Part shown: positions 1 through 64,000 of the stretch, one piece after another
Numbering within the stretch: position 1 is the first letter of the stretch
Layout: each line of letters opens with the position of its first letter
Assembly: GCA_900547105.1 (NCBI GenBank)
Contig: URFL01000003.1
Coordinates: 1-64,000 of the forward strand
Source: an uncultured Oscillospiraceae bacterium
GTDB lineage: Bacteria > Bacillota > Clostridia > Oscillospirales > Acutalibacteraceae
Length of the DNA: 64,000 bases
Direction: 5' to 3'
The notes under the pieces: generated by a model
Told to the model about the DNA's origin: nothing
What the model saw: only the letters and a program-made list of their open reading frames with translations
Databases searched by the model: none
Made by a program: the position numbers and the translations under genes

Positions 1-465
1 TTGGAATTGTCCAGCCAAAAGCCGATCCGTGGTGTTGTCTGCATAAATGTATCGTATAAGGTTTCAACCGTAAAGCCGGAATAGCCTGTTTTCTCCCTGT
101 ATCGTTCCCTTTCTTTTATTGTTTCCACATCTGGACAAAGAACGACAACCTCAACAGGGTATTTATGCAGATAATTTATCATTCGGTTTAATTCATCACC
201 GTAGTAGTTATCTTGGATCACTACAGAAAAGCCGTTGTCAAAGTATGACCTTGCCGCATCAGCAGTCAATTTGTATCGAAGGTACAGCTGGCGGACTGCT
301 TCCGCTGATGGGGTAGCTGACATATTTTCTCTGCCTGAAATAATCATTTTTCGGAACACATCACCACGAAGATGGACGCATTTTTCTATTGATTTTGCCA
401 GTAAATCGGAAACTGTAGATTTTCCAGAAGCCATTAAGCCTGTAATGAGATAAATTTTTTGTTTC
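1..465 (-). CDS. P-loop kinase / AAA-type NTPase (chloramphenicol-phosphotransferase-like fold), C-terminus runs off the window edge
   Basis: Reverse-strand translation from the ATG at 465-463 gives MKQKIYLITGLMASGKSTVSDLLAKS..., with Walker A motif GLMASGKST. The reading frame continues past position 1. This ORF is not in the supplied track, presumably because it is truncated. Confidence 0.6.
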
Positions 466-795
466 ATTTCACTTCCTCCGGCACAAAAAATATGTACATG
501 TAACTAATTCAACACATTTATAATTTGAATAGGGACATTATAGCATTTACTAAATACAAATTCAATGTATACGGAAAGAAAGATATAAGGAGTGGGAGGG
601 ATTCCGCCGTAGTCGGCATTGTAGGAAAATCCAAAAGTTTAGATTTTCCCACAATGCTTATCTTTTGGTCTTTGGTTCGGAATAGTGTAGTGCTGGCGGT
701 CTATCTCTTGTTTTCGGTTGCTTGCTTCCTTACCGTACATGAGCATTTCCCGCCGGTTATAAACGGTAATCCAAATTTAATTTCCCGCGCAAAAA

Positions 796-830
796 AGGCG
801 TCGACCAAAACGGTCGACGCCTTTTGCTTT
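796..830. terminator. bidirectional rho-independent hairpin
   Basis: aaaaggcgtcgacc-aaaac-ggtcgacgcctttt is a perfect stem flanked by an A-run and a T-run, downstream of the 847..1101 minus-strand gene. Confidence 0.6.
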
Positions 831-846
831 TGGGTTGTGCGTCCGC

Positions 847-1101
847 TTATTTCTTGTCGTCGTTGCCGTACAGATTCAAGCGGAACAAACGGGACTCGTC
901 GTCGATGTCCTTGCAGACCACGGTGGCTTCGCCGATGTTGCCCCAATCGATCGCACTGGACAGCGCCAGCAGCTGCGTCAAGCGGCTTTTCAGGTTCAGC
1001 ACATCGCCGTCCGGCGTTTCCAACAGCACATCGCCCTTTGCGGTAGCGGCAAATTCCATCAGCTTGTTAAAATCGAAGTTGTGAATTTTGAAACCAGCCA
1101 T
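847..1101 (-). CDS. small hypothetical protein (84 aa)
   Basis: ORF with a strong RBS (aaaggagg, spaced 8 nt before the ATG) and a terminator downstream. I recognise no domain. Confidence 0.5.
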   Translation of the reverse strand: MAGFKIHNFDFNKLMEFAATAKGDVLLETPDGDVLNLKSRLTQLLALSSAIDWGNIGEATVVCKDIDDESRLFRLNLYGNDDKK

Positions 1102-1301
1102 TGTGTTCTCCTCCTTTTACCTTGTCTGCCATCATTATAGTGGTATTTGTCCCCGGATGCAACCCGCAAAAGCGCCGAAGTTTGCGGCTTTTGCGGGCGG
1201 CGCTCTTGTTCATCTTTTTGCGTGGGGACACGCTTTTGATGCAAACCACCGGTATTCACGGATTGATTACGGCGTTTTTACAAATCATTCACATTTAGCC
1301 C

Positions 1302-1330
1302 TTGACACCGGCGGATGAGAATGGTAAATT
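1302..1330 (+). promoter_or_regulatory. sigma-A-type promoter of the hrcA operon
   Basis: TTGACA-17 nt-TAAATT, immediately upstream of the CIRCE operator. Confidence 0.55.
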
Positions 1331-1339
1331 ATAGATATG

Positions 1340-1366
1340 TTAGCACTCCGGCGACAAGAGTGCTAA
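1340..1366 (+). promoter_or_regulatory. CIRCE operator (HrcA binding site)
   Basis: TTAGCACTC-cggcgacaa-GAGTGCTAA matches the CIRCE consensus TTAGCACTC-N9-GAGTGCTAA exactly. Confidence 0.95.
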
Positions 1367-1398
1367 AATCGACACAAACGAAAGGAGAGGAACCCGTT

Positions 1399-2427
1399 AT
1401 GGATCTGGGCGAACGCAAACAACACATTTTGGCGGCGATCATCGAAGAGTATATCCGCACCGGCGAGCCGGTCGGCTCCAAGGTGGTGGTCGAACGGCTG
1501 GATCACGCGGTGTCCTCTGCTACCGTGCGCAACGAAATGGCGGATCTGGCGGCGAAAGGGTATCTGGAGCAGCCGCACACCTCGGCGGGGCGTATCCCCA
1601 CCGCGCCCGCCTTTCGGTTGTATATCGACCGCCTGATGCATCGCCGGCCGCTGCCGGAGGAAAGCCGCCAGACCATAGATCAGCTTCTGGCGGGTGCCGC
1701 CAGCGACCCCGAGCGGCTGATCGAGGGCGCGGCACAGGCACTGGCCGCCGCTACCGGCTGCGCCGCTGTGGGCACATCTCCGTGTGACCACGACGCGTGT
1801 GTACGCCGCATCGAGTTGATCCCGATGCAGCGCCGGTCGCTGGCTTTGCTGCTGATGACCGGTTCCGGCACGCTGCGCACCCGCGTCTGCCGCACCGAAC
1901 AGCAACTGGACGAGGAGGTACTGGGGCGCCTGTCGCGGGCGCTGTCCGAAACCTTCCTCCACCGTCCGGTGGGCGAGATTGGGTTGGCGGATGTGCAAGG
2001 GCTGGTCTTGTCACTGGGCGAACACGGACTGGCGTGTGCACCGGTGCTGACCGCGTTTTACGAGCTGGTGCAGGAGGCAGCCGCCGCGGAGGTGCTGCTG
2101 ACCGGACAGCTCAACTTGCTGCAGCATCCGGATTATGAATTGTCCCACGCGCGCGCGCTGCTGCATTTTCTGGCGCGGCGTGATCTGGTCGCGGATATGC
2201 TGACCGCCTATCCCGGCGGGCTGCGCGTGGTGCTCGGCAACGAAAGCGACCGACCGGAGCTTTCCGGTTCCAGCATTATCATCACCCGCTACGCGTTGGA
2301 GGACGGCATGACCGGCACCATCGGGCTGATCGGTCCGCTGCGTATGGATTATGCCACCGCCATTCCGCGTTTGGAATATTATTCCAGCCGCGTGGGCAAA
2401 CTGCTCACAGAGCTGTTGAACGAGTAA
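1399..2427 (+). CDS. hrcA: heat-inducible transcription repressor HrcA
   Basis: ATG at 1399 follows RBS aaaggagagg. The protein MDLGERKQHILAAIIEEYIRTGEPVGSKVV... is typical of HrcA, and the gene sits upstream of grpE-dnaK-dnaJ. Confidence 0.95.
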   Translation: MDLGERKQHILAAIIEEYIRTGEPVGSKVVVERLDHAVSSATVRNEMADLAAKGYLEQPHTSAGRIPTAPAFRLYIDRLMHRRPLPEESRQTIDQLLAGAASDPERLIEGAAQALAAATGCAAVGTSPCDHDACVRRIELIPMQRRSLALLLMTGSGTLRTRVCRTEQQLDEEVLGRLSRALSETFLHRPVGEIGLADVQGLVLSLGEHGLACAPVLTAFYELVQEAAAAEVLLTGQLNLLQHPDYELSHARALLHFLARRDLVADMLTAYPGGLRVVLGNESDRPELSGSSIIITRYALEDGMTGTIGLIGPLRMDYATAIPRLEYYSSRVGKLLTELLNE

Positions 2428-2443
2428 AAAGGAGGGGACGGAT

Positions 2444-3043
2444 TTGATGGAAGAGTCCAAAAATCCCGAACAGGTCACCGAAACCGCCGAAACCGCACAA
2501 GCGGCAGCTCCGGAAACGGCGGCTGCCGAGGCTCCTGAGAAAAAGGAGCGCAAAGCGCATAAAAAAGACGCGAAAGACACGGCGGAGCACAAACGCCAGC
2601 AACACACGGTGGAGCTGGAAAATCTGAAAAAAGAGCTGCAAGACCAAAAAGACACCTACCAGCGGATGCTGGCGGAATACGCCAACTACAAGCGCCGCAC
2701 CGAGCAGGAAAAAGAACAGCTCGGAGCGTTCACCCGCGCCGAGGTGATCAAAAAGCTGCTGCCGGCGCTGGACAATCTGGAACGCGCCGCCGCCGCTCCC
2801 GCCGGAGAGGAATACAAAACCGGCGTGGTGATGACCATTCGCCAGCTGAACGACATTCTCAAGGAGATGGGGCTGGAGGAGATCGACGCCGAGGGTGCAC
2901 CTTTTAACCCGGAGATCCACAACGCCGTGATGCGCGAGGATGCCGACGGAGTGGAGCCGGACACGGTGACCGAGGTGTACCAGAAAGGCTACAAAATGGG
3001 GGATCGCGTGCTGCGCCCCTCGATGGTCAAGGTTGCAAACTGA
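2444..3043 (+). CDS. grpE: nucleotide exchange factor GrpE
   Basis: Operon position and GrpE-like C-terminal domain (…FNPEIHNAVMRED…KGYKMGDRVLRPSMVKV). The start is either TTG at 2444 or ATG at 2447. Confidence 0.9.
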   Translation: MMEESKNPEQVTETAETAQAAAPETAAAEAPEKKERKAHKKDAKDTAEHKRQQHTVELENLKKELQDQKDTYQRMLAEYANYKRRTEQEKEQLGAFTRAEVIKKLLPALDNLERAAAAPAGEEYKTGVVMTIRQLNDILKEMGLEEIDAEGAPFNPEIHNAVMREDADGVEPDTVTEVYQKGYKMGDRVLRPSMVKVAN

Positions 3044-3104
3044 TCGGCATATCCGATCGGATCGACACATATAACGAACGATAAGTATTTGGGAGGTAAT
3101 CTAT

Positions 3105-4922
3105 ATGGCAAAGATTATTGGTATTGACTTGGGTACGACAAACTCTTGTGTGGCTGTGATCGAGGGCGGCGAAGCCGTCGTCATCCCCAACGCGGAAGGC
3201 GCGCGCACCACGCCCTCTGTGGTCGCGTTCAAAAAAGACGGCGAGCGTATCGTCGGTCGCGTCGCGAAGCAGCAGGCGATCTCCAACCCGGAGCGCACCA
3301 TTTCGTCCATCAAACGCGAAATGGGCAACAACTACAAGGTGTCCATTGACGGCAAGGATTTCACTCCGCAGGAAATCTCTGCGATGATCCTGCAAAAGCT
3401 GAAACAGGACGCGGAAGCGTATCTGGGCGACACCGTGACCGAAGCGGTCATCACCGTTCCCGCTTACTTCACCGACGCCCAGCGTCAGGCGACCAAGGAC
3501 GCGGGCAAGATCGCGGGCCTGGATGTCAAGCGTATCATCAACGAGCCGACCGCCGCGGCGCTGGCGTACGGCATTGATAAAGAAAATGACCAGAAGATCA
3601 TGGTCTACGACCTCGGCGGCGGTACCTTCGATGTGTCCATCATCGAAATGGGCGACGGCGTGCAGGAAGTGCTCGCGACCGCCGGTAACAACCGCCTGGG
3701 TGGCGACGATTTCGACCAGAAGATCGTGGATTGGATGATCGAAGGCTTTAAGAAAGAGACCGGTGTGGATCTGTCCACCGATAAAATGGCGGTGCAGCGT
3801 CTGCGCGAAGCGGCAGAAAAGAGCAAGATCGAGCTGTCCGGCAGCACGACCAGCAACATCAACCTGCCCTTCATCACCGCCGATGCGACCGGCCCCAAAC
3901 ACCTGGATATGACGCTGACCCGCGCCGAGTTCAACAAGCTGACCGAAAGCCTGGTCGACGCGACCATGGGTCCGGTGCAGCAGGCGCTGAAAGACAGCGG
4001 TTTGTCCGCTTCCCAGATCGACAAAGTGCTGCTGGTGGGCGGCTCGTCCCGTATTCCGGCGGTGCAGGATGCGGTCAAGAAAGTGATGGGCAAAGAGCCG
4101 TTTAAGGGCATCAACCCCGACGAGTGCGTGGCCATGGGTGCGGCGCTGCAAGGCGGCGTGCTGGGCGGCGAGGTCAAAGGTCTGCTGCTGCTGGATGTTA
4201 CCCCCCTGTCGCTGGGTGTGGAAACCATGGGCGGCGTGATGACCCGCGTCATCGACCGTAACACCACCATCCCGACCAAAAAGAGCCAGATCTTCTCCAC
4301 CGCTGTGGACAATCAGCCGTCGGTGGAAGTGCACGTGCTGCAGGGCGAACGCGAATTCGCCAAAGACAACAAAACGCTGGGTGTGTTCCATCTGGACGGT
4401 ATCGCTCCCGCGCGCCGCGGTGTGCCGCAGATCGAAGTCACCTTTGATATCGACGCCAACGGCATCGTGAATGTCAGCGCGAAGGATCTGGGTACCGGTC
4501 GCGAGCAGGCGATCACCATCACCTCCAACACCAATATGTCCAAGGAGGATGTGGAAAAGGCCGTGAAAGAGGCCGAGCAGTACGCTGCCGAGGACAAACA
4601 GAAGAGAGATGCGGTGGAGACCCGCAACGCTGCCGACCAGTCGGTGTATCAGTGCGAAAAAGCGCTGGAAGAGCTGGGCGACAAGCTGGACGAAGCGGAC
4701 AAGACCTCCATTCGCGAAAAGACCGATGCGCTGAAAGAGGCGCTGAAGGGCGACAACGTGGACGACATCAAAGCCAAACAGGAAGAGCTGATGAAAGCCT
4801 TCTACGAAGTGTCCGCCAAGGTGTATCAGGCGAACGCTCCGGCGGATGGCGCCGCTCCGGATCAGCAGGGCAATGTGCCCCCCACCGACGGTGATGGCTA
4901 CTACAACGGGGATGTCCACTAA
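3105..4922 (+). CDS. dnaK: molecular chaperone DnaK (Hsp70)
   Basis: [18 protein letters not shown]…[10 protein letters not shown]… are canonical Hsp70 motifs. Length is 605 aa. Confidence 0.98.
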
Positions 4923-4940
4923 TTCTTGACAGGCTAACCA

Positions 4941-4976
4941 ATGATGGCATTTGTCCCCCGGGGCAGATGCCATCAT
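4941..4976 (+). terminator. intra-operon hairpin / partial terminator between dnaK and dnaJ
   Basis: ATGATGGCAT-ttgtcccccggggcag-ATGCCATCAT is a perfect 10-bp inverted repeat, followed by tccctgttttta. Confidence 0.5.
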
Positions 4977-5035
4977 TCCCTGTTTTTATCTTCCCGCAGG
5001 GGAAGTACATACACTAGATTTGAGGAGACTACACC

Positions 5036-6169
5036 ATGGCCGATAAACGCGATTATTACGAGGTGCTGGGCGTATCCAAGGGCGCTTCGGAAGATGAGAT
5101 CAAAAAAGCCTATCGTCAGGCGGCAAAAAAATACCACCCGGACTTGAACCCGGGCGACAAAGAGGCGGAAGTCCACTTCAAAGAGGTCAACGAGGCGTAT
5201 GAAGTGCTGTCCGACCCGCAGAAAAAAGCGCGCTATGACCAGTTCGGCCACGCGGGGGTGGATCCCAACTTCGGCGCGGGCGGTTACGGCGGCGCCGGTT
5301 TTGACGGCGAAGATTTCGACTTGGGCGACATCTTCTCCTCCTTCTTCGGCGGCGGCGGTCGCCGGCAGAACCCCAACGCGCCCCGCCGGGGCAGCGATGT
5401 GGGCGCCAGCGTGGTGATCTCGTTTGAAGAATCCGCGCGCGGTTGCAAAAAACAGGTGAATGTCCAGCTCGTCACCACCTGTGACGAGTGCGGCGGTTCG
5501 GGTGCCGCCAAAGGCACCTCCAGCCGTACCTGTGCCCAGTGCGGCGGCTCCGGTCAGGTGCGCACGCAGCAGCGCACGCCATTCGGCGTGGTGCAAACGC
5601 AAAGCGTGTGCCCGTCCTGCCACGGTCGCGGCAAAACCATCGACACCCCCTGCCGCAAGTGCAGCGGCTCGGGTCAGGTGCGCAAGCCCGCCACCATCGG
5701 CATCAACATCCCCGCCGGTATTGACGACGGACAGGTGATCTCCATCCGCGGCAAGGGCAACGCCGGGCAAAACGGCGGACCGGCGGGCGATCTGCAGGTG
5801 CAGGTGTCGGTGCGTCCGCATCCGCTGTTCGAGCGGCAAGGCTACGACATTTTGTGCGATCTGCCGCTGACCTATGCGCAGGTGGCGCTGGGCGCGGAGG
5901 TTTCGGTGCCCACGCTGGACGGCAAGGTACCCTACACCATCAAGGAGGGCACCCAACCGGGCGAAACCTTCCGCTTGAAAGGCAAGGGCTTCCCGTATAT
6001 CAACGGACGCGGGCGCGGCGATCTGCTGGTGCACGTCACGGTGGAGGTTCCCCGCAACCTGAACAGCGAGCAGAAAAAGCTGCTCAAATCGTTCGAGGAA
6101 TCCATGACCGACAGCAACTATCAAAAGCGCAAAAGCTTCTTTGACAAGATCAAGGATGCGTTCAAATAA
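5036..6169 (+). CDS. dnaJ: molecular chaperone DnaJ (Hsp40)
   Basis: J-domain ([17 protein letters not shown]), G/F-rich region, and four CxxCxGxG zinc-finger repeats. Confidence 0.97.
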
Positions 6170-6186
6170 GCACAAAACCGCCCCTC

Positions 6187-6226
6187 GGCTTTTACAGCCG
6201 GAGGGCGGTTTTTTCGGTCACAGCAG
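6187..6226 (+). terminator. rho-independent terminator of the dnaK operon
   Basis: ccgcccctcggc…gccggagggcgg stem followed by tttttt. Confidence 0.75.
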
Positions 6227-6469
6227 CTCCTGCTCGACCTGTTCATAGGCGGGCGTATCAAAAAATTCGATCAGCGTCATGTCCAGCCCGTCGCAAATCT
6301 TTTTCAGCGTCACCACGCCGGGGTTGCGGCTTTCGCCGTTTAAGATGCTTTTGATGGTAGATTGCGGAATCCCCGCCAAATAGCTGAGCGCGTTCGGCGT
6401 GATATGCCGCTGGCGGCACAGCTGGTAGATACGCTCCACCACAAATTCATAAATCGTCACAAGCGACAC
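6218..6469 (-). CDS. XRE-family helix-turn-helix transcriptional regulator (83 aa)
   Basis: HTH_XRE signature …ITPNALSYLAGIPQSTIKSILNGESRNPGVVTLKKICDGL…. Confidence 0.8.
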   Translation of the reverse strand: MSLVTIYEFVVERIYQLCRQRHITPNALSYLAGIPQSTIKSILNGESRNPGVVTLKKICDGLDMTLIEFFDTPAYEQVEQELL

Positions 6470-6545
6470 CTCCGCTTCATATTTTCGCCCTCATCATACG
6501 CCGCCCGCGCGGCGGGTGTTAGTGATACATCACTGGTCCGGCGTA

Positions 6546-6581
6546 CAAAAACACCCGCACACCGAAGGTGTACGGGTGTTT
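6546..6581. terminator. bidirectional hairpin terminating the tRNA-Thr transcript
   Basis: aaaa-acacccgcacacc-gaag-gtgtacgggtgt-ttt, with an A-run and T-run on the two sides. Confidence 0.7.
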
Positions 6582-6657
6582 TGGAGCTACCGATCCGATT
6601 CGAACGGACGACCTGCTCATTACGAGTGAGCTGCTCTACCTGCTGAGCCACGGTAGC
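6582..6657 (-). tRNA. tRNA-Thr, anticodon CGU
   Basis: Reverse complement is GCTACCGTGGCTCAGCAGGTAGAGCAGCTCACTCGTAATGAGCAGGTCGTCCGTTCGAATCGGATCGGTAGCTCCA. It folds as a cloverleaf: acceptor stem 7 bp, anticodon stem GCTCA/TGAGC, anticodon loop CTCGTAA giving anticodon CGT, T-loop TTCGAAT, encoded CCA. Confidence 0.9.
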
Positions 6658-6951
6658 ATATCGCTTGCGGATTTTTATTATACCAAACCCTTGTCCATCC
6701 GTCAAGTATTTTTTGCGTCCCTGCCCTGGTCATCGCCTGTGCGGGCGTCTTTTCCGTAGACCATTATTGGTCCACGAAAGTATAAAATATTACACATTTG
6801 GATATAAAAATAAATATTGTACAATTATTTTAATCGTTTGTATTAGCTTTTTAACATTTCGCGTTTTTTTGCTAAAAAAGGAGTATACTGTTTTCCGTGT
6901 TGTGACCAAACGTACCTTTTGTTACACGAAATCTGAGAGGAGGATGATTCC

Positions 6952-7377
6952 ATGTACAGAAAAAAGGAGTCGCTGCCTTATCTGGCGCAGCGGCTGAAAA
7001 CATTGCGTCACGCCAGCGGCTTTACTCAGCAGCGGTTAGCGGATCTGCTGCACATCGAGCGGTGTACCTATGCGTTTTACGAGTCCGGCAAAAGCCATCC
7101 CGATTTGGGGCTCATTTTGCGCATCGCCCGCATCTACAACACCACGGTGGACCATCTGGTGGACCCGGATTATGACCTGTTCACCTCCACCGCCATGACG
7201 GTGCACGCACCGCCCATTCCGGCCGGGTTGCAATCCCCGATTGAAACCTCCAAGCTGGAACAGGACGAACAAAGCTTTCTGGTGCTGTATCGCCAGCTGA
7301 ACCGCGACAAAAAGGAAAAGCTGCTCACCTATATGTGGGAGCTGCAGCAAGAGTCGCAGGACGAAGCAACCGATTGA
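6952..7377 (+). CDS. XRE-family HTH regulator (141 aa)
   Basis: N-terminal HTH (…GFTQQRLADLLHIERCTYAFYESGKSHPDLGLILRIARIYNTTVDHL…). Preceded by RBS gagaggagg and a 200-bp AT-rich upstream region. Confidence 0.75.
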   Translation: MYRKKESLPYLAQRLKTLRHASGFTQQRLADLLHIERCTYAFYESGKSHPDLGLILRIARIYNTTVDHLVDPDYDLFTSTAMTVHAPPIPAGLQSPIETSKLEQDEQSFLVLYRQLNRDKKEKLLTYMWELQQESQDEATD

Positions 7378-7382
7378 TCCGA

Positions 7383-7420
7383 AAAAAGCGACCGCAGGAT
7401 ATTCCTGCGGTCGCTTTTTG
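7383..7420. terminator. bidirectional rho-independent terminator
   Basis: aaaaagcgaccgcagg-atatt-cctgcggtcgcttttt. Confidence 0.8.
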
Positions 7421-7422
7421 CT

Positions 7423-7881
7423 TTAGTCATCCCCCAGCAGCGAGCCGCTGTCGTCCGGCAGCTGCGCACCCTCGCGCGCGGTCGCGACCGCTTCCAGAAT
7501 ATATGCCGCCAGCATAAACACAAATACCAGCAGCACGCTCATATGCCGCCAGATCAGCGTTCCCAGCGTCAGCCCGCCGGTAATGACGGTGGAGGCATCA
7601 AATGTCTGCCACAGATCCAGCGCCACCACCAGAATCACCACCGATGCCGCGCCGGCGGCAATCACCCCCGGCAACCGGTGATTTCGGGCGGCGGTGAACC
7701 AGATGGTCGCCGCCAACAGCACGATCATCGCGGCGATCAGCGGCCAGATGGCATACGGCTCATCCGACCGCCCATTGTTGATCAAAATCCCGATAATACC
7801 GCACCACTGGAAAAATCCGCACACCAGCAGGGCGATCCACATCAGCACCCGCATACACTTCGACGCTGTTCGCATAGTCAT
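7423..7881 (-). CDS. hypothetical integral membrane protein (152 aa, about 4 TM)
   Basis: Hydrophobic segments throughout (…WIALLVCGFFQWCGIIGILI…, …IWPLIAAMIVLLAATIWF…). No named domain. Confidence 0.6.
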   Translation of the reverse strand: MTMRTASKCMRVLMWIALLVCGFFQWCGIIGILINNGRSDEPYAIWPLIAAMIVLLAATIWFTAARNHRLPGVIAAGAASVVILVVALDLWQTFDASTVITGGLTLGTLIWRHMSVLLVFVFMLAAYILEAVATAREGAQLPDDSGSLLGDD

Positions 7882-8036
7882 TCTCCGTTTCGTTGCCGTT
7901 TTTCGTTATTCTACCACACGCCGCCCCGCTTTTCAACCGCCGGGAGCAGCTAAAATTAAAAACCTGTTCATATCCACCGGGGAAAAACTGCTAAAATAAA
8001 AGAAAAGACTTGCAAAAGCTGGAGGAGGTTGCTCAT

Positions 8037-8732
8037 ATGGCTTTGAAAATTATGGTCGTAGATGACGACAAAAACATTTGCGAATTGCTGCGGTTGTATC
8101 TGGAAAAAGAGGGCTACGAAGTGCAGCTGGCGTTTAACGGTATGCAGGCGCTGGATATGTTCCGTAACGACCCGCCGGATCTGATGCTGCTGGATGTGAT
8201 GATGCCGGAGCTGGACGGCTGGCAGGTGTGCCGCGAGATCCGTAAGCTGTCGCAATGTCCCATCATCATGCTGACCGCCAAAGGCGAAGTATTCGACAAG
8301 GTGCTGGGGCTGGAGCTGGGCGCCGACGACTATGTGGTCAAACCCTTTGATGCCAAAGAGATCGTAGCGCGGGTGAAGGCGGTGCTGCGCCGCAGCGGCG
8401 CGCTGGACGGTCAAAAGCGCCGCGAGGTGCGGTTTGACGGATTGTACATCAACATGGAAAACTACGAGCTGAAGGTGCGCGGCAAACAGGTGGATGCGCC
8501 GCCCAAGGAGATGGAGCTGATCTATCATCTGGCGAGCAACCCCAACCGTGTGTTCACCCGCGACCAGCTTTTGGACGAGGTGTGGGGCTTTGAATATTAC
8601 GGCGACAGCCGCACTGTGGATGTCCACATCAAACGCCTGCGCGAAAAGCTGGACGGCGTGTCTGACCAGTGGAATCTGAAAACCGTGTGGGGCGTGGGCT
8701 ATAAGTTTGAAGTGAAGGATAAGGATGCCTGA
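8037..8732 (+). CDS. OmpR/PhoB-family response regulator
   Basis: MALKIMVVDDDKNICELL… REC domain with a winged-helix C-terminus (…RVFTRDQLLDEVWG…TVDVHIKRLREKL). RBS ggaggagg. Confidence 0.95.
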   Translation: MALKIMVVDDDKNICELLRLYLEKEGYEVQLAFNGMQALDMFRNDPPDLMLLDVMMPELDGWQVCREIRKLSQCPIIMLTAKGEVFDKVLGLELGADDYVVKPFDAKEIVARVKAVLRRSGALDGQKRREVRFDGLYINMENYELKVRGKQVDAPPKEMELIYHLASNPNRVFTRDQLLDEVWGFEYYGDSRTVDVHIKRLREKLDGVSDQWNLKTVWGVGYKFEVKDKDA

Positions 8733-10213
8733 TGTTCAAAAGCATTTTTACCAAATATTTGTCGGTGCTCACGCTGATCGTGCTGATCAGCTTCACCGCC
8801 ATGGGGCTGGTGCAGATGCTGCTGTTCACCCGCTATTGGGTACAGGAAAAGCAGGATTGGATGGAGCGCGCCTCCACCAGCGTATCGGTGCTGACCTCGG
8901 AGCGCACCGTTTACAACGCCCGCGAGCAGCAATATGAAATCTCCACCGCGGCACTGTCGCCGCTGCTCAAGCCACTGGCATCCATCGACAACGCCCATGT
9001 GCTGGTGGTGGACAACGCCGGCAGCATTGTCATCTGCTCGGGCGGTGCCTCCTGCCCGCACGAAACCAAAGCCATTCCGGAATCCATTTTGAAAAAAATC
9101 GCCAACCCGGAGGACGGCAAGCAATTTTTCTCGCTGGGCACGCTGGACGGCATCTACACCTCGGCGCAATATGTGTCCGCCTGCACCATCACGGTGGGTG
9201 ATGACCAGGCGCAGATCGGGTACGCGTTTGTATCCATCCCGTCGGACAGCCTCGGCGATTATGTGAAAGACAACATCCGGTTGTTCCTGCTGTCCGCGCT
9301 GGGCGTGCTGGCGCTCACCTTTGTGGTGGTGTATATCCTCACCTACCGGTTGGTGCGCCCGCTGCGGGAGATGGCGGCAGCGACCCGCCGCTTTGGCGAG
9401 GGCGATTTCAGCATGCGGATCCCGGTCACCGGCAAAGACGAGATTGCCGAACTGGCCACCGCGCTGAACAATATGGCGATCTCGTTGTCCGGCGTGGAGG
9501 ATATGCGCCGCAGCTTTGTCGCCAATGTGTCGCACGAGCTGAAAACCCCGATGACCACCATCGCGGGCTTTATCGACGGCATTTTGGACGGCACCATCCC
9601 GCCCGAACGCCAGTCGCATTACCTCAAGATCATTTCGGACGAGGTGAAACGCCTGTCGCGGCTGGTGCGGTCGATGATGGATCTGTCCCGCATCGATGCC
9701 GGTCAGCTGCGGATCAACCGCGTGTCCTTCGACCTGATGGAAGCGACCTGCTCCACTCTGCTGCTGTTTGAACAGCGGCTGGAGGACAAGCACATCACCG
9801 TTACCGGGCTGGAGGATTGCGATTACACCGAGGTGCACGCCGACTTTGATCTGATCGGGCAGGTGATCTACAATCTGCTGGACAACGCGGTCAAGTTCAC
9901 CAACGAATCCGGCACCATCGACATTCGCTTTGCCCGTCAGGACGGCCGTATTCTGTACAGTGTGCGCAACACCGGCGCGGGCATTCCCCGTCAGGAGATG
10001 CAGCACATCTTCGAGCGGTTCTACAAGAGCGATAAATCGCGTAGTTTGGATAAAAGCGGGGTCGGTTTGGGACTCTATATCGTAAAGAGCATTATCAACC
10101 TGCACCACGGTGAGATCGTGGTGCGGTCGGTGGAAAACGAGTACACCGAGTTCGCGTTCTGGCTGCCGGATACCGGCGAGGGCAAATCCGCCGCCGACAA
10201 GCCGCGGTCATAA
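8732..10213 (+). CDS. sensor histidine kinase (2 TM, HAMP, HisKA, HATPase_c)
   Basis: Translationally coupled to the response regulator (ATGA overlap). H-box SHELKTPMTTI; N/G boxes NLLDNAVKFT…GVGLGLYIV. Confidence 0.95.
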   Translation: MFKSIFTKYLSVLTLIVLISFTAMGLVQMLLFTRYWVQEKQDWMERASTSVSVLTSERTVYNAREQQYEISTAALSPLLKPLASIDNAHVLVVDNAGSIVICSGGASCPHETKAIPESILKKIANPEDGKQFFSLGTLDGIYTSAQYVSACTITVGDDQAQIGYAFVSIPSDSLGDYVKDNIRLFLLSALGVLALTFVVVYILTYRLVRPLREMAAATRRFGEGDFSMRIPVTGKDEIAELATALNNMAISLSGVEDMRRSFVANVSHELKTPMTTIAGFIDGILDGTIPPERQSHYLKIISDEVKRLSRLVRSMMDLSRIDAGQLRINRVSFDLMEATCSTLLLFEQRLEDKHITVTGLEDCDYTEVHADFDLIGQVIYNLLDNAVKFTNESGTIDIRFARQDGRILYSVRNTGAGIPRQEMQHIFERFYKSDKSRSLDKSGVGLGLYIVKSIINLHHGEIVVRSVENEYTEFAFWLPDTGEGKSAADKPRS

Positions 10214-10344
10214 CCCGGTTACCGTTTATTTATGAAATTGGTAATCTTTCTTCAATAAATCGTCATATTTTGCTGTTACGATAGACTCATCAAAGAGAAC
10301 AGCGGCCCCGCTCCGGCGGCAAGCCGACGAAAGGTGTGTAATAT

Positions 10345-11925
10345 ATGTATCCTTATGATAACGATGACCGTTTCGGCACCGGCAACCAGACACCGCCCGA
10401 AACCACTCCGCAGACCCCCACACCCGACGATACGCCGGATGTGACGAGCGACAACATTCCGACCCCGCTGTACGGTGACGACAGCGGCTGGCAGATGCCG
10501 ACGGACAACGGCTTTTCGCAGCCCGCCGCGCCGGAACAGCCGGCGGCTCCCGAACAACCCGCGGCGCCCACCCAACCGGACATTCCCTCCTATCCGTCCA
10601 CCTCGTATCATTATACGACCGGACACATCTATGATCCGTACGGTTGGCAGCAAACCACACCGCCTATGCCGCAAAGCGAACCACCCAGAAAGAAAAAAAA
10701 GAAAAACGGCGCGTCCATCGCGTTGGCGGTACTGGCGGTTGTGTGCGCCGGTACCATCACGGCGTTGTCCATCACGCTGGGCATGGCGCTGAACGAGGAA
10801 AACACCACCCCGAGCAGCTCGAGCGTGTCCGGCACCTCTGCCAGCGGTACCGCCAGCAACGGCGACGCCCCCACGGTGGAGATCAGCGAAGAAAGCAAGG
10901 ATGCGCTGACCACCCAGCAGATCATCCAGAAAAACCTGAACTGCACCGTGGTCATCTCCACCTATGAGCAGACCACCTCGTACAATCCGTTCCAGTCGGG
11001 CGGCTCGCAGCAGGGTGGCAATTCCGGCAACTCCGGCAATTACAGCTCCGGCAGCGACGACAGTGGCTTGACCCAAGCGAGCAGCGCCACCGGCATTGTG
11101 ATGACCAAGGACGGCTATATCATCACCAACCGCCACTGCGTCATCAACGAACAGACCAACATCCAGTACGCGCAGGTGGATGTCAAAACCTATGACGGCA
11201 AAACCTATAAAAAGGCTACCGTTGTCGGCGTGGACAAAGACACCGACCTCGCTATCATCAAAGTGGATGCAACCGATCTGACCCCCGCCGAATTCGGCGA
11301 TTCCTCCAAGCTGTCGCTGGGCGACAAGGTGGTGGCGCTGGGCAACTCCGGCGGACTGGAATGGACCCCCACCCAAGGCATTATCTCCGGTTTGGCGCGG
11401 GATGTGTACGATGACACCGGCTATTCCATCAAATGCCTGCAAACCGATGCCGCTATCAACCCCGGCAACTCGGGCGGTCCGCTGATCAACTCGGCGGGAC
11501 AGGTGATCGGCATTAACTCGGCGAAGATCGTGGCGAGCGGCTACGAAAGCCTCGGCTTCTCGATTCCGATCAACGAAGCCAAGGATATTCTGGACAGTTT
11601 GGTTGCCAACGGCTATGTGAAAGGCCGCGTGTCGCTGGGTATCACCGGCAGCACCTACACCTCCACCAACAGCAACTACAACGGCTTCCAGATCCAGTCC
11701 ATCAACAACGATTCTTCGCTGGCGAGCACCGAGGCGCAGGCGGGCGACATCATCACCCATGTGGACAATGTGCGCGTGAACGATTATGCGAGCCTGCGGA
11801 CTCAGCTGTCGGCGCATAAGGTGGGCGACAAAGTGTCGCTGACGCTGCTGCATGTGGACACCCGCAACCGCGAGGTCAAAACCATCACCGTGACCTGCAC
11901 GCTGCAGGAAAGCACTGGCGGTTGA
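10345..11925 (+). CDS. HtrA/DegP-like trypsin family (S1C) serine protease with PDZ domain and a proline-rich N-terminal region
   Basis: Catalytic triad context (…TNRHCV…DLAIIKV…GNSGGPLINSAGQVIGINSAKI…). C-terminal PDZ-like region. N-terminal 130 aa of low complexity (PAAPEQPAAPEQPAAPTQP). Confidence 0.9.
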   Translation: MYPYDNDDRFGTGNQTPPETTPQTPTPDDTPDVTSDNIPTPLYGDDSGWQMPTDNGFSQPAAPEQPAAPEQPAAPTQPDIPSYPSTSYHYTTGHIYDPYGWQQTTPPMPQSEPPRKKKKKNGASIALAVLAVVCAGTITALSITLGMALNEENTTPSSSSVSGTSASGTASNGDAPTVEISEESKDALTTQQIIQKNLNCTVVISTYEQTTSYNPFQSGGSQQGGNSGNSGNYSSGSDDSGLTQASSATGIVMTKDGYIITNRHCVINEQTNIQYAQVDVKTYDGKTYKKATVVGVDKDTDLAIIKVDATDLTPAEFGDSSKLSLGDKVVALGNSGGLEWTPTQGIISGLARDVYDDTGYSIKCLQTDAAINPGNSGGPLINSAGQVIGINSAKIVASGYESLGFSIPINEAKDILDSLVANGYVKGRVSLGITGSTYTSTNSNYNGFQIQSINNDSSLASTEAQAGDIITHVDNVRVNDYASLRTQLSAHKVGDKVSLTLLHVDTRNREVKTITVTCTLQESTGG

Positions 11926-11945
11926 TCCTCCGTTTCTGATATTTG

Positions 11946-11988
11946 GTCCGAAGGGGCTATCCCGGTGGGATAGCCCCTTCGGACTTTC
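11946..11988. terminator. bidirectional terminator (perfect 18-bp palindrome)
   Basis: GTCCGAAGGGGCTATCCC-gg-TGGGATAGCCCCTTCGGAC followed by tttctt. Confidence 0.8.
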
Positions 11989-12003
11989 TTCATCTGTCGG
12001 GCA

Positions 12004-12042
12004 CAAAAAACAGGCGGCTGCAAAACGCAGTCGCCTGTTTTC
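12004..12042 (-). terminator. rho-independent terminator downstream of gatB
   Basis: aaaaaacaggcg…cgcctgtttt. Confidence 0.7.
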
Positions 12043-12053
12043 TATACGTTGAT

Positions 12054-13466
12054 TTAGCCGATGATCTCCAAAATCATCTGCTCGGCGGTTTTGGCGTCGG
12101 CGGAACCGCGGGTGGCTTTCATCACACCGCCCACCAGCGCTTTCAGCGCTTTTTCCTTGCCGCCGCGATAGTCCGCGACCGCATTCGGGTTGCCCGCCAC
12201 GACCTCTTCGCAGATCGCTTTCAGTGCGGAATCGTCTACGCCCGCCATATCCTCTTCGCTCAGCAGCTCGCTGACGCGTTTGCCGGTATCCATCATCTTT
12301 TCCAGCGTGGATTTGGCAAGATTCATCTTCAGCTTGCCGCTATCCAGCAGCGCCACCAGCTCGTTGAGGTGTGCCGCCGGCAGCGGCACATTCCCGGTTT
12401 CCTTGTCCGCTTCGGTTTCGATACGGCGGAAAATCTGGCCGATGATGAAGTTGGATACTGTGCGGGGCGACACGCCTTGCGCCGCCTCGTCGAAATATTC
12501 CGCGATCTTGCGGTATTTCACCAGCATCTGCGCATCCTTTTCGGGGATGCCCCACTCGCCGGTGTACCGTGCCATACGCGCATCCGGCAGCTCGGGCAGC
12601 TCGGCGCGCAGCGCCTCGATCTCCTCGTCCGAAGTAGCGATGGTCACCAGATCGGGGTCCTGGAAATAGCGATAATCGTGCGCGTCCTCTTTGGTGCGCA
12701 TGCTTTCGGTCATACCGGATTCCTCGTCATACCGGCGGGTTTCCTGCACCACCGCTTCGCCGCTTTCGATCAGATCGATCTGACGGTCAAATTCGTACGC
12801 CACCGCTTGGGCGATATGAGCGAACGAGTTCATGTTTTTGATCTCGGTGCGGGTGCCGAACTTGTCGGAGCCGACCGGCCGCACCGAAATGTTGACATCG
12901 CTGCGCATGGAACCTTCCTGCATCCGGCAATCCGACACCCCAATGGTGCGCATCAACAGCTGCAGTTTTTCCATGTACTCGCGAATTTCGTCCACGCTGC
13001 GGAAATCCGGCTCGGACACGATCTCGATCAGCGGCACGCCGCCGCGGTTGTAGTCCACAAAGGTGTCGCCGTGGCTGTGCACCAGCTTGCCCGCATCCTC
13101 TTCGATATGGATGTGATTCAGCCGGATGCGGCGGCCGGAAGACAGCTCCACATAGCCTTCCACACACAGCGGGTGGTACAGCTCGGAGATCTGATACGCC
13201 TTCGCCAGATCGGGATACACATAGTTTTTGCGATCCATCTTGGCGATATGGCTGATGCGGCAGTTGGTGACCAACCCCGCTTTGATGGCATAACGCACCA
13301 CCTCATGATTCAGCTTGGGCAGTGTGCCGGGCAAGCCGATGCAGATGGGGCAGCAGTTGGTGTTGGGTTCGCCGCCGAATTTGGTGGTGCAGCCGCAGAA
13401 AATCTTGGTTTTGGTGGACAGCTCGATATGGGTTTCCAAACCGGCAACCAGTTCGTACTCTCTCAC
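12054..13466 (-). CDS. gatB: Asp-tRNA(Asn)/Glu-tRNA(Gln) amidotransferase subunit B
   Basis: [50 protein letters not shown] is the GatB N-terminus. Confidence 0.97.
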   Translation of the reverse strand: MREYELVAGLETHIELSTKTKIFCGCTTKFGGEPNTNCCPICIGLPGTLPKLNHEVVRYAIKAGLVTNCRISHIAKMDRKNYVYPDLAKAYQISELYHPLCVEGYVELSSGRRIRLNHIHIEEDAGKLVHSHGDTFVDYNRGGVPLIEIVSEPDFRSVDEIREYMEKLQLLMRTIGVSDCRMQEGSMRSDVNISVRPVGSDKFGTRTEIKNMNSFAHIAQAVAYEFDRQIDLIESGEAVVQETRRYDEESGMTESMRTKEDAHDYRYFQDPDLVTIATSDEEIEALRAELPELPDARMARYTGEWGIPEKDAQMLVKYRKIAEYFDEAAQGVSPRTVSNFIIGQIFRRIETEADKETGNVPLPAAHLNELVALLDSGKLKMNLAKSTLEKMMDTGKRVSELLSEEDMAGVDDSALKAICEEVVAGNPNAVADYRGGKEKALKALVGGVMKATRGSADAKTAEQMILEIIG

Positions 13467-14935
13467 AGCGACACACCTCCTTCCACCGGGCGGAGGTTCG
13501 CCGCGCCGGACTGTTCATACTGATAAGCGGCATTCAAAATGGTTGCCTCGCTGAAACGGGGACCGATCAGCTGCATACCGATGGGCAAGCCCTGCTCGTC
13601 CGCGCCGCAGGGCAGCGACACGGCGGGCAGCCCCGCAATGTTCACCGGCACCGTGCAGATGTCGGTTTGATAGGTTTGGATCGGGTCCTGCGTCGACTGC
13701 CCCTCGGGGAACGCCGTCATCGGCACGGTGGGAGCCAAAATCACATCGCAGCTTTCAAACGCCTTATCAAACGCGCGCACGATCACGCCGCGCAGATTCT
13801 GCGCCTTTTTATAGTACGCGTCGTAGTAGCCGGAGCTGAGCACATAGGTTCCCAGCAGGATACGGCGCTGCACCTCTTTGCCAAAGCCCTCGCTGCGGGT
13901 TTTGCAGATCATATCGTGGATGCTGTCGTAATGCGCCGCCTGATAGCCGTAGCGGATACCGTCGTACCGTCCCAGATTGGAGGAAGCCTCCGCGCACGCC
14001 AGAATGTAATACACCGGCAGCGCATAGCTCAGCGACGGCAGCGCAAACTCAACGATTTCGGCGCCCATCGCGCGGTAATTTTCGATTGCTTTTTCCAGCG
14101 CCGCTTTCACGGACGGGGTCAACCCCTCCATATACTCACGCGCCACGCCGATCTTCAACCCGCGAATGTCCTGCCCCAGCGCGTCCGCCGTGGGAGCGCC
14201 CTTGTGACCGGTGGAGGTCGAATCCATCGGGTCATAGGCGGAAATCGCATCGTATACCAGCGCCGCGTCCTCCACCGTTTCCGCCAGCGGACCGATCTGG
14301 TCAAAGCTGGACGCATACGCGATCAAGCCAAAGCGGGAAACCGCGCCATAGGTGGGCTTGAGCCCCACAATACCGCAAAAGCTGGCGGGCTGGCGGATAG
14401 AACCGCCGGTGTCCGACCCCAGCGCAAACGCCGCCAGATGGCCGCCCACCGCCGAAGCGCCGCCGCCCGAGCTGCCGCCCGAAACGTGCGCGTGGTTGTG
14501 CGGGTTGCGCGCCCCACCGTAGCAGGAGGTTTCACAGGACGAGCCCATGGCGAATTCGTCCATATTGGTTTTGCCCAGCAGCACACTGCCCTGCGCTTTC
14601 AGCGTTTTCCACACCGTCGCATCGTAGATGGGGGTGTAGCCCTCCAGAATACGGGAGCAGCAGGTGGTGAGCAGTCCGTTGGTGGAAATATTGTCTTTCA
14701 GCGTCATCGGCACGCCCTCCAACAGGGAGAGCTGCTCTCCGCGGGCGCGCTTTTCGTCCACCCGGCGAGCCGCCGCCAGCGCCTCGTCCGCGGTGATGTG
14801 GACATACGCGTTGAGCGTGGCGTTATCCCGCGCGATCGCGTCCAGATACGCCGTGGTCAGCTCCACACAAGAGAGCTGTCCGGCGGTCAGCTTGTCATGG
14901 ATCGACCGGATCCGGCTGGTACTCATTGTGCACAC
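13463..14935 (-). CDS. gatA: Asp-tRNA(Asn)/Glu-tRNA(Gln) amidotransferase subunit A (amidase family)
   Basis: Amidase signature (…[13 protein letters not shown]…). Overlaps gatB by 4 nt. Confidence 0.97.
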
Positions 14936-14939
14936 ATCC

Positions 14940-15221
14940 TTACTTTCTCTTCTTGACCGGGAAAAAGCCGTCTTCCCCGCCGTTCACATTGCTCAGGATC
15001 GCTTCGCGCGGGTAGGAAGGAACGACCTCGTCCTCTCGAAACGCGTTTTGCAACCCGTTGATATCGTCAAATTCTTCGGTGATCTCGTCGCTGGCGTCGT
15101 TGATGGTATCGGCAAAAGCGACGATATTCGCCATTTCCTGCGTCAGCGCGTCCAGATCCTCGTCCGCTACAAACAGCTTGGAGAGCAGGGCGATGTCCTG
15201 TACATCTTCGCGTGTGACCAT
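14940..15221 (-). CDS. gatC: Asp-tRNA(Asn)/Glu-tRNA(Gln) amidotransferase subunit C
   Basis: 93-aa acidic protein immediately upstream of gatA (…[25 protein letters not shown]…). Confidence 0.9.
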
Positions 15222-15233
15222 GCCGGATTCCTC

Positions 15234-16991
15234 CTATCGAATCTTGATATGCACTTCGCGCAGCTGCTGCTCGGTGACCGGGCAGGGCGACCCCACCAGC
15301 AGGTCCTGGGCGTTGCTGTTCATCGGGAAAGCGATGACTTCGCGAATGTTGTCCTCGTCGGTCAGCAGCATCAACATACGGTCGATGCCGGGCGCCATGC
15401 CCGCGTGGGGCGGAGCGCCGTATTTGAAGGCGTTATACAGCGAGGAGAATTTGGTTTGCAGATCCTCTTCGGTGTAGCCCGCGATGGCAAACGCTTTGAC
15501 CATGGTGTCCAGATCGTGGTTGCGCACCGCGCCGGAGGACAGCTCCACGCCGTTGCACACGATGTCATACTGGTACGCCAGAATATCCAGCGGATCTTTG
15601 GTGTTCAGCGCTTCCAACCCGCCCTGCGGCATCGAGAAGGGGTTGTGGGTGAAGATGGTGGCGCCGGTTTCCTCGTCCTGATCGTACATCGGGAAATCCA
15701 CCACAAAGCACAGCTCAAACGAATCGTTTTTGATCAGCCCCAGCCGGTTGGCGACTTCGGTGCGGATCTGACCCGCCAGTTTGGGGGCAAGCTCCTTGCT
15801 GTCCGCGATGAAGTACAGCACACAGCCGGGCTGCAGACCCGCGCGGCGGATCAGCTCCTGCCGCTGGTCGTCCGACAGGAATTTGTCGATCGGCCCGAGG
15901 AAAGTCATCTCGTCGGTGACCTTGACATAGCCGAGACCTTTCATACCGATGCCGGTGGCGAATTTCAGCATATTTTCAAAGAAGCTCTTGGATTGCGACG
16001 CGCAGCCCGGCACATTGATGGCGCGCACCGTTTTGCCGCGGAAGGGGGCAAAATCGGTTTCCACAAACATATCGCTGATGTCGATGATCTCCAGCGGGTT
16101 GCGCAGATCGGGCTTGTCGGTACCGTATTTCAGCATGCATTCGCTGTACGGAATTTTGCGGAACGGCGCGGGCGACACCTTTTTGTTCGAGAATTTGCTG
16201 AAGGTTTCGTACAGCACCTCTTCCGCCACGGCGAACACATCCTCCTGGGTGGCGAACGCCATTTCAAAGTCCAACTGATAAAACTCGCCGGGCGAACGGT
16301 CGGCGCGCGCATCCTCGTCCCGGAAGCAGGGCGCGACCTGGAAATATTTATCGAAGCCGGATACCATCAGCAGCTGTTTGAAGATCTGCGGTGCCTGCGG
16401 CAGCGCATAGAACATCCCGTGGTGCTTGCGGCTGGGAATCAGATAGTCGCGCGCGCCTTCGGGCGACGACGCAGACAAAATGGGGGTTTGCATCTCCAAA
16501 AAGCCCATTTCGGTCATCTTCTGGCGCAAAAACGAGATCACCTGCGAGCGCAGCACGATGTTTTGGTGCACCTTTTTGTTGCGCAGATCCAAAAAGCGGT
16601 ATTTCAGCCGCACATCCTCTTTCACTTCGGGCGAGGTGGCTACCTCAAACGGCAGGTTACTGGGGCATTTGCCCAGCACCGTCAGCGAGCTGGCTTTGAT
16701 CTCCACCGTGCCGGTCGCGATCTTGTCGTTGTAGGTATCGGCGCTGCGCTTGACAACGGTACCGGTGATGGACACGGCACACTCGCGGTTGACATCCTGC
16801 AGCATCTGCTCGTCGTACACCACGACCTGCACCACGCCGTAGTGGTCACGCAGATCCACAAACAGCACGCCGCCGTGGTCACGGATATTTTCCACCCAGC
16901 CGGCGACCCGCACCTGCTGGTCCAGCAGCGCGTCACCGATCTCGGTGCAGATATGAGTGCGATACGGATTTTCTGTCATATAGTTCAACAA
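15234..16991 (-). CDS. aspS: aspartate--tRNA ligase (probably non-discriminating, given the gatCAB linkage)
   Basis: Class II aaRS motifs (…[21 protein letters not shown]…GLDRMLMLL…). Length 585 aa. Confidence 0.96.
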
Positions 16992-17073
16992 CCTTTCGGC
17001 TTTTTAAATAAGCATATAATCAAGAGTAAAGTATACCATATGTTTCCTTTGTTTTCAACTTTTTTTCTTGCGT

Positions 17074-17102
17074 TGCAATTCCCCCCAAAAGATGGTATAC
17101 TA
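17074..17102 (+). promoter_or_regulatory. sigma-A promoter for icd
   Basis: TTGCAA-17 nt-TATACT, with an extended -10 (TGGTATACT). Confidence 0.6.
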
Positions 17103-17132
17103 TTGGCATTATCGCCGATTGGAGGAATAGTT

Positions 17133-18344
17133 ATGCAAAAGATTCAGATGAAGACCCCGCTGGTGGAGATGGACGGCGACGAAATGACCCGGATCATCTG
17201 GCAGGCCATCAAAGATAAGCTGCTGCTTCCGTTTGTCGATCTGAAATGCGAGTACTACGATCTGGGGCTGCCCCATCGTGACGAGACCGACGACCAGGTA
17301 ACGGTGGATGCGGCGAACGCGATCAAAAAATACGGTGTGGGCGTGAAATGCGCCACCATCACCCCCAACGCCCAGCGGGTGGAGGAATATAAGCTGAAAC
17401 AAATGTGGAAAAGCCCCAACGGCACCATCCGCGCCATGCTGGACGGCACCGTGTTCCGTGCGCCGGTGCTGGTAAAGGGTGTGCAGCCCAGCGTTTCCAC
17501 TTGGAAAAAGCCGATCACCATTGCGCGTCACGCGTACGGCGATATCTACAAAAACACCGAAATGAAAGCGCCCGCCGGCAGCAAAGCCGAGCTGGTGGTG
17601 ACCGATAAGGACGGCAACGAAAGCCGCCAGCTGATCCACAACTTTGCCGGCGACGGCATTGTGATGGGGATGCACAACACCGATGCGTCCATCCGCAGCT
17701 TTGCGCACGCCTGCTTCCAGTATGCGCTGTCGGTGAAACAGGATATGTGGTTCTCCACCAAGGACACCATTTCCAAAACCTACGACCACCGGTTTAAGGA
17801 TATCTTCGCCGAAATTTACGAGGCGGACTACAAAGAGGCGTTTGAAAAAGCGGGCATCGAATATTTCTACACCCTGATCGACGACGCGGTGGCGCGGGTC
17901 ATCCGCTCGCAGGGCGGCTTTATCTGGTGCTGCAAAAACTACGACGGCGATGTGATGAGCGATATGGTCGCGACCGCGTTTGGTTCGCTGGCGATGATGA
18001 CCAGCGTGCTGGTGTCGCCGGACGGCAACTACGAATACGAAGCGGCGCACGGCACCGTGACCCGCCACTATTATCGCCATCTGAAGGGCGAAGAAACCTC
18101 CACCAACTCGGTGGCAACCATCTTCGCCTGGTCGGGGGCGCTGCGCAAACGCGCCGAAATGGACGAGCTGCCCGAACTGGCGCATTTTGCCGATGTGCTG
18201 GAGCAGGCGACCATCGCCACCATCGAGGGCGGTATCATGACCAAAGACCTGGTCGCGCTGTCCACGCTGGAAAACAAACAGGCGGTCAACACCATGGGCT
18301 TCCTGGATGCCATTGCCGAGCGCATGACCAAAGAGCTGGCGTAA
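17133..18344 (+). CDS. icd: NADP-dependent isocitrate dehydrogenase, eukaryotic-like subfamily II
   Basis: [38 protein letters not shown]…[26 protein letters not shown]… matches cytosolic/mitochondrial-type IDH. RBS ggagg. Confidence 0.93.
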
Positions 18345-18373
18345 TCGCACCGGCAAATAAACCTACACATAAC

Positions 18374-18416
18374 ACGAGCCCCGGAAAGCGGTCGCTTTCC
18401 GGGGCTCGTGTTTTTC
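18374..18416 (+). terminator. rho-independent terminator of icd
   Basis: cacgagccccggaaagcg…cgctttccggggctcgtg followed by ttttt. Confidence 0.85.
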
Positions 18417-18429
18417 GATACGCTTATCT

Positions 18430-21318
18430 TTATGCCTGCACTGCGGCGGCGACAGCATCTTTGTTCCCGATGGCGCAGAATTTGCCGTTTTGGGCAAACG
18501 TGCGCAGCAGCTCCACCTGCCGGCGCAAGTCCTCGGCGGTGGTGCCGAGAATTTCGCGGCGGATGCGGGCGATATCCTGCGGGGTGGTTCCTTTGAGATA
18601 CCGGACACACTGCAGGTCGCACACGCCCGCCGGGTCCAGCAGCGGGTCGGTGGTGTTGACGGTGCCGATGATGATATCATCCAGCGGGATATCCTGTCCG
18701 GCAAAATCCGCCAGGAAATCCGCCATGCTGCCAAATGCAGCTTTGGCATTGGTCAAATGCGGATCGCGATAGGAATAGCAGTAGATATCGCCGTTCGCCC
18801 GCACATTCATGCCGGTGCCGTATGCGCCACCCTGCACCCGCACCATATTCCACAGATAGCCAAAGGTCATCAGCGATGCCATCACCGAGCACGCACCGGA
18901 GAACGTCCCGCCCAGAGCGTTTACATTATGCCCCAGCGCGGAGAACCCGACATCGGCGGGAATTTCCACCCCGCAGGCATCCTTGTCATAGGTGGGATAG
19001 GTGGCGACGACGCCCATCTCGTTTTGCGGCAGCGATGCCAGCAGCTGCCCGATCGCCTCGGCGGGCAGCGACCCGCTGTATCCGACAAACAAGCGGTTTT
19101 TCGCAAACGCTTTTGCGGTCAGCGCGCACAGCTGTTCGCTGTGGGCGGCGGCGTTGTCCATAAAGTTTTCCACAAAAGGCGAGAACCACCGGGCAAAGCT
19201 TTCACCCTCCAGCGTCTCTTTCAACGCGCCCTCGGCGGAGAATGCCGACAGCGCCTTGGTGACGGCGAAGGAATGGCCGTTGGCGATCAGCGCCTGTTTC
19301 AGGAAATAGTCGTTTTGCAGCACCGTTTCATAGATACGCTCCACCTCGTCGTAGCAGCCGTTGGTGAGGATCTCTTCTATCAGCGCCAACGCCGCCGGCA
19401 CATTTTCCTCCAGCATACTGGCGGAAACCAGCAGATACGGCTTGCAATGCTGCAAATCGCCCGCGGCGGCGGTCAGCTCCAGCTTGGCAACCAGCGAGCC
19501 CATGGTGGCTTTGATCTTGTTTTGCAGCTTGTCGGCGGAATAGTTTTGGGTGCGCAGCTCGCCGAAGCAGGTGGTCAGCACCTCCGCCATGCGCAGCTCG
19601 TCGGTGGAAAAATCCGACACATCAAAGTACAAATTCAGATACACAATGCCGTTGGTGGGGGTGACCACCTCCAGCACCTTGGTGTCGGCAATGGTGGTCA
19701 GCACGGTTTTGGTGGGTGTCACCTCCACCGGCACATCCTGCAGATCCAGATGCGGCAGGGTGCTAAGCACCTCGTCGCTGTCCATGCTCTGCTGCCACTG
19801 CTGCATCTTCATAAAATCGTCGAACGCCTGCTGCCGCCGGGCATCATCCCACGCGGCGGTGGCAGCTGCCAGTTTTTCCGCCTCTTTGCGGGCATCGTCC
19901 TGCCCTTTGGTGAGCGACGGCAGCACATACAGATAAGATTTGTCGGCAGAATCTGCCAACAGCTCGGCGAGCAGATCGGCAAAATACGAGGTGCCGATCT
20001 TTTCGCGCAGCGACGCAAACACGCTGCCGTTATCAATATGGGTCATCGGGTCGTCCCCGTACAGCCAGCCGTCGAACGCTTTCATCGCCAGCTCCACGCC
20101 GTACGGCTCGCTGATCTCCTTGCAGTTGAACGCAAAACGTTCCAACGAAGCCAGCAGCGCATCGTTGTCCAGCCCCTGCGCCAACAGCGCGCCCACCGCT
20201 TTGGGCAAAAATGCTTTGATCTCGTCAAACCGGGATGTCTCGGTGTTGCGCACGATCAGCGCCAAGCTGGGCTGATACACCAGCTCGCTCGTTTCAAGCG
20301 ACACATCCTGCGCCAGCCCCTGCTCCAAAAACGCGCGTTTCAACGGCGCTTCGTTGGAACCGGTCAGATAATCTGCCAGAATTTTGGTGGCGTAAATCTT
20401 TTCGGTTTCCTCGTGGGTCCCCAAAATTTTCGCGATCGCCATATGCGCCAGCTGTTCCTCGCCCTCGCGCGCTTCGTAGTACACCGTTTTTTCGGCAGGG
20501 GTGGGCGTTTGCATCTCAAAATCGAAATCCGGCGCGCGATATTCGTATTTCGACAGGTATTCGCCATCGATATACGCCAGCACCGCATCGATATCCATGT
20601 GCCCGTCCAGGAAGAATTTCGCGTTGGACGGATGGTAAAACCGGCGGTGGGTATCCACAAACTGCTGGTAGGTCAGATCGGGAATGCTGTCGGGGTGACC
20701 GCCGCTGATATAGCCGTAGCAGGTATCCGGGAACAGCAGCCGCCGGGTCTCCTCTTCAATGACGCTGTCCACCTCGGCGAACACGCCCTTCATCTCGCTG
20801 AACACCACGCCGTTGTAAAACGGCTCGCCATCCTCGCTGTCGAATTCGTAGTGCCAGCCCTCCTGCATAAAGATCTCCGGCTTGTCGTAGATCAGCGGGC
20901 AAAACACCGCGTCCAGATACACCGCCATCAGGTTAAAGAAGTCCTGATCGTTGCGGCTGGACACCGGAAACAGGGTTTTGTCGTTGAAGGTCATGGCATT
21001 GAGAAAGGTTTGCATCGAGCTTTGCAGCATAGATACAAACGGTTCCTTTACCGGAAATTTGCGCGAACCGTTTAGCACCGTGTGTTCCAAAATGTGGAAC
21101 ACACCGGTATCGTTTTCCGGCAGCGTTTTGAACCCGACGGAAAAGGTTTTGTTTTCGTCCGCGCGATCAAAATACAGCAGCTCGGCGCCGGTTTTTTCGT
21201 GGCGCAGGGTGTACAGATCGGCGGATTTGGACGCGATGTACTCTTTTTTGACCAGCTGAAAGCCGAAGCACACATCGCCCGACTGTGCCGCGCTTAGCGG
21301 CGATCCTTGTTGTTGCAT
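18430..21318 (-). CDS. M16-family zinc metallopeptidase (insulinase-like, about 960 aa, M16C/PreP-like architecture)
   Basis: HxxEH zinc motif (FHILEHTVLNGS) and downstream Glu (…VVFSEMKG…). Large two-lobed size. Start taken at MQQQGSP with RBS gaggatat. Confidence 0.85.
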   Translation of the reverse strand: MQQQGSPLSAAQSGDVCFGFQLVKKEYIASKSADLYTLRHEKTGAELLYFDRADENKTFSVGFKTLPENDTGVFHILEHTVLNGSRKFPVKEPFVSMLQSSMQTFLNAMTFNDKTLFPVSSRNDQDFFNLMAVYLDAVFCPLIYDKPEIFMQEGWHYEFDSEDGEPFYNGVVFSEMKGVFAEVDSVIEEETRRLLFPDTCYGYISGGHPDSIPDLTYQQFVDTHRRFYHPSNAKFFLDGHMDIDAVLAYIDGEYLSKYEYRAPDFDFEMQTPTPAEKTVYYEAREGEEQLAHMAIAKILGTHEETEKIYATKILADYLTGSNEAPLKRAFLEQGLAQDVSLETSELVYQPSLALIVRNTETSRFDEIKAFLPKAVGALLAQGLDNDALLASLERFAFNCKEISEPYGVELAMKAFDGWLYGDDPMTHIDNGSVFASLREKIGTSYFADLLAELLADSADKSYLYVLPSLTKGQDDARKEAEKLAAATAAWDDARRQQAFDDFMKMQQWQQSMDSDEVLSTLPHLDLQDVPVEVTPTKTVLTTIADTKVLEVVTPTNGIVYLNLYFDVSDFSTDELRMAEVLTTCFGELRTQNYSADKLQNKIKATMGSLVAKLELTAAAGDLQHCKPYLLVSASMLEENVPAALALIEEILTNGCYDEVERIYETVLQNDYFLKQALIANGHSFAVTKALSAFSAEGALKETLEGESFARWFSPFVENFMDNAAAHSEQLCALTAKAFAKNRLFVGYSGSLPAEAIGQLLASLPQNEMGVVATYPTYDKDACGVEIPADVGFSALGHNVNALGGTFSGACSVMASLMTFGYLWNMVRVQGGAYGTGMNVRANGDIYCYSYRDPHLTNAKAAFGSMADFLADFAGQDIPLDDIIIGTVNTTDPLLDPAGVCDLQCVRYLKGTTPQDIARIRREILGTTAEDLRRQVELLRTFAQNGKFCAIGNKDAVAAAVQA

Positions 21319-21370
21319 GATATATCCTCGCTTTAGCACCGTCGCCCGAAAACGGTCGGCGGCTGTTTTT

Positions 21371-23092
21371 TTACAGTGTTTTGCAGAACATTTGATAATA
21401 GGCGTTGGTTTGCAGCAGTTCTTCGGGGGTGCCCGCCGCCTCCACCGCGCCGTCCTTCATCACAACGATGTAATCGGCGTTGCGGGTTGCGGCGTAGTTG
21501 TGGGCGATCATCACCGTGGTCCGGTTTTGCATCAGATGATCCATCGCATCGGTCACCATCGCCTCGCTCACCACATCCAGATTGCTGGTGGCTTCATCCA
21601 GCAGCAGATAATCCGCCCCGCGCAGCATCGCCCGCGCGATGGAGATGCACTGCCCCTGTCCGCCGGAAAAGTTGGAACCGCCCAGTCCCACATCCTCGTC
21701 AAAGCCGTCCGGCTTTTCCATGATGCAGTCGTAGCAGTTGGCTTGCTTGGCAACGGCTGCCAGCTCGTCGTCGCTGACCTCCCGCTCCAAACCGTAGGTG
21801 ATGTTTTCCCGCACGGTGCCGCCGATAAGCGGATCCTTTTGGGACACCACCGCGAACTGGTCGCGCCAATCCGTCAAGTCATAGTCGCCAATGTTTTGGT
21901 CGCCAAAGCGGATCTCGCCGCTTTTCGGCTCGTACAGCCGCGCCATCAGCTTGAACAGGGTGGATTTGCCGGCACCGTTGCCGCCGATCACGGCGGTCAC
22001 CTTGCCCATCGGGATTTTCAGCGTCAGATTTTTGATCACATCCTGCTCGTCCGTATAGCCAAAGGTGACATCGTCAAACACAATGTCCGCGCACAGGGCG
22101 GGAACCGGCTCGCCATCCCCCTGCTCGGGGGCGGTATCCATCACCTGCGAGATCTTTTTCATGGTACCAAAGGTGCCGGACACCGCGCCGACATTCATAA
22201 AGAACTGCATCAGCTGCATGGACACGATGCCGGTGATCATATAAAAGCCGGTGAGGTCGCCGATGGTGATCTGGCCGCTGGGGATCAGCTGACCGCCGAT
22301 CACAAACACAATGACGATGAACAGAATGGAAAACAGACTGGACGCCAGCTGGTATCCGGCCACCATCAACCAGCTGAGGAAATCCGCGATATACATCCGC
22401 TGGAACGAACGCTCGCCCTTTTTGGCTTCCAGTTTTTCCGCCACGGCACTTTTGATCAGCCGGAAATGGCGCACCCGCTCGGCCAGATAGCCCATGCTGC
22501 CCGCCATGGTGGTGGTGCCGAACGCCCCCAGCTTAAACATCAGCTTGCCGTAGATCAGGCACACCAGCAGCGTCAGCGGAATGATGATGAGCGAATAGGT
22601 GGCAAGCATAGTGTTGTAATCAAACAGCTGGATAAACGCCTGGATCGAGGTCACCACGCACACCACACAGGAGATCGCGGTGGTAAACAGCGATGCCGGC
22701 GCTTCCGCATCCGAAGTGACACGGCTGACCAGCTCGTCGCCGCTGTCCGCGTCGTAATAACGGGTGGGCAGCCGCATGATCTTGCCCCACAGCTTCACTC
22801 TCACCCGCAGCGTGATGACCTCTTCCATTTTGCGGGTAAAATAGTTGTCGCAAATGGAAAATGTCGCCGAAACAGCCACCATCGTGATATAGCTGACCAG
22901 CTTTTTGGTGTCGATCGCCACCTGGCTGGTATCAATAATATCGGCGGTCATGGTCGCCACCTGCAGCTCGGCGTTCATCATGGCGATGGCGCACACCAAG
23001 CTGCCCAAAATCAGCAGCCACGGCAGCTTTACCCCTTTCCACAGGGTGAAATACCGCGCGATATGTTTTTTGGAACCGGTTTTCTTTTTCAT
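21371..23092 (-). CDS. ABC transporter, fused permease/ATP-binding subunit (type I exporter)
   Basis: Six TM segments, then Walker A GGNGAGKST, signature FSGGQGQ, Walker B LLLDEATS. Confidence 0.93.
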   Translation of the reverse strand: MKKKTGSKKHIARYFTLWKGVKLPWLLILGSLVCAIAMMNAELQVATMTADIIDTSQVAIDTKKLVSYITMVAVSATFSICDNYFTRKMEEVITLRVRVKLWGKIMRLPTRYYDADSGDELVSRVTSDAEAPASLFTTAISCVVCVVTSIQAFIQLFDYNTMLATYSLIIIPLTLLVCLIYGKLMFKLGAFGTTTMAGSMGYLAERVRHFRLIKSAVAEKLEAKKGERSFQRMYIADFLSWLMVAGYQLASSLFSILFIVIVFVIGGQLIPSGQITIGDLTGFYMITGIVSMQLMQFFMNVGAVSGTFGTMKKISQVMDTAPEQGDGEPVPALCADIVFDDVTFGYTDEQDVIKNLTLKIPMGKVTAVIGGNGAGKSTLFKLMARLYEPKSGEIRFGDQNIGDYDLTDWRDQFAVVSQKDPLIGGTVRENITYGLEREVSDDELAAVAKQANCYDCIMEKPDGFDEDVGLGGSNFSGGQGQCISIARAMLRGADYLLLDEATSNLDVVSEAMVTDAMDHLMQNRTTVMIAHNYAATRNADYIVVMKDGAVEAAGTPEELLQTNAYYQMFCKTL

Positions 23093-24831
23093 ACTGTCGC
23101 CTCTCCTGCGTTCTCATTCATTTTCCGGTAAGTATCGCAGGTCTCCAGCAGAGATGCGTGGGTACCGTCGCCCACCAATTCGCCGCTGTCCATCACCAGA
23201 ATCCGGTCGTAATTTTTCGCCAGACCCAGATCGTGGGTGATGAGAATACGGGTTTTGTCCGCAAACAGCGTATCCATCGTGTTTTGAATCTTGGCCGATA
23301 CCCGCACATCCAGCGCCGAGGTCGGCTCATCCATCAAAATGATGTCGCCGCCGCGCAGCACTTCCCGCGTCAGCACCAGCCGCTGGCTTTGCCCGCCGGA
23401 CATGGAACCGCCGCCGGACGCCACTTCGGTGCTCAAATCGTTGTCGCAAAGCGCCAAATACTCGTTGAATCCGGTCTTTTCCGCCGCAGCGAAAATCTCC
23501 TCGTCGGTCACTTCGCGGTCAATACCGTAGGTCAGCGCCTCCCGCAGGGTACCGCTGAACACATCCGCGCCCTGCTGCACATACGCAAGATGGCGGCGAA
23601 AATCCGACAATGTGATGTCGCGGATGTCCGTATCACCAATCAAAATGTGCCCCTCATCGGGTGTGTAGAACCGTTCCAGCAAGCTGACCGAGGTGGTTTT
23701 GCCGCTGCCGCACAGTCCCACAATCGCGACACAGGAGCCGCGCGGAACCGTGAAGGACACCTGCTTCAGCGCAGGCTCGCTGGTACCGGGATAGGTGAAG
23801 GTGATGTTTTCAAACCGAATATCCCCCGTTTGCGGGAACGGTTTGGTCGCACCGGCATCCTCGTCCTGCCCGTCCATAATTTCCACCGAACGAAAGAAAG
23901 TACCGTACATCCCTTTGATCCGAATCCACAGATCGAAAACATCGTCCATCGTCGGGAACAGGTTTTGCGCAAACAGGAAAAACGCCAGCCACATGGCAAT
24001 GTCGATCTTGCCCTGCTGCAGCAGAACGACCGCGATCACCACCACAATAAACTTCTGGAGAATATCCAAAATCGAGGTGGCAGCGGTGGAAATGTTATCC
24101 AGATGCACCAGCTTCATATTAGCTTTCAGCAGCTTGTGCGCCACGCCACGCCCCACTTCGCCTTCGGTCTCTTCGTTGGTGTAGGTTTTGATCAGCGGCA
24201 GATGGTTGATGCGATCCGCCAAAAAGCTGGTCAGCTCACCGATTTTGCCATACACCTTGGCGGTGCTGCGCTGCACCTGCCGCCCCATGATCAGCGCGTA
24301 CACATATTTCAGCGGCAGCATCGCGAAACAGGACACCGCAAGGATCCAGTGGTATTCGCTGATCCGCCGCAGCGCCATCACCACATAATATACATTGGGA
24401 ATCAGATAAAGGATGACATTGATAAAATCGGTCATCGCGCTGCTGGCATCGTTGATGATGGCGCTCATCAGATCCGAGGGATCGTTTTGGTCAAAATACT
24501 CCATCCGCATGCCCAGCATCTTGTTCCACAGCGCCTGGCGCGCCCGTTTCACACCGTACGACTGTGCCTGCACCTGACCGGCAACCACCAACGCCGACAG
24601 CACGCCAAACACCACATAAAACATAATGGCTTTTGTCAACGCCGCGCCGGAGAGCTGCCCGCTGAGCAGATCGGCGGTGGTATCCGGCAGCTTCAGCAGC
24701 AGATCGTTCAAGCCCAGATTCAGCGACAATCCGACAATGATCCACACCCACGGTAGCCGCAGCTTTTTGATGGTGCGAAAAAACGCTTTCCAGCTGCCGG
24801 CTTTCGACTTTTCTTTCACTTGTGTATCCAT
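23089..24831 (-). CDS. ABC transporter, fused permease/ATP-binding subunit (heterodimer partner)
   Basis: Walker A GLCGSGKTTS, signature MSGGQSQR, Walker B ILMDEPTSALD. Stop/start overlap with the downstream ABC gene. Start chosen at MDTQVKEK with RBS aggag. Confidence 0.9.
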   Translation of the reverse strand: MDTQVKEKSKAGSWKAFFRTIKKLRLPWVWIIVGLSLNLGLNDLLLKLPDTTADLLSGQLSGAALTKAIMFYVVFGVLSALVVAGQVQAQSYGVKRARQALWNKMLGMRMEYFDQNDPSDLMSAIINDASSAMTDFINVILYLIPNVYYVVMALRRISEYHWILAVSCFAMLPLKYVYALIMGRQVQRSTAKVYGKIGELTSFLADRINHLPLIKTYTNEETEGEVGRGVAHKLLKANMKLVHLDNISTAATSILDILQKFIVVVIAVVLLQQGKIDIAMWLAFFLFAQNLFPTMDDVFDLWIRIKGMYGTFFRSVEIMDGQDEDAGATKPFPQTGDIRFENITFTYPGTSEPALKQVSFTVPRGSCVAIVGLCGSGKTTSVSLLERFYTPDEGHILIGDTDIRDITLSDFRRHLAYVQQGADVFSGTLREALTYGIDREVTDEEIFAAAEKTGFNEYLALCDNDLSTEVASGGGSMSGGQSQRLVLTREVLRGGDIILMDEPTSALDVRVSAKIQNTMDTLFADKTRILITHDLGLAKNYDRILVMDSGELVGDGTHASLLETCDTYRKMNENAGEATV

Positions 24832-24856
24832 ACATGTTCTCCTATATAGGAAGATA

Positions 24857-24904
24857 TAAAAAACGGATGCCATACGCCGCCCGCATGGAGGGTATGGCAT
24901 CCGT
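24857..24904 (-). terminator. rho-independent terminator downstream of the lipoprotein gene
   Basis: cggatgccatac…gtatggcatccg stem followed by tttttt on the minus strand. Confidence 0.7.
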
Positions 24905-24913
24905 CAGGCGATC

Positions 24914-26005
24914 TTATTCGCAAACCGTCGAGAAGAAGGTCTCCTCGATCATACGGGTGTATTCTTTCACCGAATTGTCTTTGATAACGCTATAACCCTT
25001 GTAGGTATTCAGCAGATCCTGCATATCCTTGCCGGTGTTTACGACCTTGATCACCGTATCCGACTCGCGCACCATGTTGTTGCCGAACGCCTTGGCTTCC
25101 ATCAGCTTGTCTGCCGACTCTTTCGAGGGGGTTTCGTAATAGCTGTACTGCGCGACCATATCGCCCTTGAGACCGTAGAGATAGTCGGTCATCGACGAAA
25201 TATCACCGGAGTATTCCTCCTGCACCGCCGCCTGGCCGTCACCGGTGAGCACAACCCTCTGGTCAAACTCGATGTCGGTGGGATCCTTATGACCGGCATA
25301 GGGCTTGTACGGGTTTTCGCCGGTGTATTTTTTCACGCCGTAGGTCTGCTGCAAAATATCCGCGTAGGTCGCCGCATCCTTGGTCTTGATGGTCTCGCCC
25401 TGCTGCTCCATCTGCGTAAACTGCTGAGCGATCGCGTCGGCATCCTGCACGCATTTCAGCACCGTGTCGCTGTCCTCGGTCAGCGTCAGGTCAAAAACGG
25501 ATTTCATATTGTCGATCACCAGTTTTTTCGCGGACGCATCCGACAGGAACAGATAGATATACGCCGAAACCGTGCTTTGTTTGTTGCCGTACACCACGCA
25601 GCCCATGGTCACCGTGCCGGGAATCTCGATCATTTTGGACGCATCGGGTTTGCCAAGGTTCTTTTCCTTACCCTTTTCAAAGGCGGTGTAGCTGCCGTCA
25701 TCCATCTTGGTCCAGCCGGCCGCCAGACCGGTTTCGGGGTCATAATCGTACATGCCGATCATATTGCCCTTTTCATCGTACACCATGTTATCGGGATAGG
25801 CGGCGGAGTTGACCGTCTCCTGCAAGGTGTCGCCGAATTTGTCGTTTTTCAGCACCAACCGCTCGTCATAGGTCAGCCCCTTGGGGTCGGAATGCGTGTG
25901 GGTATCGTCAAACTTGACCGCTGCGCTGTTGTTGAACAGGCTGCAGCCGGCAAAGGACAGCACCAGCGCCAAAACCAGTGCCAAAGACAGACATTTTTTC
26001 ATCAC
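24914..26005 (-). CDS. hypothetical lipoprotein (363 aa)
   Basis: Signal peptide with lipobox, MMKKCLSLALVLALVLSFAG-C. No recognisable catalytic motif. Confidence 0.7.
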   Translation of the reverse strand: MMKKCLSLALVLALVLSFAGCSLFNNSAAVKFDDTHTHSDPKGLTYDERLVLKNDKFGDTLQETVNSAAYPDNMVYDEKGNMIGMYDYDPETGLAAGWTKMDDGSYTAFEKGKEKNLGKPDASKMIEIPGTVTMGCVVYGNKQSTVSAYIYLFLSDASAKKLVIDNMKSVFDLTLTEDSDTVLKCVQDADAIAQQFTQMEQQGETIKTKDAATYADILQQTYGVKKYTGENPYKPYAGHKDPTDIEFDQRVVLTGDGQAAVQEEYSGDISSMTDYLYGLKGDMVAQYSYYETPSKESADKLMEAKAFGNNMVRESDTVIKVVNTGKDMQDLLNTYKGYSVIKDNSVKEYTRMIEETFFSTVCE

Positions 26006-26043
26006 AACAAACTTCCTCTCATCTTTTTTATCATGCCGCGACT

Positions 26044-26244
26044 TTATTTCTCCTTATAATACAGCCGGCAATGACAATAGCCTTCAAAATCGGGATCCTG
26101 GATCTGCGCCTTGAACTCTTCGCAAATGCATTTGTTTTCCGGCGTTCTTTCCAAACGACAGGGACAGTAGCCGCCGGTGCGCTTTAAGCCTTCTTTGACC
26201 TGCGCCACGATCTCTCGGTCGTCGTTCAGCCGAACTTTTCCCAT
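26044..26244 (-). CDS. minimal ferredoxin-thioredoxin-reductase catalytic-subunit-like protein (67 aa)
   Basis: MGKVRLNDDREIVAQVKEGLKRTGGYCPCRLERTPENKCICEEFKAQIQDPDFEGYCHCRLYYKEK carries the CPC…CxC…CHC cysteine pattern of FTR catalytic subunits. RBS aaaggagg. Confidence 0.7.
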   Translation of the reverse strand: MGKVRLNDDREIVAQVKEGLKRTGGYCPCRLERTPENKCICEEFKAQIQDPDFEGYCHCRLYYKEK

Positions 26245-26261
26245 ACCTTGATCCTCCTTTT

Positions 26262-26579
26262 TTATTGATACAGCAGCTTGGAGACCTGCGCCAGCAGTTC
26301 CTCCCGCTCCATATTGCCGATGGTTTGATCCACCAACTCTCCCCCCCGGAAATACAGCAGGGTGGGCATGGCGGTAATGCCGTAGGTATCGGCGATTTCG
26401 GGATACAGCGAAATGTTGATACGCCCGAACGCCACGCCGCTCATCTCGGCGGCCACGGCGTCGTAAATCGGCTCCAGCATGACGCACGCCACGCAATTTT
26501 CGCCGTAGCAGTCAATGATGGCATACTCGGCTTCCGAAAACTCTTTCCATTCCTGGTCCTTCAATTCAACAGTTGCCAT
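26262..26579 (-). CDS. thioredoxin-family protein with atypical CVAC active site
   Basis: MATVELKDQEWKEFSEAEYAIIDCYGENCVACVMLEPIY…AMPTLLYF… is a thioredoxin fold with the cis-Pro region. RBS gggagg. Confidence 0.8.
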   Translation of the reverse strand: MATVELKDQEWKEFSEAEYAIIDCYGENCVACVMLEPIYDAVAAEMSGVAFGRINISLYPEIADTYGITAMPTLLYFRGGELVDQTIGNMEREELLAQVSKLLYQ

Positions 26580-27453
26580 TGGAACCTCCCAATTTCTGCT
26601 CAACGATCGTGTCGATGTACTCAAACAAATGATTCATCGCTTCCCCTTGGCGAACCATATCCAAAAGCTCCGCCCGCTCAGGCACCTTTTCGCCCATCAG
26701 GCTCATCATTTCCTGCATCTGATCCGCCTGCTGCTCGATCATCGCCTCGTCCAGAACAATACCTCTGCTTTGGCAAAACGCCTCCGCCATCCAGCCCTGT
26801 TTGGCTTGCGCGATCACCGATTCCCGAATCTCCTCGGGCGACACATCCATATCCTCTTCGTCGCACTCGGCGGCAAAGTCCTCCATATTGGACTGGATAT
26901 AGGCATCCATCGCCGCCTCGTCATAGACAAAGGTGCTGCCGGCTGCCATCTGATCCATCAGGTAGCGGATGATCTCCTTGCTGCGCTCCATTTGCAGGTC
27001 AGCCATCGCTTTCTCCCGCAGATAGGTGCGGTAGCCATCCACCGTCGTAACGCCATCAATGCCGATGCTAGCAATCAGCGCATCGTTCACCTCCACCGGC
27101 GTGCGATGGACAATTTTTTCAATGGTCAGGGTGACGGTTTTGTCCGCCAGCGCCGCGGTAAAGGCGGCACCGACCGCCAGCCCCAACGCTGCCTTAGACG
27201 CTGCCTCCGCGCCGGGCACCGCCATACCGGTGTAAAGCAGAATGGTGCGGCCGTCGGGGTAGCTGTCCTTGTCCGCGCGGGCATACACAATATCACCCGC
27301 CGCCACCGACTGCGTCGCGCTCTCTTTGGCGTAGCGCAGCGACAACTGCTGCAGTTCTTCTTCCACGCGCTGCTCATCCACGTGCAGCTCCAGCATAGGC
27401 TCCGGAATCGCAATGCTGTCTATATCGCACAGCTTGGTCACTGTTCCGTTCAT
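26566..27453 (-). CDS. hypothetical protein, trigger-factor C-terminal-domain-like, acidic (start uncertain: 27453 or 27489/27531)
   Basis: ORF overlaps the thioredoxin start by 14 nt (same operon). The acidic helical C-terminal region loosely resembles a TF/SurA-type chaperone domain. RBS gaggag is upstream of the ATG at 27453. Confidence 0.45.
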   Translation of the reverse strand: MNGTVTKLCDIDSIAIPEPMLELHVDEQRVEEELQQLSLRYAKESATQSVAAGDIVYARADKDSYPDGRTILLYTGMAVPGAEAASKAALGLAVGAAFTAALADKTVTLTIEKIVHRTPVEVNDALIASIGIDGVTTVDGYRTYLREKAMADLQMERSKEIIRYLMDQMAAGSTFVYDEAAMDAYIQSNMEDFAAECDEEDMDVSPEEIRESVIAQAKQGWMAEAFCQSRGIVLDEAMIEQQADQMQEMMSLMGEKVPERAELLDMVRQGEAMNHLFEYIDTIVEQKLGGSNGNC

Positions 27454-27804
27454 AGGGTTCTCCTCTCCGTTCGGATCCGGCTCCGCCATGCGGCGGCGGG
27501 TCGAATCACTATTCTTATCCTTATCCGCCAAGCGGATACCGCCGCCCTTAAAAGCCGCGTGTTATACCCGCTTGTCTTATGTTTCATTCTAGCGCATCCG
27601 TTAGAAAAACACAATAGTTTCTGTCGAAAATTGACGATTTTTATTGTTTTTCCAATAAAAGGGAAATCCCCCTCCGACGCCGCTCCGTAACCTTGCGTAT
27701 GCACAACCCATAGGCAGGCATATGCCTTCCCCTTAAGGGATATACGCAAACCAGCGGCGGGCGCCAGCCTCCCTCGTCAGAGAGAGCCGGATGGGATTTC
27801 TACC

Positions 27805-27935
27805 CTCCCCTGTCCTTCTGAGCGCAGCGAAAAATCTTTTTGATCGCTCCCATTCCTGCGTTAAGATTCTTCGTCGCTTCGCTCCTCAGAAGGACATGGC
27901 AAAAGCACCGCCTGTCCAAGCCGGACAGACGGTGC
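27805..27935. repeat. structured palindromic intergenic element (short member of the dispersed repeat family)
   Basis: Inverted repeat gtccttctgagcgcagcgaa / ttcgtcgcttcgctcctcagaaggac plus a second hairpin caccgcctgtcc-aagcc-ggacagacggtg. Shares the ctgagcgNagcgaag motif with the repeats at 32.2 kb and 43.4 kb. Confidence 0.6.
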
Positions 27936-27951
27936 TTGACACATTCCTTCT

Positions 27952-28809
27952 TCACGCGGACACATCGTGTCCGGTGAGCTGCCGGATCACCGGCAGCTCA
28001 TACGGCGGGAAGTACAACCAATAGGGCTCCTGCTCATACACAAAACAAAGTGCATAATACGACTTGAAATAATACTGGTCGTCCTTCTCCCGAATTTTAT
28101 ACTCCCTGTATGCCGGGCTGTTGTACTTTTCCGGCTTGTTCCATTCGGGCAGATACATTTTCCGGTCGATCGCGCGAATACCGGTGATGCTGTCCAGCGG
28201 GATCGCCCACTTTTGGTGGCCGTCCGCCATATACAGATTACCATCGGCAACAAAGGTTTTCATCTCTTCCGGAATCATCAGCCCTTTGAGCGAACGTTCG
28301 CGCACCATCGCCACCGGCTCACCGTCCTGCACCACATAATCGGACATCAGCACATCCACATTAACCGCCTCGCCGGGCACGCCCAACGCATCATACGCCT
28401 CTGCCATCAGCCGGTCGGCGGCGTTTTCGGCATGGGTAAACACCGCGCTTTCCACCACCGACCGCTTGCGGCTGTACTGCCAAACGGTCAGCGCCGCGCC
28501 AACGATCACCATACCCCCGAACACATAAAACGCCCACGGGATCATCGCGTACAGCTCCGCCAGCGAGGGGCCGCCCTCGTTATTGAGCACCATCGTTACG
28601 CAAACGACCACAGCAACCGCGCACACGCCCCACAAAATCTGCAGCGGCAACGGCAGCGAAATGGATTCCTCCAGCTTGTCCCGTTCCTCTTCGTTTTCGT
28701 CCAGCGCCTGTTCCAGCTCGTCACTGATTTCGGCTACGACCAGCTCGTCCCCATCCAACACATCGTTCTCTTTGTCCGTGGTGATGTCACGCCCCAAAAA
28801 CACTTTCAT
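27952..28809 (-). CDS. hypothetical membrane protein (285 aa, acidic N-terminus, 2-3 TM)
   Basis: MKVFLGRDITTDKENDVLDGDELVVAEISDELEQALDENEEERDKLEES, followed by TM segments. Confidence 0.6.
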   Translation of the reverse strand: MKVFLGRDITTDKENDVLDGDELVVAEISDELEQALDENEEERDKLEESISLPLPLQILWGVCAVAVVVCVTMVLNNEGGPSLAELYAMIPWAFYVFGGMVIVGAALTVWQYSRKRSVVESAVFTHAENAADRLMAEAYDALGVPGEAVNVDVLMSDYVVQDGEPVAMVRERSLKGLMIPEEMKTFVADGNLYMADGHQKWAIPLDSITGIRAIDRKMYLPEWNKPEKYNSPAYREYKIREKDDQYYFKSYYALCFVYEQEPYWLYFPPYELPVIRQLTGHDVSA

Positions 28810-28871
28810 TCGATAACTCCTCCGTTTTTATCGTCCGCCCTTGCCATCGGCGGCAAGGGCGGACAGGTGGG

Positions 28872-30296
28872 TTATTCTTCCGCCGGTTGTTCCGACGCCT
28901 CTTCCTGCGGAGCAGGAGCTTCCGGTGCCGCAGGGGTATCCAGCTCTTTTCCGAGGAACCCGGGGATCTGCATCCCCGCCATTTTGAAGGTTTCGTTCAA
29001 AGGCGGAATGGATTTCATCATGCCGGACAGGAAGTTCGCGGTGGTGGAACCACCCTCCTTGCCGCCCATCGAATCCCAAACCGTCACCTTGTCGATCTTC
29101 AGATTCTTGATCGCTTCCACCTGAATCTTGACCAGTTCCTCGATCTTGTCCGCCAGCATCAGCTGCACCGCTGCGTTGGCGTCGCCGCCCGCTGCCTCCA
29201 CGATTTTCTGGAAGCCTTCGGCCTGTTTCGCCAAAATCTCCTGAGCACCGCGCGCCTGCGCCTCCATGGTGGCGTAGATCGCGTCCGCTTCACCGCGCGC
29301 TTTGCGGCGGGTCTGCTCGGCTTCGGCTTCCGCCTCCAACTCCACCCGCTCTTTTTCGATGCGCGCTTTCACGATAACATCCGCCTGCTGGGTCGCCGCC
29401 TCACGCTCGGCACGCGCCTGCTCGGCCTGTTGCTGTGCAGCATATGCTTCTTCCAACGCCCGCGCTTCGGCGATCCGCTCGGCTGCGGTCGCCCGGCGCA
29501 TAGCCTCGGCCTCCGCCTCGCGACGAGTCGCATCCGACTGCGCCACGGCGGCTTTGGATTCGTTTTCACCGGCGATGGCGGCGGCGTTCGCCTCCGCCAC
29601 CTGAATACGCTGATCCTTGACCGCCTGCGATTCACCGATCGAACCGTCGCGGTTCTTTTCGGCAACCGACTTTTTCGCATCGTTGATCGCCTTGGCGGCC
29701 GCCTCTTTACCCAGCGCCTCGATATACCCCGACTCGTCGGTGATATCGGTCACATTCACGTTGATCAGCCGCAAACCGATCTTTTTCAGCTCGGTCTCCA
29801 CATTGTGGTACACCGCTTCCACAAACTTGTCGCGGTCGGTGTTGATCTCTTCAATATCCATGGTCGCGATGACCAGACGCAGCTGACCGAAGATAATGTC
29901 CTTCGCCAGCTCCTGCACCTCGACCATTTTCAGCCCCAACAGCCGCTCGGCGGCGTTCTGCATAGTACCCGGCTCGGTGGAGATACCCACCGTAAACCGC
30001 GAGGGCACATCCACGCGGATGTTCTGGTGCGACAGCGCGTTGGTCAGATCCACGTTGATGGAAATGGGGGTCAGATCCAGATAATCAAACGATTGGATCA
30101 CCGGCCAGATGAACGCCGCGCCACCGTGGATACACCGTGCCGAGCGCGCCGACCCGTCTTTGTTGGTGCCGACTTTACCGTAGATGACCATGATTTTGTC
30201 GGACGGGCACCGGCGGTACCGCGACAGCAGCACCAGCAGCAGCGAAAACAGCAGCACCCCGACCACGATCAGCAAGATAACAACATTGCTAGGCAT
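28872..30296 (-). CDS. flotillin-like SPFH/band-7 protein (FloT/YuaG family)
   Basis: N-terminal TM anchor, SPFH domain, then a long Ala/Glu-rich coiled-coil (…EAEAEAMRRATAAERIAEARALEEAYAAQQQAEQARAEREAATQQ…). Confidence 0.88.
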   Translation of the reverse strand: MPSNVVILLIVVGVLLFSLLLVLLSRYRRCPSDKIMVIYGKVGTNKDGSARSARCIHGGAAFIWPVIQSFDYLDLTPISINVDLTNALSHQNIRVDVPSRFTVGISTEPGTMQNAAERLLGLKMVEVQELAKDIIFGQLRLVIATMDIEEINTDRDKFVEAVYHNVETELKKIGLRLINVNVTDITDESGYIEALGKEAAAKAINDAKKSVAEKNRDGSIGESQAVKDQRIQVAEANAAAIAGENESKAAVAQSDATRREAEAEAMRRATAAERIAEARALEEAYAAQQQAEQARAEREAATQQADVIVKARIEKERVELEAEAEAEQTRRKARGEADAIYATMEAQARGAQEILAKQAEGFQKIVEAAGGDANAAVQLMLADKIEELVKIQVEAIKNLKIDKVTVWDSMGGKEGGSTTANFLSGMMKSIPPLNETFKMAGMQIPGFLGKELDTPAAPEAPAPQEEASEQPAEE

Positions 30297-30321
30297 ACAA
30301 ACTCCTTCTTTCTCTCTGTTT

Positions 30322-31026
30322 TTATTCTTCGTCCAACGGACGAACCACTAACACATTTTGATTCATCACACCGGTCACCTTGACCATTTCATCGGTGCGA
30401 AGATTGCGTTTGGCGGTGGTCACCGCGCTCAGCTCCACATACCGCTCCTGCAGCGTCATGGTGACTTTGCCGGAACGCTTGCCCTGTGCCGGAATGGGAA
30501 TATACACTTGGGCGGTTTTGCCCACCGCGCCGCGCAGATCCAGATTGCCCTGATCCTGCAGCGACAGGCTCCATTTGATAAACCACGCGGTCAGCAGCAG
30601 CGCCGCGGCGCCGCCCGCCACCGCAATGGCTATGACCGCGGCAGTCGCCAGCGTGGTTTCCGCCAGCGCAATGCCCAACCAGCCGCCAACCGCGAAAAAC
30701 GCCACCAGCCCGCGCACGGTGAACAGTCGCAGCCCCGCCGCGTGGTGCGCCGGATCGTGGGTATCGTGATCGTCTGCGTCATGGTCGTCATGGTCAAAGG
30801 CGTGTTCCGCGCCGTGATCGAACTCGTGCGCGTCGTGATCCCAGCCGTGGTCGCCCAATCCGCTGTGGTCGTCCGCCATTTCTCCGTGATCTGCGTCGTG
30901 ACCGCCCAGCCCGATCAGCAGCAGCACCGTTTGCAGCACCAGCATCACCGTTGCGGGAATCGCCACGACCGCGAAACTCTGCTGCAGCATATTCAGCGCA
31001 TTCCACCAATCATAAAACCATTGCAT
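30322..31026 (-). CDS. NfeD-like membrane protein (YuaF-like flotillin partner) with a His/Asp-rich insert
   Basis: TM segments plus a C-terminal OB-fold-like region (…VGKTAQVYIPIPAQGKRSGKVTMTL…VVRPL). Contains an approximately 60-aa insert, GHDADHGEMADDHSGLGDHGWDHDAHEFDHGAEHAFDHDDHDADDHDTHDPAHH. Confidence 0.75.
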   Translation of the reverse strand: MQWFYDWWNALNMLQQSFAVVAIPATVMLVLQTVLLLIGLGGHDADHGEMADDHSGLGDHGWDHDAHEFDHGAEHAFDHDDHDADDHDTHDPAHHAAGLRLFTVRGLVAFFAVGGWLGIALAETTLATAAVIAIAVAGGAAALLLTAWFIKWSLSLQDQGNLDLRGAVGKTAQVYIPIPAQGKRSGKVTMTLQERYVELSAVTTAKRNLRTDEMVKVTGVMNQNVLVVRPLDEE

Positions 31027-31070
31027 ACGCTTCCCTCCTTATTTTTCACTATATGTCGGCACCCCGACCC

Positions 31071-31646
31071 TTATCCGTTGTCTTCCTGAATCCATTTTTC
31101 CAGCCGTCCCTCCGCCAAATGCTTCATGCGGGATGCTTGATACGCCAGCACCATAATCTCCAGCGCCCGCGCCAGGCACGCCTTGGAATCCAGCTTGGGA
31201 CCGGTGTAATCCGCCAGCTGGCGCTGCACCGCCTCGCGGATTTCGGCGGTGGAGCTGCGCAGATCCGACAGATCCGCCAACAAGCTGCAAAGTCGGTTGT
31301 ACAGCTCGCCCTCGTCGATGATATCGTCCGACACATCCTCGACCGAGCCGTTGACCTTGCCCAGCAGCTGGGCAATTTTCTCCAGCGGCAAACAATCCCG
31401 CAGCACGTTGATGAGAAGAATGCGGGCGATCTGGCGCTGGGTATATTTTTTGCCCACCGGACGGGAAATCCACCCGCGTTTGACCCAGTTTTGGATGGTG
31501 GACGCCTCCAGCCCGGTGATTCCGACAATTTGGGACAGGCTGAGTCCTCCCGCCACATTGCACAGCGACGAAACAGCGGCAAACAATTCTTTGCCCGCGC
31601 TGGGGTCATACGGCATCACGGTGCCGGGTATAGTCGTCAACTGCAT
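31071..31646 (-). CDS. DUF1836-like HTH-domain protein (putative regulator of the flotillin operon)
   Basis: N-terminal MerR-like HTH (LSLSQIVGITGLEASTIQNWVKRGWI). This family commonly lies upstream of floT/nfeD in Firmicutes. Confidence 0.6.
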   Translation of the reverse strand: MQLTTIPGTVMPYDPSAGKELFAAVSSLCNVAGGLSLSQIVGITGLEASTIQNWVKRGWISRPVGKKYTQRQIARILLINVLRDCLPLEKIAQLLGKVNGSVEDVSDDIIDEGELYNRLCSLLADLSDLRSSTAEIREAVQRQLADYTGPKLDSKACLARALEIMVLAYQASRMKHLAEGRLEKWIQEDNG

Positions 31647-31844
31647 AGGCTCACCTCTTTTGTGCTTTTACAACGTTTTGTGGTGTCTTTACTATATCAC
31701 AGGTTCATATGAACCTCAAATGCGTTCTGTTGCCTTTTTACCTGTTTTTCTTCATTGGCTGCTGTTTTTCTTTTGTTTTCTCGCTTTTTCTCCCGCAATC
31801 TCCATTTTTCGACAAGTGAAGATATACAATCCAGTAGTGTGCGC

Positions 31845-32345
31845 AAGCGGATGAGCTGGAAAAGCAAACACCTTCTGGCTGCAGGCTCAAGGCCCCTTTG
31901 AGTAAAGAGAGCTGTCACGACCGTGGTCGTGACAGGGGGATTGTCGCCATCTATCGGACGGCGTTTGAGCGAGCCTTTTCGTTACAATCTCTCCGTCTTT
32001 TTGCGCAGCAAAAATCCACCTCCCTTTGCACAAGGGAGGCTTTGGCATACCTCTGGTGTCAGAAAATCTACAAATTTCTGACACCTCATCCGTCACGACC
32101 TACGGTCGCGCCACCTTTTTCTCCCGAAGACGGGCCCCTTTTGTCGGCTGCGCCGACATTTCCCCCGCGCACGGGGGAATCACCTCCAAGGGGAAGGCTT
32201 GCGGAAATTTTGCGTATTTCCTGTCATTCTGAGCGAAGCGAAGAATCTTCTCCGGCATTGCCCCTCTTTCTTCGTAGGGGGCGATGCCCACATCGCCCCA
32301 CAAGCAAACGCCCCGCCTCGCGGTTATCCGCTCCTCTCCTTACGC
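31845..32345. repeat. dispersed structured repeat element, copy A (about 500 bp, palindrome-rich)
   Basis: Co-linear similarity with 43428-43765: …gcggatgagNtggaaaagcaa…caaggcccctttgNgtaaag…ctgtcacgaccNtggtcgtgac…gggggattgtcgcc…ttttcgttacaatcNctccgtc…cacctccctttgcacaagggaggc…tttgacacctcatcc…ggggaaggcttgcg…. Internal perfect palindromes CTGTCACGACCGTGGTCGTGACAG and CCTCCCTTTGCACAAGGGAGG. Confidence 0.85.
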
Positions 32346-32346
32346 A

Positions 32347-32400
32347 CAAAAAACACGGGTGAGCCATACGGCCCACCCGTGTTTTCGTCCGGAAATCCGG
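32347..32400 (-). terminator. rho-independent terminator of pckG
   Basis: acacgggtg…cacccgtgt stem with a T-run on the minus strand, plus the small hairpin ccggaaatccgg. Confidence 0.8.
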
Positions 32401-32401
32401 A

Positions 32402-34165
32402 TTATTTCAGATTGTTTTCCAGCGTGTTCAGCTCGGCGGTCAGTTCAGCCGGCAGCTTGTCGCCAAACTTGCTGTAGAACTGTTTGATGCCGTCCAGCTC
32501 GTTCGCCCACAGCGATTTGTCCACTTCCAGGATCGACTTCAGCGTGTCGATCGAGAAGTTGTCCAGACCCTCGAGGTTGATATCCTCGGCGTTCGGCACA
32601 TAACCGATCGCGGTCTCGTTCGCATCCGCTTTGCCTTCGCAGCGTTTGATGATCCACTCCAACACACGCAGGTTGTCGCCGAAGCCCGGCCACACGAAGT
32701 GACCCTCGTCGTCGGTGCGGAACCAGTTGACATTGAAGATCTTCGGCGCTTTGTCGCCCAGCTTCTCGCCCATTTCGATCCAGTGTGCCCAATAATCGGC
32801 CATATGATAACCGCAGAACGGCAGCATCGCCATCGGGTCGCGGCGCACAACGCCCACAGCGCCGGTCGCGGCAGCAGTGGTTTCGGAAGCCATGATGGAG
32901 CCTACGAACACGCCGTGGTTCCAGTCACGCGATTGATACACCAGCGGAGCGGTTTTGGCACGACGACCACCGAACACGATCGCGGAGATCGGCACGCCGG
33001 TGCCCGAGTTGAACTCCGGAGAGATGCAGGGGCAATTTTTCGCCGGCGCAGTGAAACGGCTGTTGGGATGAGCGCCTTTGGAACCATCGGTGCAATCCCA
33101 TTTCTCGCCCTTCCAGTTGAGCGCGTTTTTCGGCGGGTTCTTGTCCAGACCCTCCCACCACACGGTGTTGTCGTCCAGGTTGTGGGCAACGTTGGTGAAG
33201 ATGGTGCCCTGGCGGGTAGAAGCCAGCGCGTTGGGGTTGGATTTTTCGTTGGTGCCGGGAGCCACGCCGAAGAAGCCGTTCTCCGGGTTGACCGCCCACA
33301 GGCGACCGTCGGGACCGATGCGCATCCAGGCGATATCATCGCCCACGCACCAGACCTTGTAGCCTTTCTTCTTGTACAGCTCCGGCGGGATCAGCATAGC
33401 GAGGTTGGTCTTACCGCAAGCCGACGGGAACGCCGCGGCGATGTATTTGATCTCGCCCTGCGGATTTTCCAGACCCAGAATCAGCATATGCTCAGCCATC
33501 CAGCCCTCTTTACGACCCAGGTTGGAGGCAATACGCAGCGCGAAGCATTTTTTGCCCAGCAGCACGTTTCCGCCGTAACCGGAGTTGACCGAGATGATGG
33601 TGTTATCCTGCGGGAAGTGGCAGATATACCGTTTGCTTTCGTCGATATCGCATTTGCAGTGCAGACCGCGCACCCAATCGTCGCTGTCGCCCAGAGCATC
33701 CAGCACATTCTGGCCCACACGGGTCATAATGGCCATGTTCAGCACCACATAGATGGAGTCGGTCAGCTCAATGCCGTATTTGGCAAAGGGCGAACCCACC
33801 GGACCCATGGAGTACGGGATGACATACATGGTGCGACCCTGATAGCTGCCGCGCGCAATGTCGTACAGCATTTTATAGGCTTTCGCGGGCTCCATCCAGT
33901 TGTTGGTCGGGCCGGCGTCTTCCTCTTTCTCGGCGCAGATAAAGGTACGATCCTCCACACGCGCCACGTCGTTGACAGCGGTGCGATGCAGATAGCAGCC
34001 CGGCAGTTTTTCCTGATTCAGTTTGATCATTTCGCCAGACTGGCAAGCCTCGGCGCGCAGCGCCTCCAGCTGTTCCTCGGAGCCGTCGATCCACACGACT
34101 TTGTCGGGGTTGACCAGCTCTTTTTTCTCTTCGATCCAAGACAGAACCGATTTGTTGTTCGTCAT
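32402..34165 (-). CDS. pckG: phosphoenolpyruvate carboxykinase (GTP)
   Basis: MTNNKSVLSWIEEKKELVNPDKVVWIDGSEEQLEA… and kinase-1a-type motif (…FPSACGKTNLAM…) fit GTP-dependent PEPCK. Start at 34165 with RBS aaagggg. Confidence 0.95.
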   Translation of the reverse strand: MTNNKSVLSWIEEKKELVNPDKVVWIDGSEEQLEALRAEACQSGEMIKLNQEKLPGCYLHRTAVNDVARVEDRTFICAEKEEDAGPTNNWMEPAKAYKMLYDIARGSYQGRTMYVIPYSMGPVGSPFAKYGIELTDSIYVVLNMAIMTRVGQNVLDALGDSDDWVRGLHCKCDIDESKRYICHFPQDNTIISVNSGYGGNVLLGKKCFALRIASNLGRKEGWMAEHMLILGLENPQGEIKYIAAAFPSACGKTNLAMLIPPELYKKKGYKVWCVGDDIAWMRIGPDGRLWAVNPENGFFGVAPGTNEKSNPNALASTRQGTIFTNVAHNLDDNTVWWEGLDKNPPKNALNWKGEKWDCTDGSKGAHPNSRFTAPAKNCPCISPEFNSGTGVPISAIVFGGRRAKTAPLVYQSRDWNHGVFVGSIMASETTAAATGAVGVVRRDPMAMLPFCGYHMADYWAHWIEMGEKLGDKAPKIFNVNWFRTDDEGHFVWPGFGDNLRVLEWIIKRCEGKADANETAIGYVPNAEDINLEGLDNFSIDTLKSILEVDKSLWANELDGIKQFYSKFGDKLPAELTAELNTLENNLK

Positions 34166-34405
34166 AATACAAAATCCCCTTTCGCGAAATTTCGTGAACG
34201 CCTTTATTATAGTGTGTTCCTGTCGGAATGGCAATATCCAAATTGTAAAGAATTTGATAATTTTTTGACGATTATTGAGAATTCTGCATATTCGCGCGTA
34301 AAATCCTGCAAATATGGCTCATCCTCGCGACAAGAAAAAACACTGGACTACATCTATCTTTCATAAGTAGAAGTAGCCCAGCAGTCCTAATTTGTTTCTC
34401 AAGTG

Positions 34406-34858
34406 CTAGATCGCCGCTTGCGTTTTCTTGTCAAAAATCCGATTTACAGATTTCACCTTATTATCCAGTTGGCGAACGATTTCGTTGCCCTCTTCTGCAA
34501 TCTCTCTGGCATCCTCTTCGCAGTACGGGTTCTTCATCAGGCTATGGATATATGCATCTCGGCGGTCCTTCCATGTCCAAATCTCATCAATAAATGAGAG
34601 CGGAATTCTTTTACGAATTTGCTTATCCGTAAAAGGTGCGCTGTCATGTATTTTATTCAGCTTGATGCTAAGTTTCAATGGGTGACCTTGTTTATTTGTT
34701 AACTTTATGGTCCCCTCATGACGCAAAACCGATTCAGTTCTGTCTTCGATCATGGCGTATTCGATAAAAACTGCCTCAAGCCAAAAGCCATGCCTCAGTG
34801 CTTTGGAAAGCTTCACCTTGTATTGGGCGTATGTATATTGCTTGTCCGTGTTGTTCAT
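34406..34858 (-). CDS. hypothetical protein (150 aa), distal gene of the low-GC island
   Basis: ORF with RBS ggagggg before MNNTDKQYTYAQYKVKLSKALRHGFWLEAVFIEYAMIEDRTE…. No domain recognised. Codon usage is AT-richer than the flanking genes. Confidence 0.6.
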   Translation of the reverse strand: MNNTDKQYTYAQYKVKLSKALRHGFWLEAVFIEYAMIEDRTESVLRHEGTIKLTNKQGHPLKLSIKLNKIHDSAPFTDKQIRKRIPLSFIDEIWTWKDRRDAYIHSLMKNPYCEEDAREIAEEGNEIVRQLDNKVKSVNRIFDKKTQAAI

Positions 34859-34941
34859 ACCGTTCCCCTCCGGTTTGTTTTCTCCTTTTGGCACCTCACC
34901 GGAAAGTATATATTCTCACATGTGCTCACCTTTTGTGCCGA

Positions 34942-37341
34942 TCACGGCTTTTTAAAATAAAGAAAGTCACTATATTCCGTTGTGTCAGTATTTCCGTTAG
35001 TGTGAGTATACACTTTTATCGTACAATTACCGTTGTTATCGTATGTATATTCCGTTTCACATATAGCGTCGTTAGAATACACACACACTTCTTTCACACG
35101 GTTTCCGTTATCATCATATTTGTACTCCGTCGCGTTCATAAAGCCGCTATACCCTGTACAAACTTCTTTTATACAGCTTCCTTTATTATCGTATGTGTAT
35201 CTCGTCGTACTTATGCCGCCACCAGCACCTGTAAATACTGCCTCCACACAATTTGCATTGTCATCATATTTGTATTCCGTTGTGCTTGAATAGTCTCTGG
35301 AATTCGCATACACTTCCTTTACACAATTTCCATTGCTATCGTATTCGTATTCCGTTGTGCTTGTATCTCCACTATACCCTGTACAGACTTCTTTCACGCA
35401 GTTTCCAGTATTATCATATTCGTACTCCGTTGTGCTTATATCACCATCAAAGGCCGTGTCAACTTTTTTCACACAATTTCCATTGTTATCGTATTTGTAT
35501 TCTGTCGTACTTATTCTACCATTATATTCCGTGTGTACTTCACATTGCGGCTTCGAAAGAATCGAGCGGTAATAGTTCACAGCATCCTTATAGCCGCCCG
35601 CTGCATAAAATTGAGCACGGGCTTCTCCGTACTTTCCGGCGTTGTATAACTCCATACCCGCATTATACTTGTAACTTGGAATAACGACTGTTGTCAGCAC
35701 AACAACAAGGGTAATGCAAGCAGCAATAATCGGCATCCCGATAGCAAAGAATTTTCTGCGCGCCTTTTTGGCTTTTTCCTCTTCTATTTTAATCTGCTCA
35801 ATCTTCTTTTGGCAGGCATACACCTGCTCATCCGCATCTTTCCAGCCAGAAATGGATTGAAACAACTCGATGGCTTCCTCATAAGCGCTGCTATCCTCGC
35901 CCACCATCTGTGACTTGGCCGAACCATATAGGGCATCTTTTCGACAGCACTCTGCTTTGTCGAAGCACTCCTCCGCAAGCTTCTTCGAATCTTTAAATTC
36001 TCCAACACTCTGAAAAGCCTGCGCAGCCGCTTTATACGCCTCCTCCGTATCGGCGGAATTCATGGCGTTGACCGCCCCGTTATATACATTGGTCAGTCGC
36101 TCATTTTCGTTACGTTGATTGATATACGCAATATAGTCGTTCATTGTTTTCGTCAAGGTGGGGTCGGCAAACCGCAACACCTTATGAAAATTGCTGCTTT
36201 TATCAAAGGGGTGTTTACAGTTCTTTAATTGCCCTTGCTCGCGCACACGCAGCTCCGCCATCAGTTTGCCCAAATACGCGCGCGCATTTTCCGGATCCTG
36301 ATCCAGCACTTTTTCACAATAGGCATCCGCCTCCTGCCAATCACCGTCTTCCAAAAACATAAAAACCCGTTTCAAAAGCGGTTCCACGCTTACATTACCG
36401 CTATCCATCACCACGGTTTCCTGAACCGTTTTCTTGGGCATATCCGCCGAAACAATTTTCTTAATTCCCCGAATCAAATCCTGCATAAACCCGAGTTTGG
36501 ACATATCTTGCGCCTGTAGATGAGAAAATTCTTCGGGCAAATCGTAAGGATCCATATCCTTGTAAGCGGGAATCAGCGTTTTTTTGCCGCCGCTGTTCTT
36601 CACCAATGCCAAATACCGGCTCCACTCGTTTTTCACCCAGACAGCATTAAAATACTCCGGCTTTGTACCCAGTACTACCATAACCTTTGCACTGTTAAGA
36701 GCAGCAAATATATACGGCTCATACGCCGTGCCCAGTTTGTCCTCCAAAGTGATGCGAGCAAAGAACACCTTGAAGCCTTCCTGCGTCAGCTGGTGGTACA
36801 TATCGTTGGCAAGCACACTGTCTTGGGTACGACGACCGCTAGCATCCGTTTCCTTGTAACAGATAAATATGTCAAAAGGTTGTTCTTTTTGAGAGATAGC
36901 CAAAATACCCTTTTGAATCTCGTTGATGGTTTGTGCTTCCGACTCGTAAATCTCTCGCTGAACAGCATCGGCATATCGTAGGGCAGATTTATAGTTATCA
37001 TCATCAAAGACCGATGTAAACTGCGCTCGATTTACCGTAGGTATACGCTTATGCGAACCCGGATCCTCCACATATTCAATACCATAGCGGCAAAGCACCA
37101 GAGACCAATACGCCTCGGCATCCGTCTTGTCCTCGGTCAGGATTTGCTCATATATCCCCATGGCTTTGTCATATTCATTGCTGCGCCGAAAATGATTGGC
37201 TCGATCATAAAGATTTGCCCGCCGATCATCATCCAATTTGGGCAAGGTTTGCTTGGTGCCGCAGCTGTCGCAAACAGCTACGGTGTCACCGGGGTGAAGT
37301 TCCAGTGTCCCTCCGCACATTTTGCATTTGAATACTGTCAT
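34942..37341 (-). CDS. multidomain TIR-domain protein: N-terminal zinc ribbon, TIR domain, TPR-like helical region, single TM helix, C-terminal YD-like tandem repeats (799 aa)
   Basis: Zinc ribbon MTVFKCKMCGGTLELHPGDTVAVCDSCGTKQTLP. TIR-like block FDIFICYKETDASGRRTQDSVLANDMYHQLTQEGFKVFFARITLEDKLGTAYEPYIFAALNSAKVMVVLGTKPEYFNAVWVKNEWSRYLAL. TPR-like region (…AYCEKVLDQDPENARAYLGKLMAELR…). TM helix FFAIGMPIIAACITLVVVLTTVVIP. About 7.5 repeats of around 25 aa (ISTTEYEYDNTGNCVKEVCTGYSGD), matching the YxYDxxGN YD-repeat core. RBS aaggag. Confidence 0.8.
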   Translation of the reverse strand: MTVFKCKMCGGTLELHPGDTVAVCDSCGTKQTLPKLDDDRRANLYDRANHFRRSNEYDKAMGIYEQILTEDKTDAEAYWSLVLCRYGIEYVEDPGSHKRIPTVNRAQFTSVFDDDNYKSALRYADAVQREIYESEAQTINEIQKGILAISQKEQPFDIFICYKETDASGRRTQDSVLANDMYHQLTQEGFKVFFARITLEDKLGTAYEPYIFAALNSAKVMVVLGTKPEYFNAVWVKNEWSRYLALVKNSGGKKTLIPAYKDMDPYDLPEEFSHLQAQDMSKLGFMQDLIRGIKKIVSADMPKKTVQETVVMDSGNVSVEPLLKRVFMFLEDGDWQEADAYCEKVLDQDPENARAYLGKLMAELRVREQGQLKNCKHPFDKSSNFHKVLRFADPTLTKTMNDYIAYINQRNENERLTNVYNGAVNAMNSADTEEAYKAAAQAFQSVGEFKDSKKLAEECFDKAECCRKDALYGSAKSQMVGEDSSAYEEAIELFQSISGWKDADEQVYACQKKIEQIKIEEEKAKKARRKFFAIGMPIIAACITLVVVLTTVVIPSYKYNAGMELYNAGKYGEARAQFYAAGGYKDAVNYYRSILSKPQCEVHTEYNGRISTTEYKYDNNGNCVKKVDTAFDGDISTTEYEYDNTGNCVKEVCTGYSGDTSTTEYEYDSNGNCVKEVYANSRDYSSTTEYKYDDNANCVEAVFTGAGGGISTTRYTYDNKGSCIKEVCTGYSGFMNATEYKYDDNGNRVKEVCVYSNDAICETEYTYDNNGNCTIKVYTHTNGNTDTTEYSDFLYFKKP
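34955..35545. repeat. 75-bp tandem DNA repeats encoding the YD-like repeats of the TIR protein
   Basis: Visible near-periodic repetition (…acacaatttccattgNtatcgtatttgtattcNgtcgtacttat…). Explains the spurious + strand ORFs at 35033-35684. Confidence 0.8.
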
Positions 37342-37417
37342 TGAAGATTACTCCTTAATGAAACGAGATTTATGAAGAGTGCTTAGATATCAGGGCTGTT
37401 ATATTTATAAAATATAT

Positions 37418-38086
37418 CTATTTCAGCATTTTGCATTTTTTATTTCGCTCATCTAAAAGCGAATGAAGTTCAGCGACAACCTCCGTTTTATCGACAGCAG
37501 CTTTCAATTCGATCATCTTTTCTGTGATCCGGCTTTCTAAACCAGCGAGTTGCTCATGGCTCACAGGATCGGAGAACCGAATTTTCTCCGCAAGCTGCCC
37601 AAGCGCCGATTTTATGGCTGTATCCGTTTCTGTATCAGCCAACAGTTCAACCTCCGTCTGCAACTGCTTGATATAGAAAGTCTTTTTCTGTATCTTTGTA
37701 TCCACTCGTTCAATTTCGCTGCGTCCGGCATCCGAAGCAATCATACAAACCGCAGATACCCCGGTTATCACTGCACAAGCCACAACGGCGCTCCAAGCCG
37801 GCAGCGCCGAAACGAACAGAAACACTGCAAGCGCAACAACCTGAATCACCAGATAGACCGCGCCAATATAAACGACCGGAAAGCCAAGGAACTTGCTTTT
37901 CATTGTTTCTTCGCGTTCAAGCGCTATTTTCCAAATAAACAGCTGTGCTGCAAAGGCTACCACGGTGAATCCGTAGGCAATCCAAAACGCCGCGGTTTTA
38001 GCCGTGGGCACCACAAACGCAACAACGCTTATCAATACAAACAGAATGCCGAGAACGGCATATCCCTTTGCACTATTCTTTTTCAT
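37418..38086 (-). CDS. membrane protein (4 TM) with C-terminal cytoplasmic coiled-coil; partner of the SPFH/zinc-ribbon protein
   Basis: Start MKKNSAKGYAVLGILFVLISVVAFVV at 38086 (RBS agggagg), separated by 2 nt from the stop of the upstream SPFH gene. Coiled-coil tail (…QLQTEVELLADTETDTAIKSALGQLAEKIRF…). Confidence 0.7.
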   Translation of the reverse strand: MKKNSAKGYAVLGILFVLISVVAFVVPTAKTAAFWIAYGFTVVAFAAQLFIWKIALEREETMKSKFLGFPVVYIGAVYLVIQVVALAVFLFVSALPAWSAVVACAVITGVSAVCMIASDAGRSEIERVDTKIQKKTFYIKQLQTEVELLADTETDTAIKSALGQLAEKIRFSDPVSHEQLAGLESRITEKMIELKAAVDKTEVVAELHSLLDERNKKCKMLK

Positions 38087-38088
38087 TG

Positions 38089-39258
38089 TCAGCCCTCCCT
38101 CTTCGCGCCGCACTGCGGGCAAAACTTGCCGGACTTGATAAACTTAAAGCCACACTGCGGGCAAGTATCCGCGGATGTCTGCCGGGCACCGCATTCATCA
38201 CAAAACGCCGCGCCCGGAGCTAACTCGGCACCACACTGATCGCAAAAGCGATTGACCGCTTGCGGTTGTGTGGTCATTCCCGCAAATGCGTCAGAAACCG
38301 CACCGCCGACCACTCCACCAACTGTGCCGCCAACGCCAGCCATCATTCCCAGTCCGATACCCATATTGGAAAACTGCCCTGCGCCCTCATTTTTCGCAGC
38401 ATCCTGTGCCACATCGAATCCTCGCTCCTGCTGGTAGGTATAGCCTTCCTGCATTCGCTTGGTGGCTTGTGCCTGAGAATCGATAACAACCTTTTGCGCC
38501 TCGGTCTGTGCGTGGATCACATCGGTCTGCTGTTTCAGCTTTGCCTCGGCTATATCGGCATACTGTCGGAAATGCAGCTCCTTGAATTTTTCATACTGCG
38601 GGTCACCGTCCGGCTTGACCACCGTAGTAACATAGAATCGTTTGAGTTGTACACCGTAATCAAGAAAATCGGGAATCAATCGCTGCTGAATGTCCTCTGA
38701 AAATGTTTCAAGACTTTCATCAATCTCAAAAATGTTGATAGCATTAGCACGCATTGCCTGAGCGATATAGGTTTTCACCTTTGTCATCAGGATACTGCGA
38801 AAATAGGCGGTCAGCCGCTCACGAGTCAGAACATGCTCTGTGCCCACCAATTTAATTAACAATTTACGGGAATCGTCCACGCAAAGCGACATCTCACCGC
38901 TCGCGCCGATAGAAAGCGGGAAATGATATGTAGGTTCTACATACTGCACCTTGCTGTCAGTTCCCCAGCGAATCGCCATCTGTTCGGTCTTATTGATAAA
39001 ATAGACCTCGCAATGAAATGCGCTCACACCACCGGTTGGAATATTTATCAAGCGTCGAAAAATTGGAATGTTTTCCGTTTCTAGCGTATACCGTCCCGGT
39101 CCAAACAGGTCAAGCGCCTGCCCATTTAGGAAAAGAATAGCCTCCTGCGATTCGTGGACAATCAACTGAGATGATGTGTTAAAGTCCTCGCAGGGATGTT
39201 TCCATACAAAAGTGCTGTTATCCCCTTCGTATTTGATAACAGAGGCAATATTTGCCAT
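38089..39258 (-). CDS. SPFH (band-7)-domain protein with C-terminal double zinc ribbon (COG4260 / B. subtilis YdjI-like, 'virion-core-protein-like')
   Basis: MANIASVIKYEGDNSTFVWKHPCEDFNTSSQLIVHESQEAILFLNGQALDLFGPGRYTLETENIP is the characteristic N-terminus of this family. Gly-rich linker, then CDQCGAEL…CDECGA…CPQCGFKF…CPQCGA. RBS gaggggg. Confidence 0.85.
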   Translation of the reverse strand: MANIASVIKYEGDNSTFVWKHPCEDFNTSSQLIVHESQEAILFLNGQALDLFGPGRYTLETENIPIFRRLINIPTGGVSAFHCEVYFINKTEQMAIRWGTDSKVQYVEPTYHFPLSIGASGEMSLCVDDSRKLLIKLVGTEHVLTRERLTAYFRSILMTKVKTYIAQAMRANAINIFEIDESLETFSEDIQQRLIPDFLDYGVQLKRFYVTTVVKPDGDPQYEKFKELHFRQYADIAEAKLKQQTDVIHAQTEAQKVVIDSQAQATKRMQEGYTYQQERGFDVAQDAAKNEGAGQFSNMGIGLGMMAGVGGTVGGVVGGAVSDAFAGMTTQPQAVNRFCDQCGAELAPGAAFCDECGARQTSADTCPQCGFKFIKSGKFCPQCGAKREG

Positions 39259-39391
39259 ATCGCAACCCCCTCAATTTGTTATTGTGTACTTTTTCAAACT
39301 CCTATGTAAATTTTAACTTGTTGACATTATACTACTAAAAGGCTGAAATCTCAACTGTTTTCGGGAAAATAGTTTCAACATACAGAACACC

Positions 39392-39428
39392 CCAAAAAGG
39401 CAGGCTCCGGTGGGAGCCTGCCTTTTGC
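39392..39428 (-). terminator. rho-independent terminator of tsaD (also insulates the island promoter)
   Basis: aaaaaggcaggctccggtgggagcctgcctttt. Confidence 0.8.
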
Positions 39429-39444
39429 GTTTCTATTCTCTATT

Positions 39445-40452
39445 TCAGCTGTCGATCGGCATGGTCGCGCAAGCGTTGAGATCCCATCCGGCGGTGTGAC
39501 CGGCGGCGAACTCATAATACGCCTGGGCACCCACCATGGCGGCGTTATCGCCGCACAGCGGCAGCGGCGGCACATACAACGGCAGCCCCCGCTTTTCACA
39601 TTCCGCGGTCATGCGGCGGCGCAACTCCCGGTTGGCGGACACACCGCCCGCCAGCACGATCTGTTTCGCGCCGGTTTCCTGCGCGGCGCGCAGCGTGTGG
39701 TCGCACAAAATCTCCACCACCGTGTGGCGAAAAGATGCCGCCAGATCCGGCACCGGCAGCGTTTCACCCTTTTGGCTGGCTTGATGCAGCCGGTTAATGA
39801 CCGCCGTTTTCAGCCCCGAAAAGCTGAAATCATACGCGCTGCCCTCCACCTTCGGGTGCGGGAAGGTGAACGCGGTCGGATCGCCGGTTTCAGCGATCTC
39901 GTCCAGATGCACCCCACCGGGATAGGACATACCCATGGCACGGGCAGCTTTGTCAAAGCACTCGCCCGCCGCGTCATCCCGCGTGCGCCCCAGCACCCGA
40001 TAGCGGGTATAATCCTCCACCATCACCAGATGGGTGTGGCCGCCCGACACCACCAAGCACAAAAACGGCGGTTTCAGATCGGGATGCGCCAGATAGTTGG
40101 CGGCGATATGCGACCGCAGATGGTGCACTGGGATCAGCGGCTTATTCGCGGACATTGCCAGCCCTTTGGCAAAGTTGACCCCTACCAGCAGCGCACCGAT
40201 CAGTCCCGGCGCATAGGTGACGGCGATGCCGTCCACCTCGTCCAGCGTGATCCCCGCCTGCTCCAGCGCCTGCCGCGCCACGGTGGAAATCGCCTCGGCA
40301 TGGCGACGCCCCGCGATTTCCGGCACCACACCGCCGTATTGTTTATGCTCCTCCACCTGGGTCGCCACCACATTGGACAGCGCCTCGCGTCCGTCGCGCA
40401 CCACTGCCGCCGCGGTTTCGTCGCAGGACGATTCGATCGCTAAAATGTTCAT
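39445..40452 (-). CDS. tsaD: tRNA N6-adenosine threonylcarbamoyltransferase TsaD
   Basis: MNILAIESSCDETAAAVV…HHLRSHIAAN… is the Kae1/TsaD family signature. Confidence 0.95.
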   Translation of the reverse strand: MNILAIESSCDETAAAVVRDGREALSNVVATQVEEHKQYGGVVPEIAGRRHAEAISTVARQALEQAGITLDEVDGIAVTYAPGLIGALLVGVNFAKGLAMSANKPLIPVHHLRSHIAANYLAHPDLKPPFLCLVVSGGHTHLVMVEDYTRYRVLGRTRDDAAGECFDKAARAMGMSYPGGVHLDEIAETGDPTAFTFPHPKVEGSAYDFSFSGLKTAVINRLHQASQKGETLPVPDLAASFRHTVVEILCDHTLRAAQETGAKQIVLAGGVSANRELRRRMTAECEKRGLPLYVPPLPLCGDNAAMVGAQAYYEFAAGHTAGWDLNACATMPIDS

Positions 40453-41321
40453 ACTTCCCTCTCCTTTGCGTAATAATAGGAGTAAATTGCCGCGTCCTCG
40501 GCGGGGTCCCGATAAAATCCGGGGCGCACACCATCGCGGGTGAATCCTTTTTTCTCGTACAGCGCGAGCGCCGCCGCATTGGACGGGCGTACCTCCAGCG
40601 TCAGACGGCTGAGCCCGCGTGCGCGCCCCTCCGCCAGCAGCACATCCAGCAGCGCCGATGCCACACCGCCGCGGCGGCTGGCGGGCGCGACCGCTACATT
40701 ATCCAAGAAGCCCTCGTCCGCGGCGATATGCATACCGGCATAACCCACCGGCTGCTCCGCCCGCGTGGCGACCACGAAAAACGCGGCGGGGTTGTCCACC
40801 TCGTCCCGCAGCGCCGCTTCGCTCCACGGATGCGCAAAACAGGCGGCTTCGATCGCAGCAAGCGCCGGAGCATCCTTCGCTTGCAGCGGGCGCACCGTGA
40901 CCGGTGCCAGCGTTGCCGCCAGCGCCTGTACCGCCGCTTGCAGCGCGTCCCGCGTGCGGCGATACAGCTCCACATCCCCGCCGTAAGGGTCAGGGATCGG
41001 CGGATCCGGCACCAGCACCCGATCGGCGGGCATCCCCACCGACAATAGCACCTGCCGGTGCGCCGGGGTCATCACCAGCACCGCGTCCGCTTGCTGCAGC
41101 AGCTCTGCCGTCAGCGGGCGCGACCGATGCGCCGCGATATCGATCCCCCATTCCGCCATCACTTCCACCGCCTGCGGCGTGGCGGGCGAACCATCGGCAG
41201 CCAGTCCGGCGCTTTCCACCTGCACATCCGGTCGCCCGACCCGGTCCAGCTCCCGCCGCAGCAGCGCCGCCGCCATCGGGCTGCGGCAGGTGTTGCCGGT
41301 GCATACACATACGATCATCAT
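40449..41321 (-). CDS. fusion protein: low-molecular-weight protein tyrosine/arginine phosphatase (N-terminal) plus ribosomal-protein-alanine N-acetyltransferase RimI-like GNAT (C-terminal)
   Basis: N-terminus MMIVCVCTGNTCRSPMAAALLRREL… is the CX5R P-loop of LMW-PTP with DPY. C-terminus …HPWSEAALRDEV… has GNAT motif A (…RRGGVASALLDVLLAEGRARGLSRLTLEVRPSNAAALALYEKKGF). Overlaps tsaD by 4 nt. Confidence 0.8.
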   Translation of the reverse strand: MMIVCVCTGNTCRSPMAAALLRRELDRVGRPDVQVESAGLAADGSPATPQAVEVMAEWGIDIAAHRSRPLTAELLQQADAVLVMTPAHRQVLLSVGMPADRVLVPDPPIPDPYGGDVELYRRTRDALQAAVQALAATLAPVTVRPLQAKDAPALAAIEAACFAHPWSEAALRDEVDNPAAFFVVATRAEQPVGYAGMHIAADEGFLDNVAVAPASRRGGVASALLDVLLAEGRARGLSRLTLEVRPSNAAALALYEKKGFTRDGVRPGFYRDPAEDAAIYSYYYAKEREV

Positions 41322-41433
41322 AGATCCTCATCCTTTGATATAAACTCTATTTTCGGCAAAAGGCTTGCGCCGTTTGCGAAATCGTGCCATAATAAACCTA
41401 TTATTTCATGATTGCCGAAGGAGGCCTCGGCTT

Positions 41434-43308
41434 ATGCCGCCCTTGTTATTTAACGCCCGTGATCCCCGCTATCGCAACCCGCTCGGCGCGGTGGTACAGG
41501 GCACTTCCGTCTTTTTGCGCATCTGTCTGCCGCGCGAATGGCATTGCTCCGGCGCGACGCTGCTTATCCACGCCGACCAACAGCCGGACGCGGCTTTCGG
41601 TATGTTTTGGGCGGGGATGGAAGGCTTTGACCACGAATGGTGGGATTGCCATTTCACCGCCGAGCAGGACACGCTGTATTGGTATGGCTTTCGGATCGAT
41701 CTGCCGGGCGGGCAGCAATATCTGGTGCGCCAGGCCGATTCCACCGCCGGATTATCCAACCGCCCGGGTGTGCGGTGGCAGCTGACCAGCTATCAGGCGG
41801 ATTTTGAAACGCCCGACTGGTTGGCGGGCGGGGTGATGTACCAAATCTTCCCCGACCGGTTCGCCGCCTCCGGCGCCCCCAAAGCCAACGTGCCCACCGA
41901 CCGGGTGATGCACCAACAGTGGGGCGAACAGCCGGTTTGGCAGCCGGACGCGACCGGCACCGTGTGGAACAACGACTATTTCGGCGGCGATCTCAAAGGA
42001 ATCGAGCAGCGGTTGGATCGGTTGGCTGCATTGGGCGTTACCTGCCTGTATCTCAACCCGATTTTCGCCTCCCATTCCAACCACCGGTACGACACCGCGG
42101 ATTACGAATGCATCGACCCGCTGCTGGGCAACGAAGAGGATTTTCGCTCGCTGTGCCGCACCGCGCGCACGCTGGGCATCCGGGTAATTTTGGACGGTGT
42201 GTTCAGCCACACCGGCGCGGACAGCCGCTATTTCAACCGCTACGGTCGCTACGGCGAGGGGGTGGGCGCGTATCGCTCGCTGGAATCGCCCTACTACCCG
42301 TGGTATCACTTCCAAAACTGGCCGGATCGGTACACCGGCTGGTGGGGCTTTATCAATCTGCCGGAGGTGAACGAATGTCACCCCGCGTTCAAGGAATATA
42401 TCTTAGGCAAAACCGGCATCGTGCGCCGCTGGCTGGCGGCGGGTGCGTCCGGCTGGCGGTTGGATGTGGCGGATGAGCTGCCCGACGAATTTTTGGACGA
42501 GCTGCGCACCGCCGCCAAAGCGGAAAAGCCGGATGCGCTGGTGCTGGGCGAAGTGTGGGAAGATGCCAGCCGCAAGGAAAGCTACGGTCACCGCCGCCGC
42601 TATCTGCTGGGCGACCAGCTGGACAGCGTGATGAACTATCCATTCCGCGATGCGGTGTTGGGCTTTTTGCGCGGCGGCGACAGCGCCGATTTTCACAACA
42701 TCATCGGCGACATCACCGAGCACTATCCCGCGCCGGTGCTGCGGCTGCTGATGAACCACATCGGCACCCACGATACCGAACGCGCGCTGACCGTGTTGGC
42801 GGGCGAACCCGCCGAGGGACGCGGGCGTTCCTGGCAAGCGGCACAATCGCTTTCGCCCGAACAACGGAAGCGCGGATTGCGGCTGCTGCGACTGGCAGCA
42901 GCGCTGCAATATTGTTTGCCCGGCGTGCCGTGCTTGTACTACGGCGACGAGGCGGGCATGGAGGGCTATCGCGACCCCTTCAACCGGGGATGTTACCCGT
43001 GGGGGCACGAGGATGCCGATCTGCTGCAATGGTACCGCAAGCTGGGACAGCTGCGGCACATCAGCTCGCCGCTGAAGCAGGGGGCGTATCAGCCGCTCGC
43101 TTCCGAACGGGATGTGGTCGCCTTTTTGCGCACCGAGGGAGACGCGGCGCTGCTGTGCGCGGTCAACCATTGCGACAGCGAGCGCACCTTGTGGCTGCCC
43201 GACGAATGGCGGCAGCGCACGGTGAATTTGGGGGGCGGCTGGATCGAGTCGGAATGGCTGCATCTGCCGCCGCTGGAATGTGCGATTATGATAAAAGAAG
43301 AGGTATAA
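41434..43308 (+). CDS. GH13-family alpha-amylase-type glycosidase (neopullulanase / cyclomaltodextrinase-like)
   Basis: Conserved regions …DGVFSHTG… (region I: DxVxNH-like), …GWRLDVADEL… (region II), …LGEVW… (region III), …NHIGTHD… (region IV). RBS gaaggagg before the ATG at 41434. Confidence 0.88.
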   Translation: MPPLLFNARDPRYRNPLGAVVQGTSVFLRICLPREWHCSGATLLIHADQQPDAAFGMFWAGMEGFDHEWWDCHFTAEQDTLYWYGFRIDLPGGQQYLVRQADSTAGLSNRPGVRWQLTSYQADFETPDWLAGGVMYQIFPDRFAASGAPKANVPTDRVMHQQWGEQPVWQPDATGTVWNNDYFGGDLKGIEQRLDRLAALGVTCLYLNPIFASHSNHRYDTADYECIDPLLGNEEDFRSLCRTARTLGIRVILDGVFSHTGADSRYFNRYGRYGEGVGAYRSLESPYYPWYHFQNWPDRYTGWWGFINLPEVNECHPAFKEYILGKTGIVRRWLAAGASGWRLDVADELPDEFLDELRTAAKAEKPDALVLGEVWEDASRKESYGHRRRYLLGDQLDSVMNYPFRDAVLGFLRGGDSADFHNIIGDITEHYPAPVLRLLMNHIGTHDTERALTVLAGEPAEGRGRSWQAAQSLSPEQRKRGLRLLRLAAALQYCLPGVPCLYYGDEAGMEGYRDPFNRGCYPWGHEDADLLQWYRKLGQLRHISSPLKQGAYQPLASERDVVAFLRTEGDAALLCAVNHCDSERTLWLPDEWRQRTVNLGGGWIESEWLHLPPLECAIMIKEEV

Positions 43309-43318
43309 TCTATGGAGT

Positions 43319-43357
43319 GGACGCGTTCCGTCGGTTTCGGCGGAACGCGTTTTTATT
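43319..43357 (+). terminator. rho-independent terminator of the GH13 gene
   Basis: ACGCGTTCCG-tcggtttcgg-CGGAACGCGT followed by ttttatt. Confidence 0.85.
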
Positions 43358-43384
43358 GGGGGATGGCAACGCCCCAGCCAACGG

Positions 43385-43765
43385 CGTGAAAAAGCCTTCC
43401 CCTAGAGGGGAAGGTGCTGAGCGCAGCGAAGCGGATGAGGTGGAAAAGCAAGCACTTTCTAGCGGCGGGCGCAAGGCCCCTTTGTGTAAAGGGGGCTGTC
43501 ACGACCTTGGTCGTGACTGGGGGATTGTCGCCGTCCATCGGACGGCGGGTGAACTTGCCATTTTCGTTACAATCCCTCCGTCACAGCTGACGCTGTGCCA
43601 CCTCCCTTTGCACAAGGGAGGCATTGGCACGCCGGAAGTTTTATGAGGTTTTTGACACCTCATCCACCGCCGTTCGGCGGTCCCCCTTCCCCTCTAGGGG
43701 AAGGCTTGCGAAGTGTCTGCGTTTTTGGCTTACGAAGTGAAAGCCCGCGGGGATTCCGCAATTTT
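43385..43765. repeat. dispersed structured repeat element, copy B
   Basis: Co-linear with 31845-32345 (see there). Contains palindromes ccttcccctagaggggaagg (twice), ctgtcacgaccttggtcgtgac and cctccctttgcacaagggagg. Confidence 0.85.
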
Positions 43766-43923
43766 CACATTTTTACGCGTGGAGAATTATATTTCAATCC
43801 ACGCACCCTAAGCAAGGCGGTGCAAGGCTTTGTCCTACCTTTTTACCATTTCAATCCACGCGCCCCAAGAAAAAAAGGCGGATTTGTATTTCAATCTCTT
43901 TGTGTAAAATTTTATACGGCGTC

Positions 43924-45291
43924 TTATTTGCCGACGCAGAAGCGGGCGAACACTTCGTCCACCACGGTTTCGGTGACCCGCTCGCCGGTCAGCTCCAACA
44001 GCGCTTCGATCGCGCCGTCCACGCTCACCGCCGCCGCATCCTGCGCCAGCCCGCTATCCACCGCGGTCAGCGCCTCGTCCAAACAGTCGCGACACCGGCG
44101 CAGACTGTCCCGCTGGCGCTCGGTAGTCAATATCGGCTGGGCTTCGTCCAGCCCCGCCACACCGGTCAATTCCCGCACCGCGGCGGTCAACTCGTCCAGT
44201 CCGCGCCCCTCGCGGGCGGACAATACCACAGTGTAGGGACACAGCGCCCGCACCTCGTCCGGCGACAATGCTAGCGTCAAGTCGGCTTTGTTGATAATCG
44301 CGATAGCGGGCGTGTCGTGCAGCGATTCCAGCAGCGCGCGATCCTCCGCCGACAACGGCGACGAACCGTCCAGCACCGCCAGCACCAGCGCCGCTGTTTG
44401 CAAGCGGGAACGCGCCCGCTCCACCCCAATGGTTTCCACGGTATCGTCCGACTGGCGCAGCCCGGCGGTATCCGACAGCCGCAGCGTCACATCGCCCAGC
44501 CGCACGGTTTCCTCCACCACATCGCGGGTGGTGCCGGGGATCGCGGTCACAATGCTGCGCTCCCATCCCGCCAGCTGGTTCATTAAGGTGGATTTGCCGA
44601 CATTGGGGCGCCCCACAATCGCGGTATCCACCCCTTCGCGCAGCACCCGCCCCGCATCAAAGGTGGAAAGCAGCGCTTCCACCTCCTGCCGTGCCTGACA
44701 CAGCACCGCACGCATGGCGGACGGCTCCAGATCCGGAATATCATCGTCCGGGTAATCCACAAACGCCGCAAACTGCGCCGCCATTCCCGCCAGCTGCTGC
44801 CGCACACTGTCCATCCGGGCGGCGAGATGCCCCTCGCGGGCGGACAACGCAGCGCGCGCCGCCAACCGGCCGCTGGCGGCGATGCTATCCATCACCGATT
44901 CGGCGGCGGTCAAATCCATTTTGCCGCTTAAAAACGCGCGGCGGGTAAATTCACCGGGACCGGCCGCCACCGCTCCCGCCGCCAGCAGCGCGCGCAGCGT
45001 ACGCTGCAGTAGATACAGCCCGCCATGGCAGGATAACTCCACCACATCCTCGCCGGTGTAGCTGTGCGGCGCGCGGAACACCAGCGCCACCGCATCGTCG
45101 ATGTCGCCGTCCGCATCAAACACATATCCGTATTGGGCGGTGTAGCCGGCGGCATCCTCCAACCGTTTGCCCGCCCGGGCGGGGCGGAACACCCGCGCCG
45201 CCACCGCCACCGCATCGTCGCCCGATACGCGCAGCACGCCCAGTCCGGCGGGGGCAGCGGGGGTGGAGATCGCCGCAATGGTTCGGCTCAT
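43924..45291 (-). CDS. mnmE: tRNA modification GTPase MnmE (TrmE)
   Basis: MSRTIAAISTPAAPAGLGVLRVSGDDA…, G-domain (…IVGRPNVGKSTLMNQL…DTAG…), C-terminal CVGK. Confidence 0.95.
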   Translation of the reverse strand: MSRTIAAISTPAAPAGLGVLRVSGDDAVAVAARVFRPARAGKRLEDAAGYTAQYGYVFDADGDIDDAVALVFRAPHSYTGEDVVELSCHGGLYLLQRTLRALLAAGAVAAGPGEFTRRAFLSGKMDLTAAESVMDSIAASGRLAARAALSAREGHLAARMDSVRQQLAGMAAQFAAFVDYPDDDIPDLEPSAMRAVLCQARQEVEALLSTFDAGRVLREGVDTAIVGRPNVGKSTLMNQLAGWERSIVTAIPGTTRDVVEETVRLGDVTLRLSDTAGLRQSDDTVETIGVERARSRLQTAALVLAVLDGSSPLSAEDRALLESLHDTPAIAIINKADLTLALSPDEVRALCPYTVVLSAREGRGLDELTAAVRELTGVAGLDEAQPILTTERQRDSLRRCRDCLDEALTAVDSGLAQDAAAVSVDGAIEALLELTGERVTETVVDEVFARFCVGK

Positions 45292-45412
45292 AACAAAACT
45301 CCTTTTGGGGAAAAATCTTCATAGATGACCGGACGAACGATCCGCTCCTCCGGCACGGTTTTTAGTATACCGCAAAGCAGGCGGCTTGTCCAGTTGGGAG
45401 CCGCGGTTTTCC

Positions 45413-45441
45413 TTGCATCCCCCCGCAAAATCTGGTACAAT
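45413..45441 (+). promoter_or_regulatory. sigma-A promoter (TTGCAT-17-TACAAT with extended TGn)
   Basis: ttgcat cccccc gcaaaatc TGG TACAAT lies 30 nt upstream of the ATG at 45472. Confidence 0.55.
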
Positions 45442-45471
45442 ACCCCATGGAGATTGGAAATAGGAGGAACG

Positions 45472-46140
45472 ATGGTGGAAAGATTAAAAATAACCCAATT
45501 GTTTGATCCGGAGCATACGCTGGCGGCGCCGCTGCTGGCGCAGCACACCTATCCGTGGGAGGTGCTGCCACATATCGGCGCGTTTATTGAGCAGCTGGGC
45601 GCCACGCTGCCCGCAGACGAATACGACCACCCCGCCCCGCTGGTGTGGATCCACAAAACAGCGACGGTGGCACCCACCGCCTTTTTGGGCGAGCGGGTCA
45701 TTATTGGCGCGAACACCGAGGTTCGGCATGGCGCGTTTATCCGCGGCAATGCGCTGGTGGGGTCCGGCGCGGTGGTGGGCAACTCCACCGAGCTGAAAAA
45801 TGTGATCTTGTCGGATAATGTGCAGGTACCGCATTACAACTATGTCGGCGATTCTATTTTGGGATACAAAGCGCACATGGGGGCGGGTTCCATCACCTCC
45901 AATGTGAAAAGCGACAAATCGCTGGTATCGGTGAATGTGGACGGCCGCCGCGAGATCACCGAGCTGAAAAAATTCGGCGCGATGCTGGGTGACCGGGTGG
46001 AAGTCGGGTGCAACAGCGTGTTGAATCCCGGCACCGTGATCGGGCGGGACAGCTCGATTTATCCGCTGTCCATGGTGCGCGGGTTTGTGCCGCCGCACAG
46101 CATTTACAAACGGCAGGGTGAGATCGTCGGGCGGGTGTAA
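45472..46140 (+). CDS. hexapeptide-repeat (left-handed beta-helix) transferase family protein, GlmU C-terminal-like
   Basis: Repeated [LIV]-G-x-x-x-x hexads (…IGANTEVRHGAFIRGNALVGSGAVVGNSTELKNVILSDNVQVPHYNYVGDSILG…). RBS taggagg. Confidence 0.7.
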   Translation: MVERLKITQLFDPEHTLAAPLLAQHTYPWEVLPHIGAFIEQLGATLPADEYDHPAPLVWIHKTATVAPTAFLGERVIIGANTEVRHGAFIRGNALVGSGAVVGNSTELKNVILSDNVQVPHYNYVGDSILGYKAHMGAGSITSNVKSDKSLVSVNVDGRREITELKKFGAMLGDRVEVGCNSVLNPGTVIGRDSSIYPLSMVRGFVPPHSIYKRQGEIVGRV

Positions 46141-46509
46141 CCGCCGCTTGCTCGCGCTTCTTAACCGAAAGAGCTTGTTGTCTGCGCAAAGCGGGCGGCG
46201 GGCTCTTTTTGTTTGGCGTTCCACCGCGCACGCAGCCGCCACTGTTCTTTATTCTTTTTCACCAGGCAAAATCACTTTTTGAAAAATTTTGTTATTTTTT
46301 GTCGAAAAATATAGCTTTTTGTAAGTTAAAGCTGTATACTGATAATTGTGCTATGCCTCGAACCGAGGCCATTTTGCGATGGGAATCTATAAAAAAAGCA
46401 ACGGAAGAATTCCACCCGTGATGACAGCACGGGGAATCTTCGCTCTTCTTTAGTTCGTGTTTTTTACAAGAACGAGTGAGATTTCAATAACGAACAGGGA
46501 GAGATTGCT

Positions 46510-49500
46510 TTGCGAACACAACAAAAACTCAAACGCATCGCCAGCGGGCTGCTGGCGATAATCATGCTGGTGTTGCTCATGCCGACGGCGGCGGTGGCGG
46601 AAGCGGATCGACAAACGATCCGGGTCGCGTTCCCCACGCAGGAAGGCATGAGTTTTTTCGGGCATTCCGGCAAGGTCACCGGTTACAACTATGACTATCT
46701 GGAAAAAATCTCCGAATACACCGGTTGGGATATGGAATACGTGCCCTACGGCAGCGCGGACGGCAACGAGGCTGTCGGCAGCGCTATCAGCGACTTGCAG
46801 CAGGGCAAGGTGGACTTGCTCGGTCCGCTGCTGAAAAATGCCGCCACCGAAAAGCTGTTCGAATTTCCGGAAAACAGCTACGGTACGGTTTACACCACCC
46901 TTTGCGCCAAAACCACCGGCAATCTGCGCGAAAACAACCTGTTTAACCAAGATCTGTTGAAGATCGGTCTTTGGAAACAGGCGGAAACCCGCAACAGCGA
47001 AGTGCTGACCTTTTTGAAATCCGAAAACCTGCCGTATCAAATCACCTACTATGACACGGCGGACGCCCAGCAGCAGGCGCTGGTAGACGGCGCGGTGGAT
47101 TTGATCTCCAGCGTGTCGCTGTCGCCGATCGCCAACACCCGCATTGTGGCACAATTTGCCCCGCGCCCCTATTATTTCGCCTCCACCAAAGGCAATACCG
47201 AGCTGATCAAAAAGCTGGACGAAACCATCGAGCGCATCGACCAGGTCGACCCGAATTTGCAGGACACGCTGTATGACACGTATTTCCGTGTGGTCAACGA
47301 CTCGTTCCGGTTAAATAACGAACAAAAAGCAACGCTGCAAGCCATGGGCACACTGCAGGTGCTGTGCGCCAAAAGCGCTGCGCCGTTCGCCTATCAAAAG
47401 GACGGCGAGCCCGCCGGTATGCTGGTTTCGATTTTGAACGACTTTGCCGAAAAAGCCGGACTCAAGCTGGAATACTCTTTCTGCTCCGACCGCACCGAAG
47501 CGCGGCAGATGATCGCCGACGGCAAATACGATATGTTTATCGGTATACCGCTGACTTCCAGCCTTTGCGCGGAATTGGGCTTTATCAACAGCGCGCCCGC
47601 CATCAATTCGATGCTCGCATATGTGCAAAGCCCTACCAAAAGCGGCACCGGCGATACCGGCGACAAAACCATCGCGCTGGTCAAAGGGCTGGAAGAGCAG
47701 ATTTCCACCGCGGGATACAAAGACACCATTCTGTGTGACAACTCTCAAGCCTGCATCAAAGCGGTGGAAAGCGGCAAGGCGGATATCGCCGCCGGCTGCC
47801 GCGCATCGCTCGAATATTACATCTATGAATCCGGCAGCAATCTGGTCACCAGCATGATCCCCGGCCAGACGCAAAGCGCCAACATTGCGGTGTCGCGAAA
47901 TTGCGACACGGCGCTGCTGTCCACCATGAATAATTATATTTACAGCATCTCCGAGGATGATCTCACCCGCTACCTCAGCGATGGCAATCTGCACTCCGAC
48001 TCCATGTCACTGGTTCTGTTCACCCGCCGCCATCCGGTGCAAACCACCCTGATAATCGTATCCGTGGTGGTGCTGCTGGCGGCGATCGTGCTGGTTTTGC
48101 TCACCCGTTCATCCAAGCAGCGCGCCGCCATGCAGGAGCTGCACAACAGCCAACTGCGCGATGCACTGCAAATTGCGCGCGATGCCAACGAGGCAAAAAC
48201 CACCTTCCTGTCCAATATGAGCCACGACATCCGCACCCCGATGAACGCGGTGATCGGCTTTTCCACGCTGCTTGCCAAAGAGCCGGACAACCGCGTCAAG
48301 GTGCGCGAATACGCGCGCAAAATCAGCGCCGCCAGCAACCATCTGCTGGGACTTATCAACGATATTCTGGATATCTCCAAAATCGAAAGCGGCAAAATGT
48401 CGCTGCGTCAGTCGGTTTTCTCGATTGACGAGCTGATGGAATCGGTCAATGTGGTGATCCGCCCGATGGCGGGCGAAAAGAAACAGGTATTCCAAGTCAG
48501 CATGGGCACCATGTCCCACGAGCTGTTTGTCGGCGACAAAGTGCGTGTGAACCAGGTGCTGATCAACCTGCTCTCCAACGCCATCAAATATACGCCGGAG
48601 GAGGGAAAAATCGGATTTTCCGTCACCGATCTCGGCGAATCGTCCACTTCGTTTGAGCGCCTGCGATTTGTAATTTCCGACACCGGATACGGCATCACCG
48701 AGGAGTTCCAAAAGGTAATTTTTGAGCCGTTCACCCGCGCCGAAAGCAGCACCGTCAACAAAGAAACCGGCACCGGGCTGGGACTGGCGATCACCAAAAA
48801 CATCATCGACCTGATGGGCGGCACCATTGATCTGAAAAGCATCCCCGGCAAAGGCACCACCTTCACCGTCGAGCTGCCGCTGCGGCTGCCGCACGAAGAA
48901 GAGGACGAGCATTTTTGGGAAAACCACCATATGTCCCGCATCCTGATCGTGGACGATGACAAGGCGATCTGCGATGGTGTGCGCGATAACATGGCGGACA
49001 GCGGTGTCGAGATCGACGCGGTTTACAGCGGCGAGGACGCCGTGGAGCTGGTCAAAAAGGAATATGGTGCCAGCCACGAATACAGCGCCATCATCCTTGA
49101 CTGGCAGATGCCCGGCATGAACGGGCTGGACACCGCGCGCGAGATCCGGAAGATCATTCCGATCGACACACCGGTGCTGTTCCTCACCTCCTACGACTGG
49201 TCGTCGATCGAAACCGAAGCGTTGGAAATTGATGTGGACGGCTTTTTGGCAAAGCCGTTCGCGGCGGTGAATCTGAAAGAAAAGCTCATCGAAGTGGAGC
49301 ATTTCAAAAACGCGATCTCCAAAGAGGATATTTCGCTGGATCTGAAAGGGCTGCATTTCCTGCTGGCGGAGGACAACGAGCTGAACGCGGAAATCGTGAC
49401 CGAGCTGCTCAAATCCGAAGGTGCCACCTGCGATGTGGAGGAAAACGGTCAGCTGGTGTTGGACAAGTTCCTCGCCTCTCCGGCGCACAGCTACGACGCG

Positions 49501-49728
49501 ATTTTGATGGATGTGATGATGCCGGTGATGAACGGCTACGACGCGACCAAGAAAATTCGTGCTTCGCAGCACCCGGAAGCACTCACCATCCCGATCGTGG
49601 CGATGACCGCCAACGCGTTCGTCAAGGATGTGCAGGACGCGCTGGATGCCGGCATGAACGCCCACATCGCCAAGCCGATCAATATGGAAACGCTGAAAAA
49701 CACCCTCGGCTCCTGTATCAAACGGTAA
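46510..49728 (+). CDS. hybrid sensor histidine kinase: two periplasmic solute-binding (SBP_bac_3-like) domains, TM, HisKA, HATPase_c, two REC domains
   Basis: Signal peptide/TM plus two PBP-like regions. H-box MSHDIRTPMNAVIG. N/G boxes NLLSNAIKYT…GTGLGLAI. Two receiver domains (…ILIVDDDKAI…D…K, …FLLAEDNELN…MDVMMP…). Start is TTG at 46510 or ATG at 46564. Confidence 0.9.
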   Translation: MRTQQKLKRIASGLLAIIMLVLLMPTAAVAEADRQTIRVAFPTQEGMSFFGHSGKVTGYNYDYLEKISEYTGWDMEYVPYGSADGNEAVGSAISDLQQGKVDLLGPLLKNAATEKLFEFPENSYGTVYTTLCAKTTGNLRENNLFNQDLLKIGLWKQAETRNSEVLTFLKSENLPYQITYYDTADAQQQALVDGAVDLISSVSLSPIANTRIVAQFAPRPYYFASTKGNTELIKKLDETIERIDQVDPNLQDTLYDTYFRVVNDSFRLNNEQKATLQAMGTLQVLCAKSAAPFAYQKDGEPAGMLVSILNDFAEKAGLKLEYSFCSDRTEARQMIADGKYDMFIGIPLTSSLCAELGFINSAPAINSMLAYVQSPTKSGTGDTGDKTIALVKGLEEQISTAGYKDTILCDNSQACIKAVESGKADIAAGCRASLEYYIYESGSNLVTSMIPGQTQSANIAVSRNCDTALLSTMNNYIYSISEDDLTRYLSDGNLHSDSMSLVLFTRRHPVQTTLIIVSVVVLLAAIVLVLLTRSSKQRAAMQELHNSQLRDALQIARDANEAKTTFLSNMSHDIRTPMNAVIGFSTLLAKEPDNRVKVREYARKISAASNHLLGLINDILDISKIESGKMSLRQSVFSIDELMESVNVVIRPMAGEKKQVFQVSMGTMSHELFVGDKVRVNQVLINLLSNAIKYTPEEGKIGFSVTDLGESSTSFERLRFVISDTGYGITEEFQKVIFEPFTRAESSTVNKETGTGLGLAITKNIIDLMGGTIDLKSIPGKGTTFTVELPLRLPHEEEDEHFWENHHMSRILIVDDDKAICDGVRDNMADSGVEIDAVYSGEDAVELVKKEYGASHEYSAIILDWQMPGMNGLDTAREIRKIIPIDTPVLFLTSYDWSSIETEALEIDVDGFLAKPFAAVNLKEKLIEVEHFKNAISKEDISLDLKGLHFLLAEDNELNAEIVTELLKSEGATCDVEENGQLVLDKFLASPAHSYDAILMDVMMPVMNGYDATKKIRASQHPEALTIPIVAMTANAFVKDVQDALDAGMNAHIAKPINMETLKNTLGSCIKR

Positions 49729-49752
49729 CCTATTGGACAACCACAAAAAAGC

Positions 49753-49790
49753 CTCCCGGAAAATTCCGGGAGGCTTTTCTTGGTGCAAAC
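49753..49790. terminator. bidirectional terminator between the hybrid kinase and ilvC
   Basis: aaaaaagcctcccggaaaattccgggaggctttt. Confidence 0.85.
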
Positions 49791-49794
49791 GAAA

Positions 49795-50796
<1,002 letters not shown>

Positions 50797-50886
50797 TTAC
50801 CTCCTACGCCGTTTGACGGCAAGATGTTCTATGTGGATACGGATGGCCGGTTCCTTACCAGGCTAGTGCCGTATGGACATATAAAA

Positions 50887-51396
50887 TTATTTTTCCGCTT
50901 TATCAACCTTGCGGGTGGGATCGGCGCCTTTTTCAATGGCAATCACGCCGGTGCGCACCACTTCTTTGATGCCATACGGGCGCAGCAGCGTTTCCAGCGT
51001 TTCGGTGCGTTCGGGAGTGTCCGCAAACTCCACCGTCATGCTGGTGCGGGTGACATCCACAATGCGCGCGCTCATCAGCTCGGTAATGCGCATGATATCG
51101 GCGCGCTGACCGGCGGCCACCGCCACCTTGATCAGCGACAGGGTGCGGGGGATATACGCCCCCTCCTCCAGCGTTTTCACCTTGATGACCGGGATCACCT
51201 TGTTGAGCTGTTTTTCCACCTGCTCCACCACATATTCGTCGCCGTCCACCACGATGGTGATGCGCGAAATGGTGGAATCCTCGGTCACACCGACCGCCAG
51301 AGAATCAATGTTAAAGCCCCGCCGGGAAAACAGGCCGGACACCTTGGACAAAACGCCGGGGTGGTTTTCCACCAGGACAGACATGGTATATTTCAT
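50887..51396 (-). CDS. ilvN: acetolactate synthase small (regulatory) subunit
   Basis: ACT domain MKYTMSVLVENHPGVLSKVSGLFSRRGFNIDSLAVG…. Confidence 0.93.
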   Translation of the reverse strand: MKYTMSVLVENHPGVLSKVSGLFSRRGFNIDSLAVGVTEDSTISRITIVVDGDEYVVEQVEKQLNKVIPVIKVKTLEEGAYIPRTLSLIKVAVAAGQRADIMRITELMSARIVDVTRTSMTVEFADTPERTETLETLLRPYGIKEVVRTGVIAIEKGADPTRKVDKAEK

Positions 51397-51408
51397 ATCA
51401 ATGCCCCC

Positions 51409-53034
51409 TTACAACGACGGATAGTCGGGATCGACGGTACATTCCAGCAGATAGGGGCGATCGTCCGCCCACATCTCCGCCAGCGCCTGCTCCGCCTCCT
51501 GATTGGAGGCGACCCGCCGGGCGGGAATACCGTAAGCCCCCGCCAGCTTGACAAAATCGGGGCTGCCGTCCAAATACACGCCGCTGTGCACGCCGTGGTA
51601 CTGGTTGTCCTGCAGCTCGCGCACCATCCCGAGACGGGTGTTGCGCATCACGATGATCTTGACACCGATCTGCTCCTGGCAAATGGTGCCCAGCTCCATC
51701 ATGCTCATCTGGAACGAGCCGTCGCCGCAAACGGCGCACACCTGACGATGCGGATCCGCCATCTTGGCGCCCACCGCGCAGGGAATGGAATAGCCCATCG
51801 TGCCCATGCCGCCGGAGGTGAGGAATCGTCCGTCGCGGATCTCAAAATGGTTGGCGGACCAGATCTGGTTCTGCCCGACATCGGCACACAGCACCGCGTC
51901 ATCCGCCATCGCGCGGGACAGCGCCCGCATAAAGGTTTTCGGCTCCACATAACCGTCCACCGGCGGAATCACCTTGGCGGCGTACCGCTTTTTGCGGTCG
52001 GTCACCGCCTCCACCCACTCGGTGGGCGCGGTCGCGTTGACGATGCTGCACAGGCTTTCCAGCACCAGCCGCAGATCGCCGACGATCGGAATATGCGCCG
52101 GCAGATTTTTACCGATCTCTGCCGGGTCAATGTCAATGTGAATCACCTTGGCGCGGGTCGCGATCTGACCCGGAGCCGCCATCGCGCGGTCGCCCGCGCG
52201 CGCGCCCGCCATAATCACCAGATCCGCATCGCGAATGGCTTTGTTGGCGGGAGGACAGCCATGCGACCCCAGCATACCGAGATACAGCGGATGCGCCGAC
52301 GGCAGCGCACCGATCCCCATCATGGTGGTCACGGTGGGGAGCTTGCACGCCTCCACCAGCGCGCGCAGCGCGTGTTCGGCATGGGAGGAAAACACCCCGC
52401 CGCCCGCGCATACCACCGGGCGTTTGGCAGCGGCGATCGCCTGCGCCGCTTTTTTGATCTGCAAGCCGTGACCTTGGGTGCGGGGCTTGTAGCCGATGAT
52501 ATCCACCGGAATATCGCCATACACGAAATCCAGCAGCGTTTTTTGCTGCATATCGATCGGAATATCGATCAACACCGGACCGGGACGACCGGTACCGGCG
52601 ATATGAAACGCTTCTTTGAACACGCGGGGAATGTCCGCCGCGCGATCGATCAGATAGCTGTGTTTGGTAAACGGCTCCGCCGCGCCGGTGATATCCGCCT
52701 CCTGAAACACATCGCGCCCCAGCAGGTCGCTGCGCACCTGACCGGTGATGACCACCAGCGGGATGGAATCCATATACGCCGACGCGATACCGGTTAACAG
52801 GTTGGTAGCACCGGGGCCGGAGGTCGCGACGCACACCCCCACCCGACCGGAAATGCGGGCATAACCGCTGGCGGCGTGGGCGGCGTTTTGCTCGGTGCGC
52901 ACCAGCACGTGGTGCAGCGCGCTTTCCGCGAGCTGATCGTAGAACGGGCAGATGGCGGCACCGGGATATCCGTACAAAACCTGGACGCCTTCCGCCTCCA
53001 GACAGCGCACCATCGCTGCAGCCCCGGTCATCAT
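51409..53034 (-). CDS. ilvB: acetolactate synthase large subunit (biosynthetic, TPP-dependent)
   Basis: MMTGAAAMVRCLEAEGVQVLYGYPGAAICPFYD… and TPP-binding motif (…GDGSFQM…). Confidence 0.95.
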   Translation of the reverse strand: MMTGAAAMVRCLEAEGVQVLYGYPGAAICPFYDQLAESALHHVLVRTEQNAAHAASGYARISGRVGVCVATSGPGATNLLTGIASAYMDSIPLVVITGQVRSDLLGRDVFQEADITGAAEPFTKHSYLIDRAADIPRVFKEAFHIAGTGRPGPVLIDIPIDMQQKTLLDFVYGDIPVDIIGYKPRTQGHGLQIKKAAQAIAAAKRPVVCAGGGVFSSHAEHALRALVEACKLPTVTTMMGIGALPSAHPLYLGMLGSHGCPPANKAIRDADLVIMAGARAGDRAMAAPGQIATRAKVIHIDIDPAEIGKNLPAHIPIVGDLRLVLESLCSIVNATAPTEWVEAVTDRKKRYAAKVIPPVDGYVEPKTFMRALSRAMADDAVLCADVGQNQIWSANHFEIRDGRFLTSGGMGTMGYSIPCAVGAKMADPHRQVCAVCGDGSFQMSMMELGTICQEQIGVKIIVMRNTRLGMVRELQDNQYHGVHSGVYLDGSPDFVKLAGAYGIPARRVASNQEAEQALAEMWADDRPYLLECTVDPDYPSL

Positions 53035-53070
53035 ACCGCATCCGCTCCTTCACCTTTGAATTTACACAGT

Positions 53071-53099
53071 ATTATAGACCTGTTGGTTTGTTATGTCAA
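53071..53099 (-). promoter_or_regulatory. consensus sigma-A promoter of ilvBNC
   Basis: Minus strand reads TTGACA-17 nt-TATAAT, about 35 nt upstream of the ilvB start. No T-box specifier or antiterminator sequence was found. Confidence 0.65.
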
Positions 53100-53357
53100 G
53101 ACATTTTTTGACTTTAGCATCTAAAAGCGACCGGCTTTTTCTTCCTCTTTTCTGCTGTTTTCCTCGGCGGACGCGGCACCTCTCCCCCCACTTGTCGCCG
53201 GGCAGCCGCCCGACACCCGGCCACTTTTGCAATATTTTTTGCGTATATTCTATAAAATAAGCAATGTGTGAAAAACAACAAGCATATCCGTATTGAAACT
53301 TCGGATAAATTATGGTATATTGAGTAAAAAGGTATTTGGAACAGGAGGGGTTATGTT

Positions 53358-54404
53358 ATGAACACGCGCATGGTATCGCTTTTCACCGTGGCTGCACTGT
53401 GCCTGTCGCTGTGCGCCTGTGGCGGGCAACCTGGAACAGATGTGGAGCTTGGCGCCAGCCGCATGACCGAAACGGCGACGCTCCCTGTTTCCAAAACGGC
53501 AACCCTTTCCACAAACAATGCGGGAGCGACCACCGCCCCCTCCAAAAAGCCGGCACACCACACCACCCAACCCGTTGTCTCCACCCGCGCTATGGAAAGG
53601 TTACACCGCGGCAACAGCACGTGGCAAGAGGTTCCTATCGAAGACATGAAGTACATATCCTTATGGTGTTTTTGGACGTTTGATTTGCGAAAGGTCATTA
53701 CCTCCGCCGACTATGTTTTTAGCGGAACGATCCTCAGCCGCAAAGAATATGAAGTGTCTTTGCCGGATAAAAAAGGAGAATCTAACGGACCATATAGCCG
53801 GTCGATTCTCGAAGTGGAAATACACCATACATATCACGGAAAGCCACCGGTAAAAGGGAACATTATTCGTGTGTGTTACACCCATTCCGTATCGGAACAG
53901 ATCGGCAGCGCGCTGTCGATTGACGATAACGGAGAATATGTTTTTGTCACCTATGCGCTGAACGACAAGTACGCCAAAGAAATGAAGAAAAAATTTCCCG
54001 ACGGCTATGCAGAAGAGGAGTTGTATGCGGATGTCGCTTTCTCCACTCCTTTCTATGATCTGTTCGCTATCGAAGATGGAAAAGTGATTTCTTATGCCGG
54101 ATATTTTGACTGGGATAAAAAGGTGATGAAAAAAGCAACCTATCCCGTAAGATCGAACAAGATTGAACACGGGCGCAGCGGCGGTCCTTATATTGCGTTG
54201 TCCAAAAAAGACTTTGATACGGCGTTTGCCAACCTGTTCAAAAATCCGGAAACTTTGCCCACTGCCAGCACATGGGCGCACAACGACACCACCACGACCA
54301 CAACTACCACCCGCCAGACGAGCGCTGCCACAAAAGCGGGGCTGCCCACCGTGAACACCGACCCCACCATCGTGTGGTCAGACCCGGAGGACGGAGAGTC
54401 ATGA
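53358..54404 (+). CDS. hypothetical lipoprotein (348 aa)
   Basis: MNTRMVSLFTVAALCLSLCA-C lipobox. Promoter TTGAAA-17-TATATT at about 53295-53323, RBS aggagggg. C-terminal Thr-rich linker (TTTTTTTTRQT). Confidence 0.7.
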   Translation: MNTRMVSLFTVAALCLSLCACGGQPGTDVELGASRMTETATLPVSKTATLSTNNAGATTAPSKKPAHHTTQPVVSTRAMERLHRGNSTWQEVPIEDMKYISLWCFWTFDLRKVITSADYVFSGTILSRKEYEVSLPDKKGESNGPYSRSILEVEIHHTYHGKPPVKGNIIRVCYTHSVSEQIGSALSIDDNGEYVFVTYALNDKYAKEMKKKFPDGYAEEELYADVAFSTPFYDLFAIEDGKVISYAGYFDWDKKVMKKATYPVRSNKIEHGRSGGPYIALSKKDFDTAFANLFKNPETLPTASTWAHNDTTTTTTTTRQTSAATKAGLPTVNTDPTIVWSDPEDGES

Positions 54405-55249
54405 TGAAAAAGGAATGGCAAAGTGGGGGCTTGTGTCTGCTCATACTCGGCGGTTTGCTGGCGGGCTGTCTTAGCGGGTGCCGGTCAACCGAACCTCTTC
54501 CGAATAAGGTAACGACAACGAGTGTTCATACTGTGAGCACCACCGCAACAGCCCCCGTCGATACGATGACGAAAGCACCATTCAAAACCGAACCGGATCC
54601 AACAGGCTATGTAGATTTAGTTGACTCCGAAGACTGGCCTTGCCGCGAGTTTAATTCCGTGGAGGGTTTTATCCATTGGATTGAAAACCCTAACTTCAAA
54701 ATGGAAAAAAGTCCGCTTGAGCCGGAAAAAGATGAACATGGATACGACGTATATAAAAGAAGTTATTTTGATGCCCTGTATCCGGACTATCAACAGATGT
54801 TTGCGGTAGACCGGTTTTACATGCTGCCGGATGTGCCGTCTGATTGGGAGTTAACAGATATACAGATAAGAAGTCATAATACCGACTTTTATTATCTGGA
54901 TAATCAAAAAAACGAATATTATCTATCCTATAATTATTCCGAATCCTCCCATAATCTCAATAGTGTTGAAAGTTCAGAGTTTTTTGCTTTTAAAAAAATA
55001 TTAAACGATCAAGAATATTATGTTATAGATTTTGATCTACAAGCAGTAGCCCAAAAGAAGGGCAGTTTTATTTTTACTCTTGTAAATGGTTATCTCTGCG
55101 AATTTGCTATGCAAACATATAATCCGGACGAAAAAGATTCCGCTACAGAAGGATATGAACGGGTTGTTTACAGTGAGAATACGGATTTAACGGATGTTGT
55201 CAGCAAGATGAAATTTAAGCGGATCGATTTACCCCCACTGAAACAGTAG
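54401..55249 (+). CDS. hypothetical lipoprotein (282 aa), AT-richer than its surroundings
   Basis: MMKKEWQSGGLCLLILGGLLAGCLSGC lipobox. ATGA overlap with the upstream lipoprotein gene. Confidence 0.65.
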   Translation: MMKKEWQSGGLCLLILGGLLAGCLSGCRSTEPLPNKVTTTSVHTVSTTATAPVDTMTKAPFKTEPDPTGYVDLVDSEDWPCREFNSVEGFIHWIENPNFKMEKSPLEPEKDEHGYDVYKRSYFDALYPDYQQMFAVDRFYMLPDVPSDWELTDIQIRSHNTDFYYLDNQKNEYYLSYNYSESSHNLNSVESSEFFAFKKILNDQEYYVIDFDLQAVAQKKGSFIFTLVNGYLCEFAMQTYNPDEKDSATEGYERVVYSENTDLTDVVSKMKFKRIDLPPLKQ

Positions 55250-55264
55250 AAGCAAAAAGCCAGC

Positions 55265-55323
55265 ACAAAAGCCGACGGCGTTTTGGTCGCGAATAGCTTT
55301 GGCTGGCTTTTTCCTTTGGCGGC
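55265..55323 (+). terminator. probable terminator (compound hairpin)
   Basis: aaaagccagc…gctggcttttt with inner stems. Confidence 0.5.
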
Positions 55324-55375
55324 GGCATCGATCCGCCCGGCAGCGGGTCGTAACAATTTTTTTACAAATATTTCC

Positions 55376-55404
55376 TTGCGCTTTGGGCGGAAAAGGAGTA
55401 TAGT
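55376..55404 (+). promoter_or_regulatory. sigma-A promoter of htpG (TTGCGC-17-TATAGT)
   Basis: Positioned so the transcription start falls at the CIRCE element. Confidence 0.55.
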
Positions 55405-55408
55405 AGCG

Positions 55409-55435
55409 TTAGCACTCGAAGCGAGCGAGTGCTAA
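55409..55435 (+). promoter_or_regulatory. CIRCE operator upstream of htpG
   Basis: TTAGCACTC-gaagcgagc-GAGTGCTAA is a perfect CIRCE consensus. Confidence 0.93.
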
Positions 55436-55460
55436 AACATCGTAAAGAGGGAAAATCGTC

Positions 55461-57341
55461 ATGAGAACCAAACAATTCAAAGCCGAATCCAAGCGGTTGC
55501 TGGATCTGATGATCCATTCTATCTATACCCATAAAGAAATCTTTCTGCGCGAGCTGATCTCCAACGCCAGCGACGCGATGGACAAGCTGTACTACCGCTC
55601 GCTGAAAGAGCATTTGCAGGATGTGGATCGCGAAGATTTTGCCATCGACATTGCGGTGGACAAAGAGCACCGCACCCTGACCATTTGGGATACCGGCATC
55701 GGCATGACCGAAGAGGAGCTGGAAAACAACCTCGGCGTGATCGCCAAGAGCGGCTCGTTTGCTTTCAAAAATGAGCAGGAGGAGAAAACCGACGATGTGG
55801 ACATCATCGGTCAGTTTGGCGTGGGCTTTTATTCCGCGTTCATGGTGAGCGATCTGGTCACAGTCGTCACCCGCGCCTACGGCAGCGACCAGGCGTATCG
55901 CTGGGAATCCAAAGGGGTCGAGGGCTACACGGTGGAGCCGTGCGAAAAAGACAGCGTCGGCACCCAGATCATTTTGCATATCAAAGAGAACACCGAAGAC
56001 GAAAACTACGACGAATTTTTGGACAGCTACCGTTTGCAGGGGCTGATCAAAAAATATTCCGACTACATCCGCTACCCCATCCGCATGGATGTGGAATCCC
56101 GCCGTCCGGTCGAGGGCAAAGAGGGCGAGTACGAAACCGTCACCGAGACCAAAACCATCAACAGCATGGTACCGATCTGGCGCAAAAACAAAAGCGAGAT
56201 CCAGCCGGAGGAATACAACGCCTTTTACAAGGATAAATTCATGGATTACGAGGATCCGGCGCGGGTCATCCACAGCCGCACCGAGGGCGCGGCCACCTAT
56301 CAGGCGCTGTTGTTCATCCCGTCCCACGCGCCGTACAACTACTACACCCGCGAATACGAAAAGGGCTTGCAGCTGTACGCCAGCGGCGTGCTGATCATGG
56401 ACAAATGTGCCGATCTGCTGCCCGACCATTACAGCTTTGTCAAAGGTTTGGTCGATTCGCAGGATCTGTCGCTGAACATCTCGCGCGAGATGCTGCAGCA
56501 CGATCGCCAGCTGAAGCTGATCGCCGCGCGACTGGAGAAAAAGATCCACAGCGAGCTGCTCTCCATGCTGCAAAACGAGCGCGAAACCTATGAAACCTTC
56601 TTCAAAAACTTCGGCTTGCAGTTGAAATACGGCGTATACAGCGATTTCGGAATGCACAAGGATGAGCTGCAGGATCTGCTGCTGTTCTATTCGTCCCACG
56701 AAAAGAAGCTGACCACGCTGCAGGAATACATCGACCGTATGCCGGAAGGACAGCCCTGCATCTACTACGCGTGCGGCGAAACGCCGGACAAGATCGAGCG
56801 GATGCCACAAACCGAGGCGGTACGCGACAAGGGCTACGAGATCTTGTATCTGACCGACGATGTGGACGAATTCGCGCTGAAATCGCTGCACACCTTTGCG
56901 GACAAGGAGTTCAAATCCGTGTCCGGCGGTGATTTGGGCTTTGAGCCGGAAAAGGCGGAAGAATCCACCGAAAACAAAGACCTGTTCGCCTTTATGGCGG
57001 AGGCGCTGTCCGGCAAGGTGAAAGCGGTGCGCGGGTCGCAGCGGCTGAAAACCCACCCGGTTTGTCTGACCGCCGAGGGCGAAGTGTCGCTGGAGATGGA
57101 AAAGGTGCTGGATGCGATGCCGGGTGACCACGCGATCAAAGCCCAGCGGGTGCTGGAGATCAACGAAGCGCACCCCATCTTCCAAAAGCTGACCGCGCTG
57201 TACCAAAACGACAAAGACGAGCTGAAAGAATACAGCGAGCTGCTGTACGATCAGGCGGCGCTGATGGAGGGGCTGTCGATCGACGATCCGGTGGCGTTTG
57301 CCGAAAAAGTGTGCAAGCTGATGGCGCAGGATAACGCATGA
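55461..57341 (+). CDS. htpG: molecular chaperone HtpG (Hsp90)
   Basis: …[15 protein letters not shown]… (GHKL N-terminal motif). 626 aa. Confidence 0.96.
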
Positions 57342-57826
57342 CCGGGCGCTGGCTGTTTCGGGTGCTGTCGCTGATGGCGGTGCTCGGCTGGATGGCGGTG
57401 ATCTTCTGGTTTTCCGCCCAAACGGCGGACGACTCCGCCGCCATGAGCGGCGGGCTGATCGAACAGGTCGCGGGCGCGATCACACCGGGGTTTTCCGAGC
57501 TGCCGACCGAGCAGCAAACCGCGGTGGTGAACCAATGGCAAACGGTGGTGCGCAAGGGCGCGCATATGACCGAATACGCTGTTTTGGGCGTGCTTTGCTG
57601 GATCGCCGCGACCGGTTGGTTCCCGCGGCGGCGGATACGCGCGGCGGTGGCTGCCGGTGTGGGGCTGCTGTACGCCGCAAGCGACGAATTTCACCAGCGG
57701 TTTGTGCCGGGACGCGGTCCCGGTGTGCTGGATGTGGGCATCGACTTCACCGGTGTGTGCATCGGGCTAGCGCTGGCAGCGGGCGTGACCGCGCTGTGGC
57801 GCCGGTATCGCCGCAAACGAGCATAA
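57338..57826 (+). CDS. VanZ-like family membrane protein
   Basis: Overlaps the htpG stop. About 4 TM segments and the DExHQ-type motif (…[13 protein letters not shown]…) typical of VanZ-like proteins. Confidence 0.7.
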
Positions 57827-57828
57827 GC

Positions 57829-57866
57829 AAAGGGCTGTTCCCCGCGGGGAACAGCCCTTTTTGCGT
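57829..57866 (+). terminator. rho-independent terminator
   Basis: aagggctgttccccgcggggaacagcccttttt. Confidence 0.85.
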
Positions 57867-57946
57867 GTGACCATAGAGTGTCACCATAGACAACCCGCGG
57901 CACGGCGTGTATAATAAATCTGATTTTGTGTAACGGAGGGGTTGGC

Positions 57947-60040
57947 ATGAGCATCATCGCCCGCGACAACCGTATTTTTGTGTTGGAAACCGCCCACACC
58001 CATTATGTGGTGGGTATCGACGCCGACGGACGCGACCGACATATCTACTGGGGCGCGCCCTGTGACCCCGCCGACTACGACATTCCGCCGGTGGTGTGCG
58101 AAAACCCCAATCATCCGGCGCTGGACGAAATGCAGCAGGAATGTACCGTGTTCGGCTCCACCATGTACCGCGACAGTGTGCTGAAAGCGACCTTTGCCGA
58201 CGGCTGCCGCGAAATTTTGCCGATCTTTGACAGCGCCGAGGTAGGCGACGACCGGTTGGCGCTGCGGTTTTGCGATGAGCACTATGGCTTGTCGTATACC
58301 CTCCACTACCGGCTGTTTCCGGACAGCGACATCATCGAAAAATATGTGTCGGTGCAAAACACCGGCACCGAACCGCTGGTGTTCGACCGCCTGTTCAGCG
58401 GCGAGCTGACCTTTCCCTCGCCGGAGGTGTATATCATCCAAAACACCAACGGCGGCTGGGGCGGCGAATATCGCCCCACCCAAACGCCGCTGTCCGGCGG
58501 CACGCTGGTGTTTGAAAGCCGCCGGGGCATTTCCGGTCACAACCAGTCGCCCTCGGTCATTGCGCATCACCACGCGACCGAACAGGCGGGCGAGGTCTTT
58601 TTCGCCGTGTTGGCGTACAGCGGCAGCTTCAAGGTGAGTGTCAACCGCGATGTGTACGGCGTGACCCGCGCGGTGCTGGGGATGAACGACCACGATTTTT
58701 CCTTTACGCTGCCCGCTGGGCAACCGTTTGACACCCCTCGCCTGTACGCGGGTCACACCCGCGGGCTGGGCGAAATGTCCCGCCAGCTCAACCGGCTGGC
58801 GCTGACCCATCTGCTGCCTCCGGCGTTTCGGGACAAGCCGCTGCCGGTGCTGTACAATTCGTGGGAAGCCACCGGCTTTGACGTATCCTCGCAGCAGCAG
58901 ATGCAGCTGGCGGACATCGCCGCCGATCTGGGGGTGGAGCTGTTTGTGATGGACGACGGCTGGTTTGGCGCACGCCACAACGACCACGCCGGGCTGGGCG
59001 ATTGGCAGGTCAACCGCAACAAATTCCCCCACGGCTTAAACGAGCTGATCGACCATGTGCATCGGCGCGGCATGGGGTTCGGCCTGTGGATCGAGCCGGA
59101 AATGGTGAACCCGGACAGCGACCTGTACCGCGCCCACCCCGATTGGGCGTATCACTACCCGACCCGACCCGCCAGCGAGCTGCGGAATCAGCTGGTGCTG
59201 AATCTGACCCGCCCCGATGTGCAGCAATATGTGTTTGAGGCGGTGGACGCGCTGTTGAGCGAGCAGGATATTCAGTATATCAAATGGGATATGAACCGCC
59301 CGTTTTCCGAAACCGGAGCGGAAAATCTGGACAACCCGCAAATGTTGTACTATCTGCACACCAAGGCGGTGTACGACATTGTGGACGCACTGAAAGCCAA
59401 GCATCCCGGCGTGATGTTTGAAAGCTGTGCATCCGGAGGCGGGCGCAGCGATTGGGGCGCGCTGTCGCATTTTGACCAGTGCTGGCCCAGCGACAACACC
59501 GATGCCATCGACCGCATGGCGATCCAGCACGATTTTTCGCTGCTGCACCCCACCAAGGTGATGCGCGCGTGGGTCACGGATATTGCGGGCCCCAACAAAC
59601 CGTGCAGTCTGGAATTCCGGTTCCACATCGCGATGCAAGGCGCGTTGGGGTTGGGCGGCAATCTGACCCGCTACACCCCTGCACAGCGGGAGCTTTGCCG
59701 CCAGCGTATCGCGCTGTACAAGCAAATACGCGAGGCGGTGCAGTTTGGCGATCTGTACCGACTGGCGGACGCGGACGAGGGCGAGGTGCTGATCAACGAG
59801 TATGTCAGCCGCGACAAAACGCAAGCGGTCTGCTTCGTGTCCAGTCGGGGAACGCGCTTTTTCAAAAAGCGGATGCCGATCCGGCTGGCGGGGCTGGTGC
59901 CCAACCGCCGCTACCGTCTGGAATTTCAAGGAACCACCTTGAAAAAAAGCGGCGCCTATTGGCAAAATGTCGGACTTTCGGTGTACATCCGCGGCGCAGA
60001 GTATAACGAGATCATCTTCCTCTGCCAAACCGCCCTCTGA
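57947..60040 (+). CDS. alpha-galactosidase, GH36 family
   Basis: …LELFVMDDGWFG… and …KWDMNR… GH36 motifs, length about 700 aa. RBS ggagggg. Confidence 0.9.
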   Translation: MSIIARDNRIFVLETAHTHYVVGIDADGRDRHIYWGAPCDPADYDIPPVVCENPNHPALDEMQQECTVFGSTMYRDSVLKATFADGCREILPIFDSAEVGDDRLALRFCDEHYGLSYTLHYRLFPDSDIIEKYVSVQNTGTEPLVFDRLFSGELTFPSPEVYIIQNTNGGWGGEYRPTQTPLSGGTLVFESRRGISGHNQSPSVIAHHHATEQAGEVFFAVLAYSGSFKVSVNRDVYGVTRAVLGMNDHDFSFTLPAGQPFDTPRLYAGHTRGLGEMSRQLNRLALTHLLPPAFRDKPLPVLYNSWEATGFDVSSQQQMQLADIAADLGVELFVMDDGWFGARHNDHAGLGDWQVNRNKFPHGLNELIDHVHRRGMGFGLWIEPEMVNPDSDLYRAHPDWAYHYPTRPASELRNQLVLNLTRPDVQQYVFEAVDALLSEQDIQYIKWDMNRPFSETGAENLDNPQMLYYLHTKAVYDIVDALKAKHPGVMFESCASGGGRSDWGALSHFDQCWPSDNTDAIDRMAIQHDFSLLHPTKVMRAWVTDIAGPNKPCSLEFRFHIAMQGALGLGGNLTRYTPAQRELCRQRIALYKQIREAVQFGDLYRLADADEGEVLINEYVSRDKTQAVCFVSSRGTRFFKKRMPIRLAGLVPNRRYRLEFQGTTLKKSGAYWQNVGLSVYIRGAEYNEIIFLCQTAL

Positions 60041-60048
60041 TCGACAGG

Positions 60049-60089
60049 AAAACAGCCCGAGTCACCTCGCGAGGTGACTCGGGCTGTTT
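60049..60089. terminator. strong bidirectional hairpin
   Basis: aaacagcccgagtcacctcgcgaggtgactcgggctgttt is an 18-bp stem. Confidence 0.7.
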
Positions 60090-60127
60090 GGCGTATGTGT
60101 TTATTTTACAAATTCAAAATGTCTTTG

Positions 60128-60670
60128 TTATTTCCCGCTATCGGGGGACAGGGAGATGGGGTCTTTGTCGCGGGTCCAATAGTCGTGCCCTTTTTCCTTC
60201 GGCTGCCACAAGGTGGATTTTGTTCCCATCTCAAACGGGAAGATCAACAACAACGGCGTTTTATCTTCCATAGCCCACTGTATTAGTTCCTTAAAAATAG
60301 TAAAATATCCTCTACCACTGCGCGGAGCCACCCATGGTTGTGCCAGATTGTTGTTTTCCTCTCCGGGAATCACTTCCCATGGGATCGGCAAAGACAGGTT
60401 TTGGATATCGTAAACCGCCTCGGACAAGGAATGCTTTTGCAGCTCGAGCGGAATCTGATCCAGCTCCCGCTGAAGCTCTTGCAAATGTTCGTTTTCTACG
60501 ATGCCGTGATCGCACAAATCGCGCAGCAGCCGCGGGAACCGCTCCCCCCAATGCCCTACCCCTTCCAGATGATAGGACACCGTAGAAAAGAAGCAATAAA
60601 CCATATCGCCCCATCCGATCCTGCTAATAAACCCCGCGCGCCCCTTTTTTTGCACCATAAGATACACCAT
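60128..60670 (-). CDS. hypothetical protein, paralog 1 of a 180-aa family (immunity-protein-like)
   Basis: MVYLMVQKKGRAGFISRIGWGDMVYCFFSTVSYHLEGVGHWGERFPRLLRDLCDHGIVENEHLQELQRELDQIP…LLLIFPFEMGTKSTLWQPKEKGHDYWTRDKDPISLSPDSGK. About 75% identical to 61487..62038. The 5' and 3' DNA ends are near-identical between the two. Confidence 0.7.
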   Translation of the reverse strand: MVYLMVQKKGRAGFISRIGWGDMVYCFFSTVSYHLEGVGHWGERFPRLLRDLCDHGIVENEHLQELQRELDQIPLELQKHSLSEAVYDIQNLSLPIPWEVIPGEENNNLAQPWVAPRSGRGYFTIFKELIQWAMEDKTPLLLIFPFEMGTKSTLWQPKEKGHDYWTRDKDPISLSPDSGK

Positions 60671-60689
60671 AATGGTTCCTCCTAATCGA

Positions 60690-61415
60690 TCACATTTCGC
60701 GCGAATAAATATTGACGGTATCGCGATCCAAATCCGGCTTAAAACAGATCAGCAGGTTCACATCCTGTGGCTGAAGCAAATCGAAGTGGTCGTTAGGTTT
60801 CATGATTTCATAGCACTTTTTCGCAATCTCATCGCGGTTATCCAGCAGACGGCGATAGCCTCGCTCGGTATCCGCCACAATAGTGATCGATGGTTCGTAC
60901 CGCACCATAATGCGCCATATGCCGTCCATTCCAAACGATTGTTGAAAATAGGTGCGTATGGCGGGCATGGATATACTATAAAGCCGTGCCATAAAGGAAC
61001 TCACAAAATCATACATATACAAATCAACGGTTTCCAACGCGTCTCGCGAATAGTGAAATGCATCCAAAAACACTTGCGTGACATCCTCGGCAAATGCGTT
61101 CAGCGATTCACTTGCATGCCTGACCAATTTGTTTAACGGCAGATCGCTGCTATTTACAAGGGCGTTTAACTCCTTTGCAACGGCGCAAGTATTCCCTTCA
61201 AAGTCCACATACACCGATATAGCTGCTCGCCGGTTATATATGGAAAGGTCTGTAAAAACTGCATTCAGTCCATATTTCGTGCGTATTTCGGTGACAAAAT
61301 TACGCTCTTGCACCCCATAATACACCACGCCGGAATGAAATATTTCAGCAAACTTACTATATTGAGAATAGCGCCCATTAAACGCATTGGAATATTCTCG
61401 CATAGCCATTGCCAT
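60690..61415 (-). CDS. hypothetical protein (241 aa) between the two paralogs
   Basis: ORF MAMAMREYSNAFNGRYSQYSKFAEIFHSGVVYYGVQ…. No domain recognised. Confidence 0.55.
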   Translation of the reverse strand: MAMAMREYSNAFNGRYSQYSKFAEIFHSGVVYYGVQERNFVTEIRTKYGLNAVFTDLSIYNRRAAISVYVDFEGNTCAVAKELNALVNSSDLPLNKLVRHASESLNAFAEDVTQVFLDAFHYSRDALETVDLYMYDFVSSFMARLYSISMPAIRTYFQQSFGMDGIWRIMVRYEPSITIVADTERGYRRLLDNRDEIAKKCYEIMKPNDHFDLLQPQDVNLLICFKPDLDRDTVNIYSREM

Positions 61416-61486
61416 TCCTCCTGCTTATCCGTCAATGTTTCTTGCGGACGTTGTATGTTTTTTCACAACTCCAAAGCGTATTTTCG

Positions 61487-62038
61487 TTATTTCCCGCTAT
61501 CGGGGGACAGGGAAATGGGGTCTTTGTCGCGGGTCCAATAGTCGTGCCCTTTTTCCTTCGGCTGCCACAAGGTGGATTTTGTCCCCATCTCAAACGGGAA
61601 GATCAGCAGCAACGGAGCCTCCTCATTGATAGCCTGCTGTATTTGTTCCCTAAAGACGGTAAAATACCAACTGTCGCCGCGCGGCGTTACCCACGGCTGC
61701 GCCAGGTTAATGTCTTCCTCCCCAGACTCCTTGGGAATTTCTTCCCACGGGATTGGCAAAGACAGGTTTTGGATATCATAAATCGCCTCGGACACAGGAT
61801 ATTTTTGAAGCTCCCGCGGAATCTGATCCAGTTCCCGCTGGAGCTCTTGCAAATGTTCATTTTCTACGATACCGTGATCGCACAGATCGCGCAGCAGCCG
61901 CGGGAACCGCTCTCCCCAATGTCCTACCCCTTCCAGATGATAGGACACCGTGGAAAAAAAGCAATAAACCATATTGCCCCAGCCCAGTCTAACAATATAC
62001 CCTGCATCTCCCGGCTTTTTCACCATAAGATAAACCAT
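61487..62038 (-). CDS. hypothetical protein, paralog 2 of the 180-aa family
   Basis: MVYLMVKKPGDAGYIVRLGWGNMVYCFFSTVSYHLEGVGHWGERFPRLLRDLCDHGIVENEHLQELQRELDQIP… Same C-terminal 30 aa as paralog 1. Confidence 0.7.
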   Translation of the reverse strand: MVYLMVKKPGDAGYIVRLGWGNMVYCFFSTVSYHLEGVGHWGERFPRLLRDLCDHGIVENEHLQELQRELDQIPRELQKYPVSEAIYDIQNLSLPIPWEEIPKESGEEDINLAQPWVTPRGDSWYFTVFREQIQQAINEEAPLLLIFPFEMGTKSTLWQPKEKGHDYWTRDKDPISLSPDSGK

Positions 62039-62127
62039 AGTTTCTACCCCTATTTATACATAAACTCAACAAGATCTCACTTCTCTATCTCTAGCACAGC
62101 GCTTTTCAACCGCGCCGCCTCTTTTCG

Positions 62128-62721
62128 CTATTTATATGAAACATAGTTGTCCTCTCGAATTTGTTGTTTCACATACGGCTGCAAATCCACGGGCACGGTG
62201 TCCACATAAACCGCATATACGACCGTATCCCCCCACGCATACGCGCCTATCTCCGCGACCGCCTCGTCATGAACAGAGCGGCGATAGCTTCCCACACGAT
62301 TCTCCGTCGTGATGGCGGCATAGTGTGGTCGGTCGCTGAAAAAGCTCCCAACCGACGCCCGACCGGGGTCCTCGGCACGATCAAATTGCGTCAACAGCGC
62401 CGCTTCAAACGCCTCGTGGTCGGTTTTGTCCACCTCGATGATGGCTTGCGTAAACGAATCCCGCCATCCCTGAACGCAATCCACCTCGGTCAATACCGCC
62501 GCTTCCTGCGTCGGTAGATGAATCGACTGCAAAACCAGCTGCCGATCCGCGTCGCTAAACGCGGTCACGACGATCCCAGCCTCAACCTGCTCGGACAGAC
62601 GAACATACCGATATAGATGGACACCCAACACGCCTGTCAACGCCAAAACCGACACCGCCACTACCGCGCCGATGATGATTCCCGCTTTCTTTCGCCTCGA
62701 TAGATTTTTCCACATACGCAT
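62128..62721 (-). CDS. signal-anchored hypothetical protein, paralog a (197 aa)
   Basis: MRMWKNLSRRKKAGIIIGAVVAVSVLALTG… N-terminal TM anchor plus an extracytoplasmic domain. Confidence 0.65.
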   Translation of the reverse strand: MRMWKNLSRRKKAGIIIGAVVAVSVLALTGVLGVHLYRYVRLSEQVEAGIVVTAFSDADRQLVLQSIHLPTQEAAVLTEVDCVQGWRDSFTQAIIEVDKTDHEAFEAALLTQFDRAEDPGRASVGSFFSDRPHYAAITTENRVGSYRRSVHDEAVAEIGAYAWGDTVVYAVYVDTVPVDLQPYVKQQIREDNYVSYK

Positions 62722-62742
62722 AGGTGCTTTCCTCTTTTCACA

Positions 62743-63312
62743 TCATCCGTCGCGTTTGAGATAGTTTCCTTTCCAAACCCGCCACCACACAAAATGCTTC
62801 AAATCCGACGGAACATCCTCCGTGCGAACCACATACAGCATCGTATCTTCCAAGCGGAACGACTCAATCGTGAGCTGTTTCTGCTGCGAGTGGACATATC
62901 TCCCCACACAATCGCTTGCTGTAAGAGAGGCATATTCCGTGTGGTCGAAAAACCCGCTTTGCGAGGCATACCCCGGCTCGTCCGTCCGCTCATAATGTTC
63001 CAGCAGGGCAGTTTCAAAGGCTTCGTTTTTGTCCTTGTCCACCTCCACATATAGATAGGCATACGGTTCCCGAAAACTCTCCACATCCACTATTTCGGTC
63101 AATGTGGCGGGCTCTTGCAGCGGAATATCAAACGCCCGAAACGCCGTTTCCCGCTCGTCATTGCCAATGGTTTGAATCCGAACGCCGCTGTCCAATGTCA
63201 CCGGAAGCTGCACCAGCAGCCGGTACAAAAACGCCCCGGCAACCACCACCGCTACCGCACCGATGATGATTCCTGCCTTTTTGGGCTTTGATAGATTTTT
63301 CCACACGCGCAT
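62743..63312 (-). CDS. signal-anchored hypothetical protein, paralog b (189 aa)
   Basis: MRVWKNLSKPKKAGIIIGAVAVVVAGAFLY… Same architecture and a similar N-terminus to 62128..62721. Confidence 0.65.
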   Translation of the reverse strand: MRVWKNLSKPKKAGIIIGAVAVVVAGAFLYRLLVQLPVTLDSGVRIQTIGNDERETAFRAFDIPLQEPATLTEIVDVESFREPYAYLYVEVDKDKNEAFETALLEHYERTDEPGYASQSGFFDHTEYASLTASDCVGRYVHSQQKQLTIESFRLEDTMLYVVRTEDVPSDLKHFVWWRVWKGNYLKRDG

Positions 63313-63333
63313 AGGCGTTGATGTCCTTTCTAT

Positions 63334-63666
63334 TCACAAGTGCGATTCGTTACGCACTGCGTAGGCACCGTCCAACTCCCGCACCAGACGGTCATAAGCC
63401 GCTCCTGCCCGCACCGCAAAGTCAGTCTGGTGTTCCTTTGTCCATGGTGAGGGTGCCGCCGGATCGCTCCAATCCAGCGAGGTTTGAAACTCGGTTTCCA
63501 GCGCATTCAACTCATCCGCCAACGCGCGGGAGATAGGGAGCGCGGTTTTGTCCACCGCATAGCCCAGTGCAGCTTCCGTGGCTGCATCACCCGCCCACAA
63601 GCAGGGGCCCCCATATTCAAAAAAGAAACGCAACACACGCATGGGCGTTTGCCCCCCTGTTTGCAC
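63334..63666 (-). CDS. hypothetical protein (110 aa)
   Basis: ORF MQTGGQTPMRVLRFFFEYGGPCLWAGDAATEAALGYAVDKTALPIS… tightly spaced with the preceding paralogs. Confidence 0.5.
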   Translation of the reverse strand: MQTGGQTPMRVLRFFFEYGGPCLWAGDAATEAALGYAVDKTALPISRALADELNALETEFQTSLDWSDPAAPSPWTKEHQTDFAVRAGAAYDRLVRELDGAYAVRNESHL

Positions 63667-64000
63667 TCTAATGGATTCCGCGGCTGTTCTCTTGCTATTT
63701 TAACACAAATTTGCCGGAGCGTCTATCGGCTATATCCGCAAATTTGGCACACATATTTTGTCGTTATTTGCAAAAAAGTGCCGACCCACTTTTCGCCGCA
63801 AACACACCCCGTCCCCCTGTCACGCAACGAAGAATCTGTTCCGGTGGGTCAGATGAAAAGAGGAACAACGCGAACCACTTTGTAAGGTGGCTCGCGCTGT
63901 TTTTGTGTGTATTTATTCTTTTATGGCCGCCACCGTCCAATAGTAGTCAGTAGCTTCACCACTTTTATCAAATATTTTTCCCGAAAACTGATACACCGGT

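Follow-up and report, generated by a model that had tools for sequence, protein, structure and literature searches.

The low-GC island between tsaD and pckG in the window, i.e., the whole stretch of 64,000 nucleotides analyzed in the present study, has, judging from its sequence, an approximately even chance of being a mobile, membrane-embedded conflict module, probably anti-phage, that is organized around a receptor-like TIR protein. This protein is single-pass, with a zinc ribbon, TPR, TIR domain, and helices ahead of the TM helix and a variable binding domain behind it. Its gene is genetically linked to two others, one for an SPFH/zinc-ribbon protein without a TM helix and one for a coiled-coil protein with four TM helices, and the module is accessory, being found in a strain-variable hotspot and on integrative elements or plasmids. 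As in the original prediction on this DNA, we infer an abortive-infection or signaling role for the island.

Regarding the island itself, blastn comparisons with the sister strains L012 and L011 delimited a strain-variable segment of 5,074 bp (34314-39387); the limits of 34240-39440 that had been proposed were right in place, but overshot the junctions by approximately 50-75 bp on each side. The pckG promoter (34206-34234) and the tsaD terminator hairpin (39395-39426), which had been named as its bounds, are both located in the conserved flanks. The GC content was 45.5% in the island versus 56.8% in the remaining window, and equal-sized windows elsewhere had a mean of 0.570 (sd 0.021, minimum 0.522); the low values (0.40-0.51) extended over approximately 34.0-39.4 kb, with 0.55-0.70 in the flanks. 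The tetranucleotide distance from the island to the rest was 0.418 versus 0.148 +/- 0.026 (maximum 0.253) for other windows, and GC3 was 0.48-0.53 in the four island genes versus 0.73-0.78 in six flanking genes, which, as had been expected, makes the composition and codon usage strongly atypical rather than uniform. By blastn, L013 was 100% identical to the window over 9 kb. The TsaD and PckG proteins are identical between sister strains, yet the slot carries either the island or an alternative cargo of 2,167 bp consisting of an LRR_5/dockerin gene and an HTH gene. The island is thus horizontally acquired and accessory, in a strain-variable hotspot, and not a core operon, in agreement with the original prediction.

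The four genes of the island, which encode SPFH, 4-TM, TIR, and HEPN proteins, are all on the minus strand, with the open reading frames as claimed. A signal scan detected a single promoter-like site ahead of the set and no strong terminator inside it; this candidate, a sigma-70-like TTGAGA-17-TATAAT inside the island (39326-39354, minus strand), is a consensus match only (11/12 positions), and the SPFH ATG lies approximately 68 nt downstream. The SPFH protein (389 aa, 38089-39258, minus strand) contains, as anticipated, a Band_7_1 domain (residues 26-217, 38608-39183; Pfam E = 6e-35) and a C-terminal double zinc ribbon (DZR, residues 339-384, 38107-38244; Pfam E = 1e-9), with a Gly/Met-rich low-complexity stretch at approximately residues 295-330; hydropathy revealed no hydrophobic segment, and the protein has no TM helix. 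The 4-TM protein (222 aa, 37418-38086, minus strand), which was assigned from its ORF, spacing, and hydropathy, has a helical coiled-coil tail of approximately 100 aa bearing an R[FY]SDP motif, and both of its termini are predicted to be cytoplasmic. Because its ATG is, as originally noted, 2 nt past the SPFH stop, the two genes are probably translationally coupled. It has 1,804 homologues, and no family was found for it in Pfam, NCBIfam, PADLOC, or PHROG. YdjH was ruled out as its counterpart; the two were unrelated in a comparison, and the 4-TM protein lacks a TPM domain.

The TIR receptor-like protein (799 aa, 34942-37341, minus strand) was delineated from Pfam, homologues (more than 8,000), alignments A1 and A3, and an AF2 model, and all of the parts originally assigned to it, from the zinc ribbon to the YD repeats, were recovered. 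Its N-terminal adaptor (residues 1-135, 36937-37341), which is supported by 4,858 clusters at E<=1e-3, comprises a CxxC...CxxC zinc ribbon (residues 6-27) and TPR-like helices. The TIR domain (residues 158-282, 36496-36870; TIR_2, E = 2.1e-11, 44.8 bits against a curated Pfam cutoff of 28) contains the putative catalytic Glu239 (codon GAG, 36625-36627) in the invariant motif WVKNEW, which aligns with WCxxE of the TLR2/15 TIR domain; in alignment A2 (13 sequences), the columns of W235, N238, E239, and W240 were invariant. The AF2 model had low confidence in the TIR core (pLDDT <50 over residues 198-210 and 226-281) and did not confirm its fold, so that catalytic competence is predicted from sequence motifs alone. 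Residues 318-525 (35767-36390), also cytoplasmic, consist of helical repeats of the TPR/Sel1 type and of a coiled coil that extends to the membrane (all helical, pLDDT ~90, with TPR_19/TPR_2 matches in Pfam and TPR matches in Foldseek), followed by a single TM helix (residues 531-556, 35674-35751) identified by hydropathy and charge count. Since the net charge is +4 ahead of this helix and +1 behind it, the N terminus is predicted to be inside and the C terminus outside, and typical extracellular domains are found behind the TM helix in homologues. The ectodomain (34951-35562) consists of YD/RHS-type beta-hairpin repeats (Pfam RHS_repeat, E = 2.7e-10) with a 25-aa (75-nt) period and approximately eight copies (~200 aa), and its beta region was modeled by AF2 with a pLDDT of ~90.

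The fourth protein (150 aa, 34406-34858, minus strand), which had been regarded as unknown, is a HEPN-domain protein with an invariant EDR (residues 38-40) and Rx4H (R100...H105, codons 34544-34561). No Pfam HEPN family scored above the threshold, and the protein belongs to a small, new family with 34 detected members. In comparison with HEPN toxins (AbiA HEPN, HEPN-MNT, Csm6, and RnlA/LsoA), it lacks an MNT, CARF, or other partner domain. Its relatives mostly occur outside such modules in unrelated contexts, and a P150 homologue was located within a BREX island.

The island is not an isolated case; its family is very large and exchanges ectodomains among members. At least 567 species genomes, mainly of gut and rumen Clostridia, encode relatives of the TIR protein. 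Among 79 species-representative genomes from different Clostridia families, 60 loci had enough flank to be decidable; in 50 of these, the SPFH and 4-TM genes adjoined the TIR gene with order and strand conserved, while the TIR receptor lacked this pair in 10, and the SPFH/4-TM scaffold is therefore not obligatory. The conserved unit consists of these three genes and not, as originally proposed, of four, the HEPN gene being loosely linked (a homologue in 2/79 related loci). Genes between the 4-TM and TIR genes or just downstream encode HEPN (6), stand-alone TIR (3), DUF2971 (3), DUF4365 (2), SIR2_2 (1), and DUF4062 (1) proteins. Residues 1-300 of the TIR protein were 70-100% identical across the family alignments, with W235 and E239 invariant, and TIR was present in 49 of 53 representatives, the C-terminal domains of which were DUF6273 (15), LRR_5 (9), Flg_new (6), RCC1 (4), LRR_8 (2), WG repeats (1), and PASTA (1). 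Overall, the cytoplasmic part is almost invariant across the family and the ectodomain is exchanged or hypermutated.

DGR TR/VR pairs were found at five loci (L017, L020, L026, L030, and L056), in which the VR occupied the 3' end of the TIR gene and 81-100% of mismatches fell at template adenines; bAvd was called beside all five (fragmentary at L020), and an RVT_1 reverse transcriptase was confirmed at L026 and L056 only. DUF6273 has been described as a C-type-lectin-like, receptor-binding domain targeted by DGRs (PMC10743442; 10.1101/2024.10.15.618418). In the window itself, the TIR gene encodes a YD-repeat ectodomain and is not accompanied by a DGR. The module flanks contain integrases (11/126 ORFs), resolvases, and scattered PADLOC matches, with defense genes as singletons, and relatives are carried on small integrative elements and plasmids adjoining TA and RM genes. 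The N-terminal adaptor also occurs on third genes without TIR at L094 and L097 (29-34% identity), plasmid pNP21 has the same arrangement with the adaptor on a non-TIR third gene, and the third genes of some sister triads encode non-enzymatic coiled-coil or TM proteins. Only 1 module locus was detected among 2.9 million viral contigs, with no PHROG family, and the module is not phage-borne.

In the mechanism that we propose, an SPFH oligomer and the 4-TM protein would together make up a platform beneath the membrane, similar to that of B. subtilis YdjI/SamI and its membrane partners. The zinc-ribbon/TPR adaptor of the receptor would dock onto this platform, which would also hold receptors apart. 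The receptors would be clustered by a multivalent extracellular ligand, such as a phage particle or some other foreign surface structure, or when the platform is disturbed, and this clustering would unite the TIR domains; in other systems, TIR enzymes are activated by oligomerization. The active TIR domain would then cleave NAD+ via Glu239, resulting in the growth arrest of the attacked cell, and the HEPN protein may be an optional second effector acting as an RNase. However, cell killing upon extracellular contact would be costly and we know of no bacterial precedent for it, which counts against this explanation.

The island matched no system in PADLOC-DB v2 (2023), the one defense library tested, and in a literature search, no publication was found that connects SPFH to TIR or to phage defense, in line with the original claim of novelty; the family looks like an undescribed surface-sensing defense system. 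The SPFH and 4-TM proteins had no PADLOC-DB v2 match and the TIR domain matched only weakly (ThsB-like, E = 1e-3, sub-threshold; NCBIfam Thoeris-III ThcB4, 27.8 bits against a 220-bit cutoff), and, therefore, nothing directly connects the island with a system that has been validated. The canonical W-x3-E glutamate is common to the island TIR and to Thoeris ThsB/ThsA types I-XI, TIR-STING, TIR-SAVED, and SPARTA. Bacterial TIR defense systems are also accessory, mobile, and strain-variable, have HEPN, SIR2, and TIR-like companions as do relatives of the island, and show the oligomerization-driven activation predicted here. Unlike these systems, which have a cytoplasmic sensor, the island has a TIR domain fused to a TM helix and extracellular binding domain, is linked to SPFH/4-TM genes, and lacks a ThsA-type or other messenger-sensing effector.

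A Thoeris-like variant, in which TIR, instead of depleting NAD+ itself, makes an ADP-ribose-derived messenger that activates a separate effector, either the 4-TM protein, which would disrupt the membrane, or the HEPN RNase, is possible but unlikely. Signaling to effectors is common among bacterial TIR systems, and, of the 29 Thoeris types predicted in a 2025 survey (10.64898/2025.12.03.692087), several have effectors with TM helices and an unknown domain; the conserved cytoplasmic tail of the 4-TM protein, the weak ThsB and ThcB4 matches, and the effector genes (HEPN, SIR2, and others) inserted in the module are also in its favor. However, profile searches found no messenger-sensing domain of a known kind (SLOG, Macro, SAVED, CARF, or STING) in any of the four proteins, the 150-aa HEPN protein is too small for a sensor domain, and SPFH and 4-TM also travel with TIR-free third genes, so that a product of TIR cannot be a requirement for the 4-TM protein. 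The likeness to pspA-ydjGHI (samGHI) that had been pointed out holds only for the SPFH protein, a YdjI homologue (27% identity to B. subtilis-type YdjI, E = 1e-16, plus a zinc-ribbon match) with the same layout of SPFH, low-complexity, and C-terminal zinc-ribbon regions. In both cases, one partner is polytopic and the other has a zinc ribbon at its start and a single TM helix as its anchor. YdjI is recruited by membrane partners (PMC8581546; 10.64898/2026.02.06.704340). The likeness fails for pspA, which is neither within nor adjoining the island, and for YdjH, a TPM-domain protein; YdjG matches the N-terminal zinc ribbon only, and, instead of TPR, TIR, and an ectodomain as in the island protein, contains a second zinc ribbon and NTF2-like domain. 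The gene order also differs, and pspA-ydjGHI belongs to the core sigma-W regulon, whereas the island is mobile. We consider it rather unlikely that the module is a YdjGHI/SamGHI-type envelope-stress or membrane-organization system on mobile elements, in which the SPFH platform surveys or repairs the membrane together with its zinc-ribbon partners, with TIR as an interaction scaffold and not an immune enzyme; the triads with non-enzymatic third genes suit this reading, but its accessory, strain-variable, and mobile-element-tied nature, the invariant catalytic Glu, and the HEPN, SIR2, and TIR insertions do not, and DGR-hypermutated ectodomains are unexpected in housekeeping stress systems.

It is quite improbable that the protein acts at the cell surface as a receptor or adhesin that binds ligands of host, dietary, or neighbor-cell origin and signals inward without killing, as in niche sensing or contact-dependent competition. 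The LRR_5, Flg_new, C-type-lectin-like, PASTA, RCC1, and YD ectodomains are typical of Gram-positive surface binding, adhesins are frequent among cellular DGR targets, the other cargo found in the hotspot encodes an LRR_5/dockerin surface protein, and the family is mostly found in gut and rumen Clostridia; however, the highly constrained TIR domain with its catalytic Glu, the HEPN, SIR2, and DUF4062 insertions, and carriage beside TA and RM genes on small integrative elements or plasmids are left unexplained. That the four genes are chance neighbors in a recombination hotspot with no joint function is highly improbable considering the order and strand of the SPFH, 4-TM, and TIR genes conserved in 50/60 decidable loci and the single promoter-like site without a strong internal terminator, although the HEPN gene is rarely linked, with relatives in unrelated contexts, and gaps of 76 and 83 nt precede the TIR and HEPN genes, respectively.

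Besides the conflict module that we favor, several architectures bear comparison. Animal Toll-like receptors are likewise single-pass with a repeat ectodomain (LRR in 9/53 representatives here) and a cytoplasmic TIR domain, and in PDB, the sequence most closely matching the island TIR region was that of the TLR2/15 TIR domain. However, the polarity of the island protein is inverted (TIR N-terminal, ectodomain C-terminal, no signal peptide), it has an extra zinc-ribbon/TPR adaptor, and the family has many non-LRR ectodomains; the likeness is only an analogy of architecture and does not imply common descent of the whole receptor. The five loci with bAvd-TR(-RT) rewriting the C-terminal DUF6273 recall the DGR C-type-lectin targets, among them the "putative antigen sensors" of multicellular bacteria (PMC10907252; PMC7159879), which also bear a conflict-type effector domain. 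At the five loci, the effector domain is TIR, the hosts are gut Clostridia, and the domain that is diversified is predicted to lie outside the cell. The described antigen sensors, in contrast, reportedly come from cyanobacteria and similar organisms and are STAND-NTPase proteins located in the cytoplasm.

Regarding the ectodomain of the island protein, matches to the RHS_repeat and YD_repeat models and Foldseek matches to the Tse5, RhsA, TcC, and teneurin shells (E = 1e-8 to 1e-6 for Tse5, RhsA, and teneurin) relate it to Rhs/YD-repeat toxins and teneurins. In contrast to them, it has no Rhs core motif, closed shell, or C-terminal toxin, and it is more likely to be an open beta-sheet binding surface. 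In the sister allele P0295, residues 1-643 are identical and exactly 25 aa are missing, corresponding to the loss of one in-register repeat; the copy number of the repeat is thus polymorphic within the source lineage.

The variable segment was delimited by aligning the window to same-species contigs, which were retrieved via the exact pckG and tsaD proteins. It spans 34314-39387 (5,074 bp), and homology to strains with other cargo ends at 39388 on the tsaD side and starts again at 34313 on the pckG side. Sliding-window GC was 0.40-0.51 at approximately 34.0-39.4 kb versus 0.55-0.70 around it, and the island as a whole had a GC content of 45.5% against 56.8% in the rest of the window, where equal-sized windows gave a mean of 0.570 (sd 0.021, minimum 0.522). 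The tetranucleotide distance to the rest was 0.418 for the island and 0.148 +/- 0.026 (maximum 0.253) for other windows, while GC3 was 0.48-0.53 in the four island genes and 0.73-0.78 in six neighbour genes. Among contigs with identical pckG or tsaD proteins, the slot between these genes held the four island genes in L009, L013, L108, and L109, and an LRR_5/dockerin gene with an HTH_3 gene in the opposite orientation in L008, L010-L012, and L014. Because of this atypical composition and the two alternative cargoes, the island is foreign in composition and accessory, in agreement with the low-GC, horizontally acquired island of the original prediction. Neither an integrase nor att-like direct repeats were found at its borders; therefore, flanking homologous recombination is a more likely route of acquisition than site-specific integration. 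A strong sigma-70-like promoter (39326-39354) is present within the island, upstream of its first gene, and the tsaD terminator and pckG promoter are located in the conserved flanks. The alternative cargo (L012, 11067-13233) consists of a 548-aa LRR_5/dockerin surface protein and a 111-aa HTH_3 regulator, and one strain (L011) carries an additional 768-aa LRR_5/fn3 protein after pckG.

Regarding the third gene (34942-37341, minus strand), its 799-aa product begins with a CxxC...CxxC zinc ribbon followed by TPR-like helices. The TIR domain claimed for it was recovered by Pfam TIR_2 at residues 158-282 (E 2.1e-11, 44.8 bits versus a curated cutoff of 28), and a profile of 13 family TIR regions searched against the PDB matched a TLR2/15 TIR domain (E 3e-4). 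In sequence, the TIR motifs are canonical: strand A has FD[IV]FI[CS]Y, and helix C has WVKNEW. W235 and E239 of W235-V-K-N-E239 are invariant in three alignments of the family (A1, A2, and A3), and the motif W-x-[KRQ]-[NS]-E-W occurs in 139 of 150 cluster representatives. E239, the putative catalytic glutamate, is located four residues past W235, and the motif aligns with WCQYE (WCxxE) of the TLR TIR domain. The WxxxE glutamate, four residues past the alpha-C tryptophan, is needed for the cleavage of NAD+ by TIRs. After the TIR domain come TPR/Sel1-like helices with a coiled coil (approximately 200 residues), a single TM helix (residues 531-556, net charge +4 on its N-side), and 25-aa YD/RHS repeats spanning approximately 200 residues. 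In the AF2 model, built from 31 aligned sequences, confidence was high for the helical and beta parts, and the TIR core had a pLDDT <50 at residues 198-210 and 226-281, probably due to the near-invariant alignment there. Foldseek matched the beta part to the shells of Rhs, Tse5, and teneurin (E 1e-8 to 1e-6). The ectodomain was rejected as an Rhs toxin shell because it is too short; in contrast to Rhs/YD toxins with a long shell, it has only approximately eight repeats in approximately 200 aa, the core motif and toxin are absent, the protein ends two residues after the last strand, and the matches to Rhs shells are partial and local (TM-score of approximately 0.1).

More than 8,000 homologues of the TIR protein were scored, and a pattern scan with one genome per species revealed at least 567 encoding loci, nearly all of which were in gut or rumen Clostridia. 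This exact allele was detected in 225 blocks of the assembly collection, and the 24 contigs read were all ENA metagenome assemblies. Two related loci (L063 and L076, 66-75% identity) come from MAGs labelled Sphaerochaetaceae and Thermoguttaceae, far outside Clostridia, and reflect a recent transfer or else contamination during binning. An origin of the TIR gene on a phage or plasmid was rejected because the gene is nearly absent from both: viral contigs held a relative at one locus, and the plasmid search gave no TIR homologue.

The family combines a constrained cytoplasmic part with a variable ectodomain. Residues 1-300 align at 70-100% identity with long invariant runs, and past the TM helix the sequence is unalignable between subfamilies. 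The N-terminal 135 residues used as a query returned 4,858 clusters at 50% identity, 2,319 of them at E<=1e-30, and the best 150 of the 4,858 varied in length from 204 to 2,330 aa. A TIR domain was present in 49 of 53 representatives, the C-termini of which carried DUF6273 (15), LRR_5 (9), Flg_new (6), RCC1 (4), LRR_8 (2), WG repeats (1), or PASTA (1). Since these are typical Gram-positive extracellular binding domains, they independently support the predicted N-in, C-out topology. In one allele of the window's own lineage, exactly one YD repeat (25 aa) is missing, and residues 1-643 are identical. A script that searched for repeat pairs with mismatches on the adenines of one copy identified diversity-generating retroelement (DGR) cassettes at five related loci (L017, 2676-3508; L020, 12422-13250; L026, 6520-7339; L030, 8376-13012; L056, 12424-13243), in which 81-100% of mismatches are at template adenines. 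In all five, the variable repeat is located at the 3' end of the TIR gene and the DUF6273 C-terminus is retargeted; L030 has two target TIR genes for a single template repeat. A bAvd gene adjoins the template repeat in 5/5 loci, with a fragmentary match in L020, and the presence of an RVT_1 reverse transcriptase was confirmed for L026 and L056. DUF6273 has been described as a C-type-lectin-like receptor-binding domain and a DGR target in gut phages (PMC10743442; 10.1101/2024.10.15.618418). For the TIR gene of the window, no variable/template repeat pair with adenine-specific mismatches was found in the window.

The first gene of the island (38089-39258, minus strand) encodes an SPFH protein that matches Band_7_1 (E 6e-35) and carries a double zinc ribbon (E 1e-9) after a low-complexity stretch rich in Gly and Met; no TM helix was detected, and a PDB sequence search gave nothing useful. 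The second gene (37418-38086, minus strand) starts 2 nt after the SPFH stop and encodes a 222-aa protein with four TM helices (4TM) and an approximately 100-aa helical tail that is predicted to be cytoplasmic; it had no family match in Pfam, NCBIfam, PADLOC, or PHROGs. Of 79 related loci kept, 60 had at least 3 kb on both sides, and at 50 of these, tblastn placed the SPFH and 4TM genes next to the TIR gene on the same strand, mostly directly upstream; the pair was absent at the remaining 10. Two or three tandem TIR paralogues were present at 15 loci. The 150-aa gene of the island recurred at 2/79 loci. Because it is seldom linked and the contexts of its relatives are unrelated, the functional core is three genes (SPFH, 4TM, and TIR); thus, the linkage of these three within the four-gene module originally claimed was upheld and the 150-aa gene was removed from the core. 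A separate SPFH system beside pckG (approximately 28800-31646, minus strand) belongs to the core genome; its genes encode a DUF1836/MerR-like protein (31071-31646), a membrane protein of 234 aa rich in His and Asp (30322-31026) with no Pfam match, and a 474-aa Band_7 flotillin-like protein, and all were found in each strain compared, with or without the island.

The closest relatives of the SPFH (91% identity) and 4TM (approximately 70%) proteins of the window are encoded on small integrative/mobilisable elements with an integrase, Mob_Pre, resolvase, and TnpV. The third gene there encodes a protein of 347 or 354 aa that lacks a TIR domain and resembles the TIR protein only in the N-terminal zinc-ribbon/TPR stretch (29-34% identity, E 1e-5 to 1e-7); the gene after it encodes 153 aa, with an RNEITH motif and a weak match to HEPN_MAE_28990. 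A triad of SPFH, 4TM, and adaptor genes is also carried by an isolate plasmid, pNP21 of Butyrivibrio fibrisolvens (NZ_CP146965.1, 6700-10053). Its SPFH-DZR protein has 68% identity, its 4TM gene is broken into pieces of 109 and 145 aa through a frameshift or duplication, and its zinc-ribbon/TPR/coiled-coil protein has 464 aa and no TIR domain; YoeB/RelB and a restriction S subunit are encoded next to the triad. Judging from these comparisons, the SPFH/4TM pair appears to behave as a platform with exchangeable clients, and the zinc-ribbon/TPR module as an adaptor that travels with it, since this module is common to the TIR and non-TIR third genes beside the pair.

The 150-aa gene product has the four-helix HEPN fold and an Rx4-6H catalytic motif, R100 and H105 of which are invariant in 20 family members. 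Curated HEPN profiles did not match the 150-aa protein of the window itself, family members gave weak sub-threshold matches to HEPN_Cthe2314 (1.2e-3), RiboL-PSP (5.5e-3), and Apea (1.9e-2), and a PDB sequence search with the profile of the family gave nothing useful. Its relatives adjoin DUF6273 proteins in a BREX island, a Big_2/Big_3 surface protein, or a metallophosphatase. Based on these unrelated neighbours and the rare linkage, the HEPN gene was rejected as a dedicated core effector. In one group of loci (L099-L102, approximately 3566-14459), the homologue is located between two DUF6273 proteins, and this group has a DUF2201/AAA_5 pair on its upstream side and, immediately downstream, a BREX operon (BrxA, BrxB, BrxC, and PglX). 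Other genes were inserted between the 4TM and TIR genes or just downstream in the genome loci, encoding HEPN pEK499_p136 (5 members), HEPN_MAE_28990 (1), stand-alone TIR (3), DUF2971 (3), DUF4365 (2), SIR2_2 (1), and DUF4062 (1), the last of which is reported to be a TIR-like NADase (10.64898/2026.05.01.722283). The 126 flanking ORFs included 11 tyrosine integrases and 3 resolvases, as well as single PADLOC matches to SoFic, PDC candidate systems, DRT-type RTs, pAgo, Cas1, and WYL.

One rival explanation is a stress module of the Ydj/Sam type; a resemblance to pspA-ydjGHI was noted in the original prediction. A B. subtilis-type locus (L112) was pulled from a metagenome with a published ydjG primer (PMC8581546), and BLASTP aligned the SPFH protein with its YdjI at 27% identity over 215 aa (E 1e-16) and also aligned the C-terminal zinc ribbons (E 3e-5). 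[quoted passage not shown] However, the TPM-domain protein YdjH has no island counterpart (the 4TM protein lacks a TPM_phosphatase match; BLASTP versus YdjH, E 1.9), and YdjG, with two zinc ribbons, an NTF2-like domain, and a C-terminal TM helix, aligns with the TIR protein only at the N-terminal zinc ribbon (31% over 35 aa, E 0.017), the remainder being different. No pspA was found among the four island genes or among the genes called next to them at this locus in other assemblies. The resemblance therefore holds for the SPFH part, by homology to YdjI, and fails for the TPM protein and an adjacent pspA.

A Thoeris-like messenger scheme is another rival. The TIR domain resembles ThsB below the model threshold (PADLOC ThsB1, E 1.3e-3, 15.9 bits) and scores 27.8 bits versus a cutoff of 220 for ThcB4 of type III Thoeris (NCBIfam), and the SPFH, 4TM, and HEPN proteins contain no messenger-binding domain of a Thoeris effector, such as SLOG or Macro. 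Chance adjacency is to be weighed against the linkage at 50 of the 60 loci, with the rare linkage of the 150-aa gene on its side, and a non-lethal surface sensor against the constrained TIR domain with its invariant E239, with the surface-type binding domains of the ectodomains on its side. The island had no system-level or RNA match in PADLOC, NCBIfam, PHROGs, or Rfam; the expected absence of a known defence system was borne out against PADLOC-DB v2, which matched none of the SPFH, 4TM, and HEPN proteins and gave a weak TIR-like match only. The module does not belong to Thoeris, pspA-ydjGHI (save for its SPFH protein), Rhs toxins, or any PADLOC v2 system. Searches of open-access full text for SPFH/Band-7 with TIR, anti-phage, or HEPN, and for DGR with TIR, also gave no description of it, as had been anticipated; since only open-access texts were covered, this silence is not proof of novelty. 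The module is best read as a TIR-based conflict system, the sensing architecture of which is, to the extent of these searches, undescribed, and it could qualify as a new category if its function is confirmed.

TIR enzymes, including SARM1, plant TNLs, AbTir, ThsB, TIR-STING, and TIR-SAVED, are activated by oligomerisation and need a helix-C glutamate, and SPFH proteins are large membrane-associated oligomers that corral clients. In the case of YdjI/SamI, membrane partners draw the protein into a complex that senses stress (PMC8581546; 10.64898/2026.02.06.704340). Beyond the domain composition, topology indicators, linkage, mobility, and diversification described here, we propose a scheme for complex formation, its trigger, the enzymatic output, and the biological role, in which the SPFH and 4TM proteins would form a platform on which the adaptor of the receptor docks, receptors would cluster once a ligand binds outside the cell or the platform is disturbed, and the clustered TIR domains would then cleave NAD+. 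We tentatively consider it possible that the TIR protein is a prokaryotic surface receptor in the style of Toll-like receptors, the swappable ectodomain of which (DGR-hypermutated in some relatives) senses extracellular non-self, such as phage, and switches on a TIR NADase in the SPFH platform. To our knowledge, no earlier bacterial defence has been shown to link the extracellular sensing of an invader to TIR; the bacterial TIR systems known to us all sense infection inside the cell. If this receptor reading is true, extracellular, exchangeable, and sometimes DGR-hypermutated TIR sensing would represent a new logic in prokaryotic immunity with a striking architectural parallel to Toll-like receptors, and a means of somatic diversification would be built into some members. 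SPFH/flotillin-type scaffolds, the bacterial roles of which are still debated, would also gain a concrete client. Given its abundance among Clostridia of the human and animal gut, with relatives in at least 567 species genomes and the allele in 225 blocks, the family may shape phage-host dynamics in the microbiome.

Two other low-GC stretches were observed in the window. On the plus strand, a pair of ORFs (53358-55249, GC 0.46-0.49) encoding 348 and 325 aa, with no Pfam family, is located immediately upstream of the HSP90/htpG gene (55461-57341). On the minus strand, five small genes (180, 241, 183, 197, and 189 aa) are arrayed in tandem at 60128-63312 (GC 0.47-0.53); two of them encode Imm70 immunity proteins (PF15601, E 1.6e-18 and 5.6e-17), and this array looks like an orphan polymorphic-toxin immunity-gene cluster.

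Follow-up and report, generated by a model that had tools for sequence, protein, structure and literature searches.

A TIR protein of gut Clostridia with a reversed Toll-like receptor design suggests a bacterial surface sensor

The stretch of 64 kb analysed here (the window) carries on its minus strand a gene (34942..37341; exact ORF coordinates) whose 799-aa product joins a TIR domain to YD repeats through a single transmembrane (TM) helix. This TIR-TM-YD protein raises the question of which of its ends faces the outside, and with it whether it is a receptor or a toxin. The initial annotation had favoured a receptor, sensing outside and with its TIR output inside. Our results suggest a reversed Toll-like receptor design that would act as a bacterial surface sensor.

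Domains and membrane topology

All coordinates below refer to the minus strand. The protein starts with a cytoplasmic zinc ribbon (residues 1-35; 37237..37341), recognised by its CxxC...CxxC motif (C6/C9...C24/C27), by the four strands of its AF2 model and by its conservation, since the motif is kept in 144 of 150 family representatives; the Pfam zinc-ribbon matches of these residues were weak only. Between the zinc ribbon and the TIR domain lies a segment that the initial annotation had missed (residues 38-152; 36886..37230). It consists of TPR-like helices, a beta hairpin and a long helix, with Pfam TPR_7/TPR_14 matches at 43-79 and AF2 helices at 38-85 and 115-152.

The TIR domain itself (residues 156-300; 36442..36876) was confirmed by profile detection. 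Pfam TIR_2 (PF13676) matched residues 158-282 with 44.8 bits against a cut-off of 28 (E=2.1e-11), and the same model was above threshold in all 48 diverse family representatives. Sequence and profile matches to solved structures were led by the TLR15/TLR2 TIR domain (7ylf, E=1e-4, phmmer) and also included the TcpB and L6 TIR domains. The W/E block reported before corresponds to WVKNEW at 235-240, in which the W, N, E and W do not vary among 31 paralogues; the W/E motif was found in 147 of 150 family representatives. Its Glu239 (codon at 36625..36627) aligns with the glutamate of L6 'WCLMEL' and of TcpB 'WPAREL', and we take it to be at the start of helix alpha-C (W-x-x-x-E), the catalytic position in TIR NADases. 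The family motif and this alignment make it the candidate catalytic glutamate. Note that the best structural match, a non-enzymatic TLR TIR domain, has a glutamate at the same position; the conserved residue is therefore necessary, and not sufficient, for NADase activity. The AF2 model of residues 158-300 begins with the expected beta-alpha-beta-alpha-beta order, but with pLDDT values of 39-77, probably because the usable homologues are about 70% identical. Similarity to TIR domains of the ThsB/ThcB4 type was weak (PADLOC ThsB, E=1.3e-3 and 15.9 bits; NCBIfam ThcB4, 27.8 bits against a cut-off of 220).

As previously proposed, TPR-like helices follow the TIR domain. They form a cytoplasmic helical repeat stalk (residues 319-527; 35761..36387), modelled by AF2 with pLDDT above 90 and supported by a Pfam TPR match at 322-365 and by Foldseek matches to TPR proteins. 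The stalk leads into the only hydrophobic helix of the protein (residues 531-555; 35677..35751), which has a Kyte-Doolittle value of 2.68 and is also present in the AF2 model. Seven K/R residues precede this helix and two follow it. In support of this orientation, the K/R excess was on the N side of the helix in 97 of 98 relatives and in 135 of 136 representatives, and was reversed in none of either set. Following the positive-inside rule, this bias places the N-terminal part in the cytoplasm, and no signal peptide precedes the zinc ribbon that stands at the N-terminus.

Beyond the membrane there is a helical hairpin, absent from the initial annotation (residues 556-592; 35566..35676), defined by the family consensus and by AF2 and marked by a G-x-Y-x-x-A ... 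G-Y-K-D motif. This extracellular juxtamembrane element is common to the TIR-TM family and to exported YD lipoproteins. Indeed, the closest sequence relatives of the YD tail are small lipoproteins of Clostridia (300-420 aa), and three free-standing homologues (P0121, P0123 and P0129) carry lipoprotein signal peptides together with the same juxtamembrane motif and a C-terminal 'TEYSDYLVF' ending, which argues that the tail is an exported module. Neither a TIR domain outside the membrane nor the lack of a TM helix, the two findings that would have spoken against a receptor-like topology, was observed. The TIR-TM-YD protein is thus, by prediction from its sequence, a type II single-pass protein (N-in/C-out), with the TIR domain inside and an open YD sheet outside.

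The tail (residues 594-799; 34945..35562) is a beta sheet of about eight units of 25 aa and 16-17 strands, ending in TEYSDFLYFKKP, as judged from motifs, Pfam, AF2 and Foldseek. T(E/R)YxYD motifs occur at 613, 638, 663, 688, 713, 738 and 763, with a period of 25 aa and degenerate copies at 604 and 788, and the underlying DNA has a period of 75 bp (5.7 copies, 68% matches). Pfam RHS_repeat scored 53 bits on the tail alone, and Foldseek retrieved Rhs/YD shells including Tse5, RhsA and TcB/C (E ~1e-8), so that both sequence and fold support the YD assignment made before. The cysteine of 'GNCVKEV', which had been read as part of the repeats, is not a conserved feature: the position is occupied by L, V or I in most relatives.

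A four-gene operon with SPFH and 4-TM partners

The TIR-TM-YD gene is the third of a horizontally acquired four-gene operon that encodes a YdjI-like SPFH protein, a 4-TM protein, the TIR receptor and a small Rx4H protein. A consensus scan placed a promoter-like site (TTGAGA-17-TATAAT, 11 of 12 matches; 39326..39354), the probable operon promoter, upstream of the SPFH gene, whose start codon is preceded by a ribosome-binding-type sequence, GAGGGGG. The first gene (38089..39258) encodes a soluble SPFH protein of 389 aa, with a Band_7_1 domain (Pfam, E=6e-35), a C-terminal double zinc ribbon (DZR, E=1e-9) and no TM segment (maximum KD19 1.5). The second (37418..38086; the mechanical ORF starts farther upstream, from a TTG at 38122) gives a 222-aa membrane protein. 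Four TM helices and, at its C-terminus, a cytoplasmic helical bundle were assigned from the sequence and from an AF2 model with a mean pLDDT of 63 and about 85 for the bundle. The protein belongs to no Pfam family, and none of its 2,569 homologues has a Pfam domain.

The neighbourhoods of the homologues revealed that these partners are kept. Among 59 loci with at least 2.5 kb of upstream sequence, the SPFH and TIR genes occurred together in 50, and both the SPFH and 4-TM genes, as well as the 4-TM and TIR genes, in 49. The SPFH/4-TM core is found also with non-TIR partners, on which the zinc-ribbon/TPR N-terminus recurs (BLASTP E=9e-10).

The fourth gene (34406..34894) encodes a small protein of 162 aa, or of 150 aa from the ATG at 34858, in which motif comparison identified invariant W...Rx4H and E..YA..E.R motifs. 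It is possibly HEPN-like: the Rx4H motif points that way, and neither Pfam nor the PDB gave a match, with an hhalign probability of about 1% against slot proteins with sub-threshold HEPN similarity. In L011 and L016 a homologue sits between the 4-TM gene and the TIR gene, and in L062, whose upstream sequence is truncated, one immediately precedes the TIR gene; the small gene is missing from about half of the loci. Other genes in this variable slot encode RiboL-PSP-HEPN, stand-alone TIR, DUF2971 and DUF4365 proteins, and each locus has one to three TIR paralogues. Slot genes of about 400 aa in L015 and L060 were considered as SIR2-like and dropped, as their only Pfam match was a weak one to AbiH (E=0.02).

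The operon lies in an island with a GC content of 0.40-0.50, compared to 0.57 and 0.64 for the flanking genes. The module is carried on mobile elements and varies between strains, and integrases or resolvases adjoin it. PADLOC and NCBIfam recognised no known defence system at the operon. The genes flanking the module are mostly housekeeping genes; about 5% of 149 flanking ORFs match PADLOC models, several of these matches being generic, a figure that has no background rate to be set against.

A large family with exchanged outer domains

The architecture had been called unusual, and it is so with respect to described proteins. In sequence space it is common and just the YD tail is scarce. Clustering at 50% identity leaves 4,560 representatives of the family (E<=1e-30), at least 8,000 proteins were counted at the level of 90% clusters, and TIR-TM relatives occur in at least 380 species genomes. 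All 80 fetched loci came from Clostridia, and none encoded a protein more than 83% identical to that of the window. A description of the family was not found in the full-text literature covered, which leaves out most subscription journals, so that a prior description is possible; the TIR-TM family is apparently undescribed.

Family members share 50-75% identity over the cytoplasmic module, and the outer domain is swapped. Pfam assigned the outer domains of 94 relatives to DUF6273 (71), RCC1 (8), LRR_5 (2) and RHS (2), and those of 48 diverse representatives to LRR_5 (11), DUF6273 (8), LRR_8 (4), Flg_new (2), RCC1 (2), Big_2 (1) and RHS (1). YD tails were found in 2 of 94, 1 of 48 and 6 of 120 members in three samples. 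The pattern is that of a large family of gut and rumen Clostridia with a constant cytoplasmic module, on which domain shuffling replaces one putative outer binding domain by another.

In three relatives (L011, L032 and L052), the outer domain of lectin type is also the target of hypermutation by a diversity-generating retroelement (DGR). A reverse transcriptase gene lies 0.8-0.9 kb downstream, and variable/template repeat pairs of about 124 bp differ mostly at template adenines (18 of 20, 24 of 26 and 16 of 17 mismatches, respectively); bAvd genes are present in flanks of relatives. DUF6273 is a C-type-lectin-like DGR target in receptor-binding proteins of gut phages (PMC10743442, PMC11792537, bioRxiv 10.1101/2024.10.15.618418). 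The DGR, present in these three loci, is thus a trait of some family members. The window gene has none, as no reverse-transcriptase signature occurs within the 64 kb. Carriage by phages or plasmids was considered and rejected: the family is absent from the INPHARED phage and PLSDB plasmid collections (0 matches in each), and gave just two matches in 2.9 million IMG/VR contigs.

The receptor reading and its alternatives

With the TIR domain predicted inside and the tail outside, we lean towards an outside-in sensor, in which the outer domain would sense and a TIR NADase would answer, probably in defence. The ligand of the outer domain would be an external one able to reach the membrane surface, most plausibly a phage tail or receptor-binding component, or else a competitor-derived or envelope-derived molecule. 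Binding would cluster the receptors, possibly on an SPFH/4-TM scaffold to which the N-terminal zinc-ribbon/TPR module may dock. [quoted passage not shown] The clustered TIR domains would self-associate and cleave NAD+, resulting in NAD+ depletion or a nucleotide signal, and the cell would arrest before or early in infection. Comparison across the family strongly supports the receptor reading, as a constant cytoplasmic module is joined to interchangeable, sometimes DGR-hypermutated binding domains. The genes of the variable slot, the adjoining integrases or resolvases and the low GC content of the island add a touch of conflict systems. A more specific version, that the family is a bacterial counterpart of Toll-like or antigen receptors, coupling a TIR NADase to an exchanged and partly hypermutated outer domain on an SPFH/4-TM scaffold and thereby detecting a phage or another aggressor from outside, at or before genome entry, we put forward tentatively, as possible and still short of probable.

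Another possibility could be an envelope-stress module, in which the SPFH, 4-TM and zinc-ribbon proteins would form a damage sensor similar to YdjG/H/I, with TIR output and an outer domain that only anchors or positions the complex in the wall. The operon does resemble the PspA-YdjGHI (SamGHI) system of B. subtilis, which also combines a Band_7_1 SPFH protein carrying a zinc finger with polytopic and zinc-ribbon membrane proteins: YdjI is soluble, has its zinc finger at the C-terminus and is recruited by membrane proteins, and the ydjG primer published in the same study encodes MIISYKCPNC, a zinc-ribbon-type N-terminus (PMC8581546). The window SPFH protein likewise combines Band_7_1 and DZR without a TM helix, the adjacent 4-TM gene is conserved, and the existence of non-TIR partners for this core fits as well. 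The likeness is nevertheless one of parts list. No pspA was present in the gene tables of loci L001-L008 and L091-L095, the gene order is another one, and the zinc-ribbon partner carries a TIR and an outer domain. Moreover, neither DGR hypermutation nor an exchange of outer domains (lectin, LRR, RCC1, Ig and YD) would be required of a pure anchor, and the mobility and strain variability of the module also speak against this explanation, which we consider unlikely. We regard as quite unlikely that the protein is a surface adhesin or colonisation factor, binding host glycans, mucus or bacteria through its outer domain and using the TIR and TPR parts as a non-enzymatic scaffold or anchor. Modules typical of adhesins, namely LRR_5/BspA, Big_2 and Flg_new, occur in the TIR-TM family. 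In addition, the proteins that DGRs diversify in gut microbes and phages have been described as serving adhesion or receptor binding (PMC11792537, PMC10743442). What argues against an adhesin is that neither a wall-spanning region nor a sortase signal was seen in the window protein, whose short stalk holds the outer domain directly at the membrane under the wall, that about 530 cytoplasmic residues are extremely conserved, including the invariant WxxNEW, and that the operon is kept with SPFH and 4-TM genes, often with HEPN or TIR accessory genes.

The TIR domain could also work as in Thoeris, producing a nucleotide messenger that activates a separate effector (the small Rx4H protein or the 4-TM protein) instead of depleting NAD+. 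Multiple ThsB genes can occur per Thoeris locus, and the TIR-TM loci likewise have several TIR paralogues, in addition to a TIR protein as the proposed sensing component, the weak similarity to ThsB/ThcB4-type domains and small Rx4H/HEPN-type genes recurring beside the receptor. We hold this to be improbable: no SLOG, Macro, SAVED or CARF nucleotide-sensing domain was recognised in any operon member, the small gene is lacking in many loci and failed the profile tests for HEPN, and a search for a ThsA-type effector (SIR2/SLOG or Macro-TM) was negative both for the three neighbouring genes and for the L001-L008 gene tables. Unlike Thoeris, whose ThsB models scored far below threshold here, the TIR-TM protein spans the membrane and has an outside domain. 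Finally, a secreted or delivered Rhs/YD polymorphic toxin is contradicted by motif and size tests and is scarcely credible, in agreement with the initial annotation. The tail does share its YD motif and beta-hairpin sheet with T6SS Rhs effectors, Tc toxin BC components and teneurins, and it has RHS_repeat matches as well as Foldseek matches to T6SS Rhs effectors and Tc toxins. Yet we found no PAAR, LXG or WXG motif, signal peptide, PxxxxDPxGL Rhs core or C-terminal toxin in the protein. In the AF2 model its tail is an open sheet with no plug or cargo toxin, and a closed Rhs shell is impossible, as it takes far more than about 200 aa and 16-17 strands. The repeats close the protein, whose enzyme-type domain lies in its N-terminal, cytoplasmic part.

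Returning to the outside-in sensor, it is similar in design to Toll-like receptors, which also combine an outer binding domain, one TM helix and a TIR domain inside; LRR outer domains were found in 15 of the 48 representatives. In contrast to Toll-like receptors, the window protein is of type II with an N-terminal TIR domain, has additional zinc-ribbon and TPR parts and YD repeats in place of LRR, and its output is probably enzymatic in place of the recruitment of adaptors. The likeness is one of design and does not imply that the architecture as a whole is of common descent. The present family is also similar to the putative DGR-diversified antigen sensors found in conflict systems of multicellular bacteria (Dore et al. 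2024, PMC10907252; Kaur et al. 2020, PMC7159879), which join a hypervariable C-type-lectin sensor to effectors that include TIR. In these systems the DGR adjoins its target gene, some lectin domains are predicted to be periplasmic and an immune-sensor reading has been proposed (PMC10907252; PMC7159879). They are, however, STAND-NTPase or MoxR/vWA ternary systems of cyanobacteria, Thiohalocapsa and others, whereas the TIR-TM family has no NTPase and is built in gut and rumen Clostridia on a fixed ZnR-TPR-TIR-TPR-TM scaffold, with SPFH and 4-TM partners and many non-lectin outer domains; the window copy has YD repeats and no DGR.

If the sensor reading is true, a membrane TIR protein with an exchangeable outer domain would represent outside-in immune sensing in bacteria, a Toll-like logic reached independently, and the DGR-hypermutated outer domains would provide a self-diversifying repertoire. 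As far as we know, published bacterial TIR immune systems detect infection from within the cell. The poorly understood SPFH proteins of YdjI type would gain a testable role as scaffolds of receptor assembly. Clostridia of the human and ruminant gut are rich in this family, which would be relevant to gut ecology if it governs phage or interbacterial interactions.

Besides the low-confidence model of the TIR domain, the failure to recognise a known defence system and the absence of a DGR from the window copy, two features of the outer part speak against the sensor reading. An outer domain of about 250 aa at the membrane of a Gram-positive cell is covered by the wall, which restricts what it can encounter. 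The YD tail of the window copy, for which a ligand-binding role is putative, is short. The YD copy number differs between near-identical strains.

Domain structure and orientation of the TIR protein

The ORF at 34942..37341 (minus strand; 799 aa) agrees exactly with the one listed in the initial annotation, and its ATG is preceded by AAGGAG, a ribosome-binding-type sequence. The zinc ribbon that had been proposed at the N-terminus is present as CxxC-x14-CxxC at residues 6-27, which AlphaFold models as four short strands; Pfam zinc-ribbon models score weakly on the window protein, and the motif is conserved in 144 of 150 family representatives. The proposed TIR domain was recovered by Pfam TIR_2 at residues 158-282 (E=2.1e-11; 44.8 bits vs the curated cut-off of 28), and a plain sequence search of solved structures matched the TIR domain of TLR15/TLR2 at about E=1e-4. 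The block quoted for this domain, AVWVKNEWSRYLAL, is also found, with WVKNEW at 235-240 and the glutamate at residue 239. TPR-type helices were likewise supported by Pfam matches at 43-79 and 322-365 and by AlphaFold helical repeats at 319-527 (pLDDT above 90), and the single hydrophobic helix was located at 531-555 (19-residue Kyte-Doolittle mean 2.68). Small corrections to the earlier description are required: an additional TPR-like segment separates the zinc ribbon from the TIR domain, and residues 556-592, immediately beyond the membrane, form a helical hairpin that is conserved. We hold the observation of this ORF and its domains with high confidence.

Within the TIR region the AlphaFold model has a pLDDT of 39-77 only, probably because the input homologues are about 70% identical there, and a TIR-segment profile was built from 31 paralogues. 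Invariant in this profile were W235, V236, N238, E239 and W240; D157, F159 and K163 of the 'FDIFICYKE' strand; R171, T172, D174 and S175 of the R-T-x-D-S stretch that follows; and Y207, E208 and P209. When solved structures were searched with it, the TIR domains recovered were those of TLR15/TLR2 (7.8e-5), Brucella TcpB (0.05, 0.27) and flax L6 (0.058, 0.42), the remaining weak matches being unrelated. The profile alignments paired E239 with the Glu of L6 'WCLMEL' and TcpB 'WPAREL', a position that we take to be that of the catalytic glutamate of TIR NADases. Note that the TLR TIR match also has a Glu there, so this residue would be necessary but not sufficient for enzyme activity.

As claimed, the tail is of the RHS/YD family. 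The last 244 residues carry T(E/R)YxYD motifs spaced 25 residues apart, at 613, 638, 663, 688, 713, 738 and 763, with degenerate copies at 604 and 788, and the underlying DNA has a diverged 75-bp period. Used alone as query, the tail scored 53 bits with Pfam RHS_repeat. AlphaFold predicts 16-17 antiparallel strands (pLDDT above 90), and the best Foldseek matches of the tail are the Rhs/YD shells of Tse5, RhsA, TcB/C and teneurin, at about E=1e-8. The Cys of the 'GNCVKEV' core, presented as part of the repeat, does occur in the window repeats but is not a feature of the family, since most relatives have Leu, Val or Ile there. Repeat number in the YD tail (34945-35562) varies between near-identical strains: P0282, a 774-aa member of its 90% cluster, differs from the window protein only by the clean loss of one 25-aa YD unit.

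The receptor-like topology suggested previously, N-terminus in and C-terminus out, was judged from independent lines of evidence. Lys and Arg flanking the TM helix of the window protein number 7 on the N-side and 2 on the C-side; of 98 relatives in other genomes 97 show the same bias, as do 135 of the 136 cluster representatives having a TM segment, and it was reversed in none of either set. Moreover, the N-terminus is a hydrophilic zinc ribbon and not a signal peptide. A search with the tail only retrieved small RHS-repeat proteins of 300-420 aa, three of which (P0121, P0123 and P0129) have an N-terminal lipoprotein signal peptide followed by a 'G-x-Y-x-x-A ... GDYKD' hairpin and YD repeats, and share with the window protein the C-terminal ending 'TEYSDYLVF'. 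Since these three carry lipoprotein signal peptides, the hairpin plus YD module is exported in other proteins. Finally, beyond the TM helix relatives have binding modules, namely DUF6273 lectin, BspA-type LRR, RCC1, Listeria-Bacteroides repeats and Ig-like domains, the last four being typical surface modules. With all of these lines in agreement, the proposed orientation is well supported and we assign it high confidence. The hairpin motif itself (G-x-Y-x-x-A ... G/D-Y-K-D; 35566-35676 in the window) is common to the TIR receptors and the free YD lipoproteins, and in the outer parts of relatives it is matched by several Pfam TPR models.

Outer domains are swapped across a large family

A word-indexed search returned at least 8,000 relatives at E<=0.001, and its best 120 matches were mostly 69-73% identical across the first 72-75% of the query and divergent beyond. 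Residues 1-530 were also searched exhaustively with HMMER against the representatives of 50% identity clusters (1.84 billion), of which 10,286 matched at E<=1e-3, with 4,560 of them reaching E<=1e-30. Among the best 150 of these, the cytoplasmic part was 48-80% identical and lengths ranged from 577 to 3,073 aa; it is mainly the differing sequence beyond the TM helix that puts them into separate 50% clusters. With one genome counted per species, 380 of 400 pattern matches encoded a relative. Human, ruminant and other guts were the source of the 80 fetched loci, every one of which belongs to the Clostridia (Oscillospiraceae, Acutalibacteraceae, Ruminococcus, Lachnospiraceae and Anaerovoracaceae).

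The outer part was then surveyed with Pfam in 94 sequences and in 48 diverse representatives, all 48 of which have TIR_2. DUF6273 was found in 71 and 8, respectively, RCC1 in 8 and 2, LRR_5 (BspA type) in 2 and 11, and RHS in 2 and 1, while LRR_8 (4), Flg_new (2) and Big_2 (1) were recorded among the representatives. The outer part is thus swapped within the family, and a YD tail such as that in the window protein is a minority variant.

DUF6273 is C-type-lectin-like, and its C-terminal end is the variable region of targets of diversity-generating retroelements (DGRs) in gut phage receptor-binding proteins (PMC10743442, PMC11792537, bioRxiv 10.1101/2024.10.15.618418). In four loci from other genomes (L011, L012, L032 and L052), a signature scan located a DGR-type reverse transcriptase (GNQTSQ...YMDD) downstream of the TIR-TM-DUF6273 gene, at a distance of 0.8-0.9 kb. 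In three of them the 3' end of the receptor gene carries a repeat (about 124 bp) that matches a template copy preceding the reverse transcriptase: L011 (12312-12435 / 13026-13149; reverse transcriptase 13343-14401), L032 (6520-6646 / 7213-7339; 7529-8572) and L052 (12376-12498 / 13065-13187; 13386-14456). The mismatches between variable and template copies fell at template adenines in 18/20, 24/26 and 16/17 cases in the three loci. L012 has the reverse transcriptase and a repeat match of 23 bp only, and two bAvd genes were found in the flank census. Judged by these sequence signatures, DGRs do target part of the family, a strong argument for the outer domain being a ligand-recognition surface under diversifying pressure. 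The same scan found no reverse-transcriptase signature in the 64 kb of the window, so DGR hypermutation does not extend to the window copy.

The operon and its SPFH/4-TM core

The TIR gene is the third of four co-directional genes on the minus strand, separated by gaps of 2, 76 and 47 bp. Gene 1 (38089-39258) encodes an SPFH protein (Band_7_1, E=6e-35) with a C-terminal double zinc ribbon and no TM segment, and has a strong promoter-like site 5' of it. The product of gene 2 (37418-38086), 222 aa long, has four TM helices plus a helical bundle in the cytoplasm and matches no Pfam family; the TIR gene (34942-37341) and a gene for a 162-aa protein (34406-34894) follow. The block looks like an insertion, because its GC of 0.40-0.50 lies between PEPCK (0.57) and tsaD (0.64).

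Among the 59 non-redundant loci whose upstream sequence reached 2.5 kb or more, 49 had both the SPFH and the 4-TM gene, and where all three genes occur the order SPFH, 4-TM, TIR is nearly constant. Two or three TIR paralogues, mainly in tandem, were seen in 20 of 81 loci, and integrase or resolvase genes often adjoin the block. The slot between the 4-TM and TIR genes is empty in 29/59 and holds a small gene, differing between genomes, in 27/59 (examples: L025 9384-9995; L030 9552-9977; L014 1104-1901; L042 8418-9086; L026 8400-8885; L003 5169-5804). Slot genes above the Pfam threshold were RiboL-PSP-HEPN (53.8 bits), a stand-alone TIR (73 bits), DUF2971 and DUF4365, and several more gave sub-threshold matches to the pEK499-type HEPN family. 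L011 and L016 have the window's 162-aa protein type in the slot; its W...Rx4H and E..YA..E.R motifs are invariant, and profile methods found no link to HEPN.

With the 4-TM protein in place of the TIR protein as the starting point, the nearest SPFH/4-TM pairs among its homologues (about 70% identity) were found on small mobile elements that also carry a resolvase or integrase, a Mob relaxase and TnpV. Downstream of them were non-TIR proteins of 347-470 aa, and next after one of these comes a small Rx4H protein that gave a sub-threshold HEPN_MAE_28990 match (non-TIR partner and small Rx4H genes: L091 6896-7939; L092 6923-8335; L094 6913-7977; L095 5489-5950). All of the non-TIR partners have the zinc ribbon and TPR-like hairpin of the TIR protein at their N-terminus (BLASTP to residues 1-79: E=9e-10 for the L091 partner, 1e-5 for that of L092). 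We infer that this N-terminus is what links the constant SPFH/4-TM pair to a third component that varies.

Elsewhere in the window, a GC-rich hairpin with a 14-bp stem, flanked by A and T runs, lies at 39395-39426 between tsaD and the promoter-like site, and is probably a terminator that delimits the island. A second SPFH gene, of the ordinary flotillin type (Band_7, 474 aa; 28872-30296, minus strand), is about 4 kb from the island, with a gene for a 234-aa membrane protein directly upstream (30322-31026, minus strand). Low-GC patches at 54001-56000 (0.47) and 60001-62000 (0.48), vs about 0.58 elsewhere, may be further insertions.

A possible conflict receptor

The architecture, the conserved glutamate, the domain swapping, the DGR targeting in relatives and the operon are established by the analysis, as is the topology through several lines that agree. 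We propose that the outer domain would bind something reaching the membrane surface, that binding would cluster the receptor, perhaps on the SPFH/4-TM scaffold, and that the clustered TIR domains would then cleave NAD+, leading to cell arrest or a signal. With moderate confidence, and on indirect evidence, we favour a role in anti-phage defence or another conflict, because the recognition domain is exchanged and hypermutated, paralogues form arrays, the accessory genes are of HEPN, TIR and DUF4365 type, and the module is mobile and variable between strains. PADLOC and NCBIfam models recognised no known defence system, and the module was not found in the phage or plasmid collections searched. 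The flanking genes are mostly housekeeping, and only about 5% of them, as a raw proportion, match defence models.

Chief among the alternatives is a YdjGHI-like role in envelope stress. YdjI of B. subtilis, soluble and of the SPFH type, ends in a C-terminal zinc finger; YdjG and YdjH, both membrane proteins, recruit it into a complex that senses stress (PMC8581546; bioRxiv 10.64898/2026.02.06.704340), and the ydjG cloning primer encodes MIISYKCPNC (PMC8581546). The parts list, a soluble SPFH protein and zinc finger with membrane partners, has a precedent there, by analogy. Against this role, and unlike the B. subtilis system, pspA was not found in the gene tables of the TIR-family and core loci inspected. 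An adhesin role is possible, as is a variant of Thoeris-like signalling. A polymorphic-toxin role was also considered and is contradicted by the tests on the window protein.

The favoured conflict role would place the finding with TIR-based conflict systems. Among published concepts the nearest is the 'antigen sensor' that DGRs diversify in conflict systems of multicellular bacteria, a number of which have TIR effectors (PMC10907252, PMC7159879). STAND or MoxR/vWA NTPases form the basis of these systems, which are without the scaffold, TM design and SPFH partners of the TIR family. No published description of the TIR-TM family was found in the full-text literature searched, which takes in few subscription journals. 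The family also resembles Toll-like receptors, having the same design in reverse order, and in the LRR-bearing relatives the likeness is literal; this resemblance is a convergence of design and not membership.

Follow-up and report, generated by a model that had tools for sequence, protein, structure and literature searches.

A 75-bp periodicity in a bacterial TIR gene as the probable trace of old YD repeats in a receptor-like protein family

The window analysed here, a stretch of 64,000 nucleotides, contains a minus-strand TIR gene whose 3' end is periodic at 75 bp. This periodicity is probably the trace of old YD hairpins in the ectodomain of a receptor-like membrane TIR protein, in which units are rarely lost and the ectodomain is exchangeable. 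The repeat array alone is ordinary, a YD-repeat domain whose units have diverged and are seldom lost. The family to which it belongs appears to be very large, undescribed and receptor-like, and to combine, in (gut) Clostridia, a Zn-ribbon-TIR module, one TM helix and interchangeable ectodomains. The initial annotation had described near-perfect DNA repeats; correcting this matters chiefly for annotation, and the locus is neither hypervariable nor difficult to assemble.

The tandem periodicity itself is present where the initial annotation had placed it (Table 1). Tandem Repeats Finder (TRF) reports 35087-35514 with period 75, 5.7 copies, a score of 287, 68% matches and 4% indels, and a second repeat search recovers 6 in-register copies spaced by exactly 75 nt. 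The period is kept strictly at 75 nt across the array, without internal indels. Identity at lag 75 reaches 0.653, compared with 0.28 +/- 0.02 (maximum 0.34) in 500 shuffles and just 0.21-0.30 at neighbouring lags. The degenerate half-unit that leads the array matches the first hairpin of homologues in the alignment and is a strand in the AF2 model, and the C-terminal ending TEYSDF/YVYFKK is conserved among YD-type homologues. A second TRF row (34966-35010, period 18, 2.5 copies) reflects slight repetition inside the last unit and carries no meaning of its own. Plus-strand ORFs over the array (e.g. 34798-35289 and 35253-35684) were considered as genes and rejected as antisense shadows of the repeat, homologues being found for the minus-strand ORF only. 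Rfam over the whole window yields a single tRNA and nothing near the array.

Table 1. Coordinates of the array, the TIR gene and the surrounding features in the window.
Feature	Positions	Strand	Basis or remark
Low-GC island with four genes, between PEPCK and tsaD	34250..39400	.	Composition profile
150-aa gene downstream of TIR gene	34406..34858	-	Called as gene in L001, L003, L083
TIR gene	34942..37341	-	ORF; 799-aa product; translation equals P0121 exactly
Truncated last unit and C-terminus (DTTEYSDFLYFKKP)	34945..34986	-	Stop codon 34942-34944 next
Seven full in-register 75-bp units, 25 aa each (residues 611-785)	34987..35511	-	Nucleotide identity, register
Unit boundaries	35437-35511, 35362-35436, 35287-35361, 35212-35286, 35137-35211, 35062-35136, 34987-35061	-	
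Unit 1, absent from 774-aa alleles	35362..35436	-	Loci L001, L002, L003
Degenerate leading half-unit (residues 601-610, HTEYNGRI)	35512..35541	-	Unit HMM picks residue 601
Putative extracellular helical linker (residues 556-600, KYNAG...GYKDA motif)	35542..35676	-	Three helices in AF2 model
Single TM helix (residues 531-555, FFAIGMPIIAACITLVVVLTTVVIP)	35677..35751	-	Read from sequence; KAKKARRK precedes
Candidate catalytic Glu E239, motif W-V-K-N-E-W	36625-36627	-	Motif, conservation
TIR domain (residues 158-282)	36496..36870	-	Pfam TIR_2, AF2 model
Four-Cys zinc ribbon, N-terminal (residues 5-34)	37240..37329	-	Weak Pfam Zn-ribbon matches
Multi-pass membrane protein, 222 aa; cassette partner gene	37418..38086	-	Homologue directly upstream of TIR gene in 56/79 species loci
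SPFH (Band_7_1) protein, 389 aa, C-terminal double zinc ribbon; first cassette gene	38089..39258	-	Pfam Band_7_1 6.1e-35, DZR 1.1e-09
Promoter-like site, 11/12 matches, after 14-bp hairpin, ahead of SPFH gene	39354-39326	-	Consensus match only
Perfect 14-bp hairpin	39395-39426	-	Ahead of SPFH gene

At the protein level, the description of the repeats as YD-like holds. Both Pfam RHS_repeat (2.7e-10; 40.8 bits, cut-off 22) and TIGR01643 (YD_repeat_2x; 24.1 bits, cut-off 15.8) score above threshold, and the YD core motif Y-x-Y-D-x-x-G-x-(L/I/V) recurs through the array. The consensus unit reads S-T-T-E-Y-x-Y-D-x-N-G-N-C-V-K-E-V-x-T-x-x-x-G-x-x with a period of exactly 25 residues; Y5, Y7, D8 and V17 are invariant, and G11 occurs in six of the seven units.

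The 799-aa protein is arranged as Zn-ribbon, helical/TPR region, TIR, TPR/coiled coil, TM helix, helical linker and YD array, with several TPR families matched in Pfam beside RHS_repeat and TIR_2 (PF13676; 2.1e-11, 44.8 bits against a cut-off of 28). The zinc ribbon is modelled as four short strands; C9, C24 and C27 never vary among family members, and C6 hardly does. The AF2 model of the N-terminal part (pLDDT 81) has the SARM1 TIR as its best Foldseek match, followed by plant and animal TIRs and SPARTA, with Roq1, RUN1, MyD88 and metazoan TIR-STING among the matches, as expected of the flavodoxin-like TIR fold of PF13676. NAD+-cleaving TIR enzymes carry a catalytic Glu at the W-x-x-x-E position (SARM1 E642, plant TIR Glu). 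Across 55 diverse family members, W235, V236, N238 and W240 do not vary and at least 90% keep E239, which would be the equivalent of the SARM1 catalytic Glu, judged from the motif and not from a residue-level superposition. The repeats thus end the TIR gene beyond a TM helix, in agreement with their initial description as a putative ectodomain. By the positive-inside rule alone, the N-terminus is predicted to be cytoplasmic and the YD array extracellular. The linker between them keeps the pattern KYN..A......Y.EA......YKDS in homologues whatever their ectodomain type.

The same cytoplasmic module occurs with many other C-termini. At E<=1e-30, the N-terminal 300 residues are common to 4035 clusters (50% identity). 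Over the 150 best of these, identity in that region is 63-87%, while protein lengths span 467 to 3073 aa. Pfam finds TIR_2 in 56 of 56 representatives together with variable C-termini, and a TM-like segment is present in 131 of 150. The ectodomain types are YD, DUF6273, BspA-LRR and RCC1, with PASTA, which we take to be a peptidoglycan-binding family, in one representative. DUF6273 is a lectin-like, phage receptor-binding and DGR-target fold (PMC10743442). The Zn-ribbon and TIR encoded in the window are 91% and 95% identical to those of a DUF6273-type protein, compared with 80% and 88% for YD-type ones. Across the family, the cytoplasmic half thus appears nearly invariant while the outer domain is swapped. 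A search of the literature on membrane-anchored TIR and on TIR combined with DUF6273, SPFH, a zinc ribbon or YD repeats did not turn up this family.

The TIR gene belongs to a conserved SPFH / TM / TIR cassette, with the SPFH gene upstream of it in 54 of 79 species loci. The 222-aa membrane protein matched no Pfam, NCBIfam or PADLOC family. The 150-aa gene on the other side also lacks a family match (PADLOC, Pfam, NCBIfam); it lies within the low-GC island and outside the conserved cassette, with a homologue in 1 of 79 loci. GC content in the island is 0.40-0.51, with a short rise to 0.55 at ~38000-38600, compared with 0.55-0.70 in the flanks, and amounts to 0.559 for the whole window, 0.448 for the TIR gene and 0.387 for the array. 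No direct repeats flank the island borders.

An immunity role is not indicated by this context, because PADLOC assigned no defence system and showed just a weak ThsB-like TIR match (E=0.0013), phage records gave no match, and plasmid records gave a single one, a Burkholderia Rhs protein 28.5% identical. The ThcB4 model scores 27.8 bits against a cut-off of 220. Thoeris, with ThsB next to ThsA, was rejected as an assignment, given these weak matches and neighbours that are an SPFH and a TM protein instead of ThsA. Thoeris ThsB, SPARTA TIR-APAZ and TIR-STING do have in common with the present protein a TIR fold with a conserved Glu, and the SPARTA TIR and metazoan TIR-STING are among its structural matches. 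Unlike these defence proteins, it is predicted to be membrane-anchored with an ectodomain, and its partners are the SPFH and TM proteins, not ThsA, Ago or STING.

In the mechanism we propose, the YD array would be the part of a receptor-like protein that contacts a ligand or the envelope, and the cytoplasmic TIR, with its conserved W-x-x-x-E Glu and predicted SARM1-like fold, would be the output, probably through NAD+ cleavage or TIR oligomerisation; alternatively, the TIR could act as a scaffold and not as an enzyme. The protein would work in concert with the SPFH/Zn-ribbon and 222-aa membrane proteins encoded in its cassette. Its ectodomain would be the exchangeable specificity part (YD sheet, C-type-lectin-like DUF6273, BspA-LRR, RCC1 propeller or PASTA), and the number of units would offer a second, slower route to changing it.

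On a more tentative note, the family may be a bacterial counterpart of Toll-like receptors, in which recognition outside the cell, whether of host molecules, nearby cells or phages, would lead to TIR signalling or NAD+ depletion, and gain or loss of YD units and ectodomain swaps would change specificity. With the TLR / IL-1R family it has in common the logic of an extracellular repeat domain, one TM helix and a cytoplasmic TIR. Moreover, a sequence comparison with the PDB matches the TIR best to that of a TLR (TLR15/TLR2, 1e-4, with WCQYE aligned to WVKNE), and some family members have LRR ectodomains. In contrast to TLRs, the predicted topology is opposite (type II, N-terminus inside, TIR N-terminal and YD ectodomain C-terminal), a Zn-ribbon and TPR/coiled coil are added, a candidate catalytic Glu is present and conserved, the fold most resembles that of SARM1, and the protein is encoded with SPFH and TM partners. 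It is not a true Toll-like receptor, with N-terminal LRR, type I TM and C-terminal TIR; the resemblance is architectural only, and no evidence was found for common descent of the whole architecture with TLR/IL-1R. Outside-in signalling through TIR is a hallmark of animal innate immunity, and the bacterial TIR proteins studied to date are, to our knowledge, cytoplasmic. The size of the family (>4000 clusters at 50% identity), its swapped and resized ectodomains, its conserved operon with an SPFH protein and the strong purifying selection on its cytoplasmic half (dN/dS 0.02, from one pair) make it a concrete and testable candidate for a system by which abundant gut bacteria would couple sensing at their surface to TIR chemistry.

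The same anatomy could serve another function, and we regard this too as possible without favouring it. The ectodomain would then be a wall anchor or spacer, the TIR an oligomerisation scaffold and the cassette a YdjGHI-like module for envelope stress or membrane organisation. The composition of the cassette, with a Band_7_1 SPFH protein and two membrane proteins, one multi-pass and one with a Zn-ribbon, speaks for this, as do the PASTA domain in one representative and the near ubiquity of the family in gut Clostridia without matches to known defence models. YdjI, YdjH and YdjG of B. subtilis, which recruit PspA, are reported to have that same composition (PMC8581546, PMC9239133). The likeness to the pspA-ydjGHI operon (PMC8581546, PMC9239133), which also encodes Band-7/SPFH, multi-pass membrane and Zn-ribbon membrane proteins, is one of composition, in which only Band_7_1 is established. 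However, the cassette as defined contains no pspA and has another gene order, and its Zn-ribbon protein also has TIR, TPR and a large ectodomain. The exchange of DUF6273, LRR and RCC1 ectodomains on a near-invariant cytoplasmic half furthermore points to specificity modules more than to spacers.

Turning to the DNA of the array, the 'near-perfect' repeats of the initial annotation are not borne out. In addition to the 68% TRF matches, pairwise identity between units is 55-72% (mean 65%) for nucleotides and 36-72% for amino acids, copies are 63-73% identical to the reference copy in the repeat search, and the longest exact word common to two units is 17 nt. By codon position, identity is 0.72 / 0.68 / 0.55, and identical amino acids use the same codon in 56% of cases versus 44-51% expected from codon usage. 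The units are old, with synonymous positions almost randomised. When codons are resampled with the protein kept, identity is 0.577 +/- 0.010 compared with 0.651 observed, a value reached by 0 of 2000 resamplings. The DNA-level excess similarity is therefore small but real, and the periodicity is mostly protein-level. The bulk of the nucleotide signal follows from the protein repeat.

Within this near-clonal lineage, the 799-aa allele dominates, being indexed in 225 collection blocks and found on 115 contigs. Since an exact 27-mer beside the array gave 0 matches among metagenome contigs, array variation was assessed via protein clusters and exact-protein look-ups. These revealed two independent exact 75-bp in-frame deletions (774 aa, P0122 and P0124) in genes otherwise 100% identical, on 3 and 2 contigs. 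Their DNA is identical to the window save for the 75 bp, with two different junctions. More specifically, the P0122-type junction falls in a 12-nt microhomology, AAGCACAACGGA, that the heads of units 1 and 2 share, and the P0124-type junction in TGG (3 nt) in the tails of units 0 and 1. The two alleles occur in sublineages distinguished by a flank SNP. They come from metagenome assemblies and not isolates, made by different assemblers under three sample/assembly accessions (ERZ27310033, SRR7124676 and ERZ28574025), of which L001 and L002 share junction and flank SNP and are perhaps not independent samples. The deletion alleles are at low frequency, roughly 2% of assemblies, an estimate that mixes collection blocks and contigs. 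Variation of ectodomain length between strains, as initially suggested, is thus seen in whole-unit deletions here and in unit indels of relatives, but it is rare.

Such in-frame losses of whole units occur where the codons for the conserved STTEY.YD offer short microhomologies. Loss of one unit would remove one hairpin (two strands) and leave the sheet in register, which would account for only unit-sized changes being seen.

A hypermutable array of near-identical DNA units, with frequent slipped-strand or recombinational change, contingency-like and prone to collapse in short-read assembly, is very unlikely and already largely refuted for this window. The exact period without internal indels, the existence of unit-sized deletions and the DNA excess over resampling would suit it, and one relative, L055, truly has such an array. 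Against it, the units fall short of the ~90%+ identity and long exact matches of contingency-type repeats, sharing 17 nt exactly at most, and the junction microhomologies of just 12 and 3 nt do not fit easy slippage. Nor is copy-number difference frequent among close strains: the 225 blocks stand against five contigs with a one-unit deletion, and no expanded alleles were seen in this lineage. Across the array, three independent assemblies from different assemblers agree with the window at every base, so that the assembly hazard raised initially does not materialise. Number changes often in the near-identical coding units of the alpha C protein and of Sdr/Clf repeats. In group B Streptococcus alpha C protein and staphylococcal Sdr/Clf, in-frame whole-unit loss likewise alters the length of an exposed domain; the difference here lies in diverged units, rare change and junctions with 3-12 nt of microhomology.

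The opposite reading, that copy number is truly invariant and both 774-aa alleles are assembly or gene-calling artefacts, has equally little to recommend it. The alleles are indeed rare and from metagenome assemblies, and the three contigs concerned are of almost the same size (42761, 42800 and 42835 bp). However, a de Bruijn assembler cannot make a junction whose k-mers the reads lack, and microhomologies of 12 and 3 nt are far below k = 141 (documented for L001 by its k141 contig names). Moreover, one junction was recovered twice, in L001, a k141 contig of MEGAHIT style, and in L002, a Logan contig; the sublineages carrying the two junction types differ by a flank SNP, and similar unit indels occur in an unrelated lineage, Ruminococcus.

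In that Ruminococcus lineage, alleles 98.5% identical in nucleotides differ by unit indels of 75 bp and 81 bp. In one pair, with only 12 substitutions, dN/dS is 0.93 for the ectodomain versus 0.02 for Zn-ribbon plus TIR. The array of L055 has 86% matches, an adjacent pair 97% identical and a 52-nt exact repeat, and the near-identical-repeat picture of the initial annotation does fit this relative; that of L017 has no detectable DNA repeat. Hairpins number ~8-9 here compared with ~11 in relatives. Because relatives show unit indels, differing unit numbers and one freshly amplified array, arrays in the family pass through amplification, decay and occasional contraction. A scan of genome contigs returned 592 relatives, none near-identical, from Oscillospiraceae, Acutalibacteraceae, Lachnospiraceae, Ruminococcus and others. 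With just the ectodomain (214 aa) as query, a homologue search gave three remote proteins of 319-326 aa with similar YD-type repeats and missed the query's own cluster, a poor yield that probably reflects a limit of the word index on repeats.

The AF2 model of the ectodomain, built from only 9 sequences, has a pLDDT of 87.4 and 16 consecutive strands. One unit is predicted to be one beta-hairpin, and all units together an open antiparallel sheet of ~16 strands. Foldseek places it, with probability 1.00, beside Rhs, Tc and teneurin shells; its top matches are the Rhs cores 7q97, 8qja and 8qjb, TcB/TcC 4igl, teneurins and engineered single-layer OspA sheets. By sequence, phmmer matches the Rhs proteins Tre23 (3e-8) and Tse5, and also teneurin. 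With YD/Rhs proteins (the T6SS effectors RhsA and Tse5, TcB/TcC toxin shells, teneurins; PF05593, TIGR01643) the array has in common the motif, a hairpin per ~25 residues and a continuous antiparallel sheet. In contrast to these large closed shells as solved, it is open and much shorter, keeps a strict 25-residue period with Cys at position 13 in most units, and comes after a TM helix in a fusion with a cytoplasmic TIR.

The view that the array derives from an Rhs/Tc-type polymorphic toxin, as its remnant or in miniature, and is thus a shell enclosing and delivering a C-terminal toxin and not a receptor ectodomain, is almost certainly wrong despite these sequence and fold matches and the plasmid match to an Rhs core protein, given ~16 strands against target chains of 660 to >2000 residues, a protein that terminates 14 residues past its last unit and so leaves no toxin domain, the lack of a closed shell, an autoproteolytic core or any Rhs-associated core, plug or toxin family match in Pfam and NCBIfam, and, in place of a secretion adaptor, an N-terminal, putatively cytoplasmic Zn-ribbon/TIR module anchored by a TM helix.

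Among the Foldseek matches, Borrelia OspA and its hairpin-insertion variants parallel the tolerated unit deletions. OspA is a lipoprotein with globular end domains and has no sequence relationship to the array. In the design principle of engineered OspA, hairpin units are added to or removed from a continuous sheet while the fold is kept.

The TIR gene carries an array of 75-bp YD units in its 3' part, for which the initial annotation had the coordinates, the gene, the gene end on the strand and the 'YD-like' label right. Tandem Repeats Finder, proposed there as a check, reports a period of 75 at 35087-35514 (5.7 copies, indels 4%, score 287), but with matches of only 68%, and a gap-free repeat finder places six in-register copies at a spacing of exactly 75 nt with 63-73% identity to the reference copy. 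The unit register was obtained by reading the ORF in 25-residue steps. The 75-bp periodicity is far above chance, with a lag-75 identity of 0.653 vs 0.28 ± 0.02 in shuffles and 0.21-0.30 at neighbouring lags (72-78).

Features of the YD array, the TIR gene and the surrounding low-GC island
Feature	Position	Strand	Details
PEPCK	32402-34234		flanks the island
Low-GC island	~34250-39400		GC 0.40-0.51, briefly 0.55, vs flanks 0.55-0.70
150-aa gene	34406-34858	-	just downstream of TIR gene; inside low-GC island
TIR gene	34942-37341	-	799 aa; array in its 3' part
Seven full units	34987-35511	-	residues 611-785
Unit 1	35362-35436	-	missing from 774-aa alleles
Truncated last unit	after seven full units	-	DTTEYSDFLYFKKP
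Degenerate leading half-unit	residues 601-610	-	25-residue register of ORF
TIR-protein zinc ribbon	37246-37326		residues 6-32
Membrane-protein gene	between SPFH and TIR genes, within 37418-39258	-	222 aa
SPFH gene	within 37418-39258	-	first of two genes preceding TIR gene; 389 aa; Band_7_1 6.1e-35; double zinc ribbon
SPFH-protein C-terminal zinc ribbon	38176-38244
Perfect 14-bp inverted repeat	39395-39426		4-nt loop; A and T runs on both sides
tsaD	39445-40452		flanks the island

The repeats had been described as near-perfect, which they are not: nucleotide identity between units is 55-72% (mean 65%), and the longest exact word common to two units is 17 nt. Codon third positions agree between units in only 55% of cases, and identical amino acids use the same codon in 56% of comparisons, with 44-51% expected from codon usage. 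Redrawing the codons with the protein fixed gives 57.7 ± 1.0% nucleotide identity vs 65.1% observed, a value reached in 0 of 2000 resamplings. Taken together, these results indicate that the DNA periodicity mostly follows from the protein repeat, while a modest remainder of the DNA similarity is left to shared descent of the units.

The window protein is identical to P0121 of the searched collection, which occurs on 115 contigs and is indexed in 225 collection blocks. Three independent assemblies carry the window's gene sequence unchanged, with a 0-1 base difference over 5.4 kb, indicating that the lineage is nearly clonal and that the array assembles reproducibly; the anticipated assembly hazard does not apply here. 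Two 774-aa members were found in the 90% cluster of P0121, and DNA comparison revealed that both alleles lack exactly 75 bp, in frame, from a gene that is identical elsewhere, with different junctions. More specifically, counting full units from 0 in coding order, the junction in loci L001 and L002 falls in a 12-nt microhomology (AAGCACAACGGA) shared by the heads of units 1 and 2; in L003 it falls at TGG, within the tails of units 0 and 1. A flank SNP is common to L001 and L002 and absent from L003 and the window, which places the origin of the two deletions in different sublineages.

Collapse of the array during assembly could also yield shortened alleles. However, the microhomologies are far shorter than the only assembler k-mer on record (141, as given by the k141 names of the L001 contigs), and the L001-type junction was found again in the independent Logan contig L002, which makes such an artefact unlikely as judged from the assembled contigs. 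Unit change occurs, rarely, in the window's lineage, in which no expanded allele was found. The expected variation in ectodomain length is partly borne out: it exists as unit-sized changes both in the window's lineage and among relatives, but in the former it is rare, with deletion alleles on 5 contigs vs the 799-aa allele on 115 contigs or in 225 blocks, counts that differ in kind. Nor does it proceed through long identical repeats, given the short exact sharing (at most 17 nt) and the junction microhomologies of 12 nt and TGG. Population variants of another type, P0125/P0127 and P0141, are shifted in frame at A-rich codon runs: in one case the gene is split after GGKK (~residue 255), and in another, from the Ruminococcus lineage, the C-terminal KKEEKK tail is altered. 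Such variants may reflect sequencing errors, or else genuine inactivating or phase-like changes.

YD-type homologues share the beginning and end of the window protein and comprise ~11 hairpins at an irregular spacing of 22-29 residues, whereas the window array is strictly 25-periodic. Two Ruminococcus alleles, 98.5% identical in their ectodomain DNA, are separated by two unit indels, one of 75 bp and one of 81 bp, with junctions within conserved EYTYDSxGN codons. The homogeneity of the arrays differs widely, from 86% matches in the related locus L055 (7.7 copies, one adjacent pair 97% identical, a 52-nt exact repeat) through 72-77% in L086 to 68% in the window, and in L017 a DNA repeat was not detectable. 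This spread fits episodic amplification followed by decay, with the window array at the decayed stage. L055 also contains a tandem duplication of 144 bp (1.9 copies, 96% matches) at 7262-7538, in the part of a homologous gene ahead of the TM helix and the YD array, so that unit duplication in the family is not restricted to the YD array.

The identity of the repeat is supported by Pfam, with RHS_repeat at 2.7e-10 (40.8 bits vs a cut-off of 22) alongside TIR_2 at residues 158-282 (2.1e-11) and several TPR families, and the protein scores above the cut-off for TIGR01643 YD_repeat_2x. In the PDB sequence set, its C-terminal 214 residues match the Rhs effectors Tre23 (3.1e-8) and Tse5, as well as a teneurin. 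An AlphaFold2 model of the ectodomain (residues 552-799, nine aligned sequences; mean pLDDT 87.4) contains three short helices and then an uninterrupted run of 16 beta-strands, two for each unit. Foldseek matched it to the Rhs cores 7q97, 8qja and 8qjb, TcB/TcC 4igl, teneurins, and engineered single-layer OspA sheets. As modeled, the YD array is a short open YD sheet, and the protein ends 14 residues beyond the last unit. A polymorphic toxin shell was rejected, since the array has ~16 strands and neither an Rhs core nor a toxin domain.

Cysteine occupies unit position 13 in 6 of the 7 units (34987-35511) and also position 18 in three, forming a cysteine ladder along the predicted sheet. Position 13 is V, L, K or E in the Ruminococcus relatives, and the collection protein P0111 has Cys in several units. 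Extracellular domains of anaerobes do not usually expose cysteines.

The sole strongly hydrophobic segment is residues 531-555 (FFAIGMPIIAACITLVVVLTTVVIP), with KAKKARRK ahead of it; the positive-inside rule then predicts a cytoplasmic Zn-ribbon/TIR/TPR part and a YD array on the outside. The modeled N-terminal 300 residues (pLDDT 81) comprise a four-strand zinc ribbon, a helical region and a TIR fold, with the SARM1 TIR as best structural match, ahead of plant TIRs, MyD88/MAL and SPARTA. By sequence, the TIR finds its best PDB match in a Toll-like receptor TIR (1e-4). The W235-V-K-N-E239-W motif is invariant except for E239, which 90% or more of 55 diverse relatives retain; judging from the motif, this is where NAD+-cleaving TIRs have their catalytic Glu.

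A first homologue search returned at least 8000 proteins. Among the best 120 of these, the N-terminal ~73% is about 70% identical to the query, and the C-terminus varies in kind: DUF6273 in nearly all, RHS_repeat in six and RCC1-like repeats in one. The window's Zn-ribbon and TIR are 91% and 95% identical to those of a DUF6273-type protein and 88% and 94% to those of an RCC1-type protein, vs 80% and 88% for YD-type proteins, indicating that the ectodomain type does not track the cytoplasmic module. An exhaustive search of residues 1-300 against 1.84 billion cluster representatives gave 4035 clusters at E<=1e-30. The best 150 of these are 63-87% identical over residues 1-300, though each is a separate 50%-identity cluster; their lengths span 467-3073 aa, and a TM-like segment is present in 131 of them. 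In 56 representatives, Pfam assigned TIR_2 to all 56, with C-termini of DUF6273 (15), BspA-type LRR_5 (6), LRR_8 (3), RCC1 (3), PASTA (1), Fn3-like (1) and otherwise nothing known. DUF6273 has been described as C-type-lectin-like, and DGRs target it as the variable part of phage receptor-binding proteins (PMC10743442). Among P0148-P0297, the members with BspA-type or LRR_8 C-termini share the LRR / TM / TIR composition of Toll-like receptors, but in the opposite topology.

In one Ruminococcus pair, dN/dS is 0.02 for Zn-ribbon + TIR (dS 0.18), 0.27 for TPR / coiled coil (dS 0.33) and 0.93 for TM + linker + YD (dS 0.018, only 12 differences). This sharp regional contrast indicates that the ectodomain segment is a recently exchanged part of a mosaic gene. 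We found no description of the Zn-ribbon-TIR family in the literature.

In 54-56 of 79 species loci, homologues of the SPFH and 222-aa membrane-protein genes stand immediately ahead of the TIR gene; conservation of the neighbourhood does not extend to PEPCK, tsaD or the downstream 150-aa gene. The mechanism with the best support is a modular sheet of hairpins, which would tolerate loss or gain of whole hairpins and would make up the exchangeable outer part of a TIR protein that is anchored in the membrane and encoded in this conserved SPFH cassette. The composition of the cassette is reminiscent of YdjI, YdjH and YdjG of the B. subtilis pspA operon (PMC8581546, PMC9239133). PADLOC has no entry for the three-gene cassette and made no assignment beyond a weak ThsB-like TIR match. 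The zinc ribbons of the TIR and SPFH proteins resemble each other (52% over 27 aa, E=0.013), and may represent a shared interaction or regulatory module.

The three cassette genes and the 150-aa gene, all on the minus strand, occupy the low-GC island between PEPCK and tsaD, an arrangement that points to horizontal acquisition. Direct repeats flanking the island were not found; there was no match among phages, and among plasmids a single weak Rhs match, to the ectodomain. The 150-aa protein has no Pfam, NCBIfam or PADLOC match and a homologue in only 1 of the 79 related loci. The island starts after the perfect 14-bp hairpin, which resembles a bidirectional terminator separating tsaD from the cassette, and a promoter-like site. 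The Ruminococcus loci have a further TIR_2 gene of 480-553 aa immediately upstream of the SPFH gene (L086 113-1555, L087 441-2102); the window lacks it and has tsaD in its place.
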